Origin: Oscillospiraceae bacterium
Lineage (GTDB): Bacteria; Bacillota; Clostridia; Oscillospirales; Oscillospiraceae
Direction of reading: 5' to 3'
DNA length: 64,000 nucleotides
NCBI GenBank assembly: GCA_045225715.1
Contig: JBGVBS010000015.1
Coordinates: forward strand, 1,001 to 65,000
This document shows positions 1 to 64,000 of this stretch, piece by piece. The position numbers and the translations under genes were made by a program. The notes beneath the pieces were generated by a model. That model was not told the DNA's origin and ran no database searches. It worked only from the letters and a program-made list of their open reading frames with translations. The first letter of the stretch is position 1. Each line of letters begins with the position of its first letter.

Positions 1-1707
1 CTGGAAATGGGCATTCCCGTCGTCGTTGCGCTGAACATGATGGATGAAATGACTGGAAACGGCGGCGCGATCGACGTCAACGCCATTGAGGCCATGCTGG
101 GCGTTCCCGTCGTGCCGATCTCGGCAGCCAAGAATCAAGGCGTTCATGAGCTGGTTGAACACGCGATCCATGTTGCGACGTATCAGGAAAAACCTGCCCG
201 GCAGGATTTCTGCGACGAAACCGATCACGGTGGAGCCGTGCACCGCTGCCTGCACGCCGTGATCCATCTGATTGAGGATCACGCGGCGGCGGCAGGGCTC
301 CCTGTCCGCTTTGCCGCCAGCAAGGCGATCGAGGGCGATCATCTGATCCTCCAGCGGCTCGGGCTGGATCAGAACGAACTGGAAACGCTGGAGCACATCG
401 CTCTGCAAATGGAGAAAGAGCGCGGTCTGGATCGCGGCGCAGCCATCGCCGATATGCGTTTCTCCTTCATCATGAAGGTCTGTGACGCCTGCGTCATTAA
501 ACCGCGGGAAAGCCGCGAGCGCGTCCGCAGCCAGCGGATCGACCGGCTGCTGACAGGAAAGTATACGGCGATCCCGATCTTTGTCGCGATCATGGGGCTG
601 GTCTTTTATCTGACCTTCAACGTGATCGGCGCCGCGCTTCAGGATCTTCTGGCGGCGGGGATCGCGTCGCTCACCGAGCTTGTGGACGGCGCCTTGACGG
701 CAGGCGGCGTCAACGCCGCGCTGCACAGGCTGATCATTGACGGAATATTTGAAGGCGTCGGCAGTGTTCTGAGCTTTCTGCCGATCATCGTGACGATGTT
801 CTTCTTCCTTTCGCTGCTGGAGGACAGCGGCTATATTGCCCGCGTCGCCTTTGTCATGGACAAGCTGCTCAGGAAGCTCGGCCTGTCCGGACGCAGCATC
901 GTCCCCATGCTGATCGGCTTCGGCTGCACAGTCCCCGCCGTCATGTCCACGCGCACGCTGCCCAGCGAGCGCGACCGAAAGATGACCATTCTGCTCACGC
1001 CGTTCATGAGCTGCACCGCCAAGCTGCCGATCTACGCCTTCTTTGTGGACGCCTTCTTTTCCCATTGCAAGGCGCTGGTCATGATCGGTCTTTACGTCCT
1101 CGGTATTCTGACGGGGATCGTCGTCGCGCTGTTGTATAAAAAGGCGCTGTTTCAGGGCGAGGCCGTCCCGTTTGTCATGGAGCTTCCGAACTATCGGATG
1201 CCGAGCGCAGGCAATACGGCGCATCTTCTCTGGGAGAAATCGAAGGACTTTCTGCAAAGGGCGTTTTCCGTCATCCTGATCGCAACGATCGTGGTCTGGT
1301 TCCTGAAGAGCTTCGACTTCCGGTTCAACATCGTGGAGAATCCCCACGACAGCATCCTCGCCACGATTTCCGGCATATTTGTTCCCGTGTTTGTGCCTTT
1401 GGGCCTGGGTGACTGGCGCGTCATCACTTCGCTGGTCAGCGGCTTCATGGCAAAGGAAAGCGTCGTCTCCGTGCTGGAGGTGCTGTTCGGCGCGGAGGGC
1501 GGCATCGCCGCCGCACTGAGCTCCCCCCAGGCAGCATCCCTTCTGGTTTTCAGCCTGCTCTACACCCCGTGTGTGGCCGCCATCGCTTCGGTACGAAGGG
1601 AATTGGGCCGCGGCTGGGCACTGTACGTGGTCGTCTGGCAATGCGCCGTCGCGTGGTGCGCCGCACTCCTGACGCGTTGGATCTGTCTGCTGGCCGGACT
1701 TGCATAA
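1..1707 (+). CDS. feoB: Ferrous iron transporter FeoB, C-terminal ~570 aa (5' end outside window)
   Basis: ORF is open to base 1. G-domain G4 motif (ALNMMDE) is followed by a large polytopic membrane domain typical of FeoB. Confidence 0.93.
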   Translation: MEMGIPVVVALNMMDEMTGNGGAIDVNAIEAMLGVPVVPISAAKNQGVHELVEHAIHVATYQEKPARQDFCDETDHGGAVHRCLHAVIHLIEDHAAAAGLPVRFAASKAIEGDHLILQRLGLDQNELETLEHIALQMEKERGLDRGAAIADMRFSFIMKVCDACVIKPRESRERVRSQRIDRLLTGKYTAIPIFVAIMGLVFYLTFNVIGAALQDLLAAGIASLTELVDGALTAGGVNAALHRLIIDGIFEGVGSVLSFLPIIVTMFFFLSLLEDSGYIARVAFVMDKLLRKLGLSGRSIVPMLIGFGCTVPAVMSTRTLPSERDRKMTILLTPFMSCTAKLPIYAFFVDAFFSHCKALVMIGLYVLGILTGIVVALLYKKALFQGEAVPFVMELPNYRMPSAGNTAHLLWEKSKDFLQRAFSVILIATIVVWFLKSFDFRFNIVENPHDSILATISGIFVPVFVPLGLGDWRVITSLVSGFMAKESVVSVLEVLFGAEGGIAAALSSPQAASLLVFSLLYTPCVAAIASVRRELGRGWALYVVVWQCAVAWCAALLTRWICLLAGLA

Positions 1708-1722
1708 AGGGGGAGATCATCT

Positions 1723-1878
1723 GTGAACGTTTTGGATATTCTAATTGCGGTCGTTCTCGTTCTTGTGATACTCCTTGCATGGAGATCCATCCGCAGGCAC
1801 AAGCGAAGCTGCTGCTCCGGATACTGCTCAGGCTGCGGCCGCCCATGTTCCGAATCACAGAAGAAGCGCAAACCATAG
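1723..1878 (+). CDS. FeoB-associated Cys-rich small membrane protein (51 aa, GTG start)
   Basis: Below the ORF-track size cutoff. GGGGGAG RBS 7 nt upstream, 16 nt after the feoB stop. Translates to VNVLDILIAVVLVLVILLAW (TM helix) followed by the CCSGYCSGCGRPC cysteine cluster. Confidence 0.72.
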   Translation: MNVLDILIAVVLVLVILLAWRSIRRHKRSCCSGYCSGCGRPCSESQKKRKP

Positions 1879-1893
1879 AAGGAGTATCCCATC

Positions 1894-2013
1894 ATGCTTT
1901 CCCTTTTGCTCGGCGTCATCTACCTCGCTTTCATCAGCCTCGGTCTGCCGGACTCGCTGCCCGCACCACGATCCGGCTGCTGCCTGTATATCTTCTGGCG
2001 CTGCTTGTCGTAA
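1894..2013 (+). pseudogene. Remnant of an MFS transporter N-terminus (39 codons)
   Basis: GGAG RBS plus ATG. The first 22 aa (MLSLLLGVIYLAFISLGLPDSL) resemble the conserved N-terminus of a clostridial MFS family. The frame then degenerates and stops, and no remainder of the gene follows. Confidence 0.45.
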
Positions 2014-2119
2014 TGATCGGCTCACACGAAACGCTCTGCAATCGCGCAAAAACGTGAGCGCTTTTCTCAGAATACGCAGAAAGATCCTCCCGAAAGCCAC
2101 AGCTTTCGGGAGGATCTTG

Positions 2120-2851
2120 TCAGATATTCGCGCGGACGGCGGTGCGGAGCGCGACCTCCATCATCTCACGGAAGCCGTCCTGCCGCTCCGCGGCGCTGAG
2201 CGCCTCGCCGGTGAAGACGTGGTCGGATATCTGGAACAGCGCCAGCGCTTTTTTTCCTGCCGCCATCGCCGTGAGGTAGAGGCCCGCCGCTTCCATCTCC
2301 ACCGCGAGGTGGCCCAGCGCCTTTGCCTTGGCGTTGACCTCCTGATCGGGATGGTAGAAGAAATCCGAAGTGTAGACCGTGCCGACGCGCGCGCGGATGC
2401 CCAGCTCATCCGCAGCGTTCACCGCTTCCCGCAGCAGCTCATAGCTGGCGGTGGGCGCCATCACGCCGGGCAGCGCATATGAGGTCGCCATCGCGGAGTT
2501 GGTGGACGCAGACATGGCGACGATCAGGTCGCGCAGATGGACGTCGTCAGCGATGCCGCCGGCGGAGCCGATGCGGATGATCGCTTCCACGCCGAAGAAG
2601 TGAAACAGTTCGTAGGCATAGAGCGTGAAGGACGGCATACCCATGCCGGAGCCCATGACCGAGACCTCCCTGCCATCGAACGTGCCGGTGTAGCCGAACA
2701 TGTTGCGCACGTCGTTGAACAGCACGGGGTTTTCCAGATAGTGCTCTGCCACGAACTTTGCGCGCAGCGGGTCGCCGGGCATCAGCACGACCTTGGCGAC
2801 GTGCGTGCCCTCCTTGAGCTCAATGCAGGCGGACGGGGAAGATGTCATCAT
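2120..2851 (-). CDS. deoD: Purine nucleoside phosphorylase, DeoD type
   Basis: VVLMPGDPLRAKF and SVMGSGMGMPS motifs of hexameric PNP/UDP family; 243 aa. Confidence 0.9.
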   Translation of the reverse strand: MMTSSPSACIELKEGTHVAKVVLMPGDPLRAKFVAEHYLENPVLFNDVRNMFGYTGTFDGREVSVMGSGMGMPSFTLYAYELFHFFGVEAIIRIGSAGGIADDVHLRDLIVAMSASTNSAMATSYALPGVMAPTASYELLREAVNAADELGIRARVGTVYTSDFFYHPDQEVNAKAKALGHLAVEMEAAGLYLTAMAAGKKALALFQISDHVFTGEALSAAERQDGFREMMEVALRTAVRANI

Positions 2852-2854
2852 GGT

Positions 2855-3931
2855 TCAAGCCTCCTGTTCAAACAATTTCTTGAGATTCACGTCAAAGGGT
2901 GGGTAGACGATGCCGCGGTCGGTGACAATGGCGGTCAGCAGCTCATGGTCGGTCACATCGAAGGCCGGGTTGTAGCACTTGACCTCCGGCAGCGCCATCG
3001 GCTCGCTGTACCACATGGACTTGATTTCGTCCGGGTCGCGCTGCTCGATGCGGATGTCCGCGCCGGTGGGACAGTCCATGTCGATGGTCGAGGTCGGGCC
3101 GAGGGTGTAGAACGGGATGCCGTAGTGCCGCGCGAGGATCGCCACGCCCGAGGTGCCGATCTTGTTGGCAAAATCGCCGTTGGCGGCGATGCGGTCGCAG
3201 CCGACGAAGCATGCCTGCACCCAGCCGTTTTTCATCACAATGCTCGCCATGTTGTCGCAAATCAGCGTCACGTCCACGCCCGCCTTTTGCAGCTCATAGG
3301 ACGTCAGCCGCGCGCCCTGGAGCAGCGGGCGCGTCTCGTCGGAGAACACGCGGAAATCGATCCCGCGCTCCTTTCCCAGCAGCACCGGCCCGATCGCGGT
3401 GCCGTATTTCGAGGTGGCAAGCGGCCCTGCGTTGCAGTGCGTCAGGATGCCGTCGCCGGGTTTGACCAGAGACAGTCCGTATTCAGAGATGCGATAGCAC
3501 ATCTCAATGTCTTCGTTGTGGATGGCAACGCTCTCCCGCAGCAGCAGCTCGCGGATCTCCGAAACGGGTCTGTCCGTATGGGTACACGCCGTGTCCAGCA
3601 TCCGCTTCACCGCCCAGCTCAGGTTGACCGCGGTCGGACGCGCGGCGGCAAGTGCCTTTCCCTTACGCTCCAGCGCGGAAACCAGCGCTTCGCCGTCGTT
3701 CGTCTCCTCCCGCAGGGCAAGAACGTACATACCGTAGCCCGCGCAGATTCCGATGGCGGGCGCGCCGCGCACCGCCAGCGTCTTGATCGCGCGGCAAAGC
3801 TCCTCCGTCGTGTTCAGTGTCAGCCAAACCTGTCGGTTCGGCAGTTGCGTCTGGTCAAGGATGACGACGCTGCGCCCATTCTCGGAGAGGTGGACGCTGC
3901 ACGAATTCCTGTCGTTTTCTGTGACGTTCAT
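2855..3931 (-). CDS. mtnA: S-methyl-5-thioribose-1-phosphate (or 5-deoxyribose-1-P) isomerase, eIF-2B alpha/beta/delta-like
   Basis: 358 aa. Conserved [14 protein letters not shown]-type and CDRIAANGD motifs of the MtnA family. Confidence 0.9.
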
Positions 3932-3934
3932 GCT

Positions 3935-4585
3935 CTACTTCCTTTCCTTCTTCCATCGTGCCAGCAGTTCGTCCGCCGCACCGGCGGGCAGGGGACTTTC
4001 GCCGCCGAGCAGTCTGGCCAGCAGCGTGATCTTCGCCAGCTTTTCTGCCGCCTCCGCACGGGCGAACGCATCCTCCAGATCGCGCCCCGCGGCGACGAGA
4101 CCGTGATTGGCAAGCAGGACGGCGTCCCTGTCCTCCTGCGCAAAACAGCGCCCGAACTCGGCGAATACCGCGTCCGTACCCGGCGTGCCGTAGGCGCAGC
4201 AAGGGATCTCCCCGCCGAAGAACAGATATAACTCCGCCAACTCGCCGCGAATGTCCTGCCCCGCCAGAGCGAACGCCGAGGCAAAGGCGCTGTGCGTGTG
4301 GACGATGGCGTTCACGTCAGACCGCAGGCGATAAATCTCCAAATGCATCCGGCGCTCCGACGAAGGACGATACCCATTCTCAGAAAGAACGTTCCCGTTC
4401 AGATCCATCTCGACGATCATATCCGCCGTCATGGTCTCCTTATTCTGCTGCGACGGCGTCATCAGGATCATGTCTCCGTCGCGCGCGGAAAGGTTCCCCT
4501 CAAAGAGATTGACCGTTCCCTGCTCATAAAGCTTTTGAAAGCAGCGCACCAGCTCTTTTTTCAGAGATTCCCGTCTCTCAGTCAT
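3935..4585 (-). CDS. Class II aldolase/adducin family protein (fuculose-phosphate-aldolase-like; MtnB/DrdA-like)
   Basis: HTHS metal-binding motif. Start moved to the internal ATG (MTERRESLKK) at 4585, which lies downstream of a consensus promoter. Confidence 0.85.
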   Translation of the reverse strand: MTERRESLKKELVRCFQKLYEQGTVNLFEGNLSARDGDMILMTPSQQNKETMTADMIVEMDLNGNVLSENGYRPSSERRMHLEIYRLRSDVNAIVHTHSAFASAFALAGQDIRGELAELYLFFGGEIPCCAYGTPGTDAVFAEFGRCFAQEDRDAVLLANHGLVAAGRDLEDAFARAEAAEKLAKITLLARLLGGESPLPAGAADELLARWKKERK

Positions 4586-4616
4586 TGTCCCACATCCTGT
4601 TATTTGATCAAGTCTG

Positions 4617-4645
4617 ATTATATCCGCGTTGGTTTTCCCTGTCAA
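4617..4645 (-). promoter_or_regulatory. Sigma-A type promoter for the aldolase-mtnA-deoD operon
   Basis: Minus strand reads TTGACA, 17 nt, TATAAT, about 30 nt upstream of the ATG at 4585. Confidence 0.7.
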
Positions 4646-4696
4646 CGCCGTCGGGCAAATCCCACACAGGCAAACGACGCTGTTCGGCGATTTTCC

Positions 4697-4725
4697 TTGC
4701 AAGGGAAACCTTCATGTGGTATAGT
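4697..4725 (+). promoter_or_regulatory. Sigma-A type promoter for miaB
   Basis: TTGCAA, 17 nt, TATAGT, ending about 37 nt upstream of the TTG start at 4762. Confidence 0.6.
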
Positions 4726-4761
4726 ATATAAGTTAAAGTATGTCTGTCGGAGGAAACTCAC

Positions 4762-6177
4762 TTGAAACGGGAAAATGTACTGGTCAGCGCCGAGGAGTTG
4801 GCGCGCCAGAAGGATTATATGCAGAAGGTTCGCTTCATCACCGGTGTGCTGACGCGCGCGCCTCTGGCTCTGGTAGATACTTTCGGCTGTCAGCAGAACG
4901 TCGCCGACGGCGAGGTACTGTCCGGTATGCTCGCCGAGATGGGTTTTGAGCCGACAAGCGACCCGGCAGACGCGGACGTGGTACTGCTCAACACCTGTGC
5001 CATTCGCGAGCACGCGGAAAAGCGCGTGTTCGGTGAGCTTGGCGAGCTGACGCACACGAAGCAGGCAAATCCCGAGCAGATCATCGTGCTCTGCGGCTGC
5101 ATGGCGCAGCAGAAGCGCATCGCAGACAAGGTACGCGAGAGCTATCGCCACGTCGACCTCGTCCTCGGCCCGCAGGCGGAATGGCGGCTGCCGGAGCTTC
5201 TCTACGGCGTACTGACGCAGCGCAAGCGCGCGTTCTCCATCGACGACGAGCACGGGCGCATCGCTGAGGGACTCCCCGTCAAGCGCGACGGCACGGTGCG
5301 CGCATGGGTGAGCATCATGTACGGCTGCAACAACTTTTGCTCATACTGCATCGTCCCCTACGTCCGCGGACGTGAGCGCAGCCGCGACCCTGAAAAAATC
5401 ATTTCGGAGTGCCGTGAGCTGATCGAAGCAGGGTATAAGGAGATCTATCTGCTCGGTCAGAACGTCAACAGCTACGGCAACGATCTGGACAACGGCTGGG
5501 ATTTTGCCGATCTGCTCTCCGCCATCGATGCGATCGACGGCAACTACTGGCTTCGTTTCATGTCCAGCCAGCCCAAGGACGCGACACCCAAGCTGTTCGA
5601 TACGATGGCGAATTGCAAGCACGTCGCCAAATGCCTTCATCTGCCCGTGCAGAGCGGCAACGACCGTGTGCTCAAGGCAATGCACCGCCCCTACGCCCGT
5701 CAGGGCTACATGGATCTCATCCGCTATGCCCGCCGCGCCATGCCCGACCTCGTGCTGACCAGCGACGTCATCATCGGCTTTCCGGGCGAGACGGAGGCAG
5801 AGGCGATGGACACGGTGTCACTGGTGAAAGAAGCGAAGTTTGACGCGCTGTTCACTTTTATCTTTTCCCCGCGTCCGGGTACGCCCGCCGCAGAGATGGA
5901 CGACCCCATTCCCCGCGCAGAGAAGCAGAAGTGGTTCGACCGCCTGTTGGATGTTCAGAACGCCTACAGCGCCGAGAGGCACGCCGCCTACGTCGGCAAA
6001 ACCGTCCGCGTACTGATCGACGGCGAGAGCGACGACGCGGACTTCCCGCTCAACTGCCGTACGGAGGGCAACCGCCTTGTGCGTGCGAAGGGCAGCAAGG
6101 CGCTGATCGGCACGTTTGCCGATGCAAAGATCACAGACAGCAACACCTGGGCGCTCTATGGGGAGGTCGTGGAATGA
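4762..6177 (+). CDS. miaB: tRNA-i6A37 methylthiotransferase
   Basis: Radical-SAM CNNFCSYC motif with UPF0004 N-domain and TRAM C-domain architecture; 471 aa; TTG start. Confidence 0.93.
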   Translation: MKRENVLVSAEELARQKDYMQKVRFITGVLTRAPLALVDTFGCQQNVADGEVLSGMLAEMGFEPTSDPADADVVLLNTCAIREHAEKRVFGELGELTHTKQANPEQIIVLCGCMAQQKRIADKVRESYRHVDLVLGPQAEWRLPELLYGVLTQRKRAFSIDDEHGRIAEGLPVKRDGTVRAWVSIMYGCNNFCSYCIVPYVRGRERSRDPEKIISECRELIEAGYKEIYLLGQNVNSYGNDLDNGWDFADLLSAIDAIDGNYWLRFMSSQPKDATPKLFDTMANCKHVAKCLHLPVQSGNDRVLKAMHRPYARQGYMDLIRYARRAMPDLVLTSDVIIGFPGETEAEAMDTVSLVKEAKFDALFTFIFSPRPGTPAAEMDDPIPRAEKQKWFDRLLDVQNAYSAERHAAYVGKTVRVLIDGESDDADFPLNCRTEGNRLVRAKGSKALIGTFADAKITDSNTWALYGEVVE

Positions 6178-7001
6178 AGGTTACGGTCTTGCTGGAAAAC
6201 GAAGCCTGCCGCGCCGGCATCAAGCAGGAGCACGGACTGTCGCTACATATCGCCACACGCAGGCACAGCGTCCTGCTCGACATGGGGCCGAACGCGATGT
6301 TCCTTGAAAACGCCGAGACGCTGGGCGTGGATATCAGCGCGGTGGACACCGCCTTCCTCTCCCATGCACACGACGACCACTGCGGCGGGCTGGAGCTGTT
6401 CTGCAAGCGCAACGACCACGCGCCGGTCTATCTGCAAAAGGCCGTCTGGGGCGAATACTATGTCATCACACCGACCAAGTCCTGCTTTATCGGTCTGGAC
6501 AAGGCGCTGCGCAAATACGAAGGCCGTTTCCGCCTGACGGAAGGGCACGAGATCATCGACGAGGCGTTGCAGGTCTTTTCCGGCGGCATGGGGCGCGACT
6601 ACTGGTCGCACGCCAACGATACGCTGCGGGAGAAAATCGGCGACGAGTACCCGATCGACCGCTTTCTGCATGAACAGAACCTGATCGTCACCGAGGGCGG
6701 CAAAACGGCGTTGTTCGGCGGCTGCGCCCACAACGGCGTCGTAAATATTCTGCGCCGCGCGGAGGATATTCTGGGCCGCGCGCCCGACGCGGTGGTCGCG
6801 GGCTTCCACCTCTGCAACCCCTCGCTGGGTAAGACGGAGCCGCGCGAGCTGATCGAGGGCATTGCACGCGAGCTGGCGGCGCGTCCGAACACAACGTATT
6901 ATACCGGGCACTGCACCGGAGCTGAAGCGTTCGGGATACTGAAAGAAACTCTGGGCGATCGGCTGCAAGCCATCCACGGCGGCAGCGAAATCGAACTATA
7001 A
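6174..7001 (+). CDS. MBL-fold metallo-hydrolase
   Basis: HAHDDH (HxHxDH) motif. ATG at 6174 overlaps the miaB stop (ATGA). Confidence 0.8.
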   Translation: MKVTVLLENEACRAGIKQEHGLSLHIATRRHSVLLDMGPNAMFLENAETLGVDISAVDTAFLSHAHDDHCGGLELFCKRNDHAPVYLQKAVWGEYYVITPTKSCFIGLDKALRKYEGRFRLTEGHEIIDEALQVFSGGMGRDYWSHANDTLREKIGDEYPIDRFLHEQNLIVTEGGKTALFGGCAHNGVVNILRRAEDILGRAPDAVVAGFHLCNPSLGKTEPRELIEGIARELAARPNTTYYTGHCTGAEAFGILKETLGDRLQAIHGGSEIEL

Positions 7002-7018
7002 GAAAGAGAGAGCGAACC

Positions 7019-9610
7019 ATGGCGGAAATCACCCCCATGATGAAGCAATACCTTGAAATCAAGGAACAGCATAAGGACGAGATCCTGTTTTTCCGTCTCG
7101 GAGACTTTTATGAGATGTTCGCGGATGACGCCGTCACTGCGTCCCGCGAGCTTGACCTCACCCTGACCACCCGCGACCGCAGCAAGGCGAAGGAGGATCA
7201 GACTCCGATGTGCGGCGTGCCGTATCATTCAAGCGACGGCTATATCGCCCGTCTGATCGCAAAGGGCTACAAGGTCGCCATCTGTGAGCAGACTGAGGAT
7301 CCTGCGCTTGCCAAGGGACTCGTCAAGCGTGACATCATCCGCGTTGTTACGCCCGGCACGGTCATCGACAGCCAGAGTCTCGACGCGAACCGCGGCAACT
7401 TCCTCGCGGGCGTCTTTCTCGACGAAAACAACGCCGGCGTCGCGTTCTGCGACATGTCCACAGGGCAGACGCTCGTCACCGCGTTTACCGGTCACGACCG
7501 CGTTGGTCATCTGATGAACGAGCTGTCTCGCTTTTCGCCCGCCGAGGCGGTGCTGAGCGACGGCGCATATATGGAAGCCGAACTCTGCGAGCTGCTTCGG
7601 CAGCGGCTGGGCTGCTCCGTGGAACGCGGCGGGAAGCGCTTCGACCTGCAAAGGGCCGAGAAATCCATCCTCGCGCAGTACGGCGAGGAGGCTTACGCCA
7701 GTCTGCCGCGCAGCAACCCCGCCGCGGCGCTGGCACTGGGCGGACTGCTGGACTATCTGCATGAGACGCAGAAGACCGATCTTGCTTACATCAACAAGCT
7801 GGAATACTACGAGCTGGGCCGCTTTATGGAGCTTGATCTCTCCGCCCGGCGCAATCTGGAGCTGACGGAAACGCTGCGCGGCAAGGAAAAGCGGGGCAGT
7901 CTCCTTTGGGTTCTGGACAAGACCAAGACCGCCATGGGCGCGCGCTGTCTTCGCTCCTGGCTGGAGCGCCCTCTGCGAGACGTGGCGGAAATCAACCGCC
8001 GTCTCGGCGCGGTGGAGGCGCTGACGAAGCTGACCATGGCGCGGGAAGAGCTGACGCTTGCCATGACCGGTATCGCGGACATGGAACGCCTGATCGGGCG
8101 CATCGTATACGGTACGGCCGGCGGGCGCGATTTCGCCTCGCTCCGCATGTCGATTGAAAAGCTCTCGGCGGTCAAGACACAGCTTGAACCCTTCCGCAAC
8201 AGCAAGCTCGTCGAACTCAACGCCAATCTCGACGCGCTTACCGACATCGGTGAGCAGATCGCCGCGACGCTCATCGACGAGCCGCCGTTCTCTGTGCGCG
8301 AGGGCGGCTTCATCCGCCCTGGCTTCAACGCCGAGGTCGATCGTCTGCGCGATATCCACGACGGCGGGAAGAATCTCATCCCCGCCATTGTCGAGCGCGA
8401 AAAGGAGCGCACGGGCATCCGCACGCTCCGCATCGGCTACAACAAGGTCTTCGGCTACTACATCGAGGTGTCGAACTCATTCAAGGATCAGGTTCCGGAG
8501 GACTACATCCGCAAGCAGACGCTGGTCAACGGCGAGCGCTTCGTCACGCAGGAGCTAAAGGACCTGGAGCAGGACATCCTGACTTCCGGCGACCGGCTGG
8601 GCGCGCTGGAATACGAGCTGTTCTCCGCACTGCGAGACAGCGTCTGCGCCGAGGCGGAGCGCATCCAGAAAACCGCCGCCGCGCTGGCGGAGCTGGATAC
8701 GCTCTGCTCCTTCGCCACCGTCGCGGTCAAAAACAATTATTGCTGCCCGACGGTGGACGACAGCGGCGTCATTGAGATCCACGACGGGCGCCACCCCGTC
8801 GTCGAGCGTGTACTCAAGGACAGTCTGTTCGTTCCGAACGACACCTACATGGGCGAGAAGGAAAACCGCGTCTCCATCATCACAGGGCCCAATATGGCAG
8901 GCAAATCGACCTATATGCGGCAGGTCGCGCTCATCACGCTGATGTCGCAGATCGGTTCCTTCGTGCCCGCGCGCAGCGCGCACATCGGCGTCGTCGATCG
9001 TATCTTCACCCGCATCGGCGCCAGTGACGATCTCGCGGGCGGGCAGTCGACCTTCATGGTTGAAATGAGCGAGGTCGCGGAGATCATGCGTCAGGCATCC
9101 TCCCGCTCCCTGCTGATCCTCGACGAAATCGGGCGCGGCACCTCCACCTTCGACGGTATGAGCATCGCACGCGCGGTGCTGGAATACTGCGCAAATCCGC
9201 GCAGGCTCGGTGCAAAAACGCTGTTTGCCACGCACTACCATGAGCTGACGGAGCTGGAAAATACGCTCTCCGGCGTCAGAAATTACAACATATCCATCAA
9301 AAAGCGCGGAGACGAGCTGATCTTCCTGCGCAAGATCGTTCCGGGCGGCGCCGATCGCAGCTATGGCATTGAGGTCGCGACGCTGGCAGGGCTGCCGAAG
9401 GAAGTCGTGAGCCGCGCCAAGGCGATCCTCACCGAGTTGGAAAAGGGCAAGGGCTATGAGGTCGCTCCGCGCCGCGAGGAGGATCAGATCAGCATGACCG
9501 CCATCGGAGAGGCAGAGGCGCTGGACGCGCTCCGCCGTGCGCAGCCCGACACGCTGACGCCCATCGAGGCGATGCAGCTTTTGTATGAGATCAAGCAGAA
9601 ACTGAACTGA
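7019..9610 (+). CDS. mutS: DNA mismatch repair protein MutS
   Basis: 863 aa. Walker A motif GPNMAGKST and conserved N-terminus MMKQYLEIK. Confidence 0.97.
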   Translation: MAEITPMMKQYLEIKEQHKDEILFFRLGDFYEMFADDAVTASRELDLTLTTRDRSKAKEDQTPMCGVPYHSSDGYIARLIAKGYKVAICEQTEDPALAKGLVKRDIIRVVTPGTVIDSQSLDANRGNFLAGVFLDENNAGVAFCDMSTGQTLVTAFTGHDRVGHLMNELSRFSPAEAVLSDGAYMEAELCELLRQRLGCSVERGGKRFDLQRAEKSILAQYGEEAYASLPRSNPAAALALGGLLDYLHETQKTDLAYINKLEYYELGRFMELDLSARRNLELTETLRGKEKRGSLLWVLDKTKTAMGARCLRSWLERPLRDVAEINRRLGAVEALTKLTMAREELTLAMTGIADMERLIGRIVYGTAGGRDFASLRMSIEKLSAVKTQLEPFRNSKLVELNANLDALTDIGEQIAATLIDEPPFSVREGGFIRPGFNAEVDRLRDIHDGGKNLIPAIVEREKERTGIRTLRIGYNKVFGYYIEVSNSFKDQVPEDYIRKQTLVNGERFVTQELKDLEQDILTSGDRLGALEYELFSALRDSVCAEAERIQKTAAALAELDTLCSFATVAVKNNYCCPTVDDSGVIEIHDGRHPVVERVLKDSLFVPNDTYMGEKENRVSIITGPNMAGKSTYMRQVALITLMSQIGSFVPARSAHIGVVDRIFTRIGASDDLAGGQSTFMVEMSEVAEIMRQASSRSLLILDEIGRGTSTFDGMSIARAVLEYCANPRRLGAKTLFATHYHELTELENTLSGVRNYNISIKKRGDELIFLRKIVPGGADRSYGIEVATLAGLPKEVVSRAKAILTELEKGKGYEVAPRREEDQISMTAIGEAEALDALRRAQPDTLTPIEAMQLLYEIKQKLN

Positions 9611-9621
9611 GGAGGCATACC

Positions 9622-11550
9622 ATGCCCCATATTCAACAACTATCCCCCCATGTCGCCGACCTGATTGCCGCAGGCGAGGTCGTGGAGCGGCCCGCCAGCG
9701 TCGCCAAGGAGCTGCTGGAAAACGCCATCGATGCGGGCGCGACCGCCGTCACCGTGGAGATCCGGGATGGCGGCATGACATACCTCCGCGTCAGCGACGA
9801 CGGCTGCGGCATCGCACCCGACGAGTTGCCGACAGCGTTCCTGCGCCACGCGACGAGCAAGCTGCGCAAAGCGGAAGACCTCGCCGCCATTGGCACGCTG
9901 GGTTTTCGCGGCGAGGCGCTGGCTGCAATCTCTTCTGTTTCTCGCCTTGATATTTTCACGCGGCAGCGCGGCGCGGCAAGCGGCGCGACGCTGCATCTGG
10001 AGGGTGGGACGCCCGGCGAGGCGCAGGACGCGGGTTGCCCCGAGGGCACAAGCGTCATCGTGCGCGACCTTTTTTACAACACGCCCGCCCGTCTCAAGTT
10101 TATGAAGCGCGACAGCGCGGAGGCGACCGCCATCTCCGGCATCGTCACGCACCTCGCGCTCTCCCACCCCGGCATTTCCTTCCGGCTGCTTAAGGACGGC
10201 GCGGAGGCTCTGCACACCCCTGGCGACGGGGTGCTCAAGTCCGCCGTCTACGCGGCGCTGGGGCGCGAGTTCACGCTCTCGCTGATCGACGTCAAGGGGC
10301 GCGACGGCGAGCTGGCGGCGGATGGTTTCGTGACCCGCCCGCTGAACGGGCGCGGCACACGCGCCATGCAGACGTTCTTTGTCAACGGGCGCCTCGTCAA
10401 GTCCCAACTTCTGACCGCCGCGCTGGAAGAGGCTTACGCCAACCGCATCATGAAAGGCAAATTTCCCGGCTGCGTACTCTGTGTCACGCTGCCGTTCGAT
10501 ATGGTAGACGTCAACGTCCACCCCGCCAAGACCATTGTCAAATTCGTTAACGAGAAGGTCGTATTCGACCTCGTCTACCACGGCGTCATGGACGCGCTCG
10601 ACCGCGAAGCGAAGCCGGTGGAAACGGCAGTAGTGAAAAGCGCTCCCTCTTTCTCTGCGAAGCCTGTACCGCAGGTACATAACCCGCGCAACGATTTCTA
10701 TCAATCCATGTCCGCAGGGCAGTACCGCGCATCGCAAGGCGTCAAGCCCGCTCCTGCGGCGCCAAAGCCCGCGCCGCCTGTGTTTCAGACCCGCATCCCC
10801 GCCACGAGTCTCGGCGAGCTGGGCGGCAGAGTTCGCGTATCGGACATTGTGCGGCAGACGCCCGCGCCCGTTCCATCGCTCACAGCGCCTGTCGAGCCCG
10901 CTGCACCTGTTTTTTCCCCGTCTGTCACGGCGGAGCCTTCCATGGAACCGGAGCAAACGACCATACTCCCCGAGACCGTCATCCCGTGGCGCATCGCCGG
11001 CGAGGTCCTCGACACCTACATCGTCTGCGAGGATGCAGAGAAAAACGTTTGGCTCATCGACAAGCACGCCGCGCATGAGCGCGTCAACTTCGACCGCTTT
11101 AAGGCGCAGAATGAGCCGATCATGTCCCAAACGCTGCTGACGCCGCTCGTCGCGCAGCTTGGCGCCGCCGAGTTTGCGGCGGTTGCCGGACAATCCGACC
11201 TTCTGCGCGGTTTCGGCTTTGATTGCGAAGATTTTGGCGGCAGCGCCGTGTTGCTGCGCGCCATTCCCGCCGACGTCGACGAGGCCGACGCTGTGTCTAC
11301 GCTGGAGGAGATTGCCGGCAAGCTGGCGACCGAGAAATCCGCCGATCCCGCCGCCGCGCGTGATTCGCTGCTGGCAACGCTCGCCTGCAAGGCGGCGATC
11401 AAGGGCGGCTGGAAGTCCGACGAGCGCGAGCTGCGTGTACTGGTGGACAAAGTGCAGAACGGCGAGATCGAGTATTGCCCGCACGGGCGTCCGGTCAAGG
11501 TCAAATTGACACAGTATCAGCTTGAAAAGATGTTCAAGCGTATCGTATAA
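9622..11550 (+). CDS. mutL: DNA mismatch repair protein MutL
   Basis: 642 aa. GHKL ATPase motif ELLENAIDAG and C-terminal dimerisation domain. Confidence 0.96.
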   Translation: MPHIQQLSPHVADLIAAGEVVERPASVAKELLENAIDAGATAVTVEIRDGGMTYLRVSDDGCGIAPDELPTAFLRHATSKLRKAEDLAAIGTLGFRGEALAAISSVSRLDIFTRQRGAASGATLHLEGGTPGEAQDAGCPEGTSVIVRDLFYNTPARLKFMKRDSAEATAISGIVTHLALSHPGISFRLLKDGAEALHTPGDGVLKSAVYAALGREFTLSLIDVKGRDGELAADGFVTRPLNGRGTRAMQTFFVNGRLVKSQLLTAALEEAYANRIMKGKFPGCVLCVTLPFDMVDVNVHPAKTIVKFVNEKVVFDLVYHGVMDALDREAKPVETAVVKSAPSFSAKPVPQVHNPRNDFYQSMSAGQYRASQGVKPAPAAPKPAPPVFQTRIPATSLGELGGRVRVSDIVRQTPAPVPSLTAPVEPAAPVFSPSVTAEPSMEPEQTTILPETVIPWRIAGEVLDTYIVCEDAEKNVWLIDKHAAHERVNFDRFKAQNEPIMSQTLLTPLVAQLGAAEFAAVAGQSDLLRGFGFDCEDFGGSAVLLRAIPADVDEADAVSTLEEIAGKLATEKSADPAAARDSLLATLACKAAIKGGWKSDERELRVLVDKVQNGEIEYCPHGRPVKVKLTQYQLEKMFKRIV

Positions 11551-11567
11551 AACCGGAGGAACACAGT

Positions 11568-11762
11568 ATGGCAAGAAAAGAAAAACGCTTTGTCGTACAT
11601 AGCGAAAGCATGGGGCTCAGTTCCGTTAAAATCATTATGGATAAGATAACCGGAGTGCACTACCTGTACTATTTCGACGGAGCCTCCGGCGGGCTGACCG
11701 TTCTTCTGGACAAAGACGGCAAACCCCTCATCCAACCTGTCTCCGGCAGCGATGAGCAATAA
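11568..11762 (+). CDS. Small conserved hypothetical protein (DUF6440-like by recollection)
   Basis: 64 aa ORF with an RBS, packed between mutL and miaA and overlapping the miaA start. Contains a GVHYLYYFDG..GGLTVLLDKDGKP motif. Confidence 0.6.
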   Translation: MARKEKRFVVHSESMGLSSVKIIMDKITGVHYLYYFDGASGGLTVLLDKDGKPLIQPVSGSDEQ

Positions 11763-12696
11763 GCTGATCTGCGTCGTGGGACCGACCGCCTGCGGAAAGA
11801 CAAGGATGGGCGTGTTGCTGGCGCACCGATACAACGGCGAGGTCGTGTCCTGCGACTCGATGCAGCTCTACCGCGGCATGGTGATCGGCACCGCCGCTCC
11901 CACGCCCGATGAAACCGAAGGCGTCGCGCACCACATGGTCGGCGTCGTTGATCCCGCCGAGCCTTATTCCGTCGCGCGGTATGCGGAGGACGCGGGAAAC
12001 TGCGTAGACGGCATTCTCTCGCGCGGCAGACAGCCTATTGTTGTCGGCGGAACGGGGCTGTATCTGGACGCGTTGCTCGCCGGTCACGGTTTTGCCGCCG
12101 GTCAGTCCGGCGGCAAAGCGCGGCGCCAGCTGGAAGAGCGCCTTGCCGCTGTCGGCATCCAGCCGCTTTTGGACGAACTTCGGTGCATCGATCCCGAGCG
12201 CGCGGCGCAGCTGGAGCCCAACGACCGCAAGCGCATCCTCCGCGCGCTGGAGATCTGGTACGAAACCGGCAAAACGCAAACCTCGCACGACCGCGAGAGC
12301 AAGTCCATTCCGCCACGTTATGAAGCGGTTTATCTCGGATTCGCTTTTGAAGATCGCGAGGAGATGAAGGCGCTCATTGATCGTCGAGTGGACGCCATGG
12401 TGGAGCGAGGGCTGTTCGACGAGGTGCGCGCCCTGTTGGATGCAGGCGTGCCTCGCACATCCACCGCATGGCAGGCCATCGGCTATAAGGAGTGTCTCGC
12501 CTGTCTCAACGGCGAGTCTTCCAGATCGGACGCCATCGCGGAGATCAAGCTCCGCTCACGCCAATATGCCAAGCGGCAGTTGACCTGGCTGCGGCGCAAC
12601 AAAGCGATTCACTGGTTCTATTGGAAAAAAACGCGCGACTTCCAGGCGGCTCTCGCGTTTTCGACAGGAATCCTGTCACAGCATGGCGTATTCTGA
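11752..12696 (+). CDS. miaA: tRNA dimethylallyltransferase
   Basis: P-loop GPTACGKT; 314 aa; classic mutL-miaA-hfq synteny. Confidence 0.95.
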   Translation: MSNKLICVVGPTACGKTRMGVLLAHRYNGEVVSCDSMQLYRGMVIGTAAPTPDETEGVAHHMVGVVDPAEPYSVARYAEDAGNCVDGILSRGRQPIVVGGTGLYLDALLAGHGFAAGQSGGKARRQLEERLAAVGIQPLLDELRCIDPERAAQLEPNDRKRILRALEIWYETGKTQTSHDRESKSIPPRYEAVYLGFAFEDREEMKALIDRRVDAMVERGLFDEVRALLDAGVPRTSTAWQAIGYKECLACLNGESSRSDAIAEIKLRSRQYAKRQLTWLRRNKAIHWFYWKKTRDFQAALAFSTGILSQHGVF

Positions 12697-12744
12697 CTTT
12701 ATCAGCGAGGCGGACAAGCCTCAGATAAAGAAAGGATCAACACC

Positions 12745-12981
12745 ATGAAAAAGAACACCAATCTACAGGACACTTTCCTCACCAAAGCGCGGCGGCATAC
12801 CGTGCCGCTGACCGTGTTCCTTGTCAACGGCTTCCAGATGCGCGGCACTGTGCGCGGGTTCGACCCCTTTGTCGTTATACTGGAAAGCGAGGGCAAGCAG
12901 CAGATGCTGTACAAACACGCGATTTCCACCATTGTGCCGCTTCAGACGGTCGATCTGCGCGATGCGGAGGCGGAGGACTGA
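12745..12981 (+). CDS. hfq: RNA chaperone Hfq
   Basis: Sm1/Sm2 motifs ([30 protein letters not shown]). Confidence 0.95.
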
Positions 12982-13005
12982 TCCTGCATTCCGAAAGGCG
13001 CACCC

Positions 13006-14241
13006 ATGAAAAATACCTCTCTGACCACAAAACTCATTACCGTGCTGCTGGCGCTTGCTGTTCTGGCCTACTTCGGCTTTCAGACGTGGAGCTACTTCAC
13101 CAGTCCCGAGGTCACGACAGCGGTTTACACCTATCGTGCCGAACATATTCTGACCCTCAACGGCTTCGTCGTGCGCGACGAGCAGGTCATCGATTGCAGC
13201 GACTCCCTTGTTGAGCTGACTCGCTCGGAGGGCGAACGCGTCGCCAAGGGCAGGCGTGTCGCCACCGTCTACCAAAGCGCAGAGGCGCTGGAGGCAGAGC
13301 GTCATGTCACCGCGCTGCGCACGCAGCTGGAACAGCTGAAATCCGCGCAAACTGCCGCGCGTGACGCTGAGGCAGCGCTTCGGCTTGACTCGGCGCTTGA
13401 AGAAGACATTGTCGCAATGCGCGCGCTGCTGGTAAGCGGAAGCTATATCGCGGCAGGCAGCGCCGTTTCCAAGCTGGAAGCAACCGTGTTGCAGCGCGAG
13501 TACGCCTACCGCGGCAGCGCCGATCTCAGCGAGCGCATCGAGCGGCTGGAAGCGGAAATCGCAGACGTATCCCGAAGCATCGGCGGCAATTCTCGCGCCG
13601 TTGTCGCTCCCTTTGCCGGCACTTACTCCGCCGCAGCAGACGGATACGAGGCCGTCCTGACTCCCGCGGTGCTGGGAAGCATGACGCCGTCCTCCCTTTC
13701 TCAAGTCACGCCCGAGCCGGTTTCTTCTACTGTCGGCAAGCTGATCCGCGGCGACAAGTGGTATTATGCCGCAGTGATTTCTGAATCGGACGCCGCCTCA
13801 ATTTCGGAAGGGCAGCTCATGGAGATCGCGATTTCCGGCGCCGATATGCCCCTGCCCGTGATCGTCCATTCCGTCAGCCGTCCGGAAAACGGAAAACGCC
13901 TGCTCGTCCTGCGCGGATCGCAGCATCTGTCCTACGTCTCTATGCTGCGCGACCAGAGCGCCGAGCTGATCCTGGAAAGCTATACTGGCTTGCGTGTGCC
14001 GAAAAATGCGCTCCGCATCGGTGAGGATCAGCGTCTCGGCGTCTATTGCCGCATCGGGCGTCAGGCGTGGTTCAAACCTGTCGAATTGCTCTATCAGGGC
14101 GAGGATTATTGCCTTGTGGAGCCCGGTTCGATCCTGGCGGTTCGCGAAAGCGACTATATTTTCTACACACTGCGAAACGGTGACGAGGTCATCGTTTCTG
14201 CGGAGGATCTTTATAACGGGAAGGTGCTGGAACAGTCATGA
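13006..14241 (+). CDS. Membrane-anchored HlyD/membrane-fusion-like protein
   Basis: N-terminal TM helix, a long coiled-coil segment, then a beta-rich C-terminus; 411 aa. The family assignment is tentative. Confidence 0.5.
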   Translation: MKNTSLTTKLITVLLALAVLAYFGFQTWSYFTSPEVTTAVYTYRAEHILTLNGFVVRDEQVIDCSDSLVELTRSEGERVAKGRRVATVYQSAEALEAERHVTALRTQLEQLKSAQTAARDAEAALRLDSALEEDIVAMRALLVSGSYIAAGSAVSKLEATVLQREYAYRGSADLSERIERLEAEIADVSRSIGGNSRAVVAPFAGTYSAAADGYEAVLTPAVLGSMTPSSLSQVTPEPVSSTVGKLIRGDKWYYAAVISESDAASISEGQLMEIAISGADMPLPVIVHSVSRPENGKRLLVLRGSQHLSYVSMLRDQSAELILESYTGLRVPKNALRIGEDQRLGVYCRIGRQAWFKPVELLYQGEDYCLVEPGSILAVRESDYIFYTLRNGDEVIVSAEDLYNGKVLEQS

Positions 14242-14933
14242 GCATTGCAGAAAACATTGCGCGGGTCCGCGCCAATATCGAGCGCGCCGCGCGTGAAGCA
14301 GGGCGTGATCCGAAGGAGATCATGCTTGTCGGCGCGAGCAAAATGAATGACTCGGATGCCTGCCGTGCCGCCATTGCCGCCGGGATCGACGCCTTGGGCG
14401 AGAACCGTGTGCAGGAGATGACGCAAAAGCTCGCGGAACATGCTTATGACGGCGCACCGCTGCATTTCATCGGCCATCTTCAGCGCAACAAGGTCAGGCA
14501 AGTAGTCGGCAGAGTCGACCTGATCGAGTCTGTCGGTTCGTTGGAACTGCTGGAACTGATCGACGCGCAGGCGAAAAAGCTCGACATCGTACAGGATATT
14601 TTGCTTGAGGTCAACATCGGCGGAGAGATCGCGAAAAGCGGCTTTGCGCCGGAGATGCTTTCCGCCGCGGCGGAAAGCGCTGCGCGGTTGGAGCACGTCC
14701 GTCTTCGGGGGCTGATGTGCATACCACCCGTTGCGGAGGATGAACACGGCAGCATACCATATTTTGAAAAAGTTCATCGCCTATATGTTGACATCAACGA
14801 AAAAAAGTATCATAATATGCTTGATATGTTATCGATGGGTATGAGTGGTGACTATGAAGACGCGGTGCGCGCCGGCGCAACGGTTGTCCGCGTTGGCACC
14901 GCGATTTTCGGTACACGTTATTATGTGAAATAG
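14238..14933 (+). CDS. yggS: YggS-family pyridoxal-phosphate homeostasis protein
   Basis: VGASK PLP-lysine motif and HFIGHLQRNK motif; sits upstream of sepF. Confidence 0.92.
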   Translation: MSIAENIARVRANIERAAREAGRDPKEIMLVGASKMNDSDACRAAIAAGIDALGENRVQEMTQKLAEHAYDGAPLHFIGHLQRNKVRQVVGRVDLIESVGSLELLELIDAQAKKLDIVQDILLEVNIGGEIAKSGFAPEMLSAAAESAARLEHVRLRGLMCIPPVAEDEHGSIPYFEKVHRLYVDINEKKYHNMLDMLSMGMSGDYEDAVRAGATVVRVGTAIFGTRYYVK

Positions 14934-14948
14934 AGAGGGGCAACAATT

Positions 14949-15416
14949 ATGGGTATCTTCGATGACCTGAAGAAATGGGCGCATCCTTATGAGGATGAAG
15001 ACGGCGAATTTGAGGACGATTTCCCTGATCTGCGCGACCGCGGCGACAGCGCTGCCTTTGCTGATCGGGGTGGTTCCGGTTCCACGGCTCGCACCCGTGA
15101 GGAGGATCGCCGCAACAAGGTGGTCAACATTCATGCGACGACGCAGTTGAAGGTCGTTCTGGTCAAACCAGAGCGTTTTGAAAATGCTTCGGAAATCGCC
15201 GATCATCTCAAAGAAAAGCGCACCGTCGTCATCAATTTGGAATCGACGAACAAGGACGTCGCCCGTCGTCTGGTCGACTTCCTTTCCGGTGTGGCTTATG
15301 CCGGTGAGGGCAAGATCAAGAAGGTCGCCGCCAACACCTACATCATTACGCCCTACCACGTCGATATTATGGGCGACCTGATCGACGAGCTGGAGAGCAG
15401 CGGTCTTTATCTTTGA
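14949..15416 (+). CDS. sepF: Cell division protein SepF
   Basis: 155 aa; conserved C-terminal SepF domain (VVLVKPERFENASEIADHLKEKRTVVINLE). Confidence 0.92.
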   Translation: MGIFDDLKKWAHPYEDEDGEFEDDFPDLRDRGDSAAFADRGGSGSTARTREEDRRNKVVNIHATTQLKVVLVKPERFENASEIADHLKEKRTVVINLESTNKDVARRLVDFLSGVAYAGEGKIKKVAANTYIITPYHVDIMGDLIDELESSGLYL

Positions 15417-15435
15417 TCTGTAAGGGAGGTTCACT

Positions 15436-16197
15436 ATGCTGACACCGCAGGAAGTTGCAGATCACGCATTTGCCAAGTCCGCATTTGGCGGCTATAATAT
15501 GGCCATGGTGGACGAGTTCCTTGACGAATTGACCGACGACTACACGGCGCTTTACAAAGAAAACACCGCGCTCAAGGCCAAAATGAAGGTTCTTGTTGAT
15601 AAGGTTGAGGAGTATCGCGCTACAGAGGATTCCATGCGCAAGGCCTTGCTTGCCGCGCAGAATATGGCAAGCAACATGGTATCCGAGGCGGAGGAAAAGA
15701 AGGAGACATTGCTCGCCGACGCGGAGATGGAGGCACGCGCCAAAATCGGCGCATTGCATGACGAGATCATCGCTGAGCAGAAGCGCCTCAACGCGATCAA
15801 GGCGCAGACGAAAGCGTTTTCCGATCAGACCCGCGCCATCTGCGAATATCAGTTGCGGCAGTTGGATGCGCTGCCCGATATGACGCCGGAAGAAGTAGAG
15901 AAAAGCTCTCATGAAGCGAATGCAGCGTCCACGACTGTGGCGGACGTTGCCGCTTTGGGCGAGCAGATCGTAGCTTCCTATGAACGCGAGCATGAGGCGG
16001 AGGCTGCGACAACGGTCTTCACTCCCGTCAAGTCCAGGGTTCCCGCATCCGATCTGGATGCAACGATCATGTTTCCCACAGTTAAGGGCGACAAGCCCGT
16101 AACTGCGGAGAAGGATCCCTTTTCGGACGACGCCACCCGTCCGATCAAGCTGGCAGATCTGAAGTTTGGCCGCAACTACAACGGCGAAGAGGATTGA
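15436..16197 (+). CDS. divIVA: DivIVA domain-containing protein
   Basis: N-terminal MLTPQEV..F......GYNMAMVDEFLD DivIVA signature followed by coiled coil. Confidence 0.9.
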   Translation: MLTPQEVADHAFAKSAFGGYNMAMVDEFLDELTDDYTALYKENTALKAKMKVLVDKVEEYRATEDSMRKALLAAQNMASNMVSEAEEKKETLLADAEMEARAKIGALHDEIIAEQKRLNAIKAQTKAFSDQTRAICEYQLRQLDALPDMTPEEVEKSSHEANAASTTVADVAALGEQIVASYEREHEAEAATTVFTPVKSRVPASDLDATIMFPTVKGDKPVTAEKDPFSDDATRPIKLADLKFGRNYNGEED

Positions 16198-16205
16198 TGT
16201 AAAAA

Positions 16206-16227
16206 GCGGCGCACAAGCGCCGCTTTT
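16206..16227 (+). terminator. Rho-independent terminator after divIVA
   Basis: GCGGCGC-ACAA-GCGCCGC stem-loop followed by TTTT. Confidence 0.75.
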
Positions 16228-16247
16228 CCCTTAATCGAGGTAGTTTT

Positions 16248-17099
16248 ATGAAAAAGAAGCCCATCATAGCGTTTCTTTACGATTTTGATAAGACGCTTTG
16301 TACCACAGATATGCAGGATTACGCCTTTATCCCCAGTTTGGGCTATACGCCCAAGGAATTCTGGGGCATTGCCAACGCCTTCGGCTGGAGCAATCACATG
16401 GATGGCCTGCTTGCATATATGTATACGATGATCGACGAGTGCCGCAAAAAGGGCGTCCGTCTGGATCGCGACTACCTGGTCAGATGCGGCAATGCGATCC
16501 AGCTTTTCCCCGGCGTCAAGGGCTGGTTCTCCCGCATCAACGCCTTCGGTGAGGATCTGGGCGTTGCGGTAGAGCATTACGTGCTTTCCTCCGGTCTCAA
16601 GGAAATCATCGAAGGAAGCGGCATTGCGCATGAATTTCGGGAGATTTATGCCTGCGAGTTTCTTTACGGTGCGGACGGGCTCGCCATGTGGCCCAAGCTG
16701 GATGTTAACTTCACAAACAAAACCCAGTTCGTCTATCGCATCAACAAAGGGATCCTCGACGTTGCGAACGACCGTGATCTCAACGCTTCCATGCCCGATG
16801 ACAGCAAACGTATCCCGTTTACCAACATGATTTACGTCGGTGATGGACTCTCCGACGTCCCCTGCATGAAGATGATGCGCGCCTACGGTGGTCAGGCAGT
16901 TGCCGTCTATCAGGACAGCAATCGCGCTGGTGTAGAGGGGTTGCTTGCGGACGGACGGGTGGACTTCATCTTCCCCGCCGATTACCGCGAGGACACGATG
17001 CTGGATCAGACGATGAAGAACATTCTCCGCAAGATCGCGATCAGCGATATACTCAGTGAAGAAAACGCGGAACAACTGCGAGCGATTCGCGCAGAATGA
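16248..17099 (+). CDS. HAD-superfamily hydrolase
   Basis: DFDKTL (DxDxT) nucleophile motif near the N-terminus and a GDGLSD motif IV; 283 aa. Confidence 0.8.
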   Translation: MKKKPIIAFLYDFDKTLCTTDMQDYAFIPSLGYTPKEFWGIANAFGWSNHMDGLLAYMYTMIDECRKKGVRLDRDYLVRCGNAIQLFPGVKGWFSRINAFGEDLGVAVEHYVLSSGLKEIIEGSGIAHEFREIYACEFLYGADGLAMWPKLDVNFTNKTQFVYRINKGILDVANDRDLNASMPDDSKRIPFTNMIYVGDGLSDVPCMKMMRAYGGQAVAVYQDSNRAGVEGLLADGRVDFIFPADYREDTMLDQTMKNILRKIAISDILSEENAEQLRAIRAE

Positions 17100-17109
17100 C
17101 GTATCACAC

Positions 17110-17145
17110 AAAAAGAAAGACGCCATAAAGGCGTCTTTCTTTTTG
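17110..17145. terminator. Bidirectional terminator between the HAD gene and rplL
   Basis: AGAAAGACGCC-ATAAA-GGCGTCTTTCT stem flanked by an A-run and a T-run. Confidence 0.8.
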
Positions 17146-17155
17146 TTCGGGAAAA

Positions 17156-17524
17156 TTACTTGAGCTCGACCTTGCCGCCGGCCTCTTCGACCTTCTTCTT
17201 GAGCTCCTCGGCCTCGTCCTTGGACGCGCCTTCCTTCAGGGTCTTGGGAGCACCCTCAACGAACGCCTTCGCCTCGGCGAGGCCCAGGCCGGTGATCTCG
17301 CGGACGACCTTGATGACCTTGATCTTCGCAGCAGCGTCAAAGCTGGCGAGGACGACGTCAAAGTCGGTCTTCTCCTCCGCAGCGGGAGCAGCGGCAGCAG
17401 CGGGAGCGGCCATCGCGGCAGCGGAAACGCCGAACTCCTCCTCGAGGGCGTGAACGAGCTCAGAGAGCTCCAGAACGGTCAGAGCCTTGATCTCTTCGAT
17501 CATAGCAGTCACTTTCTCAGACAT
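17156..17524 (-). CDS. rplL: 50S ribosomal protein L7/L12
   Basis: 122 aa; Ala-rich hinge and conserved C-terminal domain. Confidence 0.97.
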
Positions 17525-17573
17525 GTTAAAGTTCCTCCTGATAAGAATTTGTTTTGTGTTGATGTTGCGCCGC

Positions 17574-18110
17574 TTATTCGGCGGCGGGGGCTTCAGCAGC
17601 GGCTTCCTCGGCGGGAGCGCCCTGCTTTTCGGCGATCTGCTTCAGAACGACGGCCAGGCCCGTAATGGGCGCGAGCATCGTGCCAAGCACCTGCGCCTGC
17701 AGGATGGGCAGCGGCGGGATCGAAGCGAGGGAGTTGATGGTGGCCATATCGACGACCTTACCCTCCATGAATCCGCCCTTGATCTCGAACTTACCGTTCA
17801 GCTTCTTGGCGAAGTCGGCAATAACGCGGGCGGGAGCCACGGGATCGCTCGCGATTGCGAGGGACGTAGTGCCGTTGAGCTGGTCGTCCAGCGCCTCAAG
17901 ACCGACGTTGTTGAACGCGCGGCGGAGCATGGTGTTCTTGATAACAGCATACTCGACCTCGTTCTCACGGCAGGCCTTACGGAGCTCGGTGTCCTCAGCC
18001 ACGGTGATGCCCTTGTAATCGACGATGACGCCAGCCGCGGCGCCCTTGAGCTTTTCGCTCAGGCCTTCCACGATTGCCTGCTTCTCGGACAGGACTTTTG
18101 CGTTAGGCAT
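17574..18110 (-). CDS. rplJ: 50S ribosomal protein L10
   Basis: Start set at the ATG ([11 protein letters not shown]) 10 nt downstream of a GGAGGT RBS. Confidence 0.95.
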
Positions 18111-18295
18111 ACTTGGTTTCACCTCCGTTGGATTTTGGGGTGCGTTCGTCAAGAAAAACCGTCCTCACGCCGCATGACATGAGGACGGTTCAAAGCAATT
18201 AAACTTGCCATCCTCGGCAGGACTTACGCGGCAAGCCGCACCTGCTGTCTTTGGAACGCATCGTGTATTATATTCATGCCCGGCAGTCTTGTCAA
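18111..18295 (-). promoter_or_regulatory. rplJL promoter plus L10-leader-type 5' UTR with attenuator hairpin
   Basis: Minus strand has TTGACA, 17 nt, TATAAT at 18267-18295. The leader contains a CCGTCCTCA...TGAGGACGG hairpin (18159-18188) followed by a U-run, as expected for L10(L12)4 autoregulation. Confidence 0.7.
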
Positions 18296-18320
18296 GCACA
18301 AATATCAATTTTACCGCTGC

Positions 18321-19010
18321 TTAAAGCTTCGCGGTCGCCATCTTGACGCCGGGGCCCATGGTGGACGCGGCGACGCAGGACTTGATATACTGACCCTTGG
18401 CAGCGGCGGGCTTGGCCTTGATGATCGCGCCCATGAGCGCCTCGAAGTTCTCGTTCAGCTTTTCGGGGCCGAAGGAGACCTTGCCGATCGGGCAGTGGAT
18501 GATGTTGGTCTTGTCGAGACGATACTCGACCTTACCGGCCTTGGACTCCTGGACAGCCTTGGCGACGTCCGGCGTCACGGTGCCCGCCTTGGGGGACGGC
18601 ATAAGGCCCTTCGGGCCGAGCAGACGGCCCAGACGACCGACAACGCCCATCATATCGGGAGAGGCGATGACGACATCGAAATCAAACCAGTTTTCTTTCT
18701 GGATCTTCTCGACCATATCCATCTCGCCGACGAAGTCCGCGCCGGCGGCGCGGGCGGCGTCCGCCTTGTCGCCCTTGGCGAAAACGAGAACGCGGGCGGT
18801 CTTGCCCGTGCCGTTCGGGAGAACGATGGCGCCGCGAACCTGCTGGTCGGCGTGACGGGAGTCGACGCCGAGCTTGACATGCAGCTCAACGGTCTCATCA
18901 AATTTGGCGGAAGCGGTCTTGCAAATCAGGCCGAAGCCCTCGACCGGCTCATACTGGGCGCTTCTGTCGATCTGCTTCGCAGCGTCCTGATACTTCTTAC
19001 CTCTAAACAT
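18321..19010 (-). CDS. rplA: 50S ribosomal protein L1
   Basis: Start set at MFRGKKYQ; conserved [15 protein letters not shown] motif. Confidence 0.96.
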
Positions 19011-19027
19011 TATTGCTGCCTCCCCTC

Positions 19028-19453
19028 TCAGTCTTCCACCACGACGCCCATGGAGCGCGCGGTGCCCGCGATCATGCTCATCGCCGCTTCGAGACTGCCG
19101 GCGTTGAGGTCGCGCATCTTGAGCTCGGCGATCTTCTGGATGGACGCCTTGGAGATCTTGGCGACCTTTTCCTTGTTGGGAACGCCGGAAGCCTTGTCGA
19201 TGTTGCATTCCTTCTTGATGAGGACTGCCGCGGGGGGAGTCTTGGTGATGAAGCTGAAGGAACGGTCAGCGTACACGGTGATGACGACGGGGATGATCAG
19301 ACCCATGTCATTCTTCGTGCGCTCGTTGAATTCCTTCGTGAAAGCCGCGATGTTGACGCCGTGCTGACCAAGCGCGGGGCCGACAGGGGGCGCGGGAGTT
19401 GCTTTGCCTGCAGGGATCTGCAGCTTAACGTAACCGGTGACTTTCTGTGCCAT
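19028..19453 (-). CDS. rplK: 50S ribosomal protein L11
   Basis: [26 protein letters not shown] motif; start set at MAQKV. Confidence 0.96.
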
Positions 19454-19561
19454 GACTGGCACCTCCTTTTATAGATGTGGTAACGAGCGAGGCGCGGCAT
19501 GGCGTGCCTCTCCCACTTTGCCGCCGGAGCGGCTCATCGCATTCAGCGATATACGCTGGGG

Positions 19562-20089
19562 TTACTGGTCTACGACCTCCACCTGATCGAGTTCCAGCTC
19601 GACCGGCGTTTCGCGTCCGAACATGGACACGACGACGCAGACCTTGTTTTTCTCGGCGTCGATCTCGTCGACCGTTCCGATGAACGTCGCGAGCGGCCCG
19701 TCGGTGATCTTGACCTGATCGCCGACCTTGTAGAGCACGACGATTTCGTGCTTCTCCATACCGAGGGCCTGCACCTCCTCCTCGGTGAGGGGGATGGCGT
19801 TGTTGGCGGAACCGACGAAGCCGGTCACGCCGCGGATGTTGCGGATCAGATGCCAGGTGCTGTCCGTCATGATCATCTTCACAAGCACATAGCCCGGGAA
19901 GACCTTGCGCTCGATCTGCTTCGTCTCGCCGGATTCGGTGATCTCAGTGACCGTCTCCATCGGGATCTGGATATCCAGGATCATATCCTCAAGATGGCGG
20001 TTGGCGACGAACTTCTCGATTGCAGTCTTGACAGCGTTCTCATAACCGGAGTAGGTATGGGCGACATACCATTTTGCGCTCTCAGCCAT
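19562..20089 (-). CDS. nusG: Transcription termination/antitermination factor NusG
   Basis: KWYV.HTYSGYE N-terminus and a C-terminal KOW motif. Confidence 0.96.
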   Translation of the reverse strand: MAESAKWYVAHTYSGYENAVKTAIEKFVANRHLEDMILDIQIPMETVTEITESGETKQIERKVFPGYVLVKMIMTDSTWHLIRNIRGVTGFVGSANNAIPLTEEEVQALGMEKHEIVVLYKVGDQVKITDGPLATFIGTVDEIDAEKNKVCVVVSMFGRETPVELELDQVEVVDQ

Positions 20090-20102
20090 GACAAACCCTT
20101 TC

Positions 20103-20315
20103 TCAGCCCGCGAGGCCGATCAGCAGATGCACTGCCGACACGGCGGCATAATCGAAGATCCAGATGCAGGCGCCTACGATGAGCGAGAACAGCAGCACAG
20201 TGCCGGTATCCTTCATCGTCTTCTTGGGCGCGGGCCAGACGACCTTCTTCAGTTCGCTTTTCATTTCACGGAACCACTTGCCGCGGTCCTTCTTTTCCTT
20301 CTTTTCTTCTGCCAT
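20103..20315 (-). CDS. secE: Preprotein translocase subunit SecE
   Basis: 70 aa, single C-terminal TM helix, located between rpmG and nusG. Confidence 0.9.
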   Translation of the reverse strand: MAEEKKEKKDRGKWFREMKSELKKVVWPAPKKTMKDTGTVLLFSLIVGACIWIFDYAAVSAVHLLIGLAG

Positions 20316-20333
20316 GTTTCTACGACCTTTCGC

Positions 20334-20483
20334 TTACTTCGTTTCGGTGTGAACGGTGTGCTTCCTGCAGAAGGGACAATACTTGTTCAGCTCCAGCTTG
20401 TCCGGGGTGTTCTTCTTGTTCTTGATCGTGTTGTAGTTTCTCTGCTTGCACTCATTGCATCTCAGAGTGATTTTCACGCGCAT
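20334..20483 (-). CDS. rpmG: 50S ribosomal protein L33 (49 aa)
   Basis: Below the ORF-track cutoff. Translates to [57 protein letters not shown] upstream. Confidence 0.93.
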
Positions 20484-20597
20484 AACGGCACCTCCTCTTT
20501 AGACTGCCTCCCTGTTTGGATTGAAGAGTCGTTTCCCGTGCGCATGAAAAGCGAAAAATGCGCACAAAAAGAAAGCCCTCTTTCACAGGTAAGTGGT

Positions 20598-20627
20598 ACT
20601 ATACCACACGCCCTCTCGAAAGGTCAA
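20598..20627 (-). promoter_or_regulatory. Promoter of the rpmG-secE-nusG-rplKA cluster
   Basis: Minus strand reads TTGACC, 18 nt, TATAGT, with TG immediately upstream of the -10. Confidence 0.55.
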
Positions 20628-20675
20628 GCTTTTTTTGCGGAAATGATTCATTTTTTTCAAAAGATGAGGCGGCTA

Positions 20676-21374
20676 TTATAAGCCGCCTTCTCCATTCGCG
20701 TTCATGCGCCCCAGCGCGTCCTTTGCCGCCATCTGTTCCGCCTCTTTTTTGCTGCGTCCGCTGCCTTCTCCGATGACTTTTTCGTTGAGCAGCACGGTGA
20801 TGGTAAAGACCTTGGCGTGATCCGGTCCATCTTCGCCCGTCAGAAGGTAGCGAAGCGTCTGATTCGGCGTACGCTGCACATACTCCTGCAAGGCGGTCTT
20901 ATAGTCCCGTCGGCGCTCCACAGTGCGAGCCTCGTTCGAGCCGTCAAGCAGCAGTCGGTGGATCAGCGCGCTCGCCGCAGCGATACCGCCATCCAGATAA
21001 ACAGCGGCGATGAGCGCTTCGGTGGCGTCTGCCAGAATCGACGGGCGCTCGCGTCCGCCGCCGGTTTCCTCGCCCTTGCCGAGGCAGAGATGCTCGCCCA
21101 GTCCGATACGGTGTGCCGCCTCATAAAGGCTCTCCTCGCACACCAACCGCGCGCGGATGCGCGTCAGCTCTCCCTCCGGCGCGTCAGGATGCTCTGCAAA
21201 CAGATATTCCGCCGTCACGAAGCCGAGCACGCTGTCGCCCAGAAACTCCAGGCGCTCGTTGCTGACCGCTTCCGCGCCGTGGTGCTCGTTTGCATAGGAG
21301 CTGTGGCGCAGCGCCTCGCGCAGCAGCGCGGGGTTCCGGAAGGAATAACCCAGCGCCTTTTCCAAAGATTGCAT
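20676..21374 (-). CDS. rnc: Ribonuclease III
   Basis: ERLEFLGDSVLG catalytic signature and a C-terminal dsRBD. Confidence 0.96.
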   Translation of the reverse strand: MQSLEKALGYSFRNPALLREALRHSSYANEHHGAEAVSNERLEFLGDSVLGFVTAEYLFAEHPDAPEGELTRIRARLVCEESLYEAAHRIGLGEHLCLGKGEETGGGRERPSILADATEALIAAVYLDGGIAAASALIHRLLLDGSNEARTVERRRDYKTALQEYVQRTPNQTLRYLLTGEDGPDHAKVFTITVLLNEKVIGEGSGRSKKEAEQMAAKDALGRMNANGEGGL

Positions 21375-21432
21375 GTCCGTTTTCCTCTTTTCACACAGAA
21401 ACGCCCCGCAGCGGCACGGGGCGTCCGTTTTA

Positions 21433-21678
21433 TCAGTTGAGCTTGCGGTTCAGGTATCTGACGCAGTCGCCGACCGTCTTGAGCTGCGCAAGCTCGTCTT
21501 CCTCAATCTCATCGAGTTCAAACTCCTCTTCCATCGCCATCACAAGCTCCACCAGATCGACGGAATCCGCGCCGATGTCGTCCACAAACGAGCTCGTCAT
21601 CGTAATCTCGTCTTCGTCCAGCGCAAACTGTTCCGCGATCAGAGTCTGCATCTTCTTGAAAATCTCTTCCGGGGTCAT
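21433..21678 (-). CDS. acpP: Acyl carrier protein
   Basis: 81 aa from the internal ATG (MTPEEIFKK); phosphopantetheine site DIGADSVD. Confidence 0.93.
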   Translation of the reverse strand: MTPEEIFKKMQTLIAEQFALDEDEITMTSSFVDDIGADSVDLVELVMAMEEEFELDEIEEDELAQLKTVGDCVRYLNRKLN

Positions 21679-21769
21679 AGCCTCTCCTCCATTGGGCAAA
21701 TATAATGTAACGGTATGGTACACCGCGGCATATGCGGTGTCAAGTGCTAATGGGGTAAAAAGCCATTTT

Positions 21770-22795
21770 TCACGCTCTGTCCAGACGCATCTTATCAATG
21801 TCCCGCGCGATGTCATCGGCGATGCCGCTCTGCGCGACGTCGATCGCCTGACGGATCGCGTTGCAGAACGCAAGCTCGTTGGACGACCCGTGCGCCTTGA
21901 CAACAGGCTTGGAGATGCCCAGCAGCGCCGTTCCGCCGACCTCGTTGGGGTCGAGTGTGCGTTTGAATTCCTTCAATTCGCCGCGCAGCAGCAGGGCTGC
22001 GACCTTGGTGCCCGCGTTCTTCATCAGCATTTCCTTGAGCAGACCGCCGAGCATCTTGCCCGCGCCCTCAATGCTCTTGAGCATGATGTTGCCGGAAAAA
22101 CCGTCCGCAACGATGACATCACACTGGCCCAGCATGGCCTCTTTCGCCTCAACATTGCCGACAAAGTTGAGATCGCCGCGTTCGCCCGCCTCCTTGAGCT
22201 TCTGGTACGTCTCGCGGCGCAGCGTATCGCCCTTCTCTTCCTCAGCGCCGATGTTGAGCAGCCCCACGCGGGGCTTGTCCACGCCGAGCACCTTGGCTGC
22301 GTAGTAGCTGCCAAGATAGGCGAATTGCAGCAGGTACTCCACCGTACACTCCGCATTCGCGCCGCAGTCCAGCAGCACGGCGCGGCCCGTCGCAGTCGGG
22401 ATCGTCGGCGCCAGCGCCGCGCGGCGCAGGCCGCGGATGCGCTTGACCACCAGCGTCGCGCCCGCGAGCAGCGCGCCGGTGCTGCCGGCGGAGACGAATC
22501 CGTCCGCCTCGCCGTCCCTTACCATCTTGAGTCCGACCGTCAGAGAGGAATCCGGCTTTTTCTTGAATGCCGTCGCGGGATCGTCCGCGATCTCGACGAC
22601 CTCCGTCGCCCCGCGGATCGTGACGCCGGCAGGCAGCTCCGTCTTGCCCGCCTCCCGCAGCGCGTTGCGGATCGTCTCCTCGCGCCCGACCAGGACAAGC
22701 TCCGCCTCGGGATAGCGCTCCCGCGCGAGCAGCGCGCCCCTGACGGGCGCGACGGGGGCAAAATCGCCGCCCATGACGTCGATGGCTATTCTCAT
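21770..22795 (-). CDS. plsX: Phosphate acyltransferase PlsX
   Basis: MRIAIDVMGGD N-terminus; 341 aa; sits upstream of acpP. Confidence 0.95.
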   Translation of the reverse strand: MRIAIDVMGGDFAPVAPVRGALLARERYPEAELVLVGREETIRNALREAGKTELPAGVTIRGATEVVEIADDPATAFKKKPDSSLTVGLKMVRDGEADGFVSAGSTGALLAGATLVVKRIRGLRRAALAPTIPTATGRAVLLDCGANAECTVEYLLQFAYLGSYYAAKVLGVDKPRVGLLNIGAEEEKGDTLRRETYQKLKEAGERGDLNFVGNVEAKEAMLGQCDVIVADGFSGNIMLKSIEGAGKMLGGLLKEMLMKNAGTKVAALLLRGELKEFKRTLDPNEVGGTALLGISKPVVKAHGSSNELAFCNAIRQAIDVAQSGIADDIARDIDKMRLDRA

Positions 22796-22806
22796 AGCGG
22801 TTCTCC

Positions 22807-24135
22807 TTACTTCTCTATGTCGCTCATGACTTCATCACGCAAAGCGTCAATGATCTCCAGCGAACGCTTTGACAGCTCCGCGTTCTTGTTGCGCTTGCCC
22901 TTAACGCGGTAGCCCAGCGGCGGAATGATGCCAAAGTTGATATTCATCGGCTGGAAATCCGCCACGCCCTGATTGGAAATATAAAGCCCCAGCGCGCCGA
23001 TGGCGGTCTCCTGCGGGAAATTGACAGGCGCCTTGCCTTCGAGGCGGCGCGCCAGCTCCACACCGACCAGAAAGCCGGATGCCGAGGACTCAACGTAGCC
23101 CTCCACGCCGGTCATCTGCCCGGCGAACGCGATCCGCGGGTCGGCGATGAGGCGGTAGTAACGGTCGAGCATACGCGGGGAATCCAGGTAGGTGTTGCGG
23201 TGCATCACGCCGTAGCGCACAAACTCCGCGTCGTGCAGCGCGGGGATCATCGAAAAGACGCGCTTCTGCTCCGGGAAGCGCAGATGTGTCTGGAAGCCGA
23301 CGAGGTTGTAGACGCTGCCCTCCTGATTGTCGCGGCGCAGCTGCACCACCGCGAAGGGCTCGCGTCCGGTTTTCGGATCCTTGAGACCGCGCGGCTTGAG
23401 CGGGCCGTAGCAAAGCGTGTCTCGGCCGCGGCGCGCCATGACCTCGACGGGCATACAGCCCTCGAACACATTCTTGTCCTCAAAACCGTGCACCGGCGCT
23501 TCCTCCGCCGTCGTCAGCGCCTCCCAAAACGCCTGATACTCCTCTTCGGTCATCGCGCAGTTGATGTAATCCGCCGTGCCGCGGTCGTAGCGCGAGGCAA
23601 ACCACGCGCGATCCATATCCACACTCTCAAAGGTCACGAGCGGCGCGGCGGCGTCGAAGAAATGCAGCGTGTTGGCGTCCCCGCCGATCTTGCGCGCAAT
23701 GGCGTCCGCCAGTGCGTCGCTGGTCAGCGGCCCTGTGGCGACGACGACCGTTCCGTCCTCAGGGATCTCAGTGATCTCGCCGTCCACGACGGTGATGTTG
23801 GGGTGACTGCGGATACGCTCGGTGACGAGACGCGCAAAACCGTGGCGATCCACCGCCAGCGCACCGCCCGCCTCCACGCGCGTTTCGTCCGCGCAGGAGA
23901 GGATCAGTGAGCCGAGGCGGCGCATCTCCTCCTTGAGCAGCCCCACAGCGTTTTCAAGCTGGTCGGAGCGCAGGGAGTTGGAGCATACCAGCTCCGCAAA
24001 ATCGTTTGTATGGTGCGCGGGTGTGCGTTTATTCGGTTTCATTTCGCACAGTGTCACACGGACGCCGCGCCGCGCGAGCTGCCAGACGCATTCGCTGCCG
24101 GCCAATCCCGCGCCGATGACGGTCACTTCATTCAT
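22807..24135 (-). CDS. trmFO: Methylenetetrahydrofolate--tRNA-(uracil54-C5)-methyltransferase TrmFO
   Basis: FAD motif VIGAGLAGSE; 442 aa; topA-trmFO synteny. Confidence 0.94.
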   Translation of the reverse strand: MNEVTVIGAGLAGSECVWQLARRGVRVTLCEMKPNKRTPAHHTNDFAELVCSNSLRSDQLENAVGLLKEEMRRLGSLILSCADETRVEAGGALAVDRHGFARLVTERIRSHPNITVVDGEITEIPEDGTVVVATGPLTSDALADAIARKIGGDANTLHFFDAAAPLVTFESVDMDRAWFASRYDRGTADYINCAMTEEEYQAFWEALTTAEEAPVHGFEDKNVFEGCMPVEVMARRGRDTLCYGPLKPRGLKDPKTGREPFAVVQLRRDNQEGSVYNLVGFQTHLRFPEQKRVFSMIPALHDAEFVRYGVMHRNTYLDSPRMLDRYYRLIADPRIAFAGQMTGVEGYVESSASGFLVGVELARRLEGKAPVNFPQETAIGALGLYISNQGVADFQPMNINFGIIPPLGYRVKGKRNKNAELSKRSLEIIDALRDEVMSDIEK

Positions 24136-26384
24136 TTTGTCGTCTTCTTCATCGTTGTCTTTTTTGTGGTTGTTTTTTTATCCGCCGTTTTCCTTGTGGC
24201 AGGCTTCTTCTCCGCCGACGCTTCCACGGCATCTGTTGCGGTCTTCTTCGTGTAGCCGCGTTTTTCCTCCGGCACAAAGCGCTCACAGGCAGGATTGATA
24301 CAGTAAGGGCGCTTGAAGCCTTTGCCGGACTTCTTGAACATCGTCTGACCGCAGCTTGGGCAATCATCCTTGACCGGCACGTCGAAGGTCGTAAAGTCGC
24401 ACGCACTGCTCTCATCACGGCTGCCGCGGTGTTCGCAGACGTAATAGGTATACTGCTTGTTGGTCTTCTTGCTGATGCCGGTGCGTTTCATGATACGTCC
24501 GCCGCATTTGGGGCAGCGTCCAGGCATCTCTATGACCAAAGGCTTGGTAAAGGTGCACTCCGGATAGCCCGGGCAGGCGAGGAAGCGTCCGAATCTGCCG
24601 GATTTGACGACCATATTGCGTCCGCAGACGTCACACTTCTCCTCACTGACCTCGTCGGGCACCTTGAGATGCTGGCCTTCCAGATCCGCTTCCGCCTGTT
24701 TGAACTCGTCAGAGAAAGCGCCGTAAAAGTCGCGCAGGATCTCCTTCCACGCTTTCTTTCCCTCTTCGACGGTGTCCAGCGTCTCCTCCATGCGGGCGGT
24801 AAACTTCGTATCCACGATGTCGGGGAACTTCTGCTTCATCAGCTCCGTCACCACCGATCCGAGCGGCGTCGGGCGAAGGTACTTGCCCTCCTTGACAACA
24901 TACTCATGGGCAAGGATCGTGGAGACCGTCGGCGCATAGGTAGACGGACGTCCGATGCCGTTCTGCTCCATTGCCCGGATAAGCGTCGCATCCGTGTAGC
25001 GCGCAGGCGGCTGGGTAAAGTGCTGCTCCGGAGTAAAGCTGTCGAGCGCAAGAACCTGCCCTTCCGCGAGGGGCGGGAGCTTTGTCGCCTTCTCGTCCTT
25101 ATCCTCGTCATGCGATTCTTCATAGAGCGCCGTGTAACCCGCGAACTTGAGGTCGCTGGCGCTGGCGTGGAAGTCATAACCGTTCGCTTCGATCTCAACG
25201 CTGACGCTGTCGTAGACGGCGTTTGCCATCTGGCTGGCAAGGAAGCGGCTCCAGATCAAACGGTACAGGCGGTACTGCTCGCCGGTCAGGTCTCCCTTGA
25301 TGCGCTCCGGCGTCAGCTCGACAAGGGATGGACGGATCGCCTCATGCGCGTCCTGCGCGCCCGCTTTCGAACGGAAACGGCGCGTGGTATGCGGATAATA
25401 CTCCTGGCCGTAACGGCCGAGGATAAAGGTCTTGGCGGCGGCGAGCGCCTCCTCCGAGATGCGCAGCGAGTCGGTACGCATATATGTGATAAGGCCCACG
25501 GTGCCCTCGCCCTCGATGTCAACGCCCTCATAGAGCTGCTGCGCGATCGCCATGGTGCGGCGCGGGGTCATATTCAGCTTGCGGGAAGCCTCCTGCTGGA
25601 GTGTCGAGGTCGTAAACGGCGGCGAAGGGGAACGCTGCTTGTCCGCGCGCTTGATGGATTTGACCGCAAAGGCCGCGTCCTTCGTATCCTCGATGATAGC
25701 GTTGACCGCCTCCTGCGAGCCCGGCTCAGCCTTCTTACCGTTCCTGCCGTAGTAGCGTGCCGAGAAAGGCCTGCTCTTCGGCTCATCGCGCAGCAGCGCG
25801 TCCAGCGTCCAATATTCCTCCGGCCGAAACGCCTCGATCTCCTTCTCGCGGTCGTCCACCATACGCACGGCGACGGATTGCACGCGCCCCGCAGACAGGC
25901 CGGGGCGCACCTTCTTCCACAGCAGCGGCGAAAGCTGGTAGCCCACGATACGGTCCAGGATACGCCGCGCCTGCTGCGCGTCCACCAGATCCTGGTCGAT
26001 GGCGCGAGGCTCCTGAATGCTCTCGCTGACGACCTTCTTCGTGATCTCGTTGAAGGTCACGCGCTTTGCTTTCTCGTCGTCCAGATCAAGCAGAGCCTTG
26101 AGATGCCAGGAGATTGCCTCGCCCTCGCGATCCGGGTCGGTTGCGAGATAGACGGTGTCGCTCTCTTTCGCAGACTTTTTCAGCTCCTTGATCAGCGCTT
26201 CCTTACCCTTGATGGGCTTGTAATCCGGCTCAAAATCGTTCTCAATGTCCACGCCGAGCTTGCTCTTGGGCAGATCGCGCAGATGGCCCATGCTCGCGGT
26301 GACGGTATAGTCCTTGCCCAGATATTTTCCGATGGTCTTTGCCTTTGCCGGTGATTCGACAATGACCAGATTCTTCTTTGCCAT
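24132..26384 (-). CDS. topA: DNA topoisomerase I
   Basis: TOPRIM N-terminus LVIVESPAKAKTI, several C4 zinc ribbons and a Lys/Thr-rich basic tail; 750 aa. Confidence 0.97.
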   Translation of the reverse strand: MAKKNLVIVESPAKAKTIGKYLGKDYTVTASMGHLRDLPKSKLGVDIENDFEPDYKPIKGKEALIKELKKSAKESDTVYLATDPDREGEAISWHLKALLDLDDEKAKRVTFNEITKKVVSESIQEPRAIDQDLVDAQQARRILDRIVGYQLSPLLWKKVRPGLSAGRVQSVAVRMVDDREKEIEAFRPEEYWTLDALLRDEPKSRPFSARYYGRNGKKAEPGSQEAVNAIIEDTKDAAFAVKSIKRADKQRSPSPPFTTSTLQQEASRKLNMTPRRTMAIAQQLYEGVDIEGEGTVGLITYMRTDSLRISEEALAAAKTFILGRYGQEYYPHTTRRFRSKAGAQDAHEAIRPSLVELTPERIKGDLTGEQYRLYRLIWSRFLASQMANAVYDSVSVEIEANGYDFHASASDLKFAGYTALYEESHDEDKDEKATKLPPLAEGQVLALDSFTPEQHFTQPPARYTDATLIRAMEQNGIGRPSTYAPTVSTILAHEYVVKEGKYLRPTPLGSVVTELMKQKFPDIVDTKFTARMEETLDTVEEGKKAWKEILRDFYGAFSDEFKQAEADLEGQHLKVPDEVSEEKCDVCGRNMVVKSGRFGRFLACPGYPECTFTKPLVIEMPGRCPKCGGRIMKRTGISKKTNKQYTYYVCEHRGSRDESSACDFTTFDVPVKDDCPSCGQTMFKKSGKGFKRPYCINPACERFVPEEKRGYTKKTATDAVEASAEKKPATRKTADKKTTTKKTTMKKTTK

Positions 26385-26391
26385 AGTGGTA

Positions 26392-27603
26392 TTACTCCTC
26401 TATCAATTCTACGCACAGGGAAAAACGCTTGCCGCCGCTCTCAATGACATATCCCTCGATCTGCAGCACGGTCAGCGCAGAAAGCACCCGTCGCGTCGGC
26501 AGTTCGACGGTTTCGATCAGATCATCCACCTGCATCTCACCGCCCTTGAGCGCCTTCACGATATGCATTTGATCGTCCGTCAGCGTCATTTGTCCCGCGC
26601 GGATATCCAGCGTCGGCAGTTTCGTCGGCTCGTCCTTGTTCTCCTTTGCCGCAGCGGCTTCCTGCCGCGCCTGATACCCCAGCGTCTGCGGCATTTCCAC
26701 TCGCCCGCAGTGAAGTTTATGCGGATAGCGCGCCTCATACTCCCAAAGAATGTCCGAGGTATCCGCCACCAACGCCGCCGCGCCGTCAGCAATCAGGCGG
26801 TTGCAGCCGCGGCTCATCGGCGCCTTGATCGGTCCGGGCACGGCAAACACATCGCGCCCCTGCTCCAACGCTGTCTGTGCCGTAATCAGCGCGCCGCTGC
26901 GTCCCTCGGGCGCCTCTACGATCACGGTGGCGAGGCACAATCCGCTGATGATGCGGTTGCGAACAGGAAAGTGGCTTCCAACCGCCGGTGTGCCGGGCGG
27001 ATATTCCGTCATCAGCGCGCCCGATGCAATGATATCCCGGTAAAGCCATTCGTTCCCTGCGGGGTAGACCACATCCAGCCCACAGCCGAGCAGCGCGACC
27101 GTTTTCGCGCCCGCGCGAAGCGCGCCTCGATGCGCGGCGGAATCGATCCCGTACGCGCCGCCGGAGACGATCAGCGCGCCCTGCTTCGCCATAGCGTAGG
27201 CCAGTTCCTCAGCCGTCTCAATGCCATAGGGCGTCGCCTTGCGGGTTCCGACCATCGCGATCGCCGCTTCCTCGTCAATGAGGGGCAGCGTGCCCTTGAC
27301 ATACAGCAGGCATGGCGGCTCGTAGATATTGCGCAGCCGCACGGGATAGTCCGCATCCTGCATCGTCAGGATCCGCGCGCCGTGGCGCTCGCATTCGCCG
27401 AGGATATGGTCTGCCGCCGCGGTGCTTTTGTCCGCGAGCTGAGCCGCCTGCTTCGGCGTCATGCCCTCGACCTGGAGGTAATCCTCCGCGTCGGCATAAT
27501 AGACGTTTTCAGGCGTACCGAAATGCTCTAGCAGCTGCAGCTTGACACGATTGGAAACGCTCTTTTTCTCGCTCAGCCAGACCCAGTATTTGGTTCCCGC
27601 CAT
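26392..27603 (-). CDS. dprA: DNA-processing protein DprA
   Basis: Rossmann-like DprA core (GLDVVYP...N) and a C-terminal winged-helix extension; 403 aa. Confidence 0.9.
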   Translation of the reverse strand: MAGTKYWVWLSEKKSVSNRVKLQLLEHFGTPENVYYADAEDYLQVEGMTPKQAAQLADKSTAAADHILGECERHGARILTMQDADYPVRLRNIYEPPCLLYVKGTLPLIDEEAAIAMVGTRKATPYGIETAEELAYAMAKQGALIVSGGAYGIDSAAHRGALRAGAKTVALLGCGLDVVYPAGNEWLYRDIIASGALMTEYPPGTPAVGSHFPVRNRIISGLCLATVIVEAPEGRSGALITAQTALEQGRDVFAVPGPIKAPMSRGCNRLIADGAAALVADTSDILWEYEARYPHKLHCGRVEMPQTLGYQARQEAAAAKENKDEPTKLPTLDIRAGQMTLTDDQMHIVKALKGGEMQVDDLIETVELPTRRVLSALTVLQIEGYVIESGGKRFSLCVELIEE

Positions 27604-27613
27604 GTCTGATTCC

Positions 27614-28390
27614 TCAATTCTTTCCTCGATCTTGGTACATCTCCCACAGCATGACCGTCGCCGCAGCCGCCGCGTTGAGCGACTCGCAGCGCGGGCTCAT
27701 GGGGATCCTGACGGTCTGGTCGCAGAGCTCCAGCAGCCTCGCGCTCAGCCCTCTGCCTTCGCTGCCGATGGCAACAGCGGCACGGTCAAGGTCGGCGTCA
27801 GGCAGCGGCACGGTATCGCCGCGCAGCGCAGCGCCAAAGAGCCGGATATCGCTCCGCCGGAGCACGGAGGCGAGCTCATCCGCTGCGCACGTCCATACGC
27901 GTTGGCGAAAAATGGCGCCCATCGTCGCGCGCACGGTCTTTGGATTGTAAAGGTCGGCGCAAGCGTTCACCAAAAGCACGCCATCGCAGTCGAACGCATC
28001 CGCAGTACGAAGGATGGTGCCGACGTTTCCGGGATCCTGTACCCCATCAAGCACCAGATAGCGCTCCCCATCCAGTCTCTCCGGCAGGGGGGAACGCTCC
28101 ATCCGCGCAGTAAACAGCGCTCCCTGCGGCGTTTCCGCCGGGCTGACGGAACGCATCAGCTCGCCGCCGACGCGCACGGCTCGGACATCCTCCGGCAGGT
28201 CGGGCAGTTCGACGTTCTCGGTTACGACCACGGTTCTGAGCGGCGCGTTCCAGCGGATCGCCTCATCCAGCAGCTTCACGCCGTCGCCGAGATATTCCCC
28301 GCACTCATCGCGGTATGCGCGGGAGGACGCCAGTTTGCGCAGATGCGTCAGCAGCGTGTTATGGCGGCTTGTAATGGTCTCGACCGTCAA
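27614..28390 (-). CDS. TrmH/SpoU-family RNA 2'-O-methyltransferase
   Basis: SPOUT motifs (LDGVQDPGNVGTILRTA, GSEG.G, ESLN). Confidence 0.88.
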   Translation of the reverse strand: MTVETITSRHNTLLTHLRKLASSRAYRDECGEYLGDGVKLLDEAIRWNAPLRTVVVTENVELPDLPEDVRAVRVGGELMRSVSPAETPQGALFTARMERSPLPERLDGERYLVLDGVQDPGNVGTILRTADAFDCDGVLLVNACADLYNPKTVRATMGAIFRQRVWTCAADELASVLRRSDIRLFGAALRGDTVPLPDADLDRAAVAIGSEGRGLSARLLELCDQTVRIPMSPRCESLNAAAAATVMLWEMYQDRGKN

Positions 28391-28454
28391 TTTGACCCCT
28401 CCCTACCTATTAAAACAAAAGAACAATAGCACAAGAGTTTTTCAAATGCAAGGG

Positions 28455-28482
28455 CAAAAAAACAGCGGGTCTTTCGACCCGC
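28455..28482 (-). terminator. Rho-independent terminator after secG
   Basis: Minus strand reads GCGGGTC-GAAA-GACCCGC followed by a U-run. Confidence 0.75.
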
Positions 28483-28496
28483 CGCTTCATGGATTC

Positions 28497-28724
28497 TTAC
28501 AGCATATTCAAAACGAGCGTCAGCGCGATGAACGCCGCACCGACCCACTTGGTCGCACGCGCAAGCTTCGCATCGAGCGACTTGGACTTGTTCTTGGACA
28601 TGAAGCTGTCCGCAACGCCGCCGATGGCGCCGGACAAGCCGGCAGACTTACCGGACTGGAACAGCACGATACCAATGACGAACAAGCCGCACAGAACCTG
28701 CAAAATCACAACTGCCATATACAT
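28497..28724 (-). CDS. secG: Preprotein translocase subunit SecG
   Basis: 75 aa, two TM helices, LFQSGKSAGLSGAIGG motif. Confidence 0.9.
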   Translation of the reverse strand: MYMAVVILQVLCGLFVIGIVLFQSGKSAGLSGAIGGVADSFMSKNKSKSLDAKLARATKWVGAAFIALTLVLNML

Positions 28725-28852
28725 GAGCTTCTTACCTCCGTTATCTCGTCACGCAAGAGAATACCCCTCGCATTTTTCAATCGCGAGGGGTATGATAGCA
28801 TATTATGTTCAGGATTGCAAGAGATTTTTTCCGCTTTTCACGCTTTTTTCAC

Positions 28853-29419
28853 TTATTCTTCCTTTTTGTCTCCGCTCATCAGGTCCGCCGCCGCTTCGAC
28901 GCCCTCTTCGACCGTCTCATGCACCGATGCGATGTCCGCAGGCTCCGCGGCTTCCCCGGCGAGTTCCTCCGCCTTCTCAGCGAACGCCTCGACGCCTTCC
29001 GCGACCAGATCCTGCGCGTTCGTACCATTCGAGGGCTTCTTGGCGAGCGCGGCAATCGCCTCCGCCTTCTCAGAGAAGAATCCCATGCCCCTGTCCAACA
29101 GCTCGCGCGCGGACATATCCTGCTCGCTCTTGCGCGTCTTCAGCTCCTCCAGCTTCGCCTGGGAGTCACGGATCGCCTTGAGCAGATCCGCCGCGCCCTC
29201 CGGCGCCTCGTCGCCGAACTGGACGGCGTACCATTCGCCAAGCGCCTGATAGCACTTCTCCAGATTGCGTTTCTCCGTCACGAGCGAGACGTTGGTCTTT
29301 GCAACGTCCTTGATCACGCCCGCCTTTTCACCGGCGACGGCCGCAGCTTCCTGTGCCTTCTCCGCCGCCGCGTAAGCGGTCTCCTGTGCCTTGCGCTTGA
29401 GTTCCTCCAGATTTGCCAT
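28853..29419 (-). CDS. Acidic coiled-coil hypothetical protein
   Basis: Start set at the ATG (MANLEELKRK) 8 nt after an AAGGAG RBS. Ala/Glu-rich helical sequence; no family recognised. Confidence 0.55.
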   Translation of the reverse strand: MANLEELKRKAQETAYAAAEKAQEAAAVAGEKAGVIKDVAKTNVSLVTEKRNLEKCYQALGEWYAVQFGDEAPEGAADLLKAIRDSQAKLEELKTRKSEQDMSARELLDRGMGFFSEKAEAIAALAKKPSNGTNAQDLVAEGVEAFAEKAEELAGEAAEPADIASVHETVEEGVEAAADLMSGDKKEE

Positions 29420-29459
29420 GTCTGTTGCTCCTTTCAAAATCTATTCAGTCTGTGCTTTT

Positions 29460-30968
29460 TTATTTTTCGACCCAGCCGCAGGCGCAGTTGACTGCGCGCT
29501 TCCAGCCGCGGTAGATCTCCTCGCATTCGTACTGCTCCCGCTGCGGCGTAAACACTCTCGCGCTCACGCGTGCCGCGCGCACCTCGTCCATGTTCTCCCA
29601 AAGCCCTGCGGCGAGCCCCGCCAGCGCCGCCGCGCCGAACGCCGTCGTCTCAACCATTGCGGGACGGTCTACGGGGATACGGAGCAGATCGGCCTGAAAC
29701 TGCATCATGACGTCGCTGACGCTGGCACCGCCGTCCACGCGCAGTACGCTGATTTCACAGCCCGCGTCTTGCCGCATGGCGGTCATCAGATCAGTGACCT
29801 GATAGGCGATGGACTCCAGCACCGCGCGCGCAAAATGGGCTCGGGACGTACCGCGCGTCATGCCCACCACGCAGCCGCGGGCGTACATATCCCAGTACGG
29901 CGCGCCGAGGCCGGTGAACGCCGGCACCAGATATACGCCGCCTGTGTCCGGAACGCTCTCGGCGAGGCGGTCACATTCCGGAGCGCTGTCGATGATACGC
30001 ATCTCGTCGCGCAGCCACTGGATGGCGCTTCCCGCGTTGAATACGCTGCCCTCCAGCGCGTAGGTCGTCTCCCCGTTCACGTTCCACGCGACGGATGTAA
30101 CAAGTCCCGCACGCGAACGCACCGGCCTTGCGCCGACATTCATCAGCGTAAAGCAACCCGTGCCATAGGTGTTCTTCGCCTGTCCGCGCTCGAAGCACCC
30201 CTGCCCGAACAGCGCCGCCTGCTGGTCGCCCGCCGCGCCGCAGACCGGCACTCCCGCGAGGTCTTCCAGGCCCTCGATCCCATCGGCGACCGTACCGTAG
30301 ACCTCCGAGTTACTCACCGGAGTTGGCAAAATGGACATAGGGATATTCAGCAGCCGGCACAACTCCTCATCCCACTTCAGCGTGTGGATATTGAACAGCA
30401 TCGTGCGTGATGCGTTGGAGTAATCTGTCACGTGCGCCCTGCCGCCGGTCAGCTTCCAGATGAGCCACGTTTCGACCGTGCCGAACAGCAGCTCGCCGCG
30501 CTCCGCTCTCTCCCGCGCGCCGGGAACATTGTCCAGCAGCCACTTGAGCTTTGTGCCGGAAAAATAGGCGTCGATCAGCAGCCCCGTCTTCTCCGCCACC
30601 AACTCGTTGACGCCGTGATGCTCGCGCACCAGCGCATCGCAGATGTCCGCCGTGCGGCGGCACTGCCAGACGATGGCATTGTGGATGGGCTTACCCGTCG
30701 CCCTCTCCCAAACGATGGTCGTCTCGCGCTGGTTCGTGATACCAATGCCCGCGATCTCCTCCGCAGGGCAGGCTCCTCGCAGCGCCTGCGCCGCGACCAT
30801 GCGCTGCGTGCTCCAGATCTCCAGCGGATCATGCTCGACCCAGCCGGGCTTGGGATAGATCTGCGTAAAGTCGCGCTGCGCCTTGCCGACGATCTCTCCC
30901 GCCTTGTCGAACACGATGGCGCGGGAACTGGTCGTTCCCTGATCGAGGGCGAGAATGTATTTTTTCAT
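29460..30968 (-). CDS. glpK: Glycerol kinase
   Basis: [14 protein letters not shown]-terminus and FGGY kinase motifs; 502 aa. Confidence 0.97.
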
Positions 30969-31042
30969 CGGTTCCCCCTGTTCATTTGCGAGAAGTATGT
31001 TATACTTTGGCTATGAAATGATTATAGCACAGGGAGGCTGCG

Positions 31043-31978
31043 TTGACTATGGCAAATTGCAAGGAATTTTATTTTCCCTCTTCTGACGGCAAGACCTCCA
31101 TTCATGCCGTCGAGTGGACGCCGGATGTTTCCCCGATCGGCGTGCTTCAAATCGCGCACGGCGTAGCCGAGTATGCGCTGCGCTATGCGCCGTTTGCGGA
31201 ACACCTGTGCGACAAAGGCTTTGTCGTCGTCGCAAACGACCACATCGGACACGGCCTCAGCGTCGCCGAGGACGCCGCGCCGCTGTACTTCGGCGAGAAG
31301 GACGGCTGGACGCACGTCGTGGATGATATGTTTGAACTGCGCAGGCTCACAGGCAAGTCACATCCCGATCTGCCGTATTTCCTGATGGGCCACTCGATGG
31401 GTTCGTTTCTCGCGCGCACCTACCTCATCCGCTATCCCGGCACGGTAAAGGGCGCGATCATCATGGGCACCGGCCAGCAGAACGCGGCGATGGTCGCAGG
31501 CGGAAGGTTGGCGGCAACCGTCGTCGGCAAAAAGCACGGCTTCGACAAGTTCAACGAGACGATAGGCGGTCTTGCCTTCGGCGCGTACAATAAGCCATTT
31601 GAGCCGAAGCGCACCAACTACGACTGGCTCAGCGTCAACGCGGAGAACGTTGACCGCTACATTGCCGACCCGTTTTGCGGCGGCGACGCGACGGTGGGGC
31701 TGTTCCTCGACATGCTGGGCGGCATCGGCTTCATCTGCAAACAGTCGAACGTCGTAAAGATGGACATGGGCACGCCGATCCTGTTCATCTCCGGCGCGAT
31801 GGATCCCGTCGGCGACCTCGGCAAGGGCGTACGGAAGGCGTATGACAGCTTCCGAAAGGCCGGCGTGAAGGACGTGGAGCTGAAGCTCTATCCGGGGCTG
31901 CGCCACGAGATCCTGAACGAGAAGGAAAAAGATCAGGTCTATGCCGACATTCTGGCGTGGATTGAAAAGCACATGTGA
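31043..31978 (+). CDS. Alpha/beta hydrolase (lysophospholipase/monoacylglycerol-lipase-like)
   Basis: GHSMGS nucleophile elbow; 311 aa. Confidence 0.85.
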   Translation: MTMANCKEFYFPSSDGKTSIHAVEWTPDVSPIGVLQIAHGVAEYALRYAPFAEHLCDKGFVVVANDHIGHGLSVAEDAAPLYFGEKDGWTHVVDDMFELRRLTGKSHPDLPYFLMGHSMGSFLARTYLIRYPGTVKGAIIMGTGQQNAAMVAGGRLAATVVGKKHGFDKFNETIGGLAFGAYNKPFEPKRTNYDWLSVNAENVDRYIADPFCGGDATVGLFLDMLGGIGFICKQSNVVKMDMGTPILFISGAMDPVGDLGKGVRKAYDSFRKAGVKDVELKLYPGLRHEILNEKEKDQVYADILAWIEKHM

Positions 31979-31988
31979 GGAGGTCGCC

Positions 31989-32564
31989 ATGTCGGATCGT
32001 TGGGAAGAACTGGAAAAAGAGTGTCAGAACTGCCGTGAATGCTCCCTATGGGAGACGCGGAAAAATGTGGTATTCGGCGTGGGCAGCCGGAATGCTGAGG
32101 TGCTGTTCATCGGCGAAGGCCCCGGCGCGAACGAGGACGAGCAGGGCGAACCCTTTGTCGGCCGCGCGGGCAAGCTGCTGGACGATATGCTCGCCATCAT
32201 CGGTCTAAAGCGGGAAAACGTCTATATCGCAAACATCGTCAAGTGCCGCCCGCCGCAGAACCGCGACCCGCTGGGCGTGGAGCAGGACGCCTGCATCGGC
32301 TGGCTGCGCCGTCAGGCGGCGCTGCTGCGTCCGAAGATCATAGTCTGCCTCGGCCGCATCGCGGCAATGAAAATCATCAAGGAAGACTTCAAGATCACCC
32401 GCGAGCACGGCCAGTGGTTCGAGCGCGCCGGCGTGCAGATGATGGCGGTCTACCACCCCGCGGCGCTGCTGCGCGATCCGCGCAGGCGGCCGGAGGCGTT
32501 TGACGACTTCAAGGCATTGCAGGCGAAAATCAAGGAGATCTGCGACCACACGGAGGTAAGCTGA
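31989..32564 (+). CDS. Uracil-DNA glycosylase, family 4
   Basis: Start set at MSDRWEEL. Contains the C..C..C Fe-S cluster and the [20 protein letters not shown] motif. Confidence 0.9.
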
Positions 32565-32591
32565 TCGCCTGTTCTTTCCATCAGAATTTGC

Positions 32592-32629
32592 AAAAAGAAT
32601 CGGGAAGCGTCCGCTTCCCGGTTCTTTTT
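32592..32629. terminator. Bidirectional terminator between the UDG gene and cysS
   Basis: CGGGAAGC-GTCC-GCTTCCCG stem flanked by an A-run and a T-run. Confidence 0.8.
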
Positions 32630-32633
32630 GTTT

Positions 32634-34088
32634 TCAGATGCGTTTCCACTTCGCGCCGTTCGGAATGTCGGTCAGTTCGACGCCCCGTGCCTTAAGCTCG
32701 TCGCGGATGCGGTCGGCCTCGGCGAAATTCTTGGCCTTCTTCGCGTCGGCGCGGGCGCAGATCAAGGTTTCGATCTCCTCGTCCGGCTCGCCGTCCTCAG
32801 CGATAACCGTGAACGCGGCGCTCTGCGTCGCAGCAGCCCTGGCATTCTTCTCGCGCAGCGCGTCCGCCTTTTCGAGCAGGTCAAGGCTCAGCACGCTGTC
32901 GACGTCGCCAAGCATGGCGCGCTTCGTTGCGTCGTTGGTCTGTGCCTTCAGAATATCGTAGATCATCGTCACACCGTTGGGGGTATTGATATCGTTGTCC
33001 ATCTGCTTGATGAATTTCGCTCGATACTCCGCCCGAACAGTATCGTCCACCGCGCCGTCGTCCGGCTTGAGATTTGCGATCTTTGCGATCAGTTTCTCGA
33101 ACGCCTTCTGCGCGTTGTCGAGGTTCTCCCACGTAAAGACAAGATTCTTGCGGTAGTGGGACTGCAGGCAGAAGAAGCGGTAGGCTATGGGATCGTAGCC
33201 CTTGTCCTCCAGCAGAGAGACCGTCAGAAACTCGCCCTTGGATTTGGACATCTTGCCGTCGGCGGTGTTGAGGTGCGCGACGTGCACCCAGTAATTCGTC
33301 CACTTGTGACCGAGATAGCTCTCGCTCTGCGCGATCTCGTTGGTATGGTGGGGGAACATATTGTCCACGCCGCCGCAGTGGATGTCGAGGTCCTCACCGA
33401 GGTGCTTCATTGAGATGCCGGAGCACTCAATGTGCCAGCCCGGATAGCCTACGCCCCACGGGGAATCCCATTTGAGCGCCTGATCCTCGAATTTGGACTT
33501 GGTGAACCAAAGCACGAAGTCGTTCTTGTTGCGCTTGTTCGTGTCCTCCTCAACGCCCTCACGGACGCCGACGGCGAGGTCTTCCTCATTGTGGTCGTTG
33601 AAAACGTAGTAGCGCGCAAGCTTTGATGTATCGAAATACACATTGCCGCCGGCAAGGTAAGCGTAGCCGGTGTCGAGCAGCTTCGTGATGATCTTGATGT
33701 ACTCGTCGATGCAGTTGGTGGCCGGCTCCACCACGTCGGGGCGCTTGATATTCAGCTTGCGGCAGTCGTCAAAGAACGCGTCGGTGTAGAACTGCGCGAT
33801 CTCCATAACGCTCTTGTGCTCACGCTTCGCGCCCTTGAGCATCTTGTCCTCGCCGGTGTCGGCGTCGCTGGACAGGTGTCCGACGTCCGTGATGTTCATG
33901 ACGCGCTTGACCGGGTAACCGACGAAACGCAGATACTTCTCCAGCACGTCCTCCATGATATAGCTGCGCAGATTGCCGATGTGCGCAAAGTGGTACACGG
34001 TCGGGCCGCAGGTGTACATTTTGACCTGCTCGGGGTGGTTTGGCACGAATTCTTCCTTCTTATGGCTGGCAGAATTGTAAAGATACAT
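32634..34088 (-). CDS. cysS: Cysteine--tRNA ligase
   Basis: HIGN (HIGH) and KMSKS motifs; 484 aa. Confidence 0.97.
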   Translation of the reverse strand: MYLYNSASHKKEEFVPNHPEQVKMYTCGPTVYHFAHIGNLRSYIMEDVLEKYLRFVGYPVKRVMNITDVGHLSSDADTGEDKMLKGAKREHKSVMEIAQFYTDAFFDDCRKLNIKRPDVVEPATNCIDEYIKIITKLLDTGYAYLAGGNVYFDTSKLARYYVFNDHNEEDLAVGVREGVEEDTNKRNKNDFVLWFTKSKFEDQALKWDSPWGVGYPGWHIECSGISMKHLGEDLDIHCGGVDNMFPHHTNEIAQSESYLGHKWTNYWVHVAHLNTADGKMSKSKGEFLTVSLLEDKGYDPIAYRFFCLQSHYRKNLVFTWENLDNAQKAFEKLIAKIANLKPDDGAVDDTVRAEYRAKFIKQMDNDINTPNGVTMIYDILKAQTNDATKRAMLGDVDSVLSLDLLEKADALREKNARAAATQSAAFTVIAEDGEPDEEIETLICARADAKKAKNFAEADRIRDELKARGVELTDIPNGAKWKRI

Positions 34089-34172
34089 AGCAAAAGCTCC
34101 TTTACGGCTTATTCACAGATACAGGGATACGGGCTCTTCCGGTCGGGCGCTGATATGCCTGGACGGCAGTCC

Positions 34173-34721
34173 TTATTTGGCATTTTTAAAAACGTCTGCG
34201 TTCTTGATGAAATACTCAACGCCGGAGTAGAGCGTCGTGGCGACGATGACCACATTGCTGATCGTTGCGATAAAATCCGGCGCGGAGTCTCCTACGCCCG
34301 GCGCAGGGCTCGCAAGCATCAGGATCAGGCACACCATCGTCGCGGCGGTCTTGACCTTGCCCGACCAGCCGGCGGCGATCACGCGCCCCTGTTCCACGGC
34401 GACGAGGCGCATCCCGGACACGGCAAATTCGCGCAGCAACACGATGGCCAGCGCCCAGCCGGGCATCCGCCCCTGCTCGACAAACCAGCACATCGCCGCC
34501 ATTACGAGCACCTTGTCCGCCAACGGATCCATAAACTTGCCGAAATCAGTGATCTGATTGTAATGCCGCGCGATATAGCCGTCCAGGAAATCCGTCAGGC
34601 TCGCCGCGACAAACACACCCAGCGCCCACCAACGCGCGCCGGTAAAATCGGCGTAGAGCACGCCCAGAAACACCGGGATCAGCGCCATACGCAAAAGCGT
34701 CAGTTTGTTTGCAGTCGTCAT
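34173..34721 (-). CDS. pgsA: CDP-diacylglycerol--glycerol-3-phosphate 3-phosphatidyltransferase
   Basis: CDP-alcohol phosphatidyltransferase motif DFLDGYIAR....T.FGKFMDPLADK. Confidence 0.93.
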   Translation of the reverse strand: MTTANKLTLLRMALIPVFLGVLYADFTGARWWALGVFVAASLTDFLDGYIARHYNQITDFGKFMDPLADKVLVMAAMCWFVEQGRMPGWALAIVLLREFAVSGMRLVAVEQGRVIAAGWSGKVKTAATMVCLILMLASPAPGVGDSAPDFIATISNVVIVATTLYSGVEYFIKNADVFKNAK

Positions 34722-36049
34722 GCTTCCTCCTCCACGGCTTCGCCCGTCAACTCGCCGTCCATCGTTCCGGTGATGCGGACGTTCACAAATTCGCCCGCCT
34801 CCAAATCGCGCTCTGATGAGAAATAAATCTTACCGTCGATGTCAATGGACTCGGCATAGCTGCGCCCGACATAGCCCATCGAGGCGGGATCATAGCCCTC
34901 GCACAGCACCTCGACCGTCTCGCCGAGCTTGGACTCGTTGTAGTCGTCCATGACGCGGCTTTGCAGGTCGACCAGCAGCTCTGCGCGGCGGCGCGCCTCC
35001 TCCCCGTCCACGCGGTTCTCCATCTTTGCCGCCGGTGTGCCGTCCTCCGGCGAATACGGAAACACGCCGGCGCGTTCGATCCGCACCTCGCGCAGGAAAT
35101 CGCACAGCTCCTCGAACTCCGCCTCGCCCTCGAAAGGAAGGCCAGTGATGATGCTGGTGCGCAGAACGAGTCCGGGGATGCGCTCGCGCAGCTTCTGAAA
35201 CAGAGCGAGCAGGTATTCCTTATCACCACGGCGGTTCATGGCACGCAGGATGGCGTCGTTGCAGTGCTGGATGGGGATGTCGAGGTACTTGAGCACCTTC
35301 GGCTCCGTCGCAATGGTGTCGATCAACTCGTCATCAAACTCGTCCGGGTAGAGATAGTGCAGCCGCACCCAGCGGAAGTTAAGTTTACATAACTCGTGTA
35401 TCAGTTCCGGCAGGCGGCGTCTGCCGTAATTGTCCGTGCCATAGCGCGTGATGTCCTGTGCAATAACGATGATCTCTTTCACGCCGGAATCCGCCAGCTT
35501 CTTCGCTTCGGCGAGCACGTTTTCCCATTTCCGGCTGCGATACTTGCCGCGCAGCGACGGAATCACGCAGAACGCGCAATGGTTGTCGCAGCCCTCCGCA
35601 ATGCGCAAGTATGCCGTATACGGCGGCGTCGTGACGACGCGATCCAGCTCCTCAATGGGCGCGTGGATGCTGCCGAAGCGGCGCGGCTTCCCATCAGAGA
35701 GCACCTCGTCGATGGCGGAGACGATCTCGCCGTAGCTGCCCGTACCGAGGATACCGTCCACCTCCGGCATGGACTCGGTGATCTCGTCCTTATAGCGCTG
35801 GGAAAGGCAGCCGGTAACAAGGATCTTTTTGAGCCGCCCGCGCGCCTTCAGCTCGCCCATGGCGAGGATGTTGTCGATCGCCTCTTCCTTCGCGGAGTCA
35901 ATGAAGCCGCAGGTGTTGACGACGACCACATCCGCGCCCTCCGGCGCGGATGCAAGCGTGATGCCCGCGTCGCGGCAAAGCGCCATCATCTGCTCGGTGT
36001 TGACGAGGTTTTTTGCGCAACCGAGGGAAATGAACGCAACCTTACTCAT
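34718..36049 (-). CDS. rimO: Ribosomal protein S12 methylthiotransferase RimO
   Basis: Start set at MSKVAFISLGC (GGAGGGGAG RBS). Radical-SAM CDNHCAFC motif and a TRAM domain. Confidence 0.93.
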   Translation of the reverse strand: MSKVAFISLGCAKNLVNTEQMMALCRDAGITLASAPEGADVVVVNTCGFIDSAKEEAIDNILAMGELKARGRLKKILVTGCLSQRYKDEITESMPEVDGILGTGSYGEIVSAIDEVLSDGKPRRFGSIHAPIEELDRVVTTPPYTAYLRIAEGCDNHCAFCVIPSLRGKYRSRKWENVLAEAKKLADSGVKEIIVIAQDITRYGTDNYGRRRLPELIHELCKLNFRWVRLHYLYPDEFDDELIDTIATEPKVLKYLDIPIQHCNDAILRAMNRRGDKEYLLALFQKLRERIPGLVLRTSIITGLPFEGEAEFEELCDFLREVRIERAGVFPYSPEDGTPAAKMENRVDGEEARRRAELLVDLQSRVMDDYNESKLGETVEVLCEGYDPASMGYVGRSYAESIDIDGKIYFSSERDLEAGEFVNVRITGTMDGELTGEAVEEEA

Positions 36050-36299
36050 GTTTCTCCCCTCCCTGCGCCTTTTCTTCACGCTCTTTCTTCAGAATACCGG
36101 CAAAGGCGCGCAGGCTGCGCCCCAAAATATAGAACACGGCAAACAGCGTGATAAAACCATAGACCACCGTGCGCGTCCGTCCGACCCGAATGGCGTAAAG
36201 CACAGCCGAAAGCGCCCATGCCGCGGCGATCGCCTCAATGATGATCAGCGTCAGAAAGCCGCGCTTGTTGTTCGGCAATTTGATCAGATCTTTCCCCAT
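36042..36299 (-). CDS. Small two-TM membrane protein
   Basis: 85 aa hydrophobic ORF. Its stop overlaps the rimO start by 8 nt. No family recognised. Confidence 0.5.
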   Translation of the reverse strand: MGKDLIKLPNNKRGFLTLIIIEAIAAAWALSAVLYAIRVGRTRTVVYGFITLFAVFYILGRSLRAFAGILKKEREEKAQGGEKHE

Positions 36300-36302
36300 A
36301 TC

Positions 36303-36923
36303 CTAATCCTCCTCGATCTCCGCGCCCAGCGCGGACAGCGCCGCGCGCACGTCGCGCCACGCAAAGCCTCGCCGCAGCAGCAGATCGGACAGCCTTTTGC
36401 GCTCCTTCTCGTCAGGAACGGCGCCTTTCGTCTTCGCGGCAATGACCTGCGCAATGCTCTCCTGCGGATCGGGCGCGGTCTCCAGCGCCTCGTCCCACAG
36501 ATCCCGCGGGACGCCGCGGCGGTACAGCTCGTCGCGCAGCTTCGCCTCTCCGTATCCGTTCGCGCTGTAGTGGCGCACGATCGTCCTCGCATAGGACAGA
36601 TCGTCCAGCGCGCCAATCTCTTCCAGCCAGTCCGCCGCAGCCTCGGCGTCGCCGTCCGCCGCGCCCTTGTCGCGCAGGCGCCTTTGCAGTTCTTTCCTGC
36701 TCAGCGGGCGCGCGGAAATCATGTTGACCGCACGAACGCGCGTTTCGCTTTGCGCGGCGCATTTTTGTAATTCTACCACAGTATCGGGGCCGATGTCCAG
36801 CCCCGTATACAAGTCGAAACGCAGGAGCTCATCCTCCGTGATCCGGAGGAGGTCTCCCCCCTCCAGATGCACCAGTATGCGCCCCTGCTTACGCTTCGAT
36901 TTTTCGATCTTTTCGATCCGCAT
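36303..36923 (-). CDS. recX: Recombination regulator RecX
   Basis: Three-repeat helical RecX-like sequence immediately downstream of recA. Confidence 0.85.
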   Translation of the reverse strand: MRIEKIEKSKRKQGRILVHLEGGDLLRITEDELLRFDLYTGLDIGPDTVVELQKCAAQSETRVRAVNMISARPLSRKELQRRLRDKGAADGDAEAAADWLEEIGALDDLSYARTIVRHYSANGYGEAKLRDELYRRGVPRDLWDEALETAPDPQESIAQVIAAKTKGAVPDEKERKRLSDLLLRRGFAWRDVRAALSALGAEIEED

Positions 36924-38026
36924 CAGCCCTCAAAGTCGTCCGCGCTGACATCTACCGCACGCCCCGCCGCCTTTGCGGCAATACGCTGCTGGCCGGTCAT
37001 CAGCTTGTCGAAGTTGGCGCGGATGTCCGCTTCCAGCTTGTCGGCAACTTCCGGATTGTCCTTGAGGTACTGCTTCGCGGCGTCTCTGCCCTGCCCGATG
37101 CGGGTCTCGCCCATGGAATACCACGAGCCGCTCTTCTGCACAAAGTCCAGCTTGACGCCGAGGTCAAGCAGCTCTCCGAGCAGCGAAATACCCTCGCCGT
37201 ACATGATATCAAACTCCGCCTCGCGGAACGGAGGCGCCATCTTGTTCTTGACCACCTTGGCGCGGGTGCGGTTGCCGATCATCTCGCCGCTGTTCTTGAG
37301 GGTCTCAACGCGCCGCACGTCAATGCGCACGGAGGCATAGAATTTGAGTGCGCGGCCGCCGGTCGTGACCTCCGGGTTGCCGTACATGACGCCGACCTTC
37401 TCACGGAGCTGGTTGATAAAGATAACGATGGTATTGGTCTTGTTGATCGCGCCGGTCAGCTTGCGCAATGCCTGTGACATGAGTCGGGCGTGGAGCCCGA
37501 CGAAGCTGTCTCCCATTTCGCCCTCAATCTCCGCGCGCGGCACCAGCGCCGCCACGGAGTCGACCACGATGACATCGATCGCGCCGGTGCGCACCAGCGT
37601 CTCGCAGATCTCCAGCGCCTGCTCGCCGGTATCCGGCTGGGAGATCAGCATCGACTCCACATCCACGCCGAGCGCGCGGGCATAGGTCACGTCGAGCGCG
37701 TGCTCCGCGTCGATGAACGCGACCTCGCCGCCCTGCTTCTGCGCCTGCGCCAGCACATGAAGCGCCAGCGTCGTCTTGCCGGAGGATTCGGGCCCGTAGA
37801 TCTCTACAATGCGTCCGCGCGGCAGGCCGCCGACGCCCAGCGCCAGATCCAGCGCCAGCGAACCAGTCGAGATCGCCTCGATGCCCGCAACCGCCTTGCC
37901 GTCGCCGTAGCGCATGATGGAGCCTTTGCCGTAGGTGCGCTCGATCTGCTGCATCGCGGTCTCTATCGCGCGCTTCTTCTCATCCACAGCCGCAGCCGCC
38001 GCTTTGGTGGTCGTCTTCTCTGCCAT
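36923..38026 (-). CDS. recA: Recombinase RecA
   Basis: Walker [13 protein letters not shown]; 367 aa. Confidence 0.98.
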
Positions 38027-38062
38027 GTCGATTCCTCCGTATATCGCAAATTCTGTTGATTT

Positions 38063-38929
38063 CTATATTGTGTCCCAGCGCGTTCCGCAGACCACGCGAG
38101 GGATGTCGTTGTAGTCGCGGATGATCTGCACATCGCCGAAACCGCTTGAGAGCATCAGCCGCAGCACGGCGTCCGCCTGCCCGATACCGACCTCAAAGAG
38201 CAGTTTGCCGTAGTCCCGCAGCGCGTCGTGCCACTTTTCGCAAATCGCGCGATAGAAGTCCAACCCGTCCGCACCGCCGTCGAGCGCAAGGCGCGGCTCG
38301 TTGTCTCGTACCGATGCGTCCAGCGTCTCAATGTCCGCGGTCGGGATATAGGGCGGATTGCTGACGATGATATCGAACTCGCCCAGCTGGCGCGGCGGTT
38401 TCTCCCTTGCGTCGACGCGCACAGCGCTGACGCTGTCACCCAGCCCGTTGCGCCGGATATTCTGCCGGCATATCTTGAGCGCCTCCTCATCGAGCTCGCC
38501 GAGCAGCACACGCGCTGTCGGCATATGCTTTGCCAAGGCGAGTCCGATGCAGCCGCTGCCGGCGCAAAGGTCAAGTACGCGCGGCTCGGTATAACCCTGT
38601 GCCGCCTTGATCGCCCGCGCCGCCAGGATTTCGGTATCCGGGCGCGGGATCAGCACCGCTTTGGAGATGTCCAGCGGTATGCCGTAAAACTCCCATTCGC
38701 CGATCAGATATGCCACCGGCTCTCCCGCGATGTAGCGCTCCGCAAGACGATTTGCCTCACGTTCGGTCTCCGGCAGGACATAGAGCCGGCTGTCACGCAG
38801 GAATTCCTCATTCGTTTTGCCCGATGCGCTGCAAATCAGCTCCCGCGCCACGCGGCTCGGGTCGAACACGCCCGCCTCGCGAAACCGCTGGCGCATGTCC
38901 AGATAGAGGTTGTTGTACGTCGTTGCCAT
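38063..38929 (-). CDS. prmC: Peptide chain release factor N5-glutamine methyltransferase
   Basis: NPPY motif (IVSNPPYI) and an SAM-binding motif. Start set at the internal ATG (MATTYNNLY). Confidence 0.9.
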   Translation of the reverse strand: MATTYNNLYLDMRQRFREAGVFDPSRVARELICSASGKTNEEFLRDSRLYVLPETEREANRLAERYIAGEPVAYLIGEWEFYGIPLDISKAVLIPRPDTEILAARAIKAAQGYTEPRVLDLCAGSGCIGLALAKHMPTARVLLGELDEEALKICRQNIRRNGLGDSVSAVRVDAREKPPRQLGEFDIIVSNPPYIPTADIETLDASVRDNEPRLALDGGADGLDFYRAICEKWHDALRDYGKLLFEVGIGQADAVLRLMLSSGFGDVQIIRDYNDIPRVVCGTRWDTI

Positions 38930-38930
38930 A

Positions 38931-39893
38931 TCACCAAGCGTCCTTGCCCTTTTCTTCCGGAATGACCAACTCGATCGCTTTGATGGCGACCTCCAGCATA
39001 CTGTCGTCCGGCTCATTGGTCGTGAAGTTTTGCAGCCAAAGACCCGGGCGCGACAGGAATCTCGTCAGCGCCGTGTCATGTCCGCCGACGTAACGGTTGA
39101 ACTCATACGCCACACCGACGATCGGAATGAGCAGCAGCAGATGCATGCCGAAGCGCACCCACAGATTGCGCCATTCAACAAAGCTGAACACAACGCTGGA
39201 AATCAGGATCGATATAACGACCACCACAAACAAAAAGCTCGTGCCGCAGCGGGGGTGGAACCTCTTCTGCACACGGCAGTTCTCCACCGTCAGCGGCAGC
39301 CCCGCCTCATAGCAGAAGATCGTCTTATGCTCCGCACCATGGTACTGGAACACGCGCTGGATATCCTTTTGCTTTGATACCAACAGCATATATGCAAAAA
39401 AAATTGCCAGCTTGATGACGGATTCCGCCAGATTGTGTACCGCCGCGCTCTTGATATATGGGTCGATAAAACCCGCCAAAAATGTCGGCAGCAGGAAAAA
39501 CAGCAGGATCGTCATGCCCAGCGACAGGATGATCGCCAGTGTAGTGACCATCTTCTGCGCCGTCTCATTGCTGAAATGCCGCTCGATCCAAAGATCGATC
39601 TTCGACGGCTGCGCGGCTTCGTCATCGGGAAAGTAGTCTGCCGAAAACATCAGCGCCTTGACGCCCCGCACCATCGAATCGACAAAGGTAACCGCACCGC
39701 GGATAATCGGCAGTCCGAGAATGGGATATTTGTCGCGCGTAAGCGTGATCTCCTCCTCCTTCACGACCAACCCCTCCGGCGAGCGGACAACGATCGCCTG
39801 CTTGCCCGGGCCGCGCATCAGAATGCCCTCGATCAGGGCCTGTCCTCCGATGCTTGTACGGAATTTCGGCGCGCAGCTTTGTTCTTCTGTCAT
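38931..39893 (-). CDS. DUF1385-family membrane protein (YqhQ-like)
   Basis: IGGQALIEGILMRGP motif and several TM helices; usual partner upstream of prmC. Confidence 0.85.
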   Translation of the reverse strand: MTEEQSCAPKFRTSIGGQALIEGILMRGPGKQAIVVRSPEGLVVKEEEITLTRDKYPILGLPIIRGAVTFVDSMVRGVKALMFSADYFPDDEAAQPSKIDLWIERHFSNETAQKMVTTLAIILSLGMTILLFFLLPTFLAGFIDPYIKSAAVHNLAESVIKLAIFFAYMLLVSKQKDIQRVFQYHGAEHKTIFCYEAGLPLTVENCRVQKRFHPRCGTSFLFVVVVISILISSVVFSFVEWRNLWVRFGMHLLLLIPIVGVAYEFNRYVGGHDTALTRFLSRPGLWLQNFTTNEPDDSMLEVAIKAIELVIPEEKGKDAW

Positions 39894-39962
39894 AGTGGAT
39901 GCTCCTTACATGAGATATGATAACATACCCGCCCACAAATTGCAACGGTTGTTCTATGATTT

Positions 39963-41447
39963 TTACTCTTTTTCTCGTTCGGCTGTAACAGACATTGGAA
40001 TCTCGATCGTTACAACCGCGCCGCCTTCCCCGTCTGCGGCGTTGGCAACCTCAAAGACGCCGCCGTGCAGCCGCACAATCTCATCGCAGACGGCAAGGCC
40101 GATACCGCTGCCGCGCGCTTTGGAGGACCCCTTGTAAAACTTCTGCTTCACGAAGGGAAGCTCCTCCGGCGGGATGCCGGGGCCATAGTCCCGCACACGG
40201 ACGACAATTCCGCCGTTCTCCGTACGTACGCCGACGTCGATCCGCTTGCCCGAACCGCCGTGCTTACGCGCATTGTCGAGTACATTGGAAAAAACCTGTT
40301 TCATACGCTCGCCGTCGGCGGCGATGGGTTCGACGTCCTGATCGCCGGGGTCATAATCGACCTCGATGCCCTCTTGCCGGAACAGTTCCCGATAGGTGTA
40401 GATCGTATCCTCCAGCTCCGCCACAAGGTCTACCGTACCAATGCGGAGCGTGAAGCGACCATCCTGTATCTTTGTGAAGTCCAGAAGCTCTTCCACCATC
40501 GTGGTCAGGCGGCGTGATTCCTTTCCGATGATGGCAAGCCCCCGCTTCGTCTGCTCGGCGTTGCTGAACGGATCGATCTCCAGCGTCTCTGCCCATCCGT
40601 TGATGGCGGTAAGGGGCGTTCTCAGCTCATGCGAGACAGACGACACGAATTCCTGCTGGATCTGCTCCGCCTGTGAAATTTTCTGCGACATATCGTTGAT
40701 ATTGTCCACCAGTTCGCCCAGCTCGTCCCGATAATGGTTCTCGATGCGGATACCGTAACTGCCGCCCGATATCCGCCGCGCGGCATCGGAGACGACGGCA
40801 ACCGGCTCGATGACGCTGTTGATGAACAAAACGTTGGAAATAAACACCAGCGCGACCACTGCAAGCGCAAGCCCCGCCGCAATCAAAAAACTGATGAAAA
40901 TCTGATGTTCCACTGCGCGCAGGCTCGTCACGTAGCGCAGCACACCCATGACGCGCGCGTTGAACATCAGCGGGCAGGAAACAGAGAGGATATTCTCTCC
41001 CGTTTGGGGATCGCGTCCCTGGAAAAATCCCATCTCGCCACCGATCGCGTGTTCAATATCAGTTGTGTCCGGTGAGGTGCCCGCTGTCAGTCCGTAGGAC
41101 GAGGTCTGCACTCGTCCGTTCGTGTTGATGAACTGGAGCTCCAGCGCGTCCTTTTCCTCAAACGTTTCCACAGAGTAGGAAGCAAGGCGATAATACTCGC
41201 TGTAACTGCGCACGCCATAGCTGGTAAAGGTATCCGCTGCGACGCGGGCGCGCGCCTCCAGCCCGGAGCGGACGCTGTCGTAGTAATACTGCGCGGAGGC
41301 GACCGTAAAAACGATTACCGCCACCATCACCAGCGCAACGACCGGCAGCGCGGCGCTGACGAGCCAGCGCTGCCGCAAACCGCGAATATGCAGTGTGTTT
41401 CGAATGCTGCCCGGAATCCCTGCCATACCGCTCACTCCACCGTCCAC
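39963..41447 (-). CDS. Sensor histidine kinase
   Basis: Two TM helices, HAMP domain, H-box SHELRTPLTAI, and N/G boxes of HATPase_c. Confidence 0.92.
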   Translation of the reverse strand: MDGGVSGMAGIPGSIRNTLHIRGLRQRWLVSAALPVVALVMVAVIVFTVASAQYYYDSVRSGLEARARVAADTFTSYGVRSYSEYYRLASYSVETFEEKDALELQFINTNGRVQTSSYGLTAGTSPDTTDIEHAIGGEMGFFQGRDPQTGENILSVSCPLMFNARVMGVLRYVTSLRAVEHQIFISFLIAAGLALAVVALVFISNVLFINSVIEPVAVVSDAARRISGGSYGIRIENHYRDELGELVDNINDMSQKISQAEQIQQEFVSSVSHELRTPLTAINGWAETLEIDPFSNAEQTKRGLAIIGKESRRLTTMVEELLDFTKIQDGRFTLRIGTVDLVAELEDTIYTYRELFRQEGIEVDYDPGDQDVEPIAADGERMKQVFSNVLDNARKHGGSGKRIDVGVRTENGGIVVRVRDYGPGIPPEELPFVKQKFYKGSSKARGSGIGLAVCDEIVRLHGGVFEVANAADGEGGAVVTIEIPMSVTAEREKE

Positions 41448-42136
41448 TTATAGCCGTAGCCCCAAACGGTAAGGATGTGCTTTGGCTCCTGCGCGTCGTC
41501 CTCCAGCTTGATACGCAGGCGGCGCACATTGACATCCACGATCTTCGGCTCGCCGAAGTAGCCATGCCCCCACACCGTATCCAAAATTTCCTCACGGGAA
41601 AGCGCCTTATCGCGATTTTCCATGAACAGCTTAACGATAGCATATTCTACCTGCGTCAGCTTGACGCGCTCGCCGTTCTTCTCCAGCGTACGGTTCGTCT
41701 GATTGAGACAAAACGGCGGCTGAAGCAATTCTGCCGACTTTGGCTCCGGTGCGGCGGGCATATCGCCCATGCGGCGAAGCAGCGCATCCACCCGAGCGGT
41801 CAATTCCGCCGGAGAAAACGGTTTTGTCATATAGTCGTCCGCGCCGGTCATCAGCCCCGTCACCTTGTCCATCTCCTGCGAACGCGCGGAAAGCATAATG
41901 ATCCCGATGTGCGGGTCGGTCAGCCGGATCCGGCGGCAGACCTCAATGCCGTCGATGCCCGGCAGCATGATGTCCAGCAGCACCGCGCGCGTGTCCGGGT
42001 TTGCGGCAAGCTTTTCCAGCGCTTCCTCGCCCGTCTCCGCCTCAACCACCTCATAACCCGCGCGTTCCAGATTGATGACGATAAATCCCCGAATGCTGGA
42101 TTCGTCCTCCAGAACCAACACTTTTTTCATGCCCAC
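41432..42136 (-). CDS. OmpR-family response regulator
   Basis: Receiver domain (VLVLEDE ... D) plus a winged-helix C-terminus (TVWGYGYK). Confidence 0.93.
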   Translation of the reverse strand: MGMKKVLVLEDESSIRGFIVINLERAGYEVVEAETGEEALEKLAANPDTRAVLLDIMLPGIDGIEVCRRIRLTDPHIGIIMLSARSQEMDKVTGLMTGADDYMTKPFSPAELTARVDALLRRMGDMPAAPEPKSAELLQPPFCLNQTNRTLEKNGERVKLTQVEYAIVKLFMENRDKALSREEILDTVWGHGYFGEPKIVDVNVRRLRIKLEDDAQEPKHILTVWGYGYKWTVE

Positions 42137-42155
42137 ATCTCCAGTTTATGTAAAC

Positions 42156-43469
42156 TTAGTTTTCCCCTGTCGTCCATTCTGCCTGAATGAGGCTGAAGCT
42201 CTCTCGCAGCGTCTGCTCGTCGATCCAGTCGTCACCGCCGTTGTAAATGTCGGCCGCGTAGCTGACCTCCGCCTGACGCGCCAGCACGATACGCCCCGTC
42301 CGTGAGGCAAGCTGCGTCCGGTCTGCGCCAGTGAATGCATAGATCACCACGATTGGCTTTTCCTCCGCGCCATGCAATTCGGAAAACGTGACACTGCTGC
42401 CCTCCGTGCCGCTGGTGCGTCTGACCGTCACGCGGTCGTCCCAGCTGCTCGGCAGGATCAGGTTCCAGCCGCTCTGCGCCTCCTGATAGGTCTCGCGCAC
42501 AAGCGTTTCTTCCCCTTCGGCGCTATACTGCCGCCAGCAAATACGATAGTAGCTGTCGCCCTCCGGGTCGGTCTTTCGGAACGGCGCCGGTTCCGGCACT
42601 TCCGTGATCCCATCGGCATTGACGTCGCCCGGATAGACCTCCAAAAAACGGAATGTCCTGCCGATGTCCGCGCCGCGCTTAACGCTGTGCAGCACGCCAG
42701 CTCCCACCGTCAGGATGTCCGTGATGGCGCCGCCGTCCTGTGTGACGGAGGTAACAAACAGCGCGTTCTCCCCGCCGGACAACACGCCGTTGGTCAGGCG
42801 GCTGAGCTCTGCGACCGTACCGGACAGGCGGAAGGACGAACGAAGCGCCAATTCCGTCGCATTCCAAGCGTAATAGTCTGCGACAGCGAAGTTTTCCTCA
42901 TCGCTTCGCAGTACGATCAGGTCCTGTCTCCCATCGCCGTCCATATCGTGAGCGCTATAGCGGGAATAGCCCGCGAGCAAAAGCTGTTGCGGCGTTCCCG
43001 CCGCAAGCGACCAGACCGACAGGTTTTGCACATCCAGATCGCTGCGGATACCGGCGAGGATCTCCCGCCAGCCGTCCCCATCCAGATCGACATAGTTGAT
43101 GCTGTAAATCGAATGGGCCGTGCCCTCAATCACGCAGAACTGCTCATAACTGTCTCTGGTAGCACGGAACACATAGATCTTCATCGGGCGCTCGTCACCC
43201 GGGCGCCGGAAAAAAGCCACCGCTTCCTCCTCGCCGTCCCCGTCCAGATCGACCATCTGCACGCTTTGCAGGTTGCTACCCGAAGTAGGCGCGGCATACT
43301 CCGCTCCGCCGTCGATCAGCGCGTCAATCAGCGTCTCCAGCGATTCATACTCTGTCGGCAGCTTCGGAAGGCGGTACAAGCTGTCGTTGGCGGCCGCTCC
43401 GCAGCCAGGAAGCAGCAGCACAGCGGCAAACAGCGCACAAATAGCCCATTTTTTCACACTTTGCCGCAT
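42156..43469 (-). CDS. Lipoprotein with FG-GAP/VCBS-like DxDGDG repeats
   Basis: Start set at MRQSVKKWAICALFAAVLLLPGCG (lipobox LPGC). Repeated DLDGDG / DMDGDG / NADG calcium-loop motifs. Confidence 0.75.
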   Translation of the reverse strand: MRQSVKKWAICALFAAVLLLPGCGAAANDSLYRLPKLPTEYESLETLIDALIDGGAEYAAPTSGSNLQSVQMVDLDGDGEEEAVAFFRRPGDERPMKIYVFRATRDSYEQFCVIEGTAHSIYSINYVDLDGDGWREILAGIRSDLDVQNLSVWSLAAGTPQQLLLAGYSRYSAHDMDGDGRQDLIVLRSDEENFAVADYYAWNATELALRSSFRLSGTVAELSRLTNGVLSGGENALFVTSVTQDGGAITDILTVGAGVLHSVKRGADIGRTFRFLEVYPGDVNADGITEVPEPAPFRKTDPEGDSYYRICWRQYSAEGEETLVRETYQEAQSGWNLILPSSWDDRVTVRRTSGTEGSSVTFSELHGAEEKPIVVIYAFTGADRTQLASRTGRIVLARQAEVSYAADIYNGGDDWIDEQTLRESFSLIQAEWTTGEN

Positions 43470-43543
43470 ATGCGATCTCCTTTTGCATAGTAATACAAAT
43501 AATAGTATAACACAATTTCTGCCAATTGCAAAGAAAAATGCTC

Positions 43544-43572
43544 TTGCAAATGCAGCGGTTTTCCCGTATAAT
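43544..43572 (+). promoter_or_regulatory. Sigma-A type promoter immediately upstream of the truncated tRNA-Leu copy
   Basis: TTGCAA, 17 nt, TATAAT. The -10 ends 13 nt before the first base of the tRNA 5'-half fragment. Confidence 0.7.
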
Positions 43573-43585
43573 GATATTTGTATCT

Positions 43586-43624
43586 GCCGGTGTGATGGAA
43601 TTGGTAGACGTAGTGGACTCAAAA
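43586..43624 (+). pseudogene. Orphan 5' half of tRNA-Leu(CAA) (acceptor arm to anticodon loop)
   Basis: Matches positions 1-39 of the intact tRNA at 43794: 28 nt identical, then 2 mismatches in the anticodon stem. Similarity stops at the 3' side of the anticodon loop. Confidence 0.85.
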
Positions 43625-43793
43625 GCTGGTACGTTGAACAGCACGGCATTTTTCAAAAACCCTTGATTTTTGCGGCTTAGAGGTGTATCATTCTTTTCGG
43701 TTTTCCCCCCTCAATTCTCTCCTCGAATCCCCTTTTTTGTCCCTTTTAGGAGAGAATTTTTCGGGTAATTATTAGTTTTTTTAATCAATATTC

Positions 43794-43880
43794 GCCGGTG
43801 TGATGGAATTGGTAGACGTAGCGGATTCAAAATCCGCCGATGGCAACATCATGTGGGTTCGAGTCCCACCACCGGCACCA
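43794..43880 (+). tRNA. tRNA-Leu (anticodon CAA), class II with long variable arm, CCA encoded
   Basis: Acceptor stem GCCGGTG/CACCGGC, anticodon stem-loop GCGGA-TTCAAAA-TCCGC, T arm GTGGGTTCGAGTCCCAC, discriminator A and CCA. Confidence 0.95.
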
Positions 43881-43897
43881 TCGGGGAAACCCTTTAG

Positions 43898-43938
43898 GTA
43901 CGCGCTTTTCGGAGACAAGAAAGCGCGTACTTTCTTTT
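43898..43938 (+). terminator. Rho-independent terminator after tRNA-Leu
   Basis: GTACGCGCTT ... AAGCGCGTAC stem followed by TTTCTTTT. Confidence 0.7.
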
Positions 43939-43969
43939 GCCCGTTGCTGTTTTTGACGACCGTTCTCTC

Positions 43970-45163
43970 CTAAGTCCTTTGCGCTTCACTATCTTGACAG
44001 GCGTTAAGAGAGCTGCTGATGTCGATACTTCCCGCCATGGTCGCGCCCGTGTCTTCCTTCGTGGAGATATCAAGGTGAGCGTAGATGTTTGCCGTCGTGC
44101 TGTAATCACTGTGTCCAAGCCATTCCTGGATCTCCTTCATGGGAACGTGGTTTGCAAGCAGAAGGCTGGCGCAGCTGTGCCTGAGCTCATGGAAGGTGAT
44201 CTTGCGCAGATGGTTCTTCTCCAGCATGAGGGCATAATGCTGCGAAACGTAGTTGGGCTTGATCGGTTCGCCGATATCATTTATATAAATGTATCCACTC
44301 TCGTTCCAACAGTTTCCGCACAGCTTTTTGCATTCGTCCTGATGCGCCTTCATTTGGAGCAGAAGCTCTCTGTACTGCGGCACAAGCGGAAGCGAACGGC
44401 AGCTCGACTTGTTCTTCGCCCTGTCCTTTGCGATCACGACCGTCTTCCCGTCCACCCTTGTCTGAACGCGGGTATGCTCAATGGTGATCCTGTTGTTCTG
44501 GAAGTCGATCGAGCGCCAGCGCAGCCCCATGATCTCGCTGCGGCGCAGCCCGTAGAACGCCGCCATCAAAACCGGAAACTCAACGCCGTCCCCGTGGATC
44601 AGTTGAATAAGCGTTTTGATCTCTTCATCCGTATAAAACTGTGCCTGATGCGCTTCGGGTCTCGGCCGGTCAACCTTACTCATGGGATTTGTCAGGATCA
44701 TGTCCATGCGAACGGCATATTTGAGTGCCTTGCTGATGTTCGCATGATAATGGATGATCGTGTTGTTGCTGACCTTGCGGACATTTGAGCAGTAGGCGTA
44801 GAAGTCCTGAATGTGGATCGCCCGAAGTTCTCCGAGCGTAATGCCCCTTTCGCGGAAGTAAGGCGCAATGCACTTTTCTACATTCGTGCTGTACCCGTAG
44901 TAGGTATCCGCTTCCACATTCGGCTTGATCGCTCTAAGCCAGTAGGTCAAAAAATCCGCAAAAAGCATGTCCTGCTCGGGCGACATGACCGGCGAAAGAT
45001 ACTTCCGCCGCTCCTCCTGAAGCATTTTCTCCGCTTTTTTCTTGTTTCCTTTGACCGGAAGCCCTGTTGCTTTCCACGTTGTTTTCCGTCTGCCCTGTGG
45101 GTTCACAAGGCTAAGTACCATATAATAGTAGCCGTTTTTTTCTTGCAGATGGCCCGCTACCAT
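43970..45163 (-). CDS. int: Tyrosine-type site-specific integrase
   Basis: 397 aa. N-terminal SAM-like/arm-binding domain. Catalytic signature HELRHSCASLL ... GHSDYSTTANIYAH (R-H-R-Y family). Confidence 0.93.
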   Translation of the reverse strand: MVAGHLQEKNGYYYMVLSLVNPQGRRKTTWKATGLPVKGNKKKAEKMLQEERRKYLSPVMSPEQDMLFADFLTYWLRAIKPNVEADTYYGYSTNVEKCIAPYFRERGITLGELRAIHIQDFYAYCSNVRKVSNNTIIHYHANISKALKYAVRMDMILTNPMSKVDRPRPEAHQAQFYTDEEIKTLIQLIHGDGVEFPVLMAAFYGLRRSEIMGLRWRSIDFQNNRITIEHTRVQTRVDGKTVVIAKDRAKNKSSCRSLPLVPQYRELLLQMKAHQDECKKLCGNCWNESGYIYINDIGEPIKPNYVSQHYALMLEKNHLRKITFHELRHSCASLLLANHVPMKEIQEWLGHSDYSTTANIYAHLDISTKEDTGATMAGSIDISSSLNACQDSEAQRT

Positions 45164-45282
45164 AATTGTCCTCCCTTCAAATGCAGCGAGCGGTGTATTC
45201 CTGCCAATGACACTGTCATTTTAGCATAAATACGCCGCTCACTTCAATTCATCCGGCAAGTTTATTTTATCGGCAAAAGTAT

Positions 45283-45480
45283 TTATTTTGCCTTTCCGTG
45301 TTCCACAAACTCGATAATTCCCTTCTTGGGGATACGAAATCCCCGTCCGATCTTCAAGTAGCGAATCTCTCCGTCGTGCAGCAGTTGATAGGCGGTCTTC
45401 ATTCCTATGCCTCCCAGCATCTCGCATAGCTGGGTAATATCCACCACATCAGGGTAATTTGCAAACATTTTTTCCTTCAT
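45283..45480 (-). CDS. xis: Excisionase-type helix-turn-helix DNA-binding protein
   Basis: 65 aa. The motif ITQLCEMLGGIGMKTAYQLLHDGEIRYLKIGRGFRIPK is typical of the HTH_17/excisionase family. Directly upstream of int. Confidence 0.8.
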   Translation of the reverse strand: MKEKMFANYPDVVDITQLCEMLGGIGMKTAYQLLHDGEIRYLKIGRGFRIPKKGIIEFVEHGKAK

Positions 45481-45647
45481 TCTCGTGCTCCTTTGTAAAG
45501 TCAGAGATGCCCTCCGGCGTCGAAACGTCGGAAGGCATCTCTTTTTTCAGCAGTCTAATGATAGCACAGGGAGCCGCGTATTATCAAGACTGTTTTGCGG
45601 TGGATTATCATACTTTTTGCGCGTACCAAGCGCGTAAAAAGTACGTA

Positions 45648-47537
45648 CTACGCCTTCCTGGCCTCCGAGGCGTCCTCATACATCCCGCACAGCAGCTCGA
45701 CGCCCTTCTTGCGGCTTTTATCGTATGTACTGGCGGAGATTTTGAGCATTTCGCAGGTTTCCTCCCTGTTCTTGCCGCCGAAGTAGTGAAGGCGGATTAC
45801 CTTTCTTTGACGCGGCGGCAGCAGCGAAACATAGAAGTGCAGACGGTCAAGCTCCTGCTCCATATCCCACAGGCGCGCCGCGAGCTTGCCGGTCGTCTCC
45901 TCGGTAAGAGCTTCCGCCTTTTCCTGATAGTGCAGGGCGATATACGCCGTCTTGTTGGAAATATGCCCCGTGGCCGTGCCGATCCCGTCGCTGTGGGTAA
46001 AATTCATCGCGCCGATCACTTCATCCGGCGTAACGTTCGCCATGTGCTCCAGCTCATAGCGATAAACCGCCAGCTTCCGTACCTTGTCCGTGTATTCCTC
46101 TAAAAGCGCCAACACGCGTGCTTCAACCGTATCACTCATAAAGCCGTTCGGCGTCAGGACGTTGAAAATCATTTTGTTGGTGATGGTCTCGCGCACCTGC
46201 GTCGCCATGTGCTGGCCCCGCGCGCTGAATTTCTCCTCCGATTCCGTCCGCACGACCTTCACGATGCGCCCCTTGATGATGTGCGGGTGCTCGCATTCGA
46301 TCAGCCCGTTTATCATGCCGGAGCCGCCGATGAGTCCGATCTGCCCGATGGAGAGGGGAAGCAGGGGCCGCTTCACGCCGCCGTCCAGCTCGCTTCGCGC
46401 CATCATCTGGGCAAAGCTGCCGGAGCGCCGCAACTGCACCTCCAGCTCTTTCTCGTTGAAGTTCTCGCCGCGGAAGTCCTTGACCTCCAGCGGACGCCCG
46501 GGCAGGGCGTAGCGCCCTTCGTCGATCGCCGTGATGCTCGGTATCTGCTCTGGGGAGAACGCATAGCGTTCCAGCCACGCCGTTTCCAGCGATTCGCGCG
46601 CCCTGCGCTTTCTGACTCCGAACACCGCCACCTGCTTGAACTTCCGAAACTCCGCGTCGGTAAAGCGCCAGACGGAGAGATCGTCGAAGTTGTCCACAAG
46701 GATCTGGCAAATATCCTGCGTCAGCCGGTAGTACGGGATGACGTAGATCAGCAGCCCGCCGTAGACGAGCGCGGGGATGCTCTCGATCAGGAAGCGTTTT
46801 TCGTGCCGTGCGCGGCTGCCGCTCTGGTTGAGGACGGACAGGTACGGGGGATTGAGAAACAACAGATGGAACGACTCCCTGCTCACCGTACTGTAGAAGA
46901 AGCTGCCGAAGCCGACGCGGTGGAGCGTCCTTTGCGCCTCCTCCGCGCGGCCTTCGTCCAGCTCCACGCCGTAGGTATAGCAGTTGTTCCCGACCGCAAG
47001 CTGCTTGAGCGCCGCGCCGCAGCCGCAGCACGGATCGAGCAGGTTGGTCGTCACGCCCTCCGGGAAGAGGACGGCGCGCAGCATGAGCGCTATGTTGTCG
47101 GGATCGGTGGGGTAGAAGCCCATCTTGACATTGTTCATCAGCCGCCCGATCACATGGGCGTTTGTGGTGTCTCCCATCGGGAGGCGCTTTGCAAACGCGC
47201 ACACGGCGTCGTAGACGCTTTTGTAGTTCGTGCTCATAAGGTCGTAGGCGAGCATTCCGTCATGGAGCTGCCCCGCAATGGGCGCGAGAGCGTATTCCTC
47301 CGCTTCCAGCAGGAACAGACGCACATCGGCGAGATTGGCGACAAGGGCTTTTCTGGAGCGCATCAGCTCCGCGTAGGCGTCCCGCGCCGCGGTGCGGTCG
47401 GTGTCCTTCGCCTGCTCGACTCTTGCCCTCTGAATGACCATTGCCGTCATCAGCTGTGGGATGCTCACGCGCAGCTCCGCGAGGCGCTCCGCCGCGTAGT
47501 AGCGGTCGGTGGCCGCGCTCTCAGGCTGCGAGTTCAT
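45648..47537 (-). CDS. SAM-dependent DNA methyltransferase (NPPY; DUF6094-like by recollection) fused in frame to a sigma-70 region-4-like/ArpU-like HTH module
   Basis: Motif I LLDPCCGCGAAL and motif IV LFLNPPY in the N-terminal ~465 aa. The C-terminal 163 aa contain LPPRQRKVIRLHYFGG...TCEMLKISASTYDKSRKKG. There is no stop and no RBS before the internal ATG at 46139. Confidence 0.75.
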   Translation of the reverse strand: MNSQPESAATDRYYAAERLAELRVSIPQLMTAMVIQRARVEQAKDTDRTAARDAYAELMRSRKALVANLADVRLFLLEAEEYALAPIAGQLHDGMLAYDLMSTNYKSVYDAVCAFAKRLPMGDTTNAHVIGRLMNNVKMGFYPTDPDNIALMLRAVLFPEGVTTNLLDPCCGCGAALKQLAVGNNCYTYGVELDEGRAEEAQRTLHRVGFGSFFYSTVSRESFHLLFLNPPYLSVLNQSGSRARHEKRFLIESIPALVYGGLLIYVIPYYRLTQDICQILVDNFDDLSVWRFTDAEFRKFKQVAVFGVRKRRARESLETAWLERYAFSPEQIPSITAIDEGRYALPGRPLEVKDFRGENFNEKELEVQLRRSGSFAQMMARSELDGGVKRPLLPLSIGQIGLIGGSGMINGLIECEHPHIIKGRIVKVVRTESEEKFSARGQHMATQVRETITNKMIFNVLTPNGFMSDTVEARVLALLEEYTDKVRKLAVYRYELEHMANVTPDEVIGAMNFTHSDGIGTATGHISNKTAYIALHYQEKAEALTEETTGKLAARLWDMEQELDRLHFYVSLLPPRQRKVIRLHYFGGKNREETCEMLKISASTYDKSRKKGVELLCGMYEDASEARKA

Positions 47538-47967
47538 AGGGGGCTTCCTTCCGCAGCGCCAACAGACCGCCGAGCAGCTCGGTGTAGCTCATGCGGCTGA
47601 AATCGGCATAGCTGAGGAAGTGATTGCAGCCGCCCTTGTGATCCCGCGAGCTGCGGATGCTCCGATAGAGTACCGCGTAGCCGCCGTGGGTGAACTGCAA
47701 GAGGCAGACGTAAACGCCGCCTTCGCTCCACATACCGGTGAGACAGCACTCGCCGGAGGTCGCAATGCCCGCAGCGTTGCTGATAACGGTTGCGTTGTGA
47801 AGCCCCAGATCCTTCGCGAGCGCGCGGAGAAAAACTCTCCCGATGTGCAGGAACAGATTCTTGTCCCCGTTCGGGCCGCACTCCTTCTCGCCGTCGATAT
47901 TGCTGAGATCTTTCCCAAGAAGCTCACTGATACGGCGCATATTGGTTTCCTGTGATTTCATAGACAT
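47521..47967 (-). CDS. Hypothetical protein (~148 aa)
   Basis: ORF in the operon chain. GGAGGA RBS 6 nt before the ATG at 47967. Stop overlaps the methyltransferase start. No family recognised. Confidence 0.55.
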   Translation of the reverse strand: MSMKSQETNMRRISELLGKDLSNIDGEKECGPNGDKNLFLHIGRVFLRALAKDLGLHNATVISNAAGIATSGECCLTGMWSEGGVYVCLLQFTHGGYAVLYRSIRSSRDHKGGCNHFLSYADFSRMSYTELLGGLLALRKEAPYELAA

Positions 47968-47969
47968 AT

Positions 47970-48185
47970 TCATTCCTCCATGACAGCACGTTGTTTTTCT
48001 TCTATGCGTTGCTTTAGGTCTCGGATGCGGTCTTGCAGTTGAGAATAGCGCGTCGTGGACGGGGTTTTGTTGCGGCGCATACAGTAGCCCCACTCCATTC
48101 CCGTCCGGCGCATGACCTCCGCGTAATACTGCTCCTCCGCTTTTGCAAGCTGCTTTTTCAGCGTTTCGAGCGAATAATTCCGCAT
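47970..48185 (-). CDS. Small coiled-coil hypothetical protein (~71 aa)
   Basis: Helical, charged sequence. The ATG at 48185 is preferred over the GTG at 48194 on RBS spacing. Confidence 0.45.
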   Translation of the reverse strand: MRNYSLETLKKQLAKAEEQYYAEVMRRTGMEWGYCMRRNKTPSTTRYSQLQDRIRDLKQRIEEKQRAVMEE

Positions 48186-48212
48186 AATAGCCACCCTCGG
48201 AAGATCAAACGG

Positions 48213-48959
48213 TTACGCCGCCTGCTCGCCGCGGGCGCCCTCGAAATCAAAGACGGGGGCGTTATCCTCCGGCGTTCCGGGCAGCACGCGAAGCGTATAG
48301 CCCTGATCCCTCAGCAGGAGAAAGCTGCTGACGATGCGCTTGAGTTCCACGTCGCCTTCGTCCGCCGCAATGCCGTTTTCCTCCATGATCTCGCGCACCG
48401 TCTTGGCGACCTGCAAGCGGATGGCCTCCGTTTCCGCGGCGTCCGCGGCGCGATCCAGCGCCTCCTCCGCCTCTGCGACGTCCACCTGCTTCTGCTCTGG
48501 TTCCGGCTCTTCCGCCTTGCGCGGTTCCTTGAGGGAAAGCCACAGCGACGTGAGTGCGGAGAGGATCAGCGTCATCAGCAGACCGCGCTTCTTGGGACGC
48601 AGATTTACCACCTCGTCGGCATCCACTTCGTCCACCTCGCTGACCGCGACGGTCAGCTTGCCCGTCTTGACGTAGGCGGCGGAGAGGAACGTGGACACGG
48701 CCGCGCACTCGCTCGCGATCAGCTCCGGCGTCTGCGCCTGCTCAGCGATGAAACGCTTGCAGATGACCGAGCCGGACTCGACCTCACGGATGCGGATGTC
48801 ATTCGCGTGGATGCTCTGGGCGTCGATCATGCCGTCGCCTGCGATGGTCTTGGCGTGGACGCCGTAGGTAACCTTCAGGCAGCCCTTGACGATCAGACGC
48901 TCCGTTTCCAGAGACTCATAGCGAACGGTTTCGCCCTTGGGAATGTAGATGGTTTTCAT
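48213..48959 (-). CDS. Membrane-anchored protein with bactofilin-like beta-helical N-domain
   Basis: Start set at MKTIYIPKG. Repetitive beta-strand region (KGCLKVTYGVHAKTIAGDGMIDAQSIHANDIRI...), one TM helix (LLMTLILSALTSLWLSL), an acidic linker and a C-terminal domain. Confidence 0.55.
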   Translation of the reverse strand: MKTIYIPKGETVRYESLETERLIVKGCLKVTYGVHAKTIAGDGMIDAQSIHANDIRIREVESGSVICKRFIAEQAQTPELIASECAAVSTFLSAAYVKTGKLTVAVSEVDEVDADEVVNLRPKKRGLLMTLILSALTSLWLSLKEPRKAEEPEPEQKQVDVAEAEEALDRAADAAETEAIRLQVAKTVREIMEENGIAADEGDVELKRIVSSFLLLRDQGYTLRVLPGTPEDNAPVFDFEGARGEQAA

Positions 48960-48994
48960 GATGCGATTCTCCTTTTCCTTTTTTATCTCGCCGC

Positions 48995-49759
48995 TTATGC
49001 GGCTTTGTTTTTGGGCTTTTCGAGCGTCGTCTGCATACGGACGGTCTTCGTCGAAAAATCCGTCTGTTTGGCGGTACATTCCCCGTGCGTGAGGATGTTG
49101 TAGACCATATCCACCACGGCGGTCGCCGCCGTGATGTTGGCGGCCATGCTCTGGGGATCGGACTGCGACGCCTCGGCGCAGGAAAGCTCCGTGGGGAATT
49201 TGTCGTCCTTGTCACGCAGCAGGGCGGGGTAGACGCTCCCGACCGGCTTTTGCACGGTGCGCCCGCTTCTGCGGACGCCGCACACCACCTGCCCGGAAAA
49301 CTCCCCGTTGCCGCTGTCGATGTAGATCAGCTCCTTCGACTGCATAAACGCCTTATGGCAGACCTGACGAGACTTGTTGTTGTCCACTGCGCCGATCAGC
49401 ACGACCATTTCCTTGACCGTGTGGTATTCTTCCTCATTACGCTTCCAATCCAGCGGCCGGATCAGCTCCATGAGCGTATCCAGCGACTCGATGAAAGCCG
49501 GCACATACTCGGTCTCCATGCCGAACACGCGCGAATACCGCTCCGCAAGCACCTTTGCCTTGTTCAAGCCGAGATCGGCCTCCGAGAAATTCTGCCGCAC
49601 GAGGTTTTTCTGCTCCACGATGTCGCCGTCGCAGATGATAAACCGCGCCGGTCTCTCCAGCGAATAGAGCAGCCGGTAGATGTGCGGCGCGATGTGTCCG
49701 CCCGTGCCCCCGGCGCCGAGCATGACGAGCTTGACGGGGCGCTCCGTGTCAAACTTCAT
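48995..49759 (-). CDS. ThiF/E1-like adenylyltransferase (PRTRC-type ThiF-like)
   Basis: Rossmann motif VMLGAGGTGG, then ICDGDIVEQKNLVRQNF and GLNKAKV motifs of the E1/MoeB/ThiF fold; 254 aa, no E2 or rhodanese domain. Confidence 0.85.
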   Translation of the reverse strand: MKFDTERPVKLVMLGAGGTGGHIAPHIYRLLYSLERPARFIICDGDIVEQKNLVRQNFSEADLGLNKAKVLAERYSRVFGMETEYVPAFIESLDTLMELIRPLDWKRNEEEYHTVKEMVVLIGAVDNNKSRQVCHKAFMQSKELIYIDSGNGEFSGQVVCGVRRSGRTVQKPVGSVYPALLRDKDDKFPTELSCAEASQSDPQSMAANITAATAVVDMVYNILTHGECTAKQTDFSTKTVRMQTTLEKPKNKAA

Positions 49760-50993
49760 GGCGCAGTTCCTCCAGAAGCCGCGGTAAGCTCTTGCCGCTT
49801 CGCACTTTCTCGCTCTTGCAGGTCACCATGCCGCTCCACTCCGAGGGATATGGCTGCTCCAGCCCTTCGATCACCACGTTCGGATCAATCTCGACGAAGC
49901 TGCCGCCGCAGGCGATGCGCGTCATGATTTCCGGGAAAAAGTGGTCGAGCTTGCCGACGACCATATAAAGGCCGGTGCCACGCTCGTCATCATCGTCCAC
50001 GCCGGAGAAAAACGCTTCCATGCTGTTGTGACTGTGGATGTCCGCGTAACGGATATAGCGGTCTTCGTCCTCATACGGGCAGTCCGTGAGATCCGCGTCG
50101 ATCGCTTCTTTCGAGACCGTCTGCTTGGGAACATAGGCAAAGAAGTCCTTTGTCTCCTTGTCCCAATAGATGATCGCCAGCGCCTCGTATTCGCTGTTCC
50201 CCTGCATAAAGGAACGGAAGAAAGCGATGATCTGCCCGATCAGGCGCATCGGGACGCGGGGCAGAGCCGGGATGAACCCGGCCCTGACCTCCTCAAAATC
50301 GACGACCTTGTGTTTGGGGGCGATGAACTCGCCCTGCTCGGTCTTGTGCATCTCGTAGATCTTGCCGTCGCTGCCTGGGAAAAGGCAGATGACCTTATCC
50401 GAGGCCCGCGCGTCCGTCACGGAGACAAACTTCCCCTTGTAGGAAGTCGCCGTACCCTTTTTCTGCATGGTTACTTTCGGCTTGATGAGGCAATCCGGGT
50501 TCTTGTCCTTCGCCTTCTTGAGCGCGTCGAGGAACTCACGGGAGCGTTCGATGGTCTCTTTCATGGAGATGATCGTGGTGCCCTTCGGATCTTTGATCTG
50601 CTTGATGATGCCGCAGTATTCCACGCTCCACGAGACGTTTTTGCCCTCCTCCAGATCGGTGAAGTCCTCAGACTTGCGGATACGAAGCTCCTCAAAGGTC
50701 ATGGAGGGATCGTCGATGGGTTCCTTCGCGTTCTTGTGGCAGAACACGGGCGGCTTCTCAAAAAGCCCCTTCTGCGCGTTCTCCACCGTCTTCTGGGAGA
50801 ATGCCGCCGCCAATGGGTTTTCCGTGGGCGTTTCCTCAGCGGGCTGCTGCGGCGCGGCGGCAGGCTCCGACTCAAACGGGTTTGCGTCGCCAGTGGTCGT
50901 GCTGCTGCCGGACTGGAAGATGCCGTCAAAGTTCAATCCTTCGGCCTCGGGCAGATCCCCAAACGGCCAACTGTTGCTGTTCGCTTCGCTCAT
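49749..50993 (-). CDS. JAB/MPN (JAMM) metallopeptidase-domain protein with long N-terminal extension
   Basis: Complete JAMM signature: E(YEALAIIY) ... HSH-x7-S-x2-D (IHSHNSMEAFFSGVD, encoded about 49995-50036). Start set at MSEANSNSW with a GGGAG RBS; the ORF track start at 51074 is an alternative. Confidence 0.85.
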   Translation of the reverse strand: MSEANSNSWPFGDLPEAEGLNFDGIFQSGSSTTTGDANPFESEPAAAPQQPAEETPTENPLAAAFSQKTVENAQKGLFEKPPVFCHKNAKEPIDDPSMTFEELRIRKSEDFTDLEEGKNVSWSVEYCGIIKQIKDPKGTTIISMKETIERSREFLDALKKAKDKNPDCLIKPKVTMQKKGTATSYKGKFVSVTDARASDKVICLFPGSDGKIYEMHKTEQGEFIAPKHKVVDFEEVRAGFIPALPRVPMRLIGQIIAFFRSFMQGNSEYEALAIIYWDKETKDFFAYVPKQTVSKEAIDADLTDCPYEDEDRYIRYADIHSHNSMEAFFSGVDDDDERGTGLYMVVGKLDHFFPEIMTRIACGGSFVEIDPNVVIEGLEQPYPSEWSGMVTCKSEKVRSGKSLPRLLEELRHEV

Positions 50994-51144
50994 AGGTGTT
51001 ATCTCCCTTCGTGTTTTGGGACAAAAAAAGACCGCAACCGCCCAAAGGCAATTACAGTCACATTTCTTGTCCATATTTGATTTTTCAGGTCATAGTATCC
51101 GGCGGAGGGCGCAATAACCCCCTTTCTTCGCCGTTCCTCCCTCG

Positions 51145-51172
51145 TTTACTCCGCCCTAATTTACTCCGCCCT
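51145..51172. repeat. Tandem direct repeat TTTACTCCGCCCT x2 (2-nt spacer)
   Basis: Two exact 13-bp copies with 15-bp periodicity, in the intergenic region upstream of the JAB/E1 operon. Confidence 0.9.
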
Positions 51173-51230
51173 GAAAACAAGTTCATTGTAGCATTCGGGC
51201 AGGAGTGTGTATAGTTGGAGTTTTTCCAAT

Positions 51231-51267
51231 AGTAAAAACCGGGGGGCTTGTTTCCAAGTCCCCCGGT
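51231..51267 (-). terminator. Rho-independent terminator closing the toxin-immunity cassette
   Basis: Minus strand reads ACCGGGGG-(14 nt loop)-CCCCCGGT followed by TTTTT, 24 nt after the stop at 51291. Confidence 0.75.
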
Positions 51268-51290
51268 ACATAGTTGGCGTTGCGTGTTTC

Positions 51291-51551
51291 CTACGCTGAA
51301 AAGGACGGACGGACATCTCCCTTGATGCCCAGAAGCTCATGCTGCTTGAGTTCCCATGTGACTCTCGTTACTTCCTCAACGAAATAGCGTTCTTTCGCCG
51401 TCGCGGTGTAGTAGCGAATGCCAAATTGCTTGCAAATATCGAACAACAATTCAGTATAGGCGATATTCTCCTTATCCGGCTTTGCAAAATAGCCGCCCGC
51501 TTTTGCTGCAAGATCGTCTAACTCACGGTCAATATCTGCGTTCCTGTCCAT
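51291..51551 (-). CDS. Small acidic protein, candidate immunity/antitoxin partner (86 aa)
   Basis: ATG at 51551 lies 1 nt after the upstream stop and has an AGAGGA RBS. Low GC like its partner. No family recognised. Confidence 0.5.
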   Translation of the reverse strand: MDRNADIDRELDDLAAKAGGYFAKPDKENIAYTELLFDICKQFGIRYYTATAKERYFVEEVTRVTWELKQHELLGIKGDVRPSFSA

Positions 51552-51552
51552 G

Positions 51553-52173
51553 CTATCGTCCTCTTTTGTCAGTCTTGTCAAGCTCCGGCTTGTAGCCAGG
51601 GTGCTCATATATGTACTCGGTATTCCCGGACACCAGTTTTTCTTTTTTCAATACCGTTAAGCTCGGCTGTCCCGCGATGTAGTCCATAATGCCTTCGGCA
51701 AAGATAGAGCGGCAGAAATAGTTTCCGGTATCTTGATCCAGAAACACAAAAAATACAATGTCCGTTTTTGCGCTTTTTACTACAAATTCAGCAGGTATTC
51801 TCGTTCCGCCGCGTACATGGTTTTGATAATAGCGGCAAATACGAAAATCCGAATCCAATCCAGCCTCTAATTGGGTGATGCCAAGCAAGCGTGAACGAAT
51901 ACTGTTCTCCCAATTAACGCTTTTTTCTATGAGGCTGCCGTCTATCGTTCCGTCCATAATTTTTTGCGGCAGCGTGATTTTACGCAGCTCCGATGGGCGA
52001 ACGCCAAAGTCAATGTCATTGGCGTATTGAAAACCGGCAAGGTGGTAAAAATGTTCGGGCAAAAAGTTGAGCGAAATTGACCGAGACCATGTTCCCTTCA
52101 TCCCCAGCAGGAGGCGGTACTCTTTGTCGTATAGGTTTGTCCATGCTATTGCCGCGTCGTTTAGAAGCCCCAT
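51553..52173 (-). CDS. PBECR4-like (phage-Barnase-EndoU-ColicinE5/D-RelE-like) putative nuclease toxin
   Basis: 206 aa. The motif ISLNFLPEHFYHLAGFQY resembles the N-terminal signature I recall for PBECR4-domain proteins. GAGGA RBS. GC visibly lower than its surroundings. Confidence 0.45.
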   Translation of the reverse strand: MGLLNDAAIAWTNLYDKEYRLLLGMKGTWSRSISLNFLPEHFYHLAGFQYANDIDFGVRPSELRKITLPQKIMDGTIDGSLIEKSVNWENSIRSRLLGITQLEAGLDSDFRICRYYQNHVRGGTRIPAEFVVKSAKTDIVFFVFLDQDTGNYFCRSIFAEGIMDYIAGQPSLTVLKKEKLVSGNTEYIYEHPGYKPELDKTDKRGR

Positions 52174-52194
52174 GAACCTGTCCTCTGTGTGTAC

Positions 52195-52383
52195 TCAAAA
52201 ATAGAAGGATACCGCCGAAACGGTATCCCTCTACGTGGTGTTTTCTTTCGGATGGTTGCCCACCCTGAGCCAGTCCGTGGAATCCACCGAACCCTCGTTA
52301 TGGCTCCACAACGAACGGCACGATACCGCGCTGGCCCCGCTCGTTGCTTCTCCGCCGGGGTAACCCTCAAGTGGTTACCTGCT
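52195..52383 (-). ncRNA. Structured ~190-nt leader RNA or sRNA of unknown class, ending in an intrinsic terminator
   Basis: Bounded by a consensus promoter (52390-52418) and a GGATACCG-TTTCGG-CGGTATCC plus U5 terminator (52197-52228). Contains several strong helices, including a GNRA-capped one. No credible ORF. Confidence 0.6.
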
Positions 52384-52389
52384 GATAGT

Positions 52390-52418
52390 ATATTACACTA
52401 TGGCGTAATAAATGTCAA
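52390..52418 (-). promoter_or_regulatory. Consensus sigma-A promoter driving the leader RNA / toxin cassette
   Basis: Minus strand reads TTGACA, 17 nt, TAATAT. Confidence 0.75.
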
Positions 52419-52453
52419 CGAAAAATTGGAAAACAAACTATGGGCAATCGTTT

Positions 52454-54043
52454 TCACACCCTCTCGCTCACGATAGACCTCACGATGTCGTCGCCGGTCA
52501 GCTCGCTGGTGCGGTAGATCTTCTGGCAGAACGCCTGCATGCTGAAATCAAAGCAGGCTTTTCCCTTATCCAGCAGGATGCCGGTCACGGAAAAGTGCCT
52601 TGCGGCCTGTTCCGCGCGCAGCTCCGCGGCAAAGTCCTCCGAAAGCTTGCATTCGCCATCTGTCAGAAATACCACGTCGGCGTTCTCAAAACCGCCGCTT
52701 CTCATAAGCTCCAACGACTGGCGCATCGGCGTTTCAAAGTCCGTGCCTCCGTCCAAAAAGGTCTCTGCCGCGCGGAACTTGTCCTCCGCGGTGTACTCGC
52801 CGGGGCGGAACACGTCTACCTGAACATCGCCGGGATCGGAGAAGTGGATCAGCGCAAAGGCGTGCCGGCCGCTCGCCGCGATCTCCAGCAGCGTCATGGC
52901 GACGGCCTTGCCCCACGCGACGGGATCTCCTCGTGTGGACGCGGATTCGTCGAGGCAGCAGATGATGTCGCCCATACCCTTGAACACCGGCTCGCGGCAC
53001 CGGTACTGCTTGATCTGCTTCGTGCGGTACTTTTGCAGGAACAGAGGCGTCGTCATCGGCGTCGAGAGCATGGCAAGCTCGCTCGTCAGGGCTTTCGACA
53101 GGTCGTTGCCGAGTTCCAGCGAATACTTCTCGCCGCGGCCGTAGGCGTATCCGTTCTTTTTCCCCTGGGCGAAGATTTCACGGAAACGCCCGAGGTAGCG
53201 GGAGATATCCACAAGCTCCTTGCTCTGGCGGACGCGCCGCAGCAGCTCCGTGTTCATGGGGCAACGCGTCATATTGCCCGGCTCGTCGCTCCACGCGGCG
53301 AGGATGTCGCGGGTTTCCTCCGTGTGCGCCTTTGTCGCGGAAAGCATGGCTCCGAGGATGGCGTTTGTTTCATCCTCCTGCCTGTGCAAGCCCACGTCTA
53401 TGATCTGCGATACCGCCTCTACCTGCTTTACCTTGCTCTCCAACTGGTTCGCCGTGCTGACAAGCGCCTTATCCCATTTTTCATCGGGTTCGGGCGACCG
53501 CTCGCGCTCCCGCAGGAGATTCGCCAGATCGTCCGCCCATTCCTGTGCGGAAGCCTCCAGCTTGTCGAGCGTTTCCATGCTCTTGTCGTCGCCGCCGACG
53601 CCGGAAAGCAGATCGTCAAGCTCCGCGGCAGTGCGCCTCGTAAAATCGCTCGCCGCGTCATACGCCAGCATTTCGCGTCCCTCGCAGATGGCCTTGAGCG
53701 TGGAAAAATCGCTTTGCCCGGTCACATGAGAGAGGATGTGCGCGTTGAACTTGCGCGCCATCGCCGAGAGCTTTTCATCGTCGTTTCTGCGCGGGGAAAG
53801 GGAATAGAACGACTGAAACACGTCGCGGGAGAGCGCGGGAAAGCTTTTGAGCTTTCCCGACGCCGCCTGCTCGATCCCGTCCATCTCTTCGTCGCCCGCA
53901 CGGAGGTCTTTGTAGATTTCATCCTCCAGACGCGTCGAACGCAGGATGCGGTCCGTGCGCTCCTTGGGCTTTTTCACCAGCGCACCCACGTTTGCCCACG
54001 CGCTGCGCAGCACGTCGGAAACCGATGTAAACGCTCTTTTCAT
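52454..54043 (-). CDS. von Willebrand factor A (vWA) domain protein
   Basis: C-terminal vWA domain with MIDAS motif DESAS (DxSxS) and LTDGE. The ATG at 54043 overlaps the upstream stop (ATGA); the ORF track start 54076 is a TTG. Confidence 0.85.
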   Translation of the reverse strand: MKRAFTSVSDVLRSAWANVGALVKKPKERTDRILRSTRLEDEIYKDLRAGDEEMDGIEQAASGKLKSFPALSRDVFQSFYSLSPRRNDDEKLSAMARKFNAHILSHVTGQSDFSTLKAICEGREMLAYDAASDFTRRTAAELDDLLSGVGGDDKSMETLDKLEASAQEWADDLANLLRERERSPEPDEKWDKALVSTANQLESKVKQVEAVSQIIDVGLHRQEDETNAILGAMLSATKAHTEETRDILAAWSDEPGNMTRCPMNTELLRRVRQSKELVDISRYLGRFREIFAQGKKNGYAYGRGEKYSLELGNDLSKALTSELAMLSTPMTTPLFLQKYRTKQIKQYRCREPVFKGMGDIICCLDESASTRGDPVAWGKAVAMTLLEIAASGRHAFALIHFSDPGDVQVDVFRPGEYTAEDKFRAAETFLDGGTDFETPMRQSLELMRSGGFENADVVFLTDGECKLSEDFAAELRAEQAARHFSVTGILLDKGKACFDFSMQAFCQKIYRTSELTGDDIVRSIVSERV

Positions 54044-54591
54044 TCCGACGCTCTCCTTTCGGCATTGTGCATCCAAGCAAGGAGGATATCCTGCGCGCGT
54101 TTGCGGTCGTTGCCCAGCTCAGGAAACTCCTTTTGCAGATACGGAACAGCGCCGAGCATATTGGTGACGCCGGATTCCCGGAGCTTATCCAGATATTCAT
54201 AGTATTTCCGCTCTTTTTCCATGTCGTACTCCTCCAATTCTTTCACAGTTTTGCGGACTTTCTCTTCAAAAAAGCGATGCCGCACAAAAATGTCCGCATA
54301 GCAGCCATAAGCGTCGTAATCCTCAATATTGACCTGTCGCAGCCGCGGGTAGTTGCGCCTGTAATAGTCCTCTGAGTTCCAGTCAGTCTTGCACTGCTTG
54401 TCTTCCCGCTGTATCCGAACGCAAAGCTTACAATCGAGCTCTCTTGTTTCAACGTACCATCGGCAAATCAAGTCGTTCGTGCTTCGTCCCGCAAAAAATG
54501 TGTCGTCAACATATTCGCGAGCGAATTGAACGGCTTGTGCAAATTCAAATCCGTCTCTGCATTTGATGATTGCGGACGGCACCATAAACAC
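54040..54591 (-). CDS. Hypothetical protein with DUF5049-like C-terminus (by recollection)
   Basis: 183 aa, GTG start. C-terminal YEYLDKLRESGVTNMLGAVPYLQKEF motif is seen in phage-associated small domains. Confidence 0.5.
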   Translation of the reverse strand: MFMVPSAIIKCRDGFEFAQAVQFAREYVDDTFFAGRSTNDLICRWYVETRELDCKLCVRIQREDKQCKTDWNSEDYYRRNYPRLRQVNIEDYDAYGCYADIFVRHRFFEEKVRKTVKELEEYDMEKERKYYEYLDKLRESGVTNMLGAVPYLQKEFPELGNDRKRAQDILLAWMHNAERRASE

Positions 54592-54612
54592 AGCACTCGC
54601 CTCGCTTTCGCG

Positions 54613-54876
54613 TCAACCGAAAAAGCTTATCGCCTTGTCCGTCAACCACGCCTTGATACCTTCCGGGCATTTGAGAGTGTCTTCACCTCCGCGGCACTCA
54701 AAGTTGCACATCGAGCAGGGGCAAGCCATGTTGCTTTCGATAATCTCCTCGGCGAGCTTCCCGATGAAGCGCATGGTATCCAAGGGGATCTTGCCGCTTT
54801 TGACCTTTTCGGCGCAATCGCCGCAAACCACAAAGCCGGATGAAACGGAAGCGTTGCAGCACATACATTTTGCCAT
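54613..54876 (-). CDS. Cys-rich small protein (zinc-ribbon-like)
   Basis: 87 aa with CMCC, CGDC, CPCSMCNFEC and C motifs. Confidence 0.55.
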   Translation of the reverse strand: MAKCMCCNASVSSGFVVCGDCAEKVKSGKIPLDTMRFIGKLAEEIIESNMACPCSMCNFECRGGEDTLKCPEGIKAWLTDKAISFFG

Positions 54877-54947
54877 AATGCGATTCTCCTTCTCTTGTTA
54901 CTTGCAGGGGAGGGCCGAAGCCCTCCCCATGACATAGCTGTGTTCGA

Positions 54948-55397
54948 TCAGGCGCCGAAGCCGGGATCAAAGCCCTCCGGCACGGCAAAATCGGAAAAAC
55001 CGCCGTCCGCCGGCGCAAAGCTGTCATCCGGCGCGAAGCTGCCATAGGCGGGCGTTTCGTCCTCGCCCTCCTGCTTGGGGCGCGAGTCGCCGAAATACAG
55101 CCGATCCGCGTGGATCTCCGCGCTGCGGCGCTTGTTCCCGTTCTTGTCCGTCCAGGGACGGATCTGCAAGCTGCCGTCCACAACGATCATGCGGCCCTTC
55201 GTGAAATACTTGGCGGCAAACTCCGCGGTGCTGCGCCACGCAACGATGTCGATGAAATCCGTCACCTTTTCCTCTTCCTTGCCGCCATAGTCGCGGTCGC
55301 AGGCGATAGAAAAGCTGCAAACAGCGGTGCCGGACTGCGTGCGGCGCAGTTCGGGATCGTGAGTAAGTCTGCCCATGATAACGATTCTGTTCAGCAT
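54948..55397 (-). CDS. ssb: Single-stranded DNA-binding protein
   Basis: OB-fold N-terminus MLNRIVIMGRLTHDPELRRTQSGTAV and a Gly/Asp-rich tail. Confidence 0.93.
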   Translation of the reverse strand: MLNRIVIMGRLTHDPELRRTQSGTAVCSFSIACDRDYGGKEEEKVTDFIDIVAWRSTAEFAAKYFTKGRMIVVDGSLQIRPWTDKNGNKRRSAEIHADRLYFGDSRPKQEGEDETPAYGSFAPDDSFAPADGGFSDFAVPEGFDPGFGA

Positions 55398-55425
55398 AAT
55401 AGATATCCTCCCAAAAATTAAGTCA

Positions 55426-56805
55426 TTATTGCAGAGCTGTCAGCTCCGCGAGCGGCATGTAGGTGAAGCTCACCGATTCCGCAGCGTCCTTGCTGATCTT
55501 CTCCAGCGTATCCAGAAGCGTCGCCGTCATAGCCCTTTCCGCGTCGGACTCCGCCGCGGCGTCAAGCTCCTGCTGCCTCGCGTAGAGCCGTACCAGCTCG
55601 CCGCGGAGCTTTTGCAGGGCGCTTATGGCGCTGTTCGGGCGCTCTGTGTCGTTGATGCTGTCGTCGAACTCCTCCTTGACCTCATGGGCCATCGCAGCCA
55701 CGTCCGCGACCTTATCCTGCATGGGATTCACGCAAAGACGGTTGAGCACGCTCTCCACAACGGCGCGGTCGCCGGACTTCTCCCACAGGTAGCACTTGAG
55801 GATGAGCATATCCTTCGGCGTCACCTTGTCGCTGCCCTCCAGCCATGCCTTTGCCTGCGCCAGCGGGTAGTAGTTGAGGTACTTTCTGTCGGAGACAGTC
55901 AGATCGTTCCGGCGCAGCTCGCAGAGAATGTCGTCGGCAAGCTCGTTGATGGCGTCGGGGACGGTGATCGCGGCGACCTCACGCTGCATGGCAAGCAGTT
56001 CGTCGAGCGTGATGGTCGTCATGACCTGTCCTGCGTGGCCGCCCTGCTTGTTTTTGAGCACGGCAAGGCGCTTGTCGCGGTCCGCGATGTCCTCCGTCAC
56101 CACCTTGATCTGAAGACGGTCATACAGCGCCTCCAGTATCTTCTCCTGCGGATCGGCAAAGTTGGGTATCTCGTTCGACGCCGCAAAAAAGGAGATGGTC
56201 GGGATGGCGTAGGTGCGTCCCTCGTTGGTGTATTTGCGCTCGTTGAGCGCCATCAACAGCGAGTTCAGCACGCCGTCGTTCGCCTTGAAGCATTCGTCGA
56301 GAAACACGATCTCGGCTTCCGGGATCTTGCCCGCCGTCTGCACGCTCGGCTCGCCGGTGTGATGAATGGCTGCAAGCGCCTTGCGATAGGCGTCCAAATC
56401 CTCCGTTGCGTCCTTCATGGCGACTCGGTTGCCCAAATCGCTCGTGTCCTGCGCGTATTCGTCCGTGATGCGCTCCAGCTCGGCTTTGAGCTTCTGATAG
56501 GCCGGATCGCCCGCAAACGCCGCCTCTGGCACGGAGCCGGGGATGAGGCTTGCAAGGTCGATACGCCCGAAGAGCTGCTCCTCGTCGGTCTGCTTGGAGA
56601 GCAGCCGCTCAAACTGCCGCGCGCCAGTGATGTGCCGGCGAAACAGGTTGATGGAATACGACTTCGCCTGTCCGGGGCGGCCAAGGATAAAGAGGTTGTT
56701 CCGCGTCAGCAGCGCAATGGCGATCAGTTCGGTAAGCTCCTCGCGCTCGGCGACCTCCGCGTTCACGTCCGCGATGACGGCAAGCATCTTTTCACGAAGC
56801 GTCAT
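55426..56805 (-). CDS. MoxR-like AAA+ ATPase
   Basis: Walker A GRPGQAKS and Walker B IVFLDECFKAN; 459 aa with a C-terminal helical domain. Confidence 0.85.
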   Translation of the reverse strand: MTLREKMLAVIADVNAEVAEREELTELIAIALLTRNNLFILGRPGQAKSYSINLFRRHITGARQFERLLSKQTDEEQLFGRIDLASLIPGSVPEAAFAGDPAYQKLKAELERITDEYAQDTSDLGNRVAMKDATEDLDAYRKALAAIHHTGEPSVQTAGKIPEAEIVFLDECFKANDGVLNSLLMALNERKYTNEGRTYAIPTISFFAASNEIPNFADPQEKILEALYDRLQIKVVTEDIADRDKRLAVLKNKQGGHAGQVMTTITLDELLAMQREVAAITVPDAINELADDILCELRRNDLTVSDRKYLNYYPLAQAKAWLEGSDKVTPKDMLILKCYLWEKSGDRAVVESVLNRLCVNPMQDKVADVAAMAHEVKEEFDDSINDTERPNSAISALQKLRGELVRLYARQQELDAAAESDAERAMTATLLDTLEKISKDAAESVSFTYMPLAELTALQ

Positions 56806-57428
56806 GCCGCGGCACCTCCCTCCGAAGCGCCGTAGACCGGCACCTCATAGATGCAATAGTGCAGCGAAAAGCTCGACTCCTCGACTGCGGCAGGCTCAAA
56901 GAAGAAGTATTCACGATCCTCATACTGCGCCGTTCCCGCGAGGATTGCCTTGTAGTGTTCCTTTTCCTCAAAAGCATCCAAGTCGTCGAGCATCGCGCGC
57001 ATCAGCATGGCCTTGTCCGCGCTGATGGCGACCGTGCCGATCGTGCTGTCGCACTCGCCGTCATAGGTGAACACGAGCGCGTACAGCTTGCTCTCGCTTT
57101 TGGGAAGTGCCTCCGTAACCGGCTCCAGCATATCGGCATCCATTACCACACTGTCGAGCGGCAGCTCGGAGATGGTTTTCGGCATCTGATAGAGCTTGGA
57201 GAAGCGGCTTTCGCTCTCCGCGACTATGTGTGCTTTTGCGGGGACCATGAAATCACAGACAATCTCCGCGCCCTCGTTCTCCGTTTCTTTGTCGCTGCCG
57301 TCGCGGATTTCGGAAACGCGTCCGAAGAGTCCGCAGTAATCGCTTTCGCTGTTCGAGAAAACCATGCCGCCGATGGTGAAGGTCTTGCCTGCGGCGGTAA
57401 AGGTTTCACCCTGTTTATCAAGTACCAT
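56802..57428 (-). CDS. Hypothetical two-domain protein ending in GGAAA
   Basis: 208 aa. ATGA overlap with the AAA+ gene. No family recognised. Confidence 0.55.
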   Translation of the reverse strand: MVLDKQGETFTAAGKTFTIGGMVFSNSESDYCGLFGRVSEIRDGSDKETENEGAEIVCDFMVPAKAHIVAESESRFSKLYQMPKTISELPLDSVVMDADMLEPVTEALPKSESKLYALVFTYDGECDSTIGTVAISADKAMLMRAMLDDLDAFEEKEHYKAILAGTAQYEDREYFFFEPAAVEESSFSLHYCIYEVPVYGASEGGAAA

Positions 57429-58182
57429 AGCGTTCCCCTTCCTGTGAAATATAGCGTTTTTCTTTCTTCTGCTCCGTTTTGTTGAGCGTGCGGATGAGGC
57501 GATAACCGCGCCTCGACGTCGCCGTTTTCAGATACCCCTCGTCGATCAGCTTGTCGATCACGCCGAGAATGTGGTTTGCCGTCTTGCCCGCGCCGCCGCT
57601 TCTGCCGTCGTCTTCACCGATCCGGCGAAGCCTCACAACGCCCGCGACATGGCAGGCAACGTCGTAATCGCGGTAAAAGTTGGACCGCCGCGTGGTTACG
57701 CTCGTTTTGAGCACCTCCGATCTGATACGATCCTCCTGACCGACGAGATAAGCGATATACGCTTCGTCCGTCATGTCATAGGCCGTTTCATAGAGGTCTA
57801 CCCAGCGGAGGGAAAACTCTTTCGCGCAAGAGAGTGCCTCGGCGATGCCGACGACTTCGCGCTTGAGCACTTCGCCGCTGAAATCCTGCGGGTGCAGGTA
57901 CAGCCACGTCTTGCCCTTGCGGACGGTCGCGCTGCAGCCGCAGGCGCGCTGCTCCGCGACGCTCCAACCGAGCCGGATAAAGATCTCGCGGCTTTCGGCG
58001 TCAAACGGATCGCTCCCATGACCGTGCCAATCGTTTCCGCGCTCGTATGCGGACGTTCTGATACGAAAGTGGACTCGCACATACTCGCCGCCGTGGTCCG
58101 CGGAACGATCCCAGTTGTCCGAAAGCGTCCCGTCCGGCCCAGCCGTGGGCGGCGTCGTGTTGTCGTGGTATTTGATACTCAT
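57418..58182 (-). CDS. Hypothetical protein (254 aa), possible C-terminal winged helix
   Basis: Start set at the internal ATG (MSIKYHDN), which overlaps the upstream stop (ATGA). No family recognised. Confidence 0.55.
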   Translation of the reverse strand: MSIKYHDNTTPPTAGPDGTLSDNWDRSADHGGEYVRVHFRIRTSAYERGNDWHGHGSDPFDAESREIFIRLGWSVAEQRACGCSATVRKGKTWLYLHPQDFSGEVLKREVVGIAEALSCAKEFSLRWVDLYETAYDMTDEAYIAYLVGQEDRIRSEVLKTSVTTRRSNFYRDYDVACHVAGVVRLRRIGEDDGRSGGAGKTANHILGVIDKLIDEGYLKTATSRRGYRLIRTLNKTEQKKEKRYISQEGERYGT

Positions 58183-58535
58183 GCCGCCAGCTCTTCGTAT
58201 TCCCCGGCGTCCTCGCGCGCGTCCGTGAAGGACGCAGCGCGATTGCCGATGAACGCGGTATGTGCTTCCGTGCGAGCGTGAGAGCGGCGCGGGCGCGCGC
58301 ATTTGAACAGCTCGCGCTCCAGTTGTGTTTCGAGGTATCCCTCCATCTCGCCATTGGCGGAGTCATGGGCGTCCACCGCCCTGATCATCCGCTCGGCGAG
58401 CTGCTGATAGATGTCGTCCTTCTCCGTGCGGGCGGCCTTGACGATATCGCGGTGCGCCTCCATCACTTTGTCGATCAGGGGAAGGTGCTTCAGCACGATG
58501 TCGTTGCGCTCTTCGGTGTTCATAACGGTCTTCAT
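58179..58535 (-). CDS. Small helical protein resembling sigma-70 region 2 only
   Basis: Start at MKTVMNT (GAGGA RBS 7 nt upstream). The pattern NDIVLKHLPLIDKV...DDIYQQLAERMIRAVDAHD resembles sigma region 2.1-2.3. No region 4 is present. Confidence 0.4.
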   Translation of the reverse strand: MKTVMNTEERNDIVLKHLPLIDKVMEAHRDIVKAARTEKDDIYQQLAERMIRAVDAHDSANGEMEGYLETQLERELFKCARPRRSHARTEAHTAFIGNRAASFTDAREDAGEYEELAA

Positions 58536-58598
58536 ATTGAAATCCTCGCTTTCCAAAATCTGTAAAATGTAGTGTGTTGGGTTTGATCGCGCGGCAGG

Positions 58599-59351
58599 TC
58601 ATGCCGCGCGCCGGGCATCAAACAGCGAAAGCTGCGCCTTCTCCGCCCGGAAGCGTTCGTCCAGTTCGTCGATACGGTAGTTCCTGTTGAACAGCTCCGT
58701 TGCCTTATTTGGCGCTTTCTGGCACTCCAGCAGCTTGTTCCAGAGATCGCGGTGGTGCGTGAACAGGTGCCGAAGCTCGCTCATGCTCGCGTTCGGGCAG
58801 AAAAAGCAGCCGTTCCGCTTTGCGAAATGGTAGATGGGCGACAGAAGCCCCGCGGCCTTGCAAAGCTCCGTGGCGTCTTGCTCCGTCTTTCCGTACTTTG
58901 CGAGCAGCGACACCTTTGCGGCGCCGTCCAACCGCGCAAGCCGTTCGTCTTCGTCCGACGCGATGCCGATGTACTGCACGCTGTCCGCGCCAAGCGCCTT
59001 TTTGTACGCCTTGATGGGCGGCAGCTTGCAATCCCGCTGGATGCAGCACTTTCCGCACAGCGGCCACGCGTTGAGCTTCCCGGCGTTTGGGCCTTTGCCC
59101 AGAACGCGATAGAACGACTTGAGGTAGGTCATGGGCGAGCGCAAGGTGATTACCTTGACGCCGCTGCGTTCCAGAAACGGGATCGCGCAATCCTGAATGA
59201 AATCACGGTGCTCCGGCACCTCGCCGGAGGTGTATTCGTCGAACATCACCTCGCAGTAAACGACTTCATCCAGCGGCTCGCCGTGCTCCAGCGCCAGAAG
59301 GACGGTCGCGATGCTATCCTTGCCGAACGAGCAGCTCGCGATGTGCTTCAT
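58599..59351 (-). CDS. PAPS-reductase-like PP-loop protein
   Basis: PP-loop motif SFGKDS near the N-terminus. The ATG at 59351 overlaps the upstream stop (ATGA); an alternative start is at 59363. Confidence 0.8.
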   Translation of the reverse strand: MKHIASCSFGKDSIATVLLALEHGEPLDEVVYCEVMFDEYTSGEVPEHRDFIQDCAIPFLERSGVKVITLRSPMTYLKSFYRVLGKGPNAGKLNAWPLCGKCCIQRDCKLPPIKAYKKALGADSVQYIGIASDEDERLARLDGAAKVSLLAKYGKTEQDATELCKAAGLLSPIYHFAKRNGCFFCPNASMSELRHLFTHHRDLWNKLLECQKAPNKATELFNRNYRIDELDERFRAEKAQLSLFDARRAA

Positions 59352-59536
59352 AACTGCTTCCACTCGCTCCCAAGGCGCATCTCCACGGAAAGGATTGTTG
59401 CGCTCCCGTGGCCGCCGCGCAGCCGGAAGTCCGCAAGCGCGCCAAGTCTGCTTATCGCCGCGATATAATAGCAGCCCTTCGTTCCGTCCGGATTCTGGTA
59501 GTTGATACGGTACGGACGCTTCTCAGTTTCCTGCAT
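59348..59536 (-). CDS. 62-aa protein containing an internal RLRGG motif
   Basis: Tightly packed: 1 nt after the upstream stop and ATGA-coupled to the downstream gene. Predicted beta-beta-alpha-beta pattern by eye. Confidence 0.55.
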   Translation of the reverse strand: MQETEKRPYRINYQNPDGTKGCYYIAAISRLGALADFRLRGGHGSATILSVEMRLGSEWKQL

Positions 59537-59537
59537 A

Positions 59538-59933
59538 TTACGCTGCTTCCTCCTTTTTCGCGCACAGCTCGATCACGCGCTGGCACTGCTCCATCTCAAA
59601 CCCGCCGATGTGCGTCTTCTTCAGCGGGAGGCGCATCTGCTGGGAAAGCCATTTGTACGCCTGCGTCCGGCTCATGTGCCAGGAACGCCACGCATCGTCA
59701 AAGACGGCGTGCGTTTCCATGCGTTTGAGCCGCAGCACCTCGTTCGCGACGTCCCCGAGCGGGCGCGTTGTTCCCTTGTGGCAGCCGACGCGCGCGTTGC
59801 AGTTTTGGCATTGATAGAGCACTTCACCCGCCATACCGAGCTTTTTCGCGCTTTTCCCATAAACGCTCTCTGCCGGCACCAGACGGATCACGCCGCCGCA
59901 GTATCGACAGACGGTAGGTGTTTTCAAAGGCAC
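59538..59933 (-). CDS. Zinc-finger protein (DUF3268-like by recollection)
   Basis: CRYC ... CQNC four-Cys ribbon at the N-terminus; 131 aa. Confidence 0.55.
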   Translation of the reverse strand: MPLKTPTVCRYCGGVIRLVPAESVYGKSAKKLGMAGEVLYQCQNCNARVGCHKGTTRPLGDVANEVLRLKRMETHAVFDDAWRSWHMSRTQAYKWLSQQMRLPLKKTHIGGFEMEQCQRVIELCAKKEEAA

Positions 59934-59941
59934 TCCTCCTT

Positions 59942-61123
59942 CTATGCGGCTTTCTTGCCGCGCGGTTTCTTCGCCGATGCTTTCGGCTTTTTCTTTTCCT
60001 CCGCTTTCTTGTCCTCCGCCGCGGGCGCGGTCTTGGGCTGGGGCGGGCGCACGGACGGCTGCATATAGAACGTCTCCTCGGTGGAGAGCGTCAGCATACC
60101 GTTCTGCGCGACGCCGAGCGTCGCCGTGCCGGAAAGCGCGCGGAAGCAGTCAAAAAGGGATTTGCCGACATACCAAAAGCTCCCCGTGGGCGCGCCGGTG
60201 AGCGGCGTCACGTCGATGGAGGTGTTCGCCGCGCCGAAAGCGCCCGTGGCGTAAAACGCCAGCTTCATGCCGCCGAAGCTCAGACGCACGCGCCCGTCCG
60301 CGCCGGTCGCCGCCGCAACATACGTCAGCGCGCGCCGCAGCTCGGCAACGTCGGTCAGCACCGTGAAGGTGTTGCGGATCGCGCCGATCACACGGTCGGT
60401 ATCGACATACTCCTCTTCCACGATCCTCGCGGTAAAGGTCATGTTCGGCTTTCTGAACACGATGCTCTTGCCCGTGGTGCCGACGTGAAATTCATCCTTG
60501 TCGGTACAGATGCGGGCAAGCGTATTCAGCGACGCGGCGGGTACGAGCAGCGCGACGTCGCCCGTGCTCTTGATGTCCCCCTTCGTGGAGGCGAGCCGAA
60601 GCCCGTCGCTGCCGACCGCCACAAGACCGTCCCGCGTGAATCTGAGGTTGATGCACTTGAGCAGCGGGTTCTGGTTGCGCGCGGACACGGCAAACGAACT
60701 GTGCCGCACCATGCCCGGAACGCCGCCAACCTTGATGGTATCCTCGGGAAAGGCGCTGTCCGTGCGCGGGTAGTTCCCGCGCGGCAGGGCGGGCAGCGCG
60801 TACCCGGCGTCGCCGCTTTCCGCGGCAAGCACGGGAGCGTCCGCCGCTCTGCGCAGCGTAACGGTATCGCCCGGCAGCTTTTTGAGCATCGCGGCGAACA
60901 GCTCCGCGTTGACGACCAGCGCGTCGTCCTCCGAGGTATCGCAGCCAAGCCGCTGCTCCAACGTGGTTTCCAGATTGGTTGCCGTCACCGTCAGCGATTT
61001 CGCGCCCGCGTCCGCTTCCAGCAGCACGCCCGCCAACTCCTTGACGGGGGAAGCTGCCGGCGCGATTGTCGCGGCGCAGCTGACGGCGTCCGACAGCTCG
61101 CTTCGATTGATCGTGATGTTCAT
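59942..61123 (-). CDS. dnaN: DNA polymerase III beta sliding-clamp-like protein with Lys-rich C-terminal tail
   Basis: N-terminus MNITINRSELSDAV...LAGVLLEA...LTVTATNLE is DnaN-like. ~350-aa three-domain length plus a ~40-aa tail KKAEEKKKPKASAKKPRGKKAA. Confidence 0.7.
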   Translation of the reverse strand: MNITINRSELSDAVSCAATIAPAASPVKELAGVLLEADAGAKSLTVTATNLETTLEQRLGCDTSEDDALVVNAELFAAMLKKLPGDTVTLRRAADAPVLAAESGDAGYALPALPRGNYPRTDSAFPEDTIKVGGVPGMVRHSSFAVSARNQNPLLKCINLRFTRDGLVAVGSDGLRLASTKGDIKSTGDVALLVPAASLNTLARICTDKDEFHVGTTGKSIVFRKPNMTFTARIVEEEYVDTDRVIGAIRNTFTVLTDVAELRRALTYVAAATGADGRVRLSFGGMKLAFYATGAFGAANTSIDVTPLTGAPTGSFWYVGKSLFDCFRALSGTATLGVAQNGMLTLSTEETFYMQPSVRPPQPKTAPAAEDKKAEEKKKPKASAKKPRGKKAA

Positions 61124-61132
61124 TGTCGCCTC

Positions 61133-63994
61133 CTATGCCGCGAAGTCGAACAGGCTGAGCTGATTCTCGACCTCCGCGTGTTTGTTGTTCCGTTTCTGCT
61201 CTCTGGACTTCTCCAGCAGCCCCTCGTAAAGCTCCTGCATCTGCGAGCGCTGTGCGAACCTGACGCCGGTATCCGTCGCCACAGGCTCCAGGTCGATGAC
61301 CTCCGCCTGTTCCGTATTTTGCGGGACAAGGCGCTTTCTCGGCTTGCGGTCGGGGTTGACGAACGCCATCTTTTTGAACGTCGCGGAGATGTCCTCGACG
61401 TTATCCTTGATGCCGAGCGTCAGCTCCTTCGCCATCTGGCTCGTCAGATCCTTTTCGTCGCCCATCGCGGCAAGCCCTTCGTCGGAGAAATTGCCTTCGA
61501 TCAGGCTTGCGACCGCGAGTTTCGAGCCCATCAGCTTCATCGCCTTCGCCTGCATGGTCTCCTCGTAGTAGAGCATATACACCTCCACCCGCGGCGCGGT
61601 CTGGTTGATGCGCCACGAACGGCGCGACGCCTGCCGGAAGGTAAAGAGGTTGTAGCCCATGGAGTAGAAGATCAGCGTGGTAAAGGCGTTGAGATCGAGG
61701 CCGGTCTCCACGCAGCGCGGGTTGGTGATAAGCACCTGCAAGCCCGCGGAAAGGCGCTTGTCCACCCATTCCTCCCGTTTCTCCGGGGGAACCTTCGGCA
61801 GCAGCACCTCGGCCTTGACGCCTTCCTCCCGCAGCAACTTCATGAGCTTTTGCTGGGAGTCCGTGCGCGTCCAGCTCGTGTAGATCAGCACCTTTTCGCC
61901 CGCCGCGATCTTCGCGCGGACGATCTCCATCGTCTTTTCCTCCTTCGGGAGTATGTCCTCGAAGCGCGCCACGTCCTGCGGCGATACGAGCGGATACCCC
62001 TCGATGGGATGGATCACGTCCGGCTGGTCGTAGGGCTGGTCGGGATAGACTGTCAGCAGGTTCAGGTACGCCGAGAGTATCTTGTTGGCGATCTTCCGGT
62101 CCTGCCGGAGTATCCGCGTCAGCTCCGTTTCCATCTCCTTGTAGGCGATACGCACATCCTTCGGCATCTGGACGGGGACGGGGATCTCTTCGTAGTCGGG
62201 AAGCTCCTTGCCCATGTCGGCGAGCGACAGGAATGCCGTGTACTCCAACAGGAAGCGCGAAAACACCAGCGGCGATACGCCGGGGAGCTGCCTTGTCTTG
62301 GACTCGCTCTTGCTCGCGCGCCGGTTGGAGTTGTAGTTGGGATCTTCGATCTCGTAGGTGGTCTCGATCACGCCGTACTCCGCGTCAAAGTCATTTGGCT
62401 TGGCGTAGCGTTTCCCGTCCTTGAGCATCAGCCCCGGCACCATGCGATAGAGCAGGTGGAAAATGCCGGAGCTGTAGCCGTTGATGAGCGTGGCGGTCAT
62501 GCCGACGACGTGCTTCGACGCGCCGAACAGCTCCGCCATTGCGTCGCCCTGTCCGCTCGCGTTGTTGTACTCGTGCAGCTCGTCGCAGAGAAAACCGTCC
62601 ACGCGCCCGCGGAGCTTCTTCTTGATGTAGGTGCTCAGCGGGAAGCGCCTGGCCGCGCCTCTGGTCGGGAAGTGTCCGTTGGGGTTTTCCACGATGGCGT
62701 TGATCTGGCTCCAGATGCTTTCGGACTTCGTGCGCTCCAAATGCGCCGCCGCCTTGTCGCGGTACACCCATCCGTATCCGCCGATCTTCACCCACGGCAG
62801 CTTGCGGTCGCCGTTGACGGGTGCCCACAGCGAGGAGCCGCATTCGGGGCATTTGTGGTTCTTCTTGCTCTCGTTGAGGAAATAGAACTGGTCGGCGTTC
62901 ACGCGATACTTCGTGCCGTCCTTGCTGAAGTCCATCTCGATCGGCTTGCGGCAATCCGGGCAGAGGAACGCGTGCTGCCGCTTGTTCCAGCGCACGGCGG
63001 GGTAGCGCATATAACCGTCCCGCGCCCGCTCCTTGCTGAATACGGCGTAAACGCTTTTGTCGCCCATTTCATAAAGGGAATAGAGCTTGTTCAGGTCGGC
63101 GATGCTGCGCACCACCATGCCGTAGGTGTTTGGGAGCGTTTCGGCGATCTCGCGTACCCACTTCTTTGTGATGTGGGAGGGACACATGACGATGCCGAAG
63201 GTCTTCCCGCTCGTGCTGCCATGATGCTGCCTCGCCCAGAGGCCGTGCAGCGCGCCGAGCGCCGTCGAGCCGATCTTCGTCTTGCCCGAACCGCACTCCG
63301 CCTTGATGATGGCGCACTTTTTGACCGTGAGCTGCCGTTTGACCGCCTCGGCCACGGCGAGCTGTGGATCGTAGAGCGAGTAGCCCGCGTGATCCTCAAT
63401 GAACTCGTTGATGGCGAGGACTTCATCGCTCAGCGGCTCCGACGCCGGATCAAACAAGGGCTGGAACTGGCTGCGGATGCGCTTCGCAACCGTCACGCCG
63501 AAGGCACCCAAGTAGTCGGTGACGCCGTTCACGGTCTCGAACCCGTCCGACGCGCCGGGTATTCCGCCCGGTACGCGGATCGCGCCTGTTTTGAGGCCGT
63601 CCTCCAACACCTGCACCACGTTCTTGTCCTCCGGCGTCAGGTCGAGCACCCATGCGTCCAGCTTTTCCGTAAGCGAGAGCACATTCATCTTCCGCAGGAA
63701 TCCGCGGGAGATGAGCGTGTCGATCACATAGTCGCGGTAAGCTGGGATGAGCGGGGCCGCGGTTTTCCTGTCCAGCTCCTCATACAGCCGGTCTTTGTCC
63801 CCGGCAGGCACGAAGATGTAGCAGGTACGGGGCTTTTTCTCCTTTTCCTCGCCGTCCGCGGGGATCTCGGCATCCTCTCCGTCGCTCTCTTTGGCGTCGG
63901 TGAGCTGCGCGTCGTCCTTCACCATCATGGTCACGGTGGCGTAGACGCCCTCGTGCGCGAGCTGGCGGTCGTAGCCCTTGGGCTTGCACTGCAT
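61133..63994 (-). CDS. SNF2/DEAD-like superfamily-2 helicase with inserted zinc ribbon (may extend beyond window)
   Basis: Motif I AECGSGKT, motif II DELHEY, motif VI QASRRSWRINQ, and a CPDC...CPEC ribbon. The reading frame is still open at base 64000. Confidence 0.85.
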   Translation of the reverse strand: MQCKPKGYDRQLAHEGVYATVTMMVKDDAQLTDAKESDGEDAEIPADGEEKEKKPRTCYIFVPAGDKDRLYEELDRKTAAPLIPAYRDYVIDTLISRGFLRKMNVLSLTEKLDAWVLDLTPEDKNVVQVLEDGLKTGAIRVPGGIPGASDGFETVNGVTDYLGAFGVTVAKRIRSQFQPLFDPASEPLSDEVLAINEFIEDHAGYSLYDPQLAVAEAVKRQLTVKKCAIIKAECGSGKTKIGSTALGALHGLWARQHHGSTSGKTFGIVMCPSHITKKWVREIAETLPNTYGMVVRSIADLNKLYSLYEMGDKSVYAVFSKERARDGYMRYPAVRWNKRQHAFLCPDCRKPIEMDFSKDGTKYRVNADQFYFLNESKKNHKCPECGSSLWAPVNGDRKLPWVKIGGYGWVYRDKAAAHLERTKSESIWSQINAIVENPNGHFPTRGAARRFPLSTYIKKKLRGRVDGFLCDELHEYNNASGQGDAMAELFGASKHVVGMTATLINGYSSGIFHLLYRMVPGLMLKDGKRYAKPNDFDAEYGVIETTYEIEDPNYNSNRRASKSESKTRQLPGVSPLVFSRFLLEYTAFLSLADMGKELPDYEEIPVPVQMPKDVRIAYKEMETELTRILRQDRKIANKILSAYLNLLTVYPDQPYDQPDVIHPIEGYPLVSPQDVARFEDILPKEEKTMEIVRAKIAAGEKVLIYTSWTRTDSQQKLMKLLREEGVKAEVLLPKVPPEKREEWVDKRLSAGLQVLITNPRCVETGLDLNAFTTLIFYSMGYNLFTFRQASRRSWRINQTAPRVEVYMLYYEETMQAKAMKLMGSKLAVASLIEGNFSDEGLAAMGDEKDLTSQMAKELTLGIKDNVEDISATFKKMAFVNPDRKPRKRLVPQNTEQAEVIDLEPVATDTGVRFAQRSQMQELYEGLLEKSREQKRNNKHAEVENQLSLFDFAA

Positions 63995-64000
63995 GAGCTG

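Follow-up and report, generated by a model that had tools for sequence, protein, structure and literature searches.

How can an E1-like enzyme and a JAMM protease operate together if neither a ubiquitin-like protein (Ubl) nor an E2 enzyme is encoded beside them? This question was raised by a preliminary description of a 64-kb stretch of DNA from an Oscillospiraceae bacterium (hereafter the window), in which a ThiF-type gene and a JAB gene were tentatively interpreted as a PRTRC-like module on a mobile element, with no recognisable gene for an E2 or a Ubl. We equated the PRTRC cassette (TIGR03734-03742) with operon type 6d of Iyer, Burroughs and Aravind 2006 (Pfam Prok_Ub, Prok-E2_D, Prok-JAB, ThiF), which comprises a Ubl, a JAB protein with a JAB-N region, an E1, an E2 and an alpha-helical protein and is located on mobile elements (PMC1779556). 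Biochemical work on any PRTRC or 6d system was not found in the literature.

The gene pair, its neighbours and its leader

The E1-like adenylyltransferase of the ThiF family (254 aa; 48995-49759) is encoded on the minus strand, as are all features described below from the integrase gene up to the terminator at 51231-51267. Its GAGGTGG (aa 15-20) and DGD...NLVRQ motifs had been recognised before, and comparison with Pfam ThiF (PF00899) gave 48.8 bits (cut-off 28.1). The best NCBIfam match was PRTRC_ThiF (TIGR03736) with 3.3e-28 and 98.7 bits, at a cut-off of 144.75. In an alignment of 69 ThiF sequences, Bacilli relatives included, the residues of GxGGxG (G15-G20), D44, R55, K67, D126, R131 and Cys194 (in 'ELSC') are invariant. 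The protein therefore has the Rossmann GxGxxG, the Arg/Lys/Asp ATP-Mg site and the Cys in the crossover-loop region that define the E1-like/ThiF superfamily, and it is minimal, without an E2 domain, as had been proposed. An identity as an ordinary ThiF/MoeB enzyme of cofactor biosynthesis was rejected, with equivalog scores of 23-37 bits versus cut-offs of 152-275, and no ThiS/MoaD or thiazole/molybdopterin genes were found among the neighbours.

The ATG of the ThiF gene (49759) overlaps the stop codon of the upstream JAB gene (49749-49751) by 11 nt, in agreement with the preliminary description. For this upstream gene, a start at 51074 and a length of 441 aa had been given; the JAMM protease itself stands, whereas the start is most likely the ATG at 50993 (RBS GGGAG; homologues begin MSE...), and the protein therefore has 414 rather than 441 aa. 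Its residues 181-414 (49749-50453, stop included) comprise a disordered linker, JAB-N and a JAMM/MPN+ metalloprotease domain. The JAMM signature is complete (E270, H320-S-H322-x7-S330-x2-D333 in the 414-aa numbering; HSH-x7-S-x2-D codons at 49995-50036) and none of its residues varies among 31 relatives that share 27-46% identity. The only NCBIfam match of the protein was PRTRC_A (TIGR03735; 1.5e-11, 44.2 bits; cut-off 101.8), confined to the JAB half (model positions 72-190), and Pfam Prok-JAB reached 21 bits, slightly below its cut-off of 25. In the AF2 model the JAMM part had a pLDDT of 80-93, and Foldseek matched it with probability 1.0 to 8tyx_B (5.9e-6), a bacterial Ubl-deubiquitinase complex with a BilC-type DUB and the best solved-structure match, as well as to Rpn11 and AMSH. 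Both the E...HxH-x7-S-x2-D motif and the MPN fold of the JAMM/MPN+ family are thus present in sequence and model, and this confident prediction with its deubiquitinase matches makes a JAB-like domain devoid of metal-binding geometry, which had been considered, less likely.

The pairing is not peculiar to this genome: JAB is directly followed by ThiF in 77 of 84 related loci, which belong mostly to Oscillospiraceae elements but also to three megaplasmids of Bacilli and to one PRTRC plasmid from a proteobacterium. The pair is adjacent on the three Bacilli megaplasmids and also on a 168-kb Subdoligranulum plasmid. Operon row 6d had already been listed for Bacillus (PMC1779556), and therefore the Firmicutes host, previously taken as a novelty, is not new in itself.

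The order of the downstream genes was as described, with revised starts for two of them. The conserved 248-aa partner (48213-48959), which has one hydrophobic segment (aa 126-144 by hydropathy), an Ala-Ala end and no family match, probably starts at 48959 (MKTIYIPKG) and not at 49079, and 58 loci have its gene downstream of ThiF. It is followed by a 74-aa ORF (47970-48194), for which L087, of all relatives the most similar (83% identity), has a 71-aa counterpart at the corresponding position. The next gene, supposed to encode 190 aa, really encodes about 150 aa (47521-47973, start at 47973), as its homologues have 148-150 aa. This protein also ends in Ala-Ala, is conserved in 44 loci and is homologous (40% identity over 91 aa, pairwise E 2e-11) to the product of the second gene after ThiF in the PRTRC locus of a Sphingomonas plasmid. 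Then comes a DUF6094 methyltransferase fused to a sigma-70 region-4-like C-terminus (45648-47537; PF19587 3.1e-168, 559 bits; Sigma70_r4_2 1.3e-7), likewise present in 58 loci. Roughly one in four proteins of the element has an Ala-Ala C-terminus; the E1 is one of them, and 88% of its relatives share this end.

In the window, the methyltransferase gene is directly followed by an excisionase-like gene (45283-45480; Pfam HTH_17), a tyrosine integrase gene (43970-45163; Pfam Phage_integrase) and, on the plus strand, tRNA-Leu(CAA) (43794-43880; ARAGORN), the integration site at this end of the element, with int and xis together occupying 43970-45480. These features support the location of the gene pair on a mobile element. 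The element runs past position 64000, and its other end therefore lies beyond the window. Neighbours of the module are replication and recombination genes of the element (SSB, clamp-like proteins, SNF2 helicase), to which the elements of relatives add genes for a Rad52-like protein, an SMC-like protein and a primase.

Upstream of the pair, folding confirmed the intrinsic terminator reported at 51231-51267 (-22.6 kcal/mol, followed by U5), which closes the preceding PBECR4 / 105-aa unit and was missed by a simple scan, probably because of its long apical region. A consensus scan revealed a promoter-like site for the JAB/ThiF unit, TATACA-17-TACAAT with a TG (51185-51213), and the arrangement CTATACA-N17-TA(C/A)AAT is kept in the majority of some 30 related leaders that were listed. 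Just past the -10 box, two to three direct 15-nt repeats (AGGGCGGAGTAA(A/G)TT, the third degenerate) occupy 51131-51173 (positions 51171, 51156 and 51141); they recur in most related leaders and, judged by sequence, are a candidate operator or RNA protein-binding site. A terminator-like hairpin with U7 (51020-51072; -31.2 kcal/mol), detected by scanning 36 nt before the JAB start, is shared by each of 23 distinct leaders from relatives, where its stem shows compensatory changes, and had no match in Rfam. A conserved promoter-repeat-terminator leader hence precedes the JAB gene.

The N-terminal region of the JAB protein

From structure prediction, the supposedly missing ubiquitin-like tag appears to be fused to the N-terminus of the protease. 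Residues 1-77 (50763-50993) consist of a short acidic/hydrophobic N-terminal motif, which recurs among relatives, and a Pro/Ala/Glu-rich linker of variable length, and this whole segment is predicted to be disordered (pLDDT below 50). They are followed by a beta-grasp-like domain (aa 78-180; 50454-50762), the kind of fold for which a search of the N-terminal extension had been advised. AF2 predicted the topology ββ-α-ββ-αα-β with a pLDDT of about 75-84, residues 83-174 having about 80 and the domain model as a whole a mean of only 68, and the top Foldseek lists (PDB, BFVD) contained nearly exclusively ubiquitin-like folds (Ubl/PB1/UBX/RA), with TM values up to 0.6 and E values of 0.14 or worse. 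The domain ends with K179-G180 (codons 50454-50459), located in a disordered segment after its last strand, G180 lying six residues past that strand. Among 31 relatives (27-46% identity) G180 is invariant, being one of just two such residues in the N-terminal half, and K179 is at least 90% conserved. Similarly, the free ubiquitin-like protein C of PRTRC cassettes ends with ...GTKG-stop, a TKG end being present in 118 of 120 homologues, and the Bacilli version of the fused domain, with 63-68 aa, has the size of protein C.

The claim that a recognisable ubiquitin-like gene is absent is therefore to be amended by this predicted beta-grasp-like domain with its conserved Lys-Gly end, fused to the JAB protein. 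The companion statement that no free GG-ended small ORF adjoins the pair is correct, and an ORF for a free Ubl (protein C, TIGR03738) was found neither in the window nor in relatives, for which about 50 neighbourhoods were viewed. No significant match of the fused domain to any Ubl was obtained in sequence or structure: Pfam Prok_Ub did not match, hhalign against PRTRC_C gave a non-significant E of about 0.5, and the Foldseek values are those given above. A natural split, with a Ubl gene ending KG-stop, was not found among the relatives; one apparent split into Ubl and JAB genes was discarded as an assembly gap.

It is rather unlikely that the N-terminal domain is an integral regulatory or docking domain that is never released, like the DUSP-UBL of USP4/11/15, with the real modifier encoded elsewhere or belonging to the host or a competitor, for instance in counter-defence against Bil- or CBASS-type immunity. 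The top Foldseek matches of the domain are the internal, non-conjugated UBLs of the USP deubiquitinases USP11 and USP15, which therefore supports such a role, and so do the lack of significant similarity to protein C and a relative (L088) that possesses JAB-N, JAB and ThiF without the N-terminal domain. However, E1 and E2 are conserved together with the JAB protein, yet a free Ubl is missing from all those neighbourhoods; an invariant Gly in a disordered linker, six residues past the last strand, is hard to explain structurally; and the free PRTRC Ubl has the same Lys-Gly end. As to counter-defence, PADLOC E1-E2 (Cap2-like) models weakly match the Rossmann region of the E1, but they cover aa 10-80 only and the JAB protein had no PADLOC match.

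E2 enzymes of related elements

About 46 relatives encode, 2.5-3 kb beyond the methyltransferase, an E2 of the Prok-E2_D / PRTRC-B-like kind whose Cys is invariant, and the motif YPFSNV-x5-C-x-G-x-N-x-LP is invariant in the 46 homologues. Prok-E2_D (gathering score 25) gave 33 bits in L040 and 25.0 in a Sporosarcina plasmid, and PRTRC_B (TIGR03737) matched E2 proteins of relatives with 1.3e-4 and 0.018. The absence of a recognisable E2 thus holds for these 64 kb, in which a 46-homologue profile run against all six frames detected no E2-like ORF (best E 0.65), but not for the neighbourhood of the family. The companions of the E2 gene in relatives (97-aa, 192-aa, Rad52-like, SMC-like and primase-like) are all missing from the window as well.

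These absences, together with xis, int and tRNA-Leu coming straight after the methyltransferase, would suit a truly E2-less module whose E1 would transfer the modifier unaided (cf. UbaA-SAMPs, TtuC-TtuB), and E2-independent Ubl conjugation is indeed known for SAMP/UbaA; we nevertheless regard this, or a decaying remnant left after loss of the E2 part, as improbable. In a circular form of the element, the far end beyond position 64000 would follow int, which is the place of the E2 block in relatives, and past its methyltransferase gene L087 has a 185-aa gene at the place where, in relatives, a gene of about 190 aa lies ahead of the E2. The E2 may hence sit at the other end of the element, beyond the window. 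Decay is argued against by both genes being intact with a complete set of catalytic residues.

Just as improbable is a sulfur-carrier relay, in which the E1 would form the thiocarboxylate of a Gly-ended beta-grasp protein (cf. ThiS, MoaD, CysO, TtuB), the JAB protein would expose its Gly (cf. Mec+, QbsD) and a PAPS-reductase-like PP-loop enzyme would thiolate nucleic acid of the element. A PAPS-reductase-like protein is encoded in the window (58599-59363; phrog_424, 8.8e-29), a gene of the PAPS-reductase family directly follows ThiF in the Sphingomonas PRTRC locus, the element has other DNA-modification genes such as that for the DUF6094 methyltransferase, and sulfur pathways with JAB, E1 and ThiS-like proteins are well documented (rows 4d and 4e of PMC1779556). 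On the other hand, the PAPS-reductase-like gene occurs in only 1 of about 11 relatives with the upstream region covered, no rhodanese or cysteine desulfurase is encoded near the gene pair, and the E1 scored far below the ThiF/MoeB equivalog cut-offs. Moreover, sulfur-carrier pathways need no E2, whereas about 46 relatives have the E2-like protein with the invariant Cys.

Relation to known systems and proposed function

The locus resembles PRTRC cassettes in many respects. PRTRC A and PRTRC ThiF are the best-matching families of the JAB protein and the E1, both below NCBIfam cut-offs; JAB precedes ThiF in overlapping reading frames, as in the annotated Sphingomonas PRTRC locus; a JAB-N region lies ahead of the JAMM domain; relatives possess an E2 of the Prok-E2_D / PRTRC-B type; the candidate modifier has a Lys-Gly end; plasmids and integrative elements are the carriers; and genes for an about 150-aa protein and a PAPS-reductase-like protein occur in both neighbourhoods. 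In contrast to PRTRC, the beta-grasp-like domain is fused to the JAB N-terminus and free protein C was not found in the window, and ParB and proteins E and F were undetected, with no NCBIfam match even at E up to 10 when neighbouring unassigned ORFs (47521-59363) were scanned. Further differences are the E2, which is non-adjacent, several genes off past the methyltransferase in relatives and missing from the window, the hosts, here Clostridia and Bacilli and for PRTRC mostly Proteobacteria, and the embedding of the module among clamp, clamp-loader, SSB and recombination genes.

With Bil (BilABCD) the locus shares separate E1, E2, JAMM deubiquitinase and Ubl functions and the match of the JAB model to 8tyx. 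However, there is no sequence-level membership, the Ubl of Bil is free whereas the candidate Ubl is fused to the protease, and the present locus lies in the replication region of a mobile element and not in a defence island. Type II CBASS Cap2/Cap3 similarly combines E1-type adenylation with a JAB protease that reverses conjugation, but here the E1 carries no fused E2, its PADLOC E1-E2 matches being confined as stated, and no CBASS CD-NTase or effector was matched by PADLOC. In QbsE/QbsD, CysO/Mec+ and eukaryotic ubiquitin fusion precursors, the C-terminal Gly of the modifier is exposed by proteolysis before E1 activation, as is proposed here; unlike in those systems, where the protease is a separate protein, modifier and protease would share one polypeptide. 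Bub (6E / DUF6527), a bacterial Ubl operon predicted in that 2006 survey, has E1, E2-like, Ubl and peptidase components (PMC11601596), as does the system considered here. It differs by its oxyester chemistry, with E1 and E2 lacking a catalytic Cys and with a serine protease, whereas the present family has kept Cys194 of the E1, the Cys of the E2 and the JAMM site.

We give a somewhat better than even chance to the locus being a PRTRC-type (6d) conjugation module with a self-processed Ubl-JAB fusion, situated in the replication/recombination region of the element. It is carried by one family of integrative elements and plasmids in Oscillospiraceae, and megaplasmids of Bacilli harbour a sister form. 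The 414-aa precursor would start with a short N-terminal docking motif and a disordered linker, followed by a beta-grasp Ubl ending with Lys179-Gly180, a flexible linker and JAB-N plus JAMM. We infer that the JAMM domain would cleave the precursor behind Gly180, in cis or in trans, to yield a free Gly carboxylate, and that the translationally coupled minimal E1 would adenylate Gly180 and probably load it onto Cys194. In related elements, the Prok-E2_D / PRTRC-B-like E2 (invariant YPFSNV...C) would then hand the modifier to target proteins, and the same JAMM domain could undo the modification. Likely targets would be DNA-metabolism proteins of the element or its host during establishment or replication of the element.

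The JAB-ThiF gene pair and its family

The section of the window from about 43.9 kb to 64 kb forms one end of an integrated element, and all genes of the JAB/ThiF region lie on its minus strand. Next to tRNA-Leu(CAA) (43794-43880) the element carries, all (-), genes for a tyrosine integrase (43970-45163), an HTH_17 excisionase-like protein (45283-45480), a DUF6094 methyltransferase with a sigma-70 region-4 tail (45648-47537), a protein of about 150 aa without assigned function (47521-47973), a 74-aa protein, a 248-aa protein (48213-48959), the 254-aa ThiF protein (E1; 48995-49759) and the JAB protein (49749-50993). Past the JAB gene follow a 105-aa ORF, a PBECR4 nuclease with a drum RNA, a vWA protein, ORFs of 183 and 87 aa (54040-54876), SSB, a MoxR ATPase, two ORFs without assigned function (56802-58302), a 254-aa PAPS-reductase-like protein (58599-59363, -), a DnaN-like clamp and an SNF2 helicase that extends past the window edge. 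The rest of the element was not recovered, the exact clamp protein being found only on one contig of 3.5 kb and one of 10-20 kb; assembly GCA_045114355.1 carries the identical clamp gene. A prophage origin was rejected, as just seven phage records matched, weakly or partially.

Some features of this end vary. A copy of the 5' half of tRNA-Leu, differing at a few positions, lies about 208 nt upstream of the intact gene (43586-43640 (+) versus 43794-43850), adjoining the integration end of the element, and this half-copy may be a relic of an older integration or rearrangement. The drum RNA (Rfam RF02958; 52233-52357, -; 68 bits versus a gathering score of 43) has its own terminator and lies directly upstream of the PBECR4 nuclease gene (51553-52173); together they occupy a variable slot between the vWA and JAB genes, where the closest relative, L087 (83% identity), has a PIN gene with a small 74-aa gene ahead of it. 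The methyltransferase has 629 aa including its C-terminal sigma-70 region-4-like helix-turn-helix, compared to about 470 aa in L087 and in another related locus, L074, and no sigma-70 family was recorded for the L087 enzyme.

The sequence features reported in the preliminary description were recovered throughout: the ThiF gene overlaps the upstream gene by 11 nt, the ThiF protein contains GAGGTGG and DGD...NLVRQ, the upstream protein carries a JAMM signature (E270 and HSH-x7-S-x2-D), and the upstream terminator is a hairpin of -22.6 kcal/mol (51231-51267) followed by U5. For the JAB gene the most probable start is ATG 50993, giving 414 aa; this codon is preceded by a GGGAG ribosome-binding site, and homologues share the MSE... 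beginning. Searches with the JAB protein gave more than 1,100 full-length relatives (90%-identity clusters), nearly all from gut or rumen metagenomes, and 2,761 representatives at the 50% level (E up to 1e-3). The pairing holds well beyond this genome, with ThiF after JAB in 77 of 84 related loci (80 genome loci, mostly from Oscillospiraceae MAGs and isolates, and four plasmid loci); the seven loci lacking this adjacency mostly end at or near the JAB gene.

By family, the JAB protein matched PRTRC system protein A best (1.5e-11) and the E1 the ThiF protein of PRTRC (3.3e-28), each below the NCBI cut-off. In the annotated PRTRC locus of Sphingomonas the gene order is ParB-E-C-x-B-A-ThiF, and A overlaps ThiF there as JAB does here. 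The PRTRC cassette is the counterpart of operon type 6d in the survey by Iyer, Burroughs and Aravind (2006; PMC1779556). Besides a Ubl with a conserved C-terminal glycine, operons of this type encode an E1, an E2-like and an alpha-helical protein as well as a JAB protein whose N-terminal part is a 'JAB-N' region; they occur on mobile elements, with Bacillus cereus and B. thuringiensis among the hosts listed. The remaining families were still regarded as uncharacterised in a 2024 preprint (PMC11601596), and our literature searches on PRTRC, Prok-E2 and the PDB codes 9EGB-D returned annotation mentions only and no functional study. The preliminary description is confirmed in what it observed and supported in part in how it read it: rather than lacking Ubl and E2, the module belongs to the known, uncharacterised PRTRC/6d system as a Firmicutes variant in which Ubl and JAB are probably fused and the E2 is dispersed.

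A candidate ubiquitin-like domain in the JAB protein

No recognisable ubiquitin-like gene had been noticed initially; a probable Ubl was now found fused to JAB, in the N-terminal half of the JAB protein (aa 78-180), with a predicted ββ-α-ββ-αα-β fold and a conserved Lys-Gly end. In the AF2 model, aa 1-77 and aa 176-187 are predicted to be disordered and aa 83-174 form the ββ-α-ββ-αα-β unit (pLDDT ~80), and the domain modelled alone adopted the same topology. Foldseek searches with the candidate domain gave no significant match (best E 0.14); ubiquitin-like folds made up nearly all of the top lists (PDB and viral structures; TM-scores up to 0.6), including USP11/15 UBL, PB1, UBX, elongin B, RA, ATG8, an E. 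coli multi-ubiquitin protein and giant-virus ubiquitin-like proteins.

The evidence from sequence is more telling than the Foldseek result. Among 31 diverse relatives only two residues are invariant in the N-terminal half of the JAB protein, one of them Gly180, placed six residues past the last strand of the candidate domain; the preceding lysine is nearly invariant, within the motif [VI]xPx[VI]xxQ[KS]KG. On Bacilli plasmids the domain spans just 63-68 aa, which is as long as protein C, the free Ubl of PRTRC. The Sphingomonas protein C terminates in ...AVGTKG-stop, and a TKG C-terminus is present in 118 of 120 protein C homologues, which are closely related to one another. Alignment of the domain with PRTRC protein C by hhalign was not significant (E ~0.5) and agreed in register. 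NCBIfam and Pfam profile searches with the N-terminal 272 aa and with the trimmed domain gave no match to Ubl, E2 or PRTRC_B/C families, and Pfam Prok_Ub did not match the candidate domain. The conserved neighbourhood of JAB-ThiF loci encodes no other Ubl candidate, and because of this, together with the Lys-Gly end and the predicted fold, we read the 414-aa protein as a Ubl-JAB fusion. Gly180 would become the C-terminus of the modifier once freed from the JAB part. A PRTRC-type conjugation module with such a self-processed fusion is the reading we prefer, with moderate confidence. That the beta-grasp-like domain is instead an internal, non-conjugated UBL of the protease seems unlikely to us; its structural neighbours, USP11/15 UBL among them, favour this rival, and the Lys-Gly end speaks against it.

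A search of the relatives for naturally split Ubl and JAB genes found none, an apparent case (L089) proving to be an assembly gap; another related locus, L088, has JAB-ThiF without the Ubl domain and an unrelated gene upstream. Two small proteins were rejected as Ubl candidates: the 87-aa Cys-rich ORF ends in Gly, has no family match and recurs in only six related loci, and the product of a 97-aa gene located before E2 in relatives has no family match and belongs to a family ending in Phe-Cys or Tyr-Cys, not Gly.

Catalytic sites and E2 homologues

The JAB domain was modelled by AF2 within the 414-aa protein with pLDDT 80-93. Among solved structures it was matched best by a Ubl-deubiquitinase complex from bacteria (8tyx_B, 5.9e-6), ahead of Rpn11 and AMSH; a sequence search of the PDB with the family profile gave no match. 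Residues E270, H320, S321, H322, S330 and D333 are invariant in the 31 relatives (27-46% identity). In 69 aligned ThiF sequences, including three Bacilli plasmid proteins, the GxGGxG motif, D44, R55, K67, D126 and R131 of the E1 are conserved, as is Cys194 in 'ELSC', which we take to be at the position of the MoeB/ThiF crossover-loop Cys. Judging from this conservation and the model, the catalytic parts of both proteins look functional. The ThiF/MoeB equivalogs score only 23-37 bits, so that the ordinary cofactor-biosynthesis enzyme considered in the preliminary description is not what the 254-aa protein represents; given these scores and the E2 homologues of relatives described below, we regard a sulfur-carrier relay formed by the E1/JAB module as improbable.

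The reported lack of a recognisable E2 holds for the window, whereas a Prok-E2_D-type E2 is encoded downstream in about 46-50 related loci. Prok-E2_D was matched by a 219-aa protein, encoded downstream of the methyltransferase in a compact relative from the Defluviitaleaceae, and the usual order in loci with E2 homologues is methyltransferase, 97-aa protein, ~190-aa protein, E2, Rad52-like protein, SMC-like ATPase and primase-like protein. One E2 homologue scored above the Pfam gathering score (33 versus 25 bits), and that of a Sporosarcina plasmid reached it exactly (25.0 bits; PRTRC_B match 1.3e-4). Across 46 E2 sequences YPFSNV-x5-C-x-G-x-N-x-LP is invariant, which in sequence terms is an E2-like 'HPN...C' arrangement. 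The full row of JAB, ThiF, 248-aa protein, methyltransferase, 97-aa protein, E2, Rad52-like, SMC-like and primase genes is present on a 168-kb Subdoligranulum plasmid.

The E2 and its companion genes are absent from the 64-kb window, where the methyltransferase is followed by xis, int and tRNA-Leu. Since the element runs past 64 kb, the E2 block may sit at its unseen far end, which would come after int if the element were circular; alternatively, the block may have been lost. That the pair constitutes a truly E2-less system, as its surroundings in the window might suggest, has a low probability in our estimate, set against the E2 homologues of so many relatives. The 150-aa protein was discarded as an E2 candidate: it has a suitable size and a Cys, but this Cys, next to GG-x-N, is unconserved and no profile supports the assignment.

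Regulation, replication context and significance

The proposed start of a fresh transcription unit at the JAB gene is supported and can be refined by a conserved leader (51020-51215, -). Across about 30 relatives it keeps a promoter (CTATACA-17-TA(C/A)AAT; 51213-51185), direct repeats of 15 nt, two to three in number (AGGGCGGAGTAAGTT), and, besides further hairpins, a terminator-like one with U7 (51072-51020; -31 kcal/mol) just 36 nt ahead of the ATG. The stem of this last hairpin has compensatory changes among 23 distinct sequences, and expression therefore probably relies on read-through or antitermination. The leader matched no Rfam family and is a candidate attenuator or antitermination target.

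Many element proteins end in Ala-Ala: 7 of 20 element genes in the window (such as those with stops at 47521, 48213, 48995, 56802, 58599, 59942 and 61133) versus none of 44 host ORFs, and 223 of 826 co-directional ORFs (27%) in related loci (L005-L084). The tail is family-specific and conserved, being found in 88% of ThiF, 92% of 248-aa, 95% of 150-aa, 97-100% of both clamp-like and 100% of Rad52-like and SMC-like proteins, compared to 9% for Ubl-JAB, 2% for E2 and 0% for vWA and MoxR. A DNA-level motif was rejected: codons and stop codons vary freely, so selection acts at the protein level. Most simply read, the tail is an ssrA-like ClpXP degron, C-terminal tags of this class being uniquely potent (PMC10862746); a tie to the E1/JAB chemistry is possible.

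Replication and recombination genes surround the pair. A divergent clamp-like gene is found downstream of ThiF in 38 relatives, directly after or overlapping it in the loci examined (L009, L011, L029, L040 and L067), and dnaX and holB follow ThiF on pBsph and pSP10-266k, two of three Bacilli megaplasmids examined; on pBpOF4-01, a group II intron and an unnamed gene lie ahead of delta'. Upstream of the pair are SSB, a second clamp homologue, an SNF2 helicase and the MoxR-vWA pair. The MoxR-type AAA ATPase (bpMoxR), SSB and vWA genes form a conserved block (52454-56805, -) in 20-30 relatives. The Sphingomonas PRTRC locus encodes a homologue of the 150-aa protein (pairwise E 2e-11) at the second gene past ThiF, and a homologue search with this protein returned close relatives only. 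The PAPS-reductase-like protein (58599-59363, -; phrog_424, 8.8e-29), the only partner without assigned function to give a match in PHROGs and PADLOC scans, is encoded in just one of about 11 Oscillospiraceae relatives with that region covered; a gene of the PAPS-reductase family lies just after the PRTRC ThiF on the Sphingomonas plasmid (L002, 10397-11557). In some relatives a Lar-like (restriction alleviation) zinc-ribbon protein is encoded between the clamp-like and 248-aa genes (L040, 13287-13760), consistent with an establishment or anti-restriction region.

At the extreme N-terminus of Ubl-JAB (aa 1-35; 50889-50993, -) a short acidic/hydrophobic motif recurs (LNFDGIF here; LDDFLE, LNSFLE and QFNLFG in relatives; QELTLFDLG and KQFDLFDVG in Bacilli), whose sequence resembles the beta-clamp-binding motif QL[SD]LF. 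From the gene context we infer that the module may tag DNA-metabolism proteins during establishment or replication of the element. Far more speculatively, and with little chance in our judgement of being right in full, the 414-aa protein would cleave itself, and E1 and E2 would place the tag with its clamp-binding-like motif on replisome or recombination proteins, such as the clamp homologues of the element, alongside an Ala-Ala degron code shortening the life of E1, clamps and recombinases. If true, PCNA ubiquitylation or SUMOylation would have a bacterial counterpart on a mobile element.

PRTRC/type 6d operons, known by genome comparison since 2006, are frequent among plasmids and integrative elements and, in contrast to CBASS-Cap2, Bil and Bub, are without known function. 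The Firmicutes branch is abundant in gut metagenomes and presents the system in a compact form open to experiment, in which a single polypeptide holds the candidate modifier, its proposed processing site (Lys179-Gly180) and the protease, with the E1 translationally coupled to it and the E2 identifiable in relatives. The tight linkage with genes for clamps, clamp loaders, SSB and recombination proteins directs attention to element DNA replication or establishment, and the conserved leader and Ala-Ala tails suggest tight control of timing and protein lifetime. The finding matters because it supplies the 6d family with a mechanism specific enough to be tested and with a biological setting.

Follow-up and report, generated by a model that had tools for sequence, protein, structure and literature searches.

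A drum RNA and a PBECR4 gene on one strand

The window, by which we mean the whole stretch of 64,000 nucleotides analysed here (from contig JBGVBS010000015.1 of an Oscillospiraceae bacterium), carries on its minus strand an ORF-poor stretch of ~190 nt that lies between a promoter and a gene encoding a PBECR4-domain protein (Table 1). Scanning the whole window with Rfam cmscan returned three matches at or above the gathering score, among them drum RNA (RF02958; gathering score 43, E = 1e-10), and the covariance model was matched along its entire length, without truncation. The full-length match is accompanied by helices P1/P2 and P3/P4 and by a Rho-independent terminator at the 3′ side, and the junction nucleotides UGAAG, GGAGC, GGGUU, CC-C and CGAAAGAAAA, which are invariant across the 38 lineages described below, are all present in the window copy. 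We regard it as virtually certain that the RNA of this locus is a drum RNA gene. An earlier note on this DNA, made from the sequence alone, had been unable to match the RNA to a riboswitch consensus and had proposed the Rfam search; the search shows that the RNA does belong to a known family, described in 2017, as a new member and not as a new riboswitch. The note had also named a clear match to a known family with an unrelated role as evidence that would count against its proposal, and of these two parts the known family was found while an established role for drum was not. By its sequence features the RNA is predicted to be a stand-alone small RNA of ~185 nt, strongly structured and transcriptionally autonomous.

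Table 1. Coordinates of the features of the drum–PBECR4 locus (positions in the window)
Feature	Position	Strand	Basis
Sigma-70-type promoter TTGACA-17-TAATAT; predicted start near 52383	52390..52418	(-)	sequence match
P0, 5′ hairpin GGUAACC-ACUUGAG-GGUUACC	52359..52379	(-)	fold and covariation; outside Rfam model
drum RNA core (RF02958), model positions 1-112	52233..52357	(-)	covariance-model match, 68.1 bits
P1 (52357-52354 with 52304-52301) enclosing P2 (52347-52337 with 52318-52308)	52301..52357	(-)	Rfam alignment, minimum-energy fold, covariation
Pseudoknot 5′ strand GCCAG, 5′ side of P2 loop	52331..52335	(-)	covariation (helix 5)
P2 apical insert, lineage-specific, CGCG-GUAU-CGUG	52319..52330	(-)	12 nt versus 3 in model; holds CGGUAUC 52328-52322
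Pseudoknot 3′ strand CUGGC	52269..52273	(-)	covariation (helix 5)
P3 (52287-52285 with 52240-52238), enclosing P4 (52265-52250) and invariant CGAAAGAAAA (52250-52241)	52238..52287	(-)	Rfam alignment, covariation
Intrinsic terminator, 15-pair hairpin (52234-52201) and U run	52197..52234	(-)	terminator call and fold
GAGGA ribosome-binding site of PBECR4 gene	52181..52185	(-)	sequence; ATG at 52173
PBECR4 gene, 206 aa, predicted BECR-fold metal-independent endoRNase	51553..52173	(-)	PF18813, E = 5e-19

The original description (Weinberg et al. [quoted passage not shown] In the later papers among those that we found, drum is mentioned solely as a benchmark family, and literature text searches gave no paper linking drum to PBECR4 or to toxin-antitoxin systems. 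The window copy resembles the published motif in its helices P1-P4, its invariant GGAGC, GGGUU and CGAAAGAAAA, its 3′ Rho-independent terminator and its clostridial or mobile-element setting, and perhaps also in the specific protein gene nearby. It departs from a typical drum RNA in carrying a 12-nt insert at the apex of P2 and in scoring 68 bits, which is in the lower range of the family (80-103 for many copies).

The downstream protein matched PF18813 with 69.8 bits (cut-off 27). Iyer et al. 2017 (PMC5512222) introduced the PBECR domains as predicted endoRNases of the BECR fold with a His and Ser/Thr active site, which are found either solo or inside the polyvalent proteins that phages and conjugative elements encode. 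The residues that are invariant in an alignment of 37 stand-alone PBECR4 proteins include H44, R95, D107, S156 and Q169, and H44 and S156 would supply the His and the Ser/Thr residue of this proposed active site. An AlphaFold2 model of the protein was obtained with a pLDDT of 89.5 and a pTM of 0.85. Foldseek comparison of this model with the PDB gave no significant match; the top matches were HigB/RelE-like toxins (E > 0.3), a predicted resemblance that is suggestive only. Two significant matches were to viral predicted structures, both without names. The protein sequence had no match in the PDB, no PADLOC defence model or PHROG family corresponded to PBECR4, and a tblastn search of phage GenBank records with PBECR4 returned no match.

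The locus lies inside an island that starts at a tRNA gene (43794-43877, plus strand) and a phage-type integrase gene (43970-45163, minus strand). The island also encodes a methyltransferase (DUF6094) that has a sigma-70 region 4 domain, a ThiF/E1-like protein, a JAB-like protein that falls below Pfam's cut-off, a MoxR-type AAA+ ATPase, an SSB, a zinc-finger protein (DUF3268), a DnaN-like clamp and a large helicase. No other kilobase of the window is as rich in AT as the PBECR4 stretch (47% GC), a composition that fits separate acquisition of the cassette.

Conserved structure of the drum RNA

Drum copies were gathered regardless of their neighbouring genes by means of an exact DNA pattern for the invariant core, yielding 39 viral and 53 genomic loci that formed 39 clusters at 90% identity. 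One of these (L050, from Thermoanaerobaculia) was dropped; it fits the DNA pattern and lacks the upstream helices, and it was judged a probable chance match. One representative of each of the remaining 38 clusters, here called lineages, was aligned, the structure was written from the window sequence, and base pairs were counted on the alignment. Overall, 83.5% of the cells were paired, versus 30-38% when the pairing partners were slid by 1-3 columns, and none of 500 shuffles reached the observed pairing. For the 189-nt RNA of the window itself, the minimum-energy fold of -81.3 kcal/mol was better than those of all 200 dinucleotide shuffles (z = -4.3). These results bear out the description of a structured RNA of ~190 nt in the earlier note, and its remark that the RNA is GC-rich and the cassette AT-richer also holds, since GC content is 57% in the transcript and 62% in the drum core compared with 46% in the downstream gene (59% in the window).

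The 5′ hairpin P0, already noticed as GGUAACC/GGUUACC, recurs across the 38 lineages with compensatory changes, and all six of its counted pairs show changes on both sides. Helices P1 and P2 (helices 3 and 4) were 91% and 82% paired, and 10 of the 11 pairs of P2 covary. Here the structure differs from a hairpin of ~10 bp that had been drawn between CCGUUCGUUGU and AUAACGAGGG: the Rfam alignment, the minimum-energy fold and the covariation agree that CCGUUCGUUGU is the 3′ strand of P2 and that its partner is GCAACGAGCGG, and the former pairing was discarded in favour of P2. The apical insert of P2 can fold on itself. Two long-range interactions had also been suggested. One of them (GGCCAG/CUGGCU) proved to be a genuine pseudoknot that joins the P2 loop to the P3-P4 junction; it is 92.6% paired, all five of its pairs covary, and its four inner pairs are formed in 38/38 sequences with many double changes. 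The other (CGUG/CACG) corresponds to no helix of the family, its CGUG being located in the lineage-specific insert. P3 is 96.5% paired with covariation at 3/3 pairs, and the hairpin GGGUGG-GCAA-CCAUCC, correctly recognized as GNRA-capped, is the family-supported P4. The covariation that the note had asked for is thus seen across the 38 lineages for P0, for P1-P4 and for the pseudoknot.

In addition to its helices, drum contains many invariant unpaired nucleotides, and no hypervariable unpaired segment resembling a guide was seen in the alignment of the 38 lineages. P0 and the fixed consensus promoter described below lie outside the RF02958 model; together with the covariation of the pseudoknot they are additional conserved elements of drum brought out here.

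Promoter, terminator and linkage to PBECR4

The promoter that had been pointed out upstream of the RNA consists of TTGACA (52418-52413), a 17-nt spacer and TAATAT (52395-52390), with 10/12 matches to the consensus, and is one of just two promoter-like sites in 2.5 kb. All 24 PBECR4-linked lineages have a promoter with 9-12 of 12 matches at a fixed place, its -10 box ending 70-91 nt upstream of GGAGC, and eight copies in tRNA arrays have none; TTGACA is invariant in the subfamily of the window. The terminator is equally real and shared, as one occurs 4-15 nt past the core in every PBECR4-linked lineage and none occurs in the tRNA-array copies. The GAGGA ribosome-binding site and the ATG were likewise found where they had been placed. 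Between the U run and the ATG there are 24 nt, with neither room nor signal for a separate PBECR4 promoter, so the gene would be expressed by read-through only. Since this read-through has to pass a strong terminator, drum RNA is expected in large excess over the nuclease mRNA. The conserved unit is a cassette composed of a near-consensus promoter, drum, a strong terminator, a ribosome-binding site and a stand-alone PBECR4 gene.

The association between the two genes was assessed from both sides. In the drum-selected sample, an ORF for a PBECR4 protein of 190-220 aa started 30-113 nt past the core on the same strand in 20/38 lineages, with the terminator alone between them, and these twenty proteins, 25-42% identical to that of the window, all matched PF18813. 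The protein-selected sample represented only the stand-alone PBECR4 subfamily of 190-220 aa, found with profiles made from drum-linked members; its 12 lineages came from viral contigs, from relatives of the window protein, from E. faecalis and S. suis plasmids, and from five proteins of metagenomic or genomic origin. When one representative of each was scanned, drum lay immediately upstream of PBECR4 in 12/12 lineages and never scored below the gathering score, and no intact stand-alone PBECR4 gene without drum was encountered in this sample. The E. faecalis and S. suis plasmid proteins, which are annotated "PBECR4 domain-containing protein", were among those with drum directly upstream. The linkage persists down to protein identities of 27-31% and across Clostridia and Bacilli. 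[quoted passage not shown]

RNA and protein distances were correlated (Mantel r = 0.78, P = 0.0002), a co-divergence that simple co-inheritance would also give. Decayed PBECR4 genes stand behind an intact drum in several further copies (L042, L062, L066 and L086). The neighbours of the pair vary: it occurs between transposases, between MatE and RecJ, within an element that has an integrase and a relaxase, and next to LysR or HisKA genes. As the flanking genes are unrelated in different genomes, drum-PBECR4 behaves as a mobile module made up of two parts. A third conserved gene or a protein antitoxin was considered and rejected, as clustering of the ORFs within 3.5 kb revealed no other recurrent protein family (the next best occurred in 4/25 lineages). 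The gene after PBECR4 is often convergent. In the window, a small ORF after PBECR4 (51291-51608) shows no similarity to its counterpart in the relative whose PBECR4 protein is 79% identical and has no Pfam or PHROG match.

Drum has no PBECR4 gene behind it in 17-18 of the 38 lineages. In eight of them it lies within densely packed tRNA genes, mostly on viral contigs from IMG/VR that measure 39-133 kb, where it is co-oriented with the tRNAs and comes without promoter, terminator or PBECR4; in one group (L001) a tRNA-Ile gene begins 14 nt past the drum core. The same arrays contain ROOL, skipping-rope and abiF RNAs and a group I intron. In a cluster of 24 members (L002), drum is followed by a new consensus promoter and a conserved ORF-free stretch that has no Rfam match. 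Phage orphan copies such as those of L036 and L044, or of the L002 cluster, have cores that share 67-78% identity with the cores of the window-type subfamily. In some genomes drum stands alone as a gene with its own terminator. A Pfam census of 127 ORFs at 18 orphan loci found no recurrent family near orphan drum, and DUF3800, like any other recurrent partner, was rejected on this basis. The presence of drum in tRNA arrays without a terminator or downstream gene indicates that the drum core functions without either.

The main proposal of the earlier note was that the RNA is a cis-acting leader with conditional termination, in which CGGUAUC would pair with the 5′ arm of the terminator and permit read-through into PBECR4. 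The observation behind it is correct: the RNA does lie between a promoter and a gene, and CGGTATC at 52328-52322 (minus strand) exactly repeats seven nucleotides of the terminator 3′ arm, with P of about 0.03 within this one RNA sequence. The insert of P2 that carries it is missing from 36/38 aligned lineages. The closest relatives were fetched through their PBECR4 proteins (79, 76, 48 and 45% identical) and their leaders were aligned. In L109 the terminator stem has changed from GGAUACCG/CGGUAUCC to GGACACCG/CGGUGUCC, a compensatory swap of A-U to C-G, and CGGUAUC in the P2 insert has stayed unchanged; L110 (insert GGA-GAAA-UCC) and L114 (GGAA-UGAAAG-UUCC) contain no copy of their own terminator arm. 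Among ~31 terminator-bearing lineages, a 7-nt copy occurs in the window and its 79% relative only, and the other ~29 have copies of 4-6 nt at chance level (shuffle P 0.1-1.0). A single 7-nt case, plus its relative, among ~31 lineages at P of about 0.03 is as expected by chance.

Constrained folding pointed in the same direction. Forcing CGGUAUC to pair with the terminator cost +15.3 kcal/mol in the full transcript and melted the covarying P0 and P2. Before the 3′ arm of the terminator has been transcribed, the alternative fold lies only +1.3 kcal/mol above the best and is nearly isoenergetic with it, so that an antiterminator effect confined to this lineage would be conceivable on energetic grounds, yet nothing supports it. 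No conserved antiterminator covarying with the terminator was found in the close relatives, in the ~31 lineages or by the constrained fold, and the antiterminator model was rejected on these three lines. The location of drum is not consistently that of a 5′ UTR either, given the lineages without a PBECR4 gene after it and the copies in tRNA arrays, and PMC5737381 judged the family an improbable riboswitch. With a lineage-specific insert, no covariation, copies at chance level and drum occurring without terminator or gene, the riboswitch or attenuator reading is unsupported, and we consider a conditional-termination leader very improbable. The terminator looks constitutive.

Possible roles of drum and comparison with known systems

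We tentatively favour, at somewhat less than an even chance, a model in which PBECR4 has drum as its specific, trans-acting RNA partner, most probably an antidote, and in which the terminator sets the ratio of RNA to protein. Drum would be transcribed from its own promoter and most transcripts would end at the intrinsic terminator; read-through would give a small amount of PBECR4 in the presence of a large excess of drum, which would bind the nuclease in trans and keep it inactive. The terminator would in this way fix the RNA:protein ratio as it does in type III toxin-antitoxin systems. The orphan copies in phage tRNA islands and the solo genomic copies could then serve as decoy or anti-addiction antidotes. 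It is from sequence that we infer the toxicity of PBECR4, its binding by drum and the ends of the transcript. The second suggestion of the earlier note, an independent sRNA or antitoxin RNA tied to a toxin gene, is consistent with all of the findings and is the one preferred here, the antidote role itself being deduced. Against the antidote model, PBECR4 matches neither a PADLOC model nor a solved structure, drum is one RNA of complex fold and no tandem repeat, and its invariant unpaired nucleotides and its pseudoknot seem to exceed the apparent needs of a simple inhibitor, in line with the more sophisticated biochemical function suspected in PMC5737381. The orphan copies in tRNA arrays could also have a role independent of PBECR4.

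Alternatively, PBECR4 may require drum as its cofactor, guide, activator or substrate, such that the ribonucleoprotein is the active effector or PBECR4 matures drum. Obligate linkage and co-divergence fit this equally well, a complex conserved fold with invariant unpaired nucleotides would suit a functional ribonucleoprotein, and it accords both with the biochemically challenging task suspected in PMC5737381 and with the offensive roles in mobile elements that have been proposed for PBECR domains (PMC5512222). However, orphan phage copies and solo genomic copies work without the protein, PBECR4 decays while drum stays intact, the strong terminator would raise the RNA far above the protein, which is needless for a 1:1 cofactor, and the guide-like hypervariable segment is missing from the alignment. 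We consider a cofactor role unlikely, though it deserves to be weighed; the orphan phage copies, the solo genomic copies and the decay of the toxin gene behind an intact RNA are the reasons for which the antidote is favoured over it.

Less probable still, and in our view rather improbable, is an independent function of drum, for instance in tRNA or translation biology, with PBECR4 merely riding behind it and using its strong promoter and the leak of its terminator for low expression. The eight lineages whose drum shares a tRNA array with ROOL, skipping-rope and abiF RNAs point this way, as do the frequency of orphan and solo copies and the fact that BECR-fold nucleases often cut tRNA or rRNA (PMC5512222). 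A gene needing just a promoter would be expected to swap promoters, whereas drum was retained upstream of PBECR4 in every protein-selected lineage, at low protein identity and in both Clostridia and Bacilli, and RNA and protein co-diverge.

Drum has been among the structurally elaborate bacterial RNAs without an assigned function since 2017, and a near-obligate, co-diverging partner, one predicted endoRNase, is now seen in the gene order of RNA-antitoxin systems. The advance made here consists of the quantified two-way linkage of drum and PBECR4, the extra conserved elements, and a testable antidote/decoy hypothesis. It is possible, if on balance unlikely, that drum and PBECR4 add a fourth kind, unrelated in structure, to the RNA-antidote (type III-like) toxin systems and that the promoterless drum copies of phages are decoy antidotes. 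If this were true, a single complex pseudoknotted RNA with no repeat array would restrain a BECR-fold RNase, the phage tRNA islands would be collections of anti-defence RNAs (tRNAs, drum, skipping-rope, abiF RNA), and the orphan drum class would receive its first function. The present locus and its relatives also suggest that other orphan RNAs of phage tRNA arrays may be counter-defence decoys.

Drum shares with attenuating riboswitches and leaders the arrangement of a structured RNA between a promoter and a gene with an intrinsic terminator at its end, and differs from them in having no conserved antiterminator, a seemingly constitutive terminator and occurrences away from any gene. The DUF3800-I, skipping-rope and abiF RNA motifs are similar to drum in that each is a structured RNA tied to one mobile-element protein family; PMC5737381 groups DUF3800-I and skipping-rope with drum as terminator-followed motifs, and skipping-rope and abiF RNAs adjoin orphan drum copies in phage tRNA arrays. 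Their folds differ from that of drum, and none of the drum loci examined had a DUF3800 gene nearby.

The comparison with type III toxin-antitoxin systems (ToxIN, CptIN and TenpIN; PMC5086642) goes further. In these systems one promoter is followed by an RNA antitoxin, a Rho-independent terminator that limits toxin expression, and the gene of an endoRNase toxin, and the drum-PBECR4 operon has the same order. Additionally, drum RNA is expected in excess, there is no protein antitoxin, and the pair is carried on mobile elements. Phages escape type III systems through RNA mimics (PMC5086642), and phage-borne drum copies could act as mimics in the manner of pseudo-ToxI. Unlike type III antitoxins, drum has a single complex fold of ~185 nt and no array of tandem short repeats; Tandem Repeats Finder, run with a minimum score of 30, reported no repeat in 51900-52600. 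The toxins differ as well, as Pfam gives PF18813 only, and not ToxN/AbiQ, CptN or TenpN, for the window protein and for 20/20 of its relatives. With neither tandem repeats nor a ToxN, CptN or TenpN toxin, the locus is, as judged by its sequence, no member of the known type III families, while its layout follows theirs.

Setting of the window cassette

A tRNA gene followed by a phage-type integrase gene likely marks the left end of the integrated element carrying the cassette, in which the structured RNA drum (Rfam RF02958) precedes the gene for PBECR4, a predicted BECR-fold endoRNase. The ribosomal protein L10 leader is ordinary chromosomal context outside this island. Beside the cassette, the ThiF/E1-like gene produced weak PADLOC E1-E2 matches, and the JAB-like domain of its 441-aa neighbor scored below the Pfam cut-off; together they may represent the mobile element's ubiquitin-like conjugation/deconjugation pair.

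On the other side, a 540-aa protein had no match in Pfam and matched phrog_24053 (unknown function) with E = 2e-50. Its C-terminal sequence resembles a vWA domain, and together with the MoxR-type AAA+ ATPase encoded nearby it may make up a MoxR-vWA pair whose genes lie immediately upstream of the drum promoter. The gene for the 540-aa protein and drum have no terminator between them, so transcription from upstream could read through into the RNA.

Features in the window and at other drum loci
Feature	Locus	Coordinates	Strand	Remark
L10 leader (RF00557)	window	18144-18272	-	62.6 bits
tRNA gene, then integrase	window	43794-45163	+, then -
ThiF/E1-like gene and adjacent 441-aa JAB-like protein	window	48995-51074		just downstream of cassette
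540-aa protein and MoxR-type ATPase	window	52454-56805		ATPase, 55426-56805
drum-PBECR4 neighborhood	L116 (E. faecalis pKUB3006-2)	2335-4486
Promoter and ORF-free stretch	L020	4080-4990		also L072, L074, L061
RNAs in tRNA arrays with orphan drum	L013	9450-10042
RNAs in tRNA arrays with orphan drum	L026	6142-6233
RNAs in tRNA arrays with orphan drum	L011	165-201
RNAs in tRNA arrays with orphan drum	L016	2489-2738

PBECR4 decay and neighboring AbiH genes

At four collected loci (L042, L062, L066 and L086) drum, its promoter and its terminator are intact, and the PBECR4 gene behind them is truncated, split or frameshifted. Among 12 lineages selected through the PBECR4 protein alone, no intact stand-alone PBECR4 lacking drum was found.

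On E. faecalis pKUB3006-2, SSB and thermonuclease genes precede the drum-PBECR4 pair and an AbiH-family abortive-infection gene follows it on the same strand. An AbiH gene also lies near one orphan drum, a copy without PBECR4.

Sequences accompanying orphan drum

Immediately 3′ of orphan drum at L020 and three further loci lies a TTGACA-17-TATAAT consensus promoter, followed by 0.4-0.9 kb free of ORFs. This stretch is kept across a 24-member viral/prophage cluster and the related L061, with apparent compensatory changes (GCGCC/GGCGC versus ACAUC/GAUGC). Searches against Rfam returned zero matches, even at E <= 1, and the stretch may therefore be an undescribed structured RNA.

In phage tRNA arrays, orphan drum co-occurs with ROOL RNA, skipping-rope RNA, a group I intron and the abiF RNA motif, the last sitting immediately 3′ of drum. 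Phage tRNAs cluster here with RNAs that are elsewhere found beside abortive-infection or toxin-like genes.
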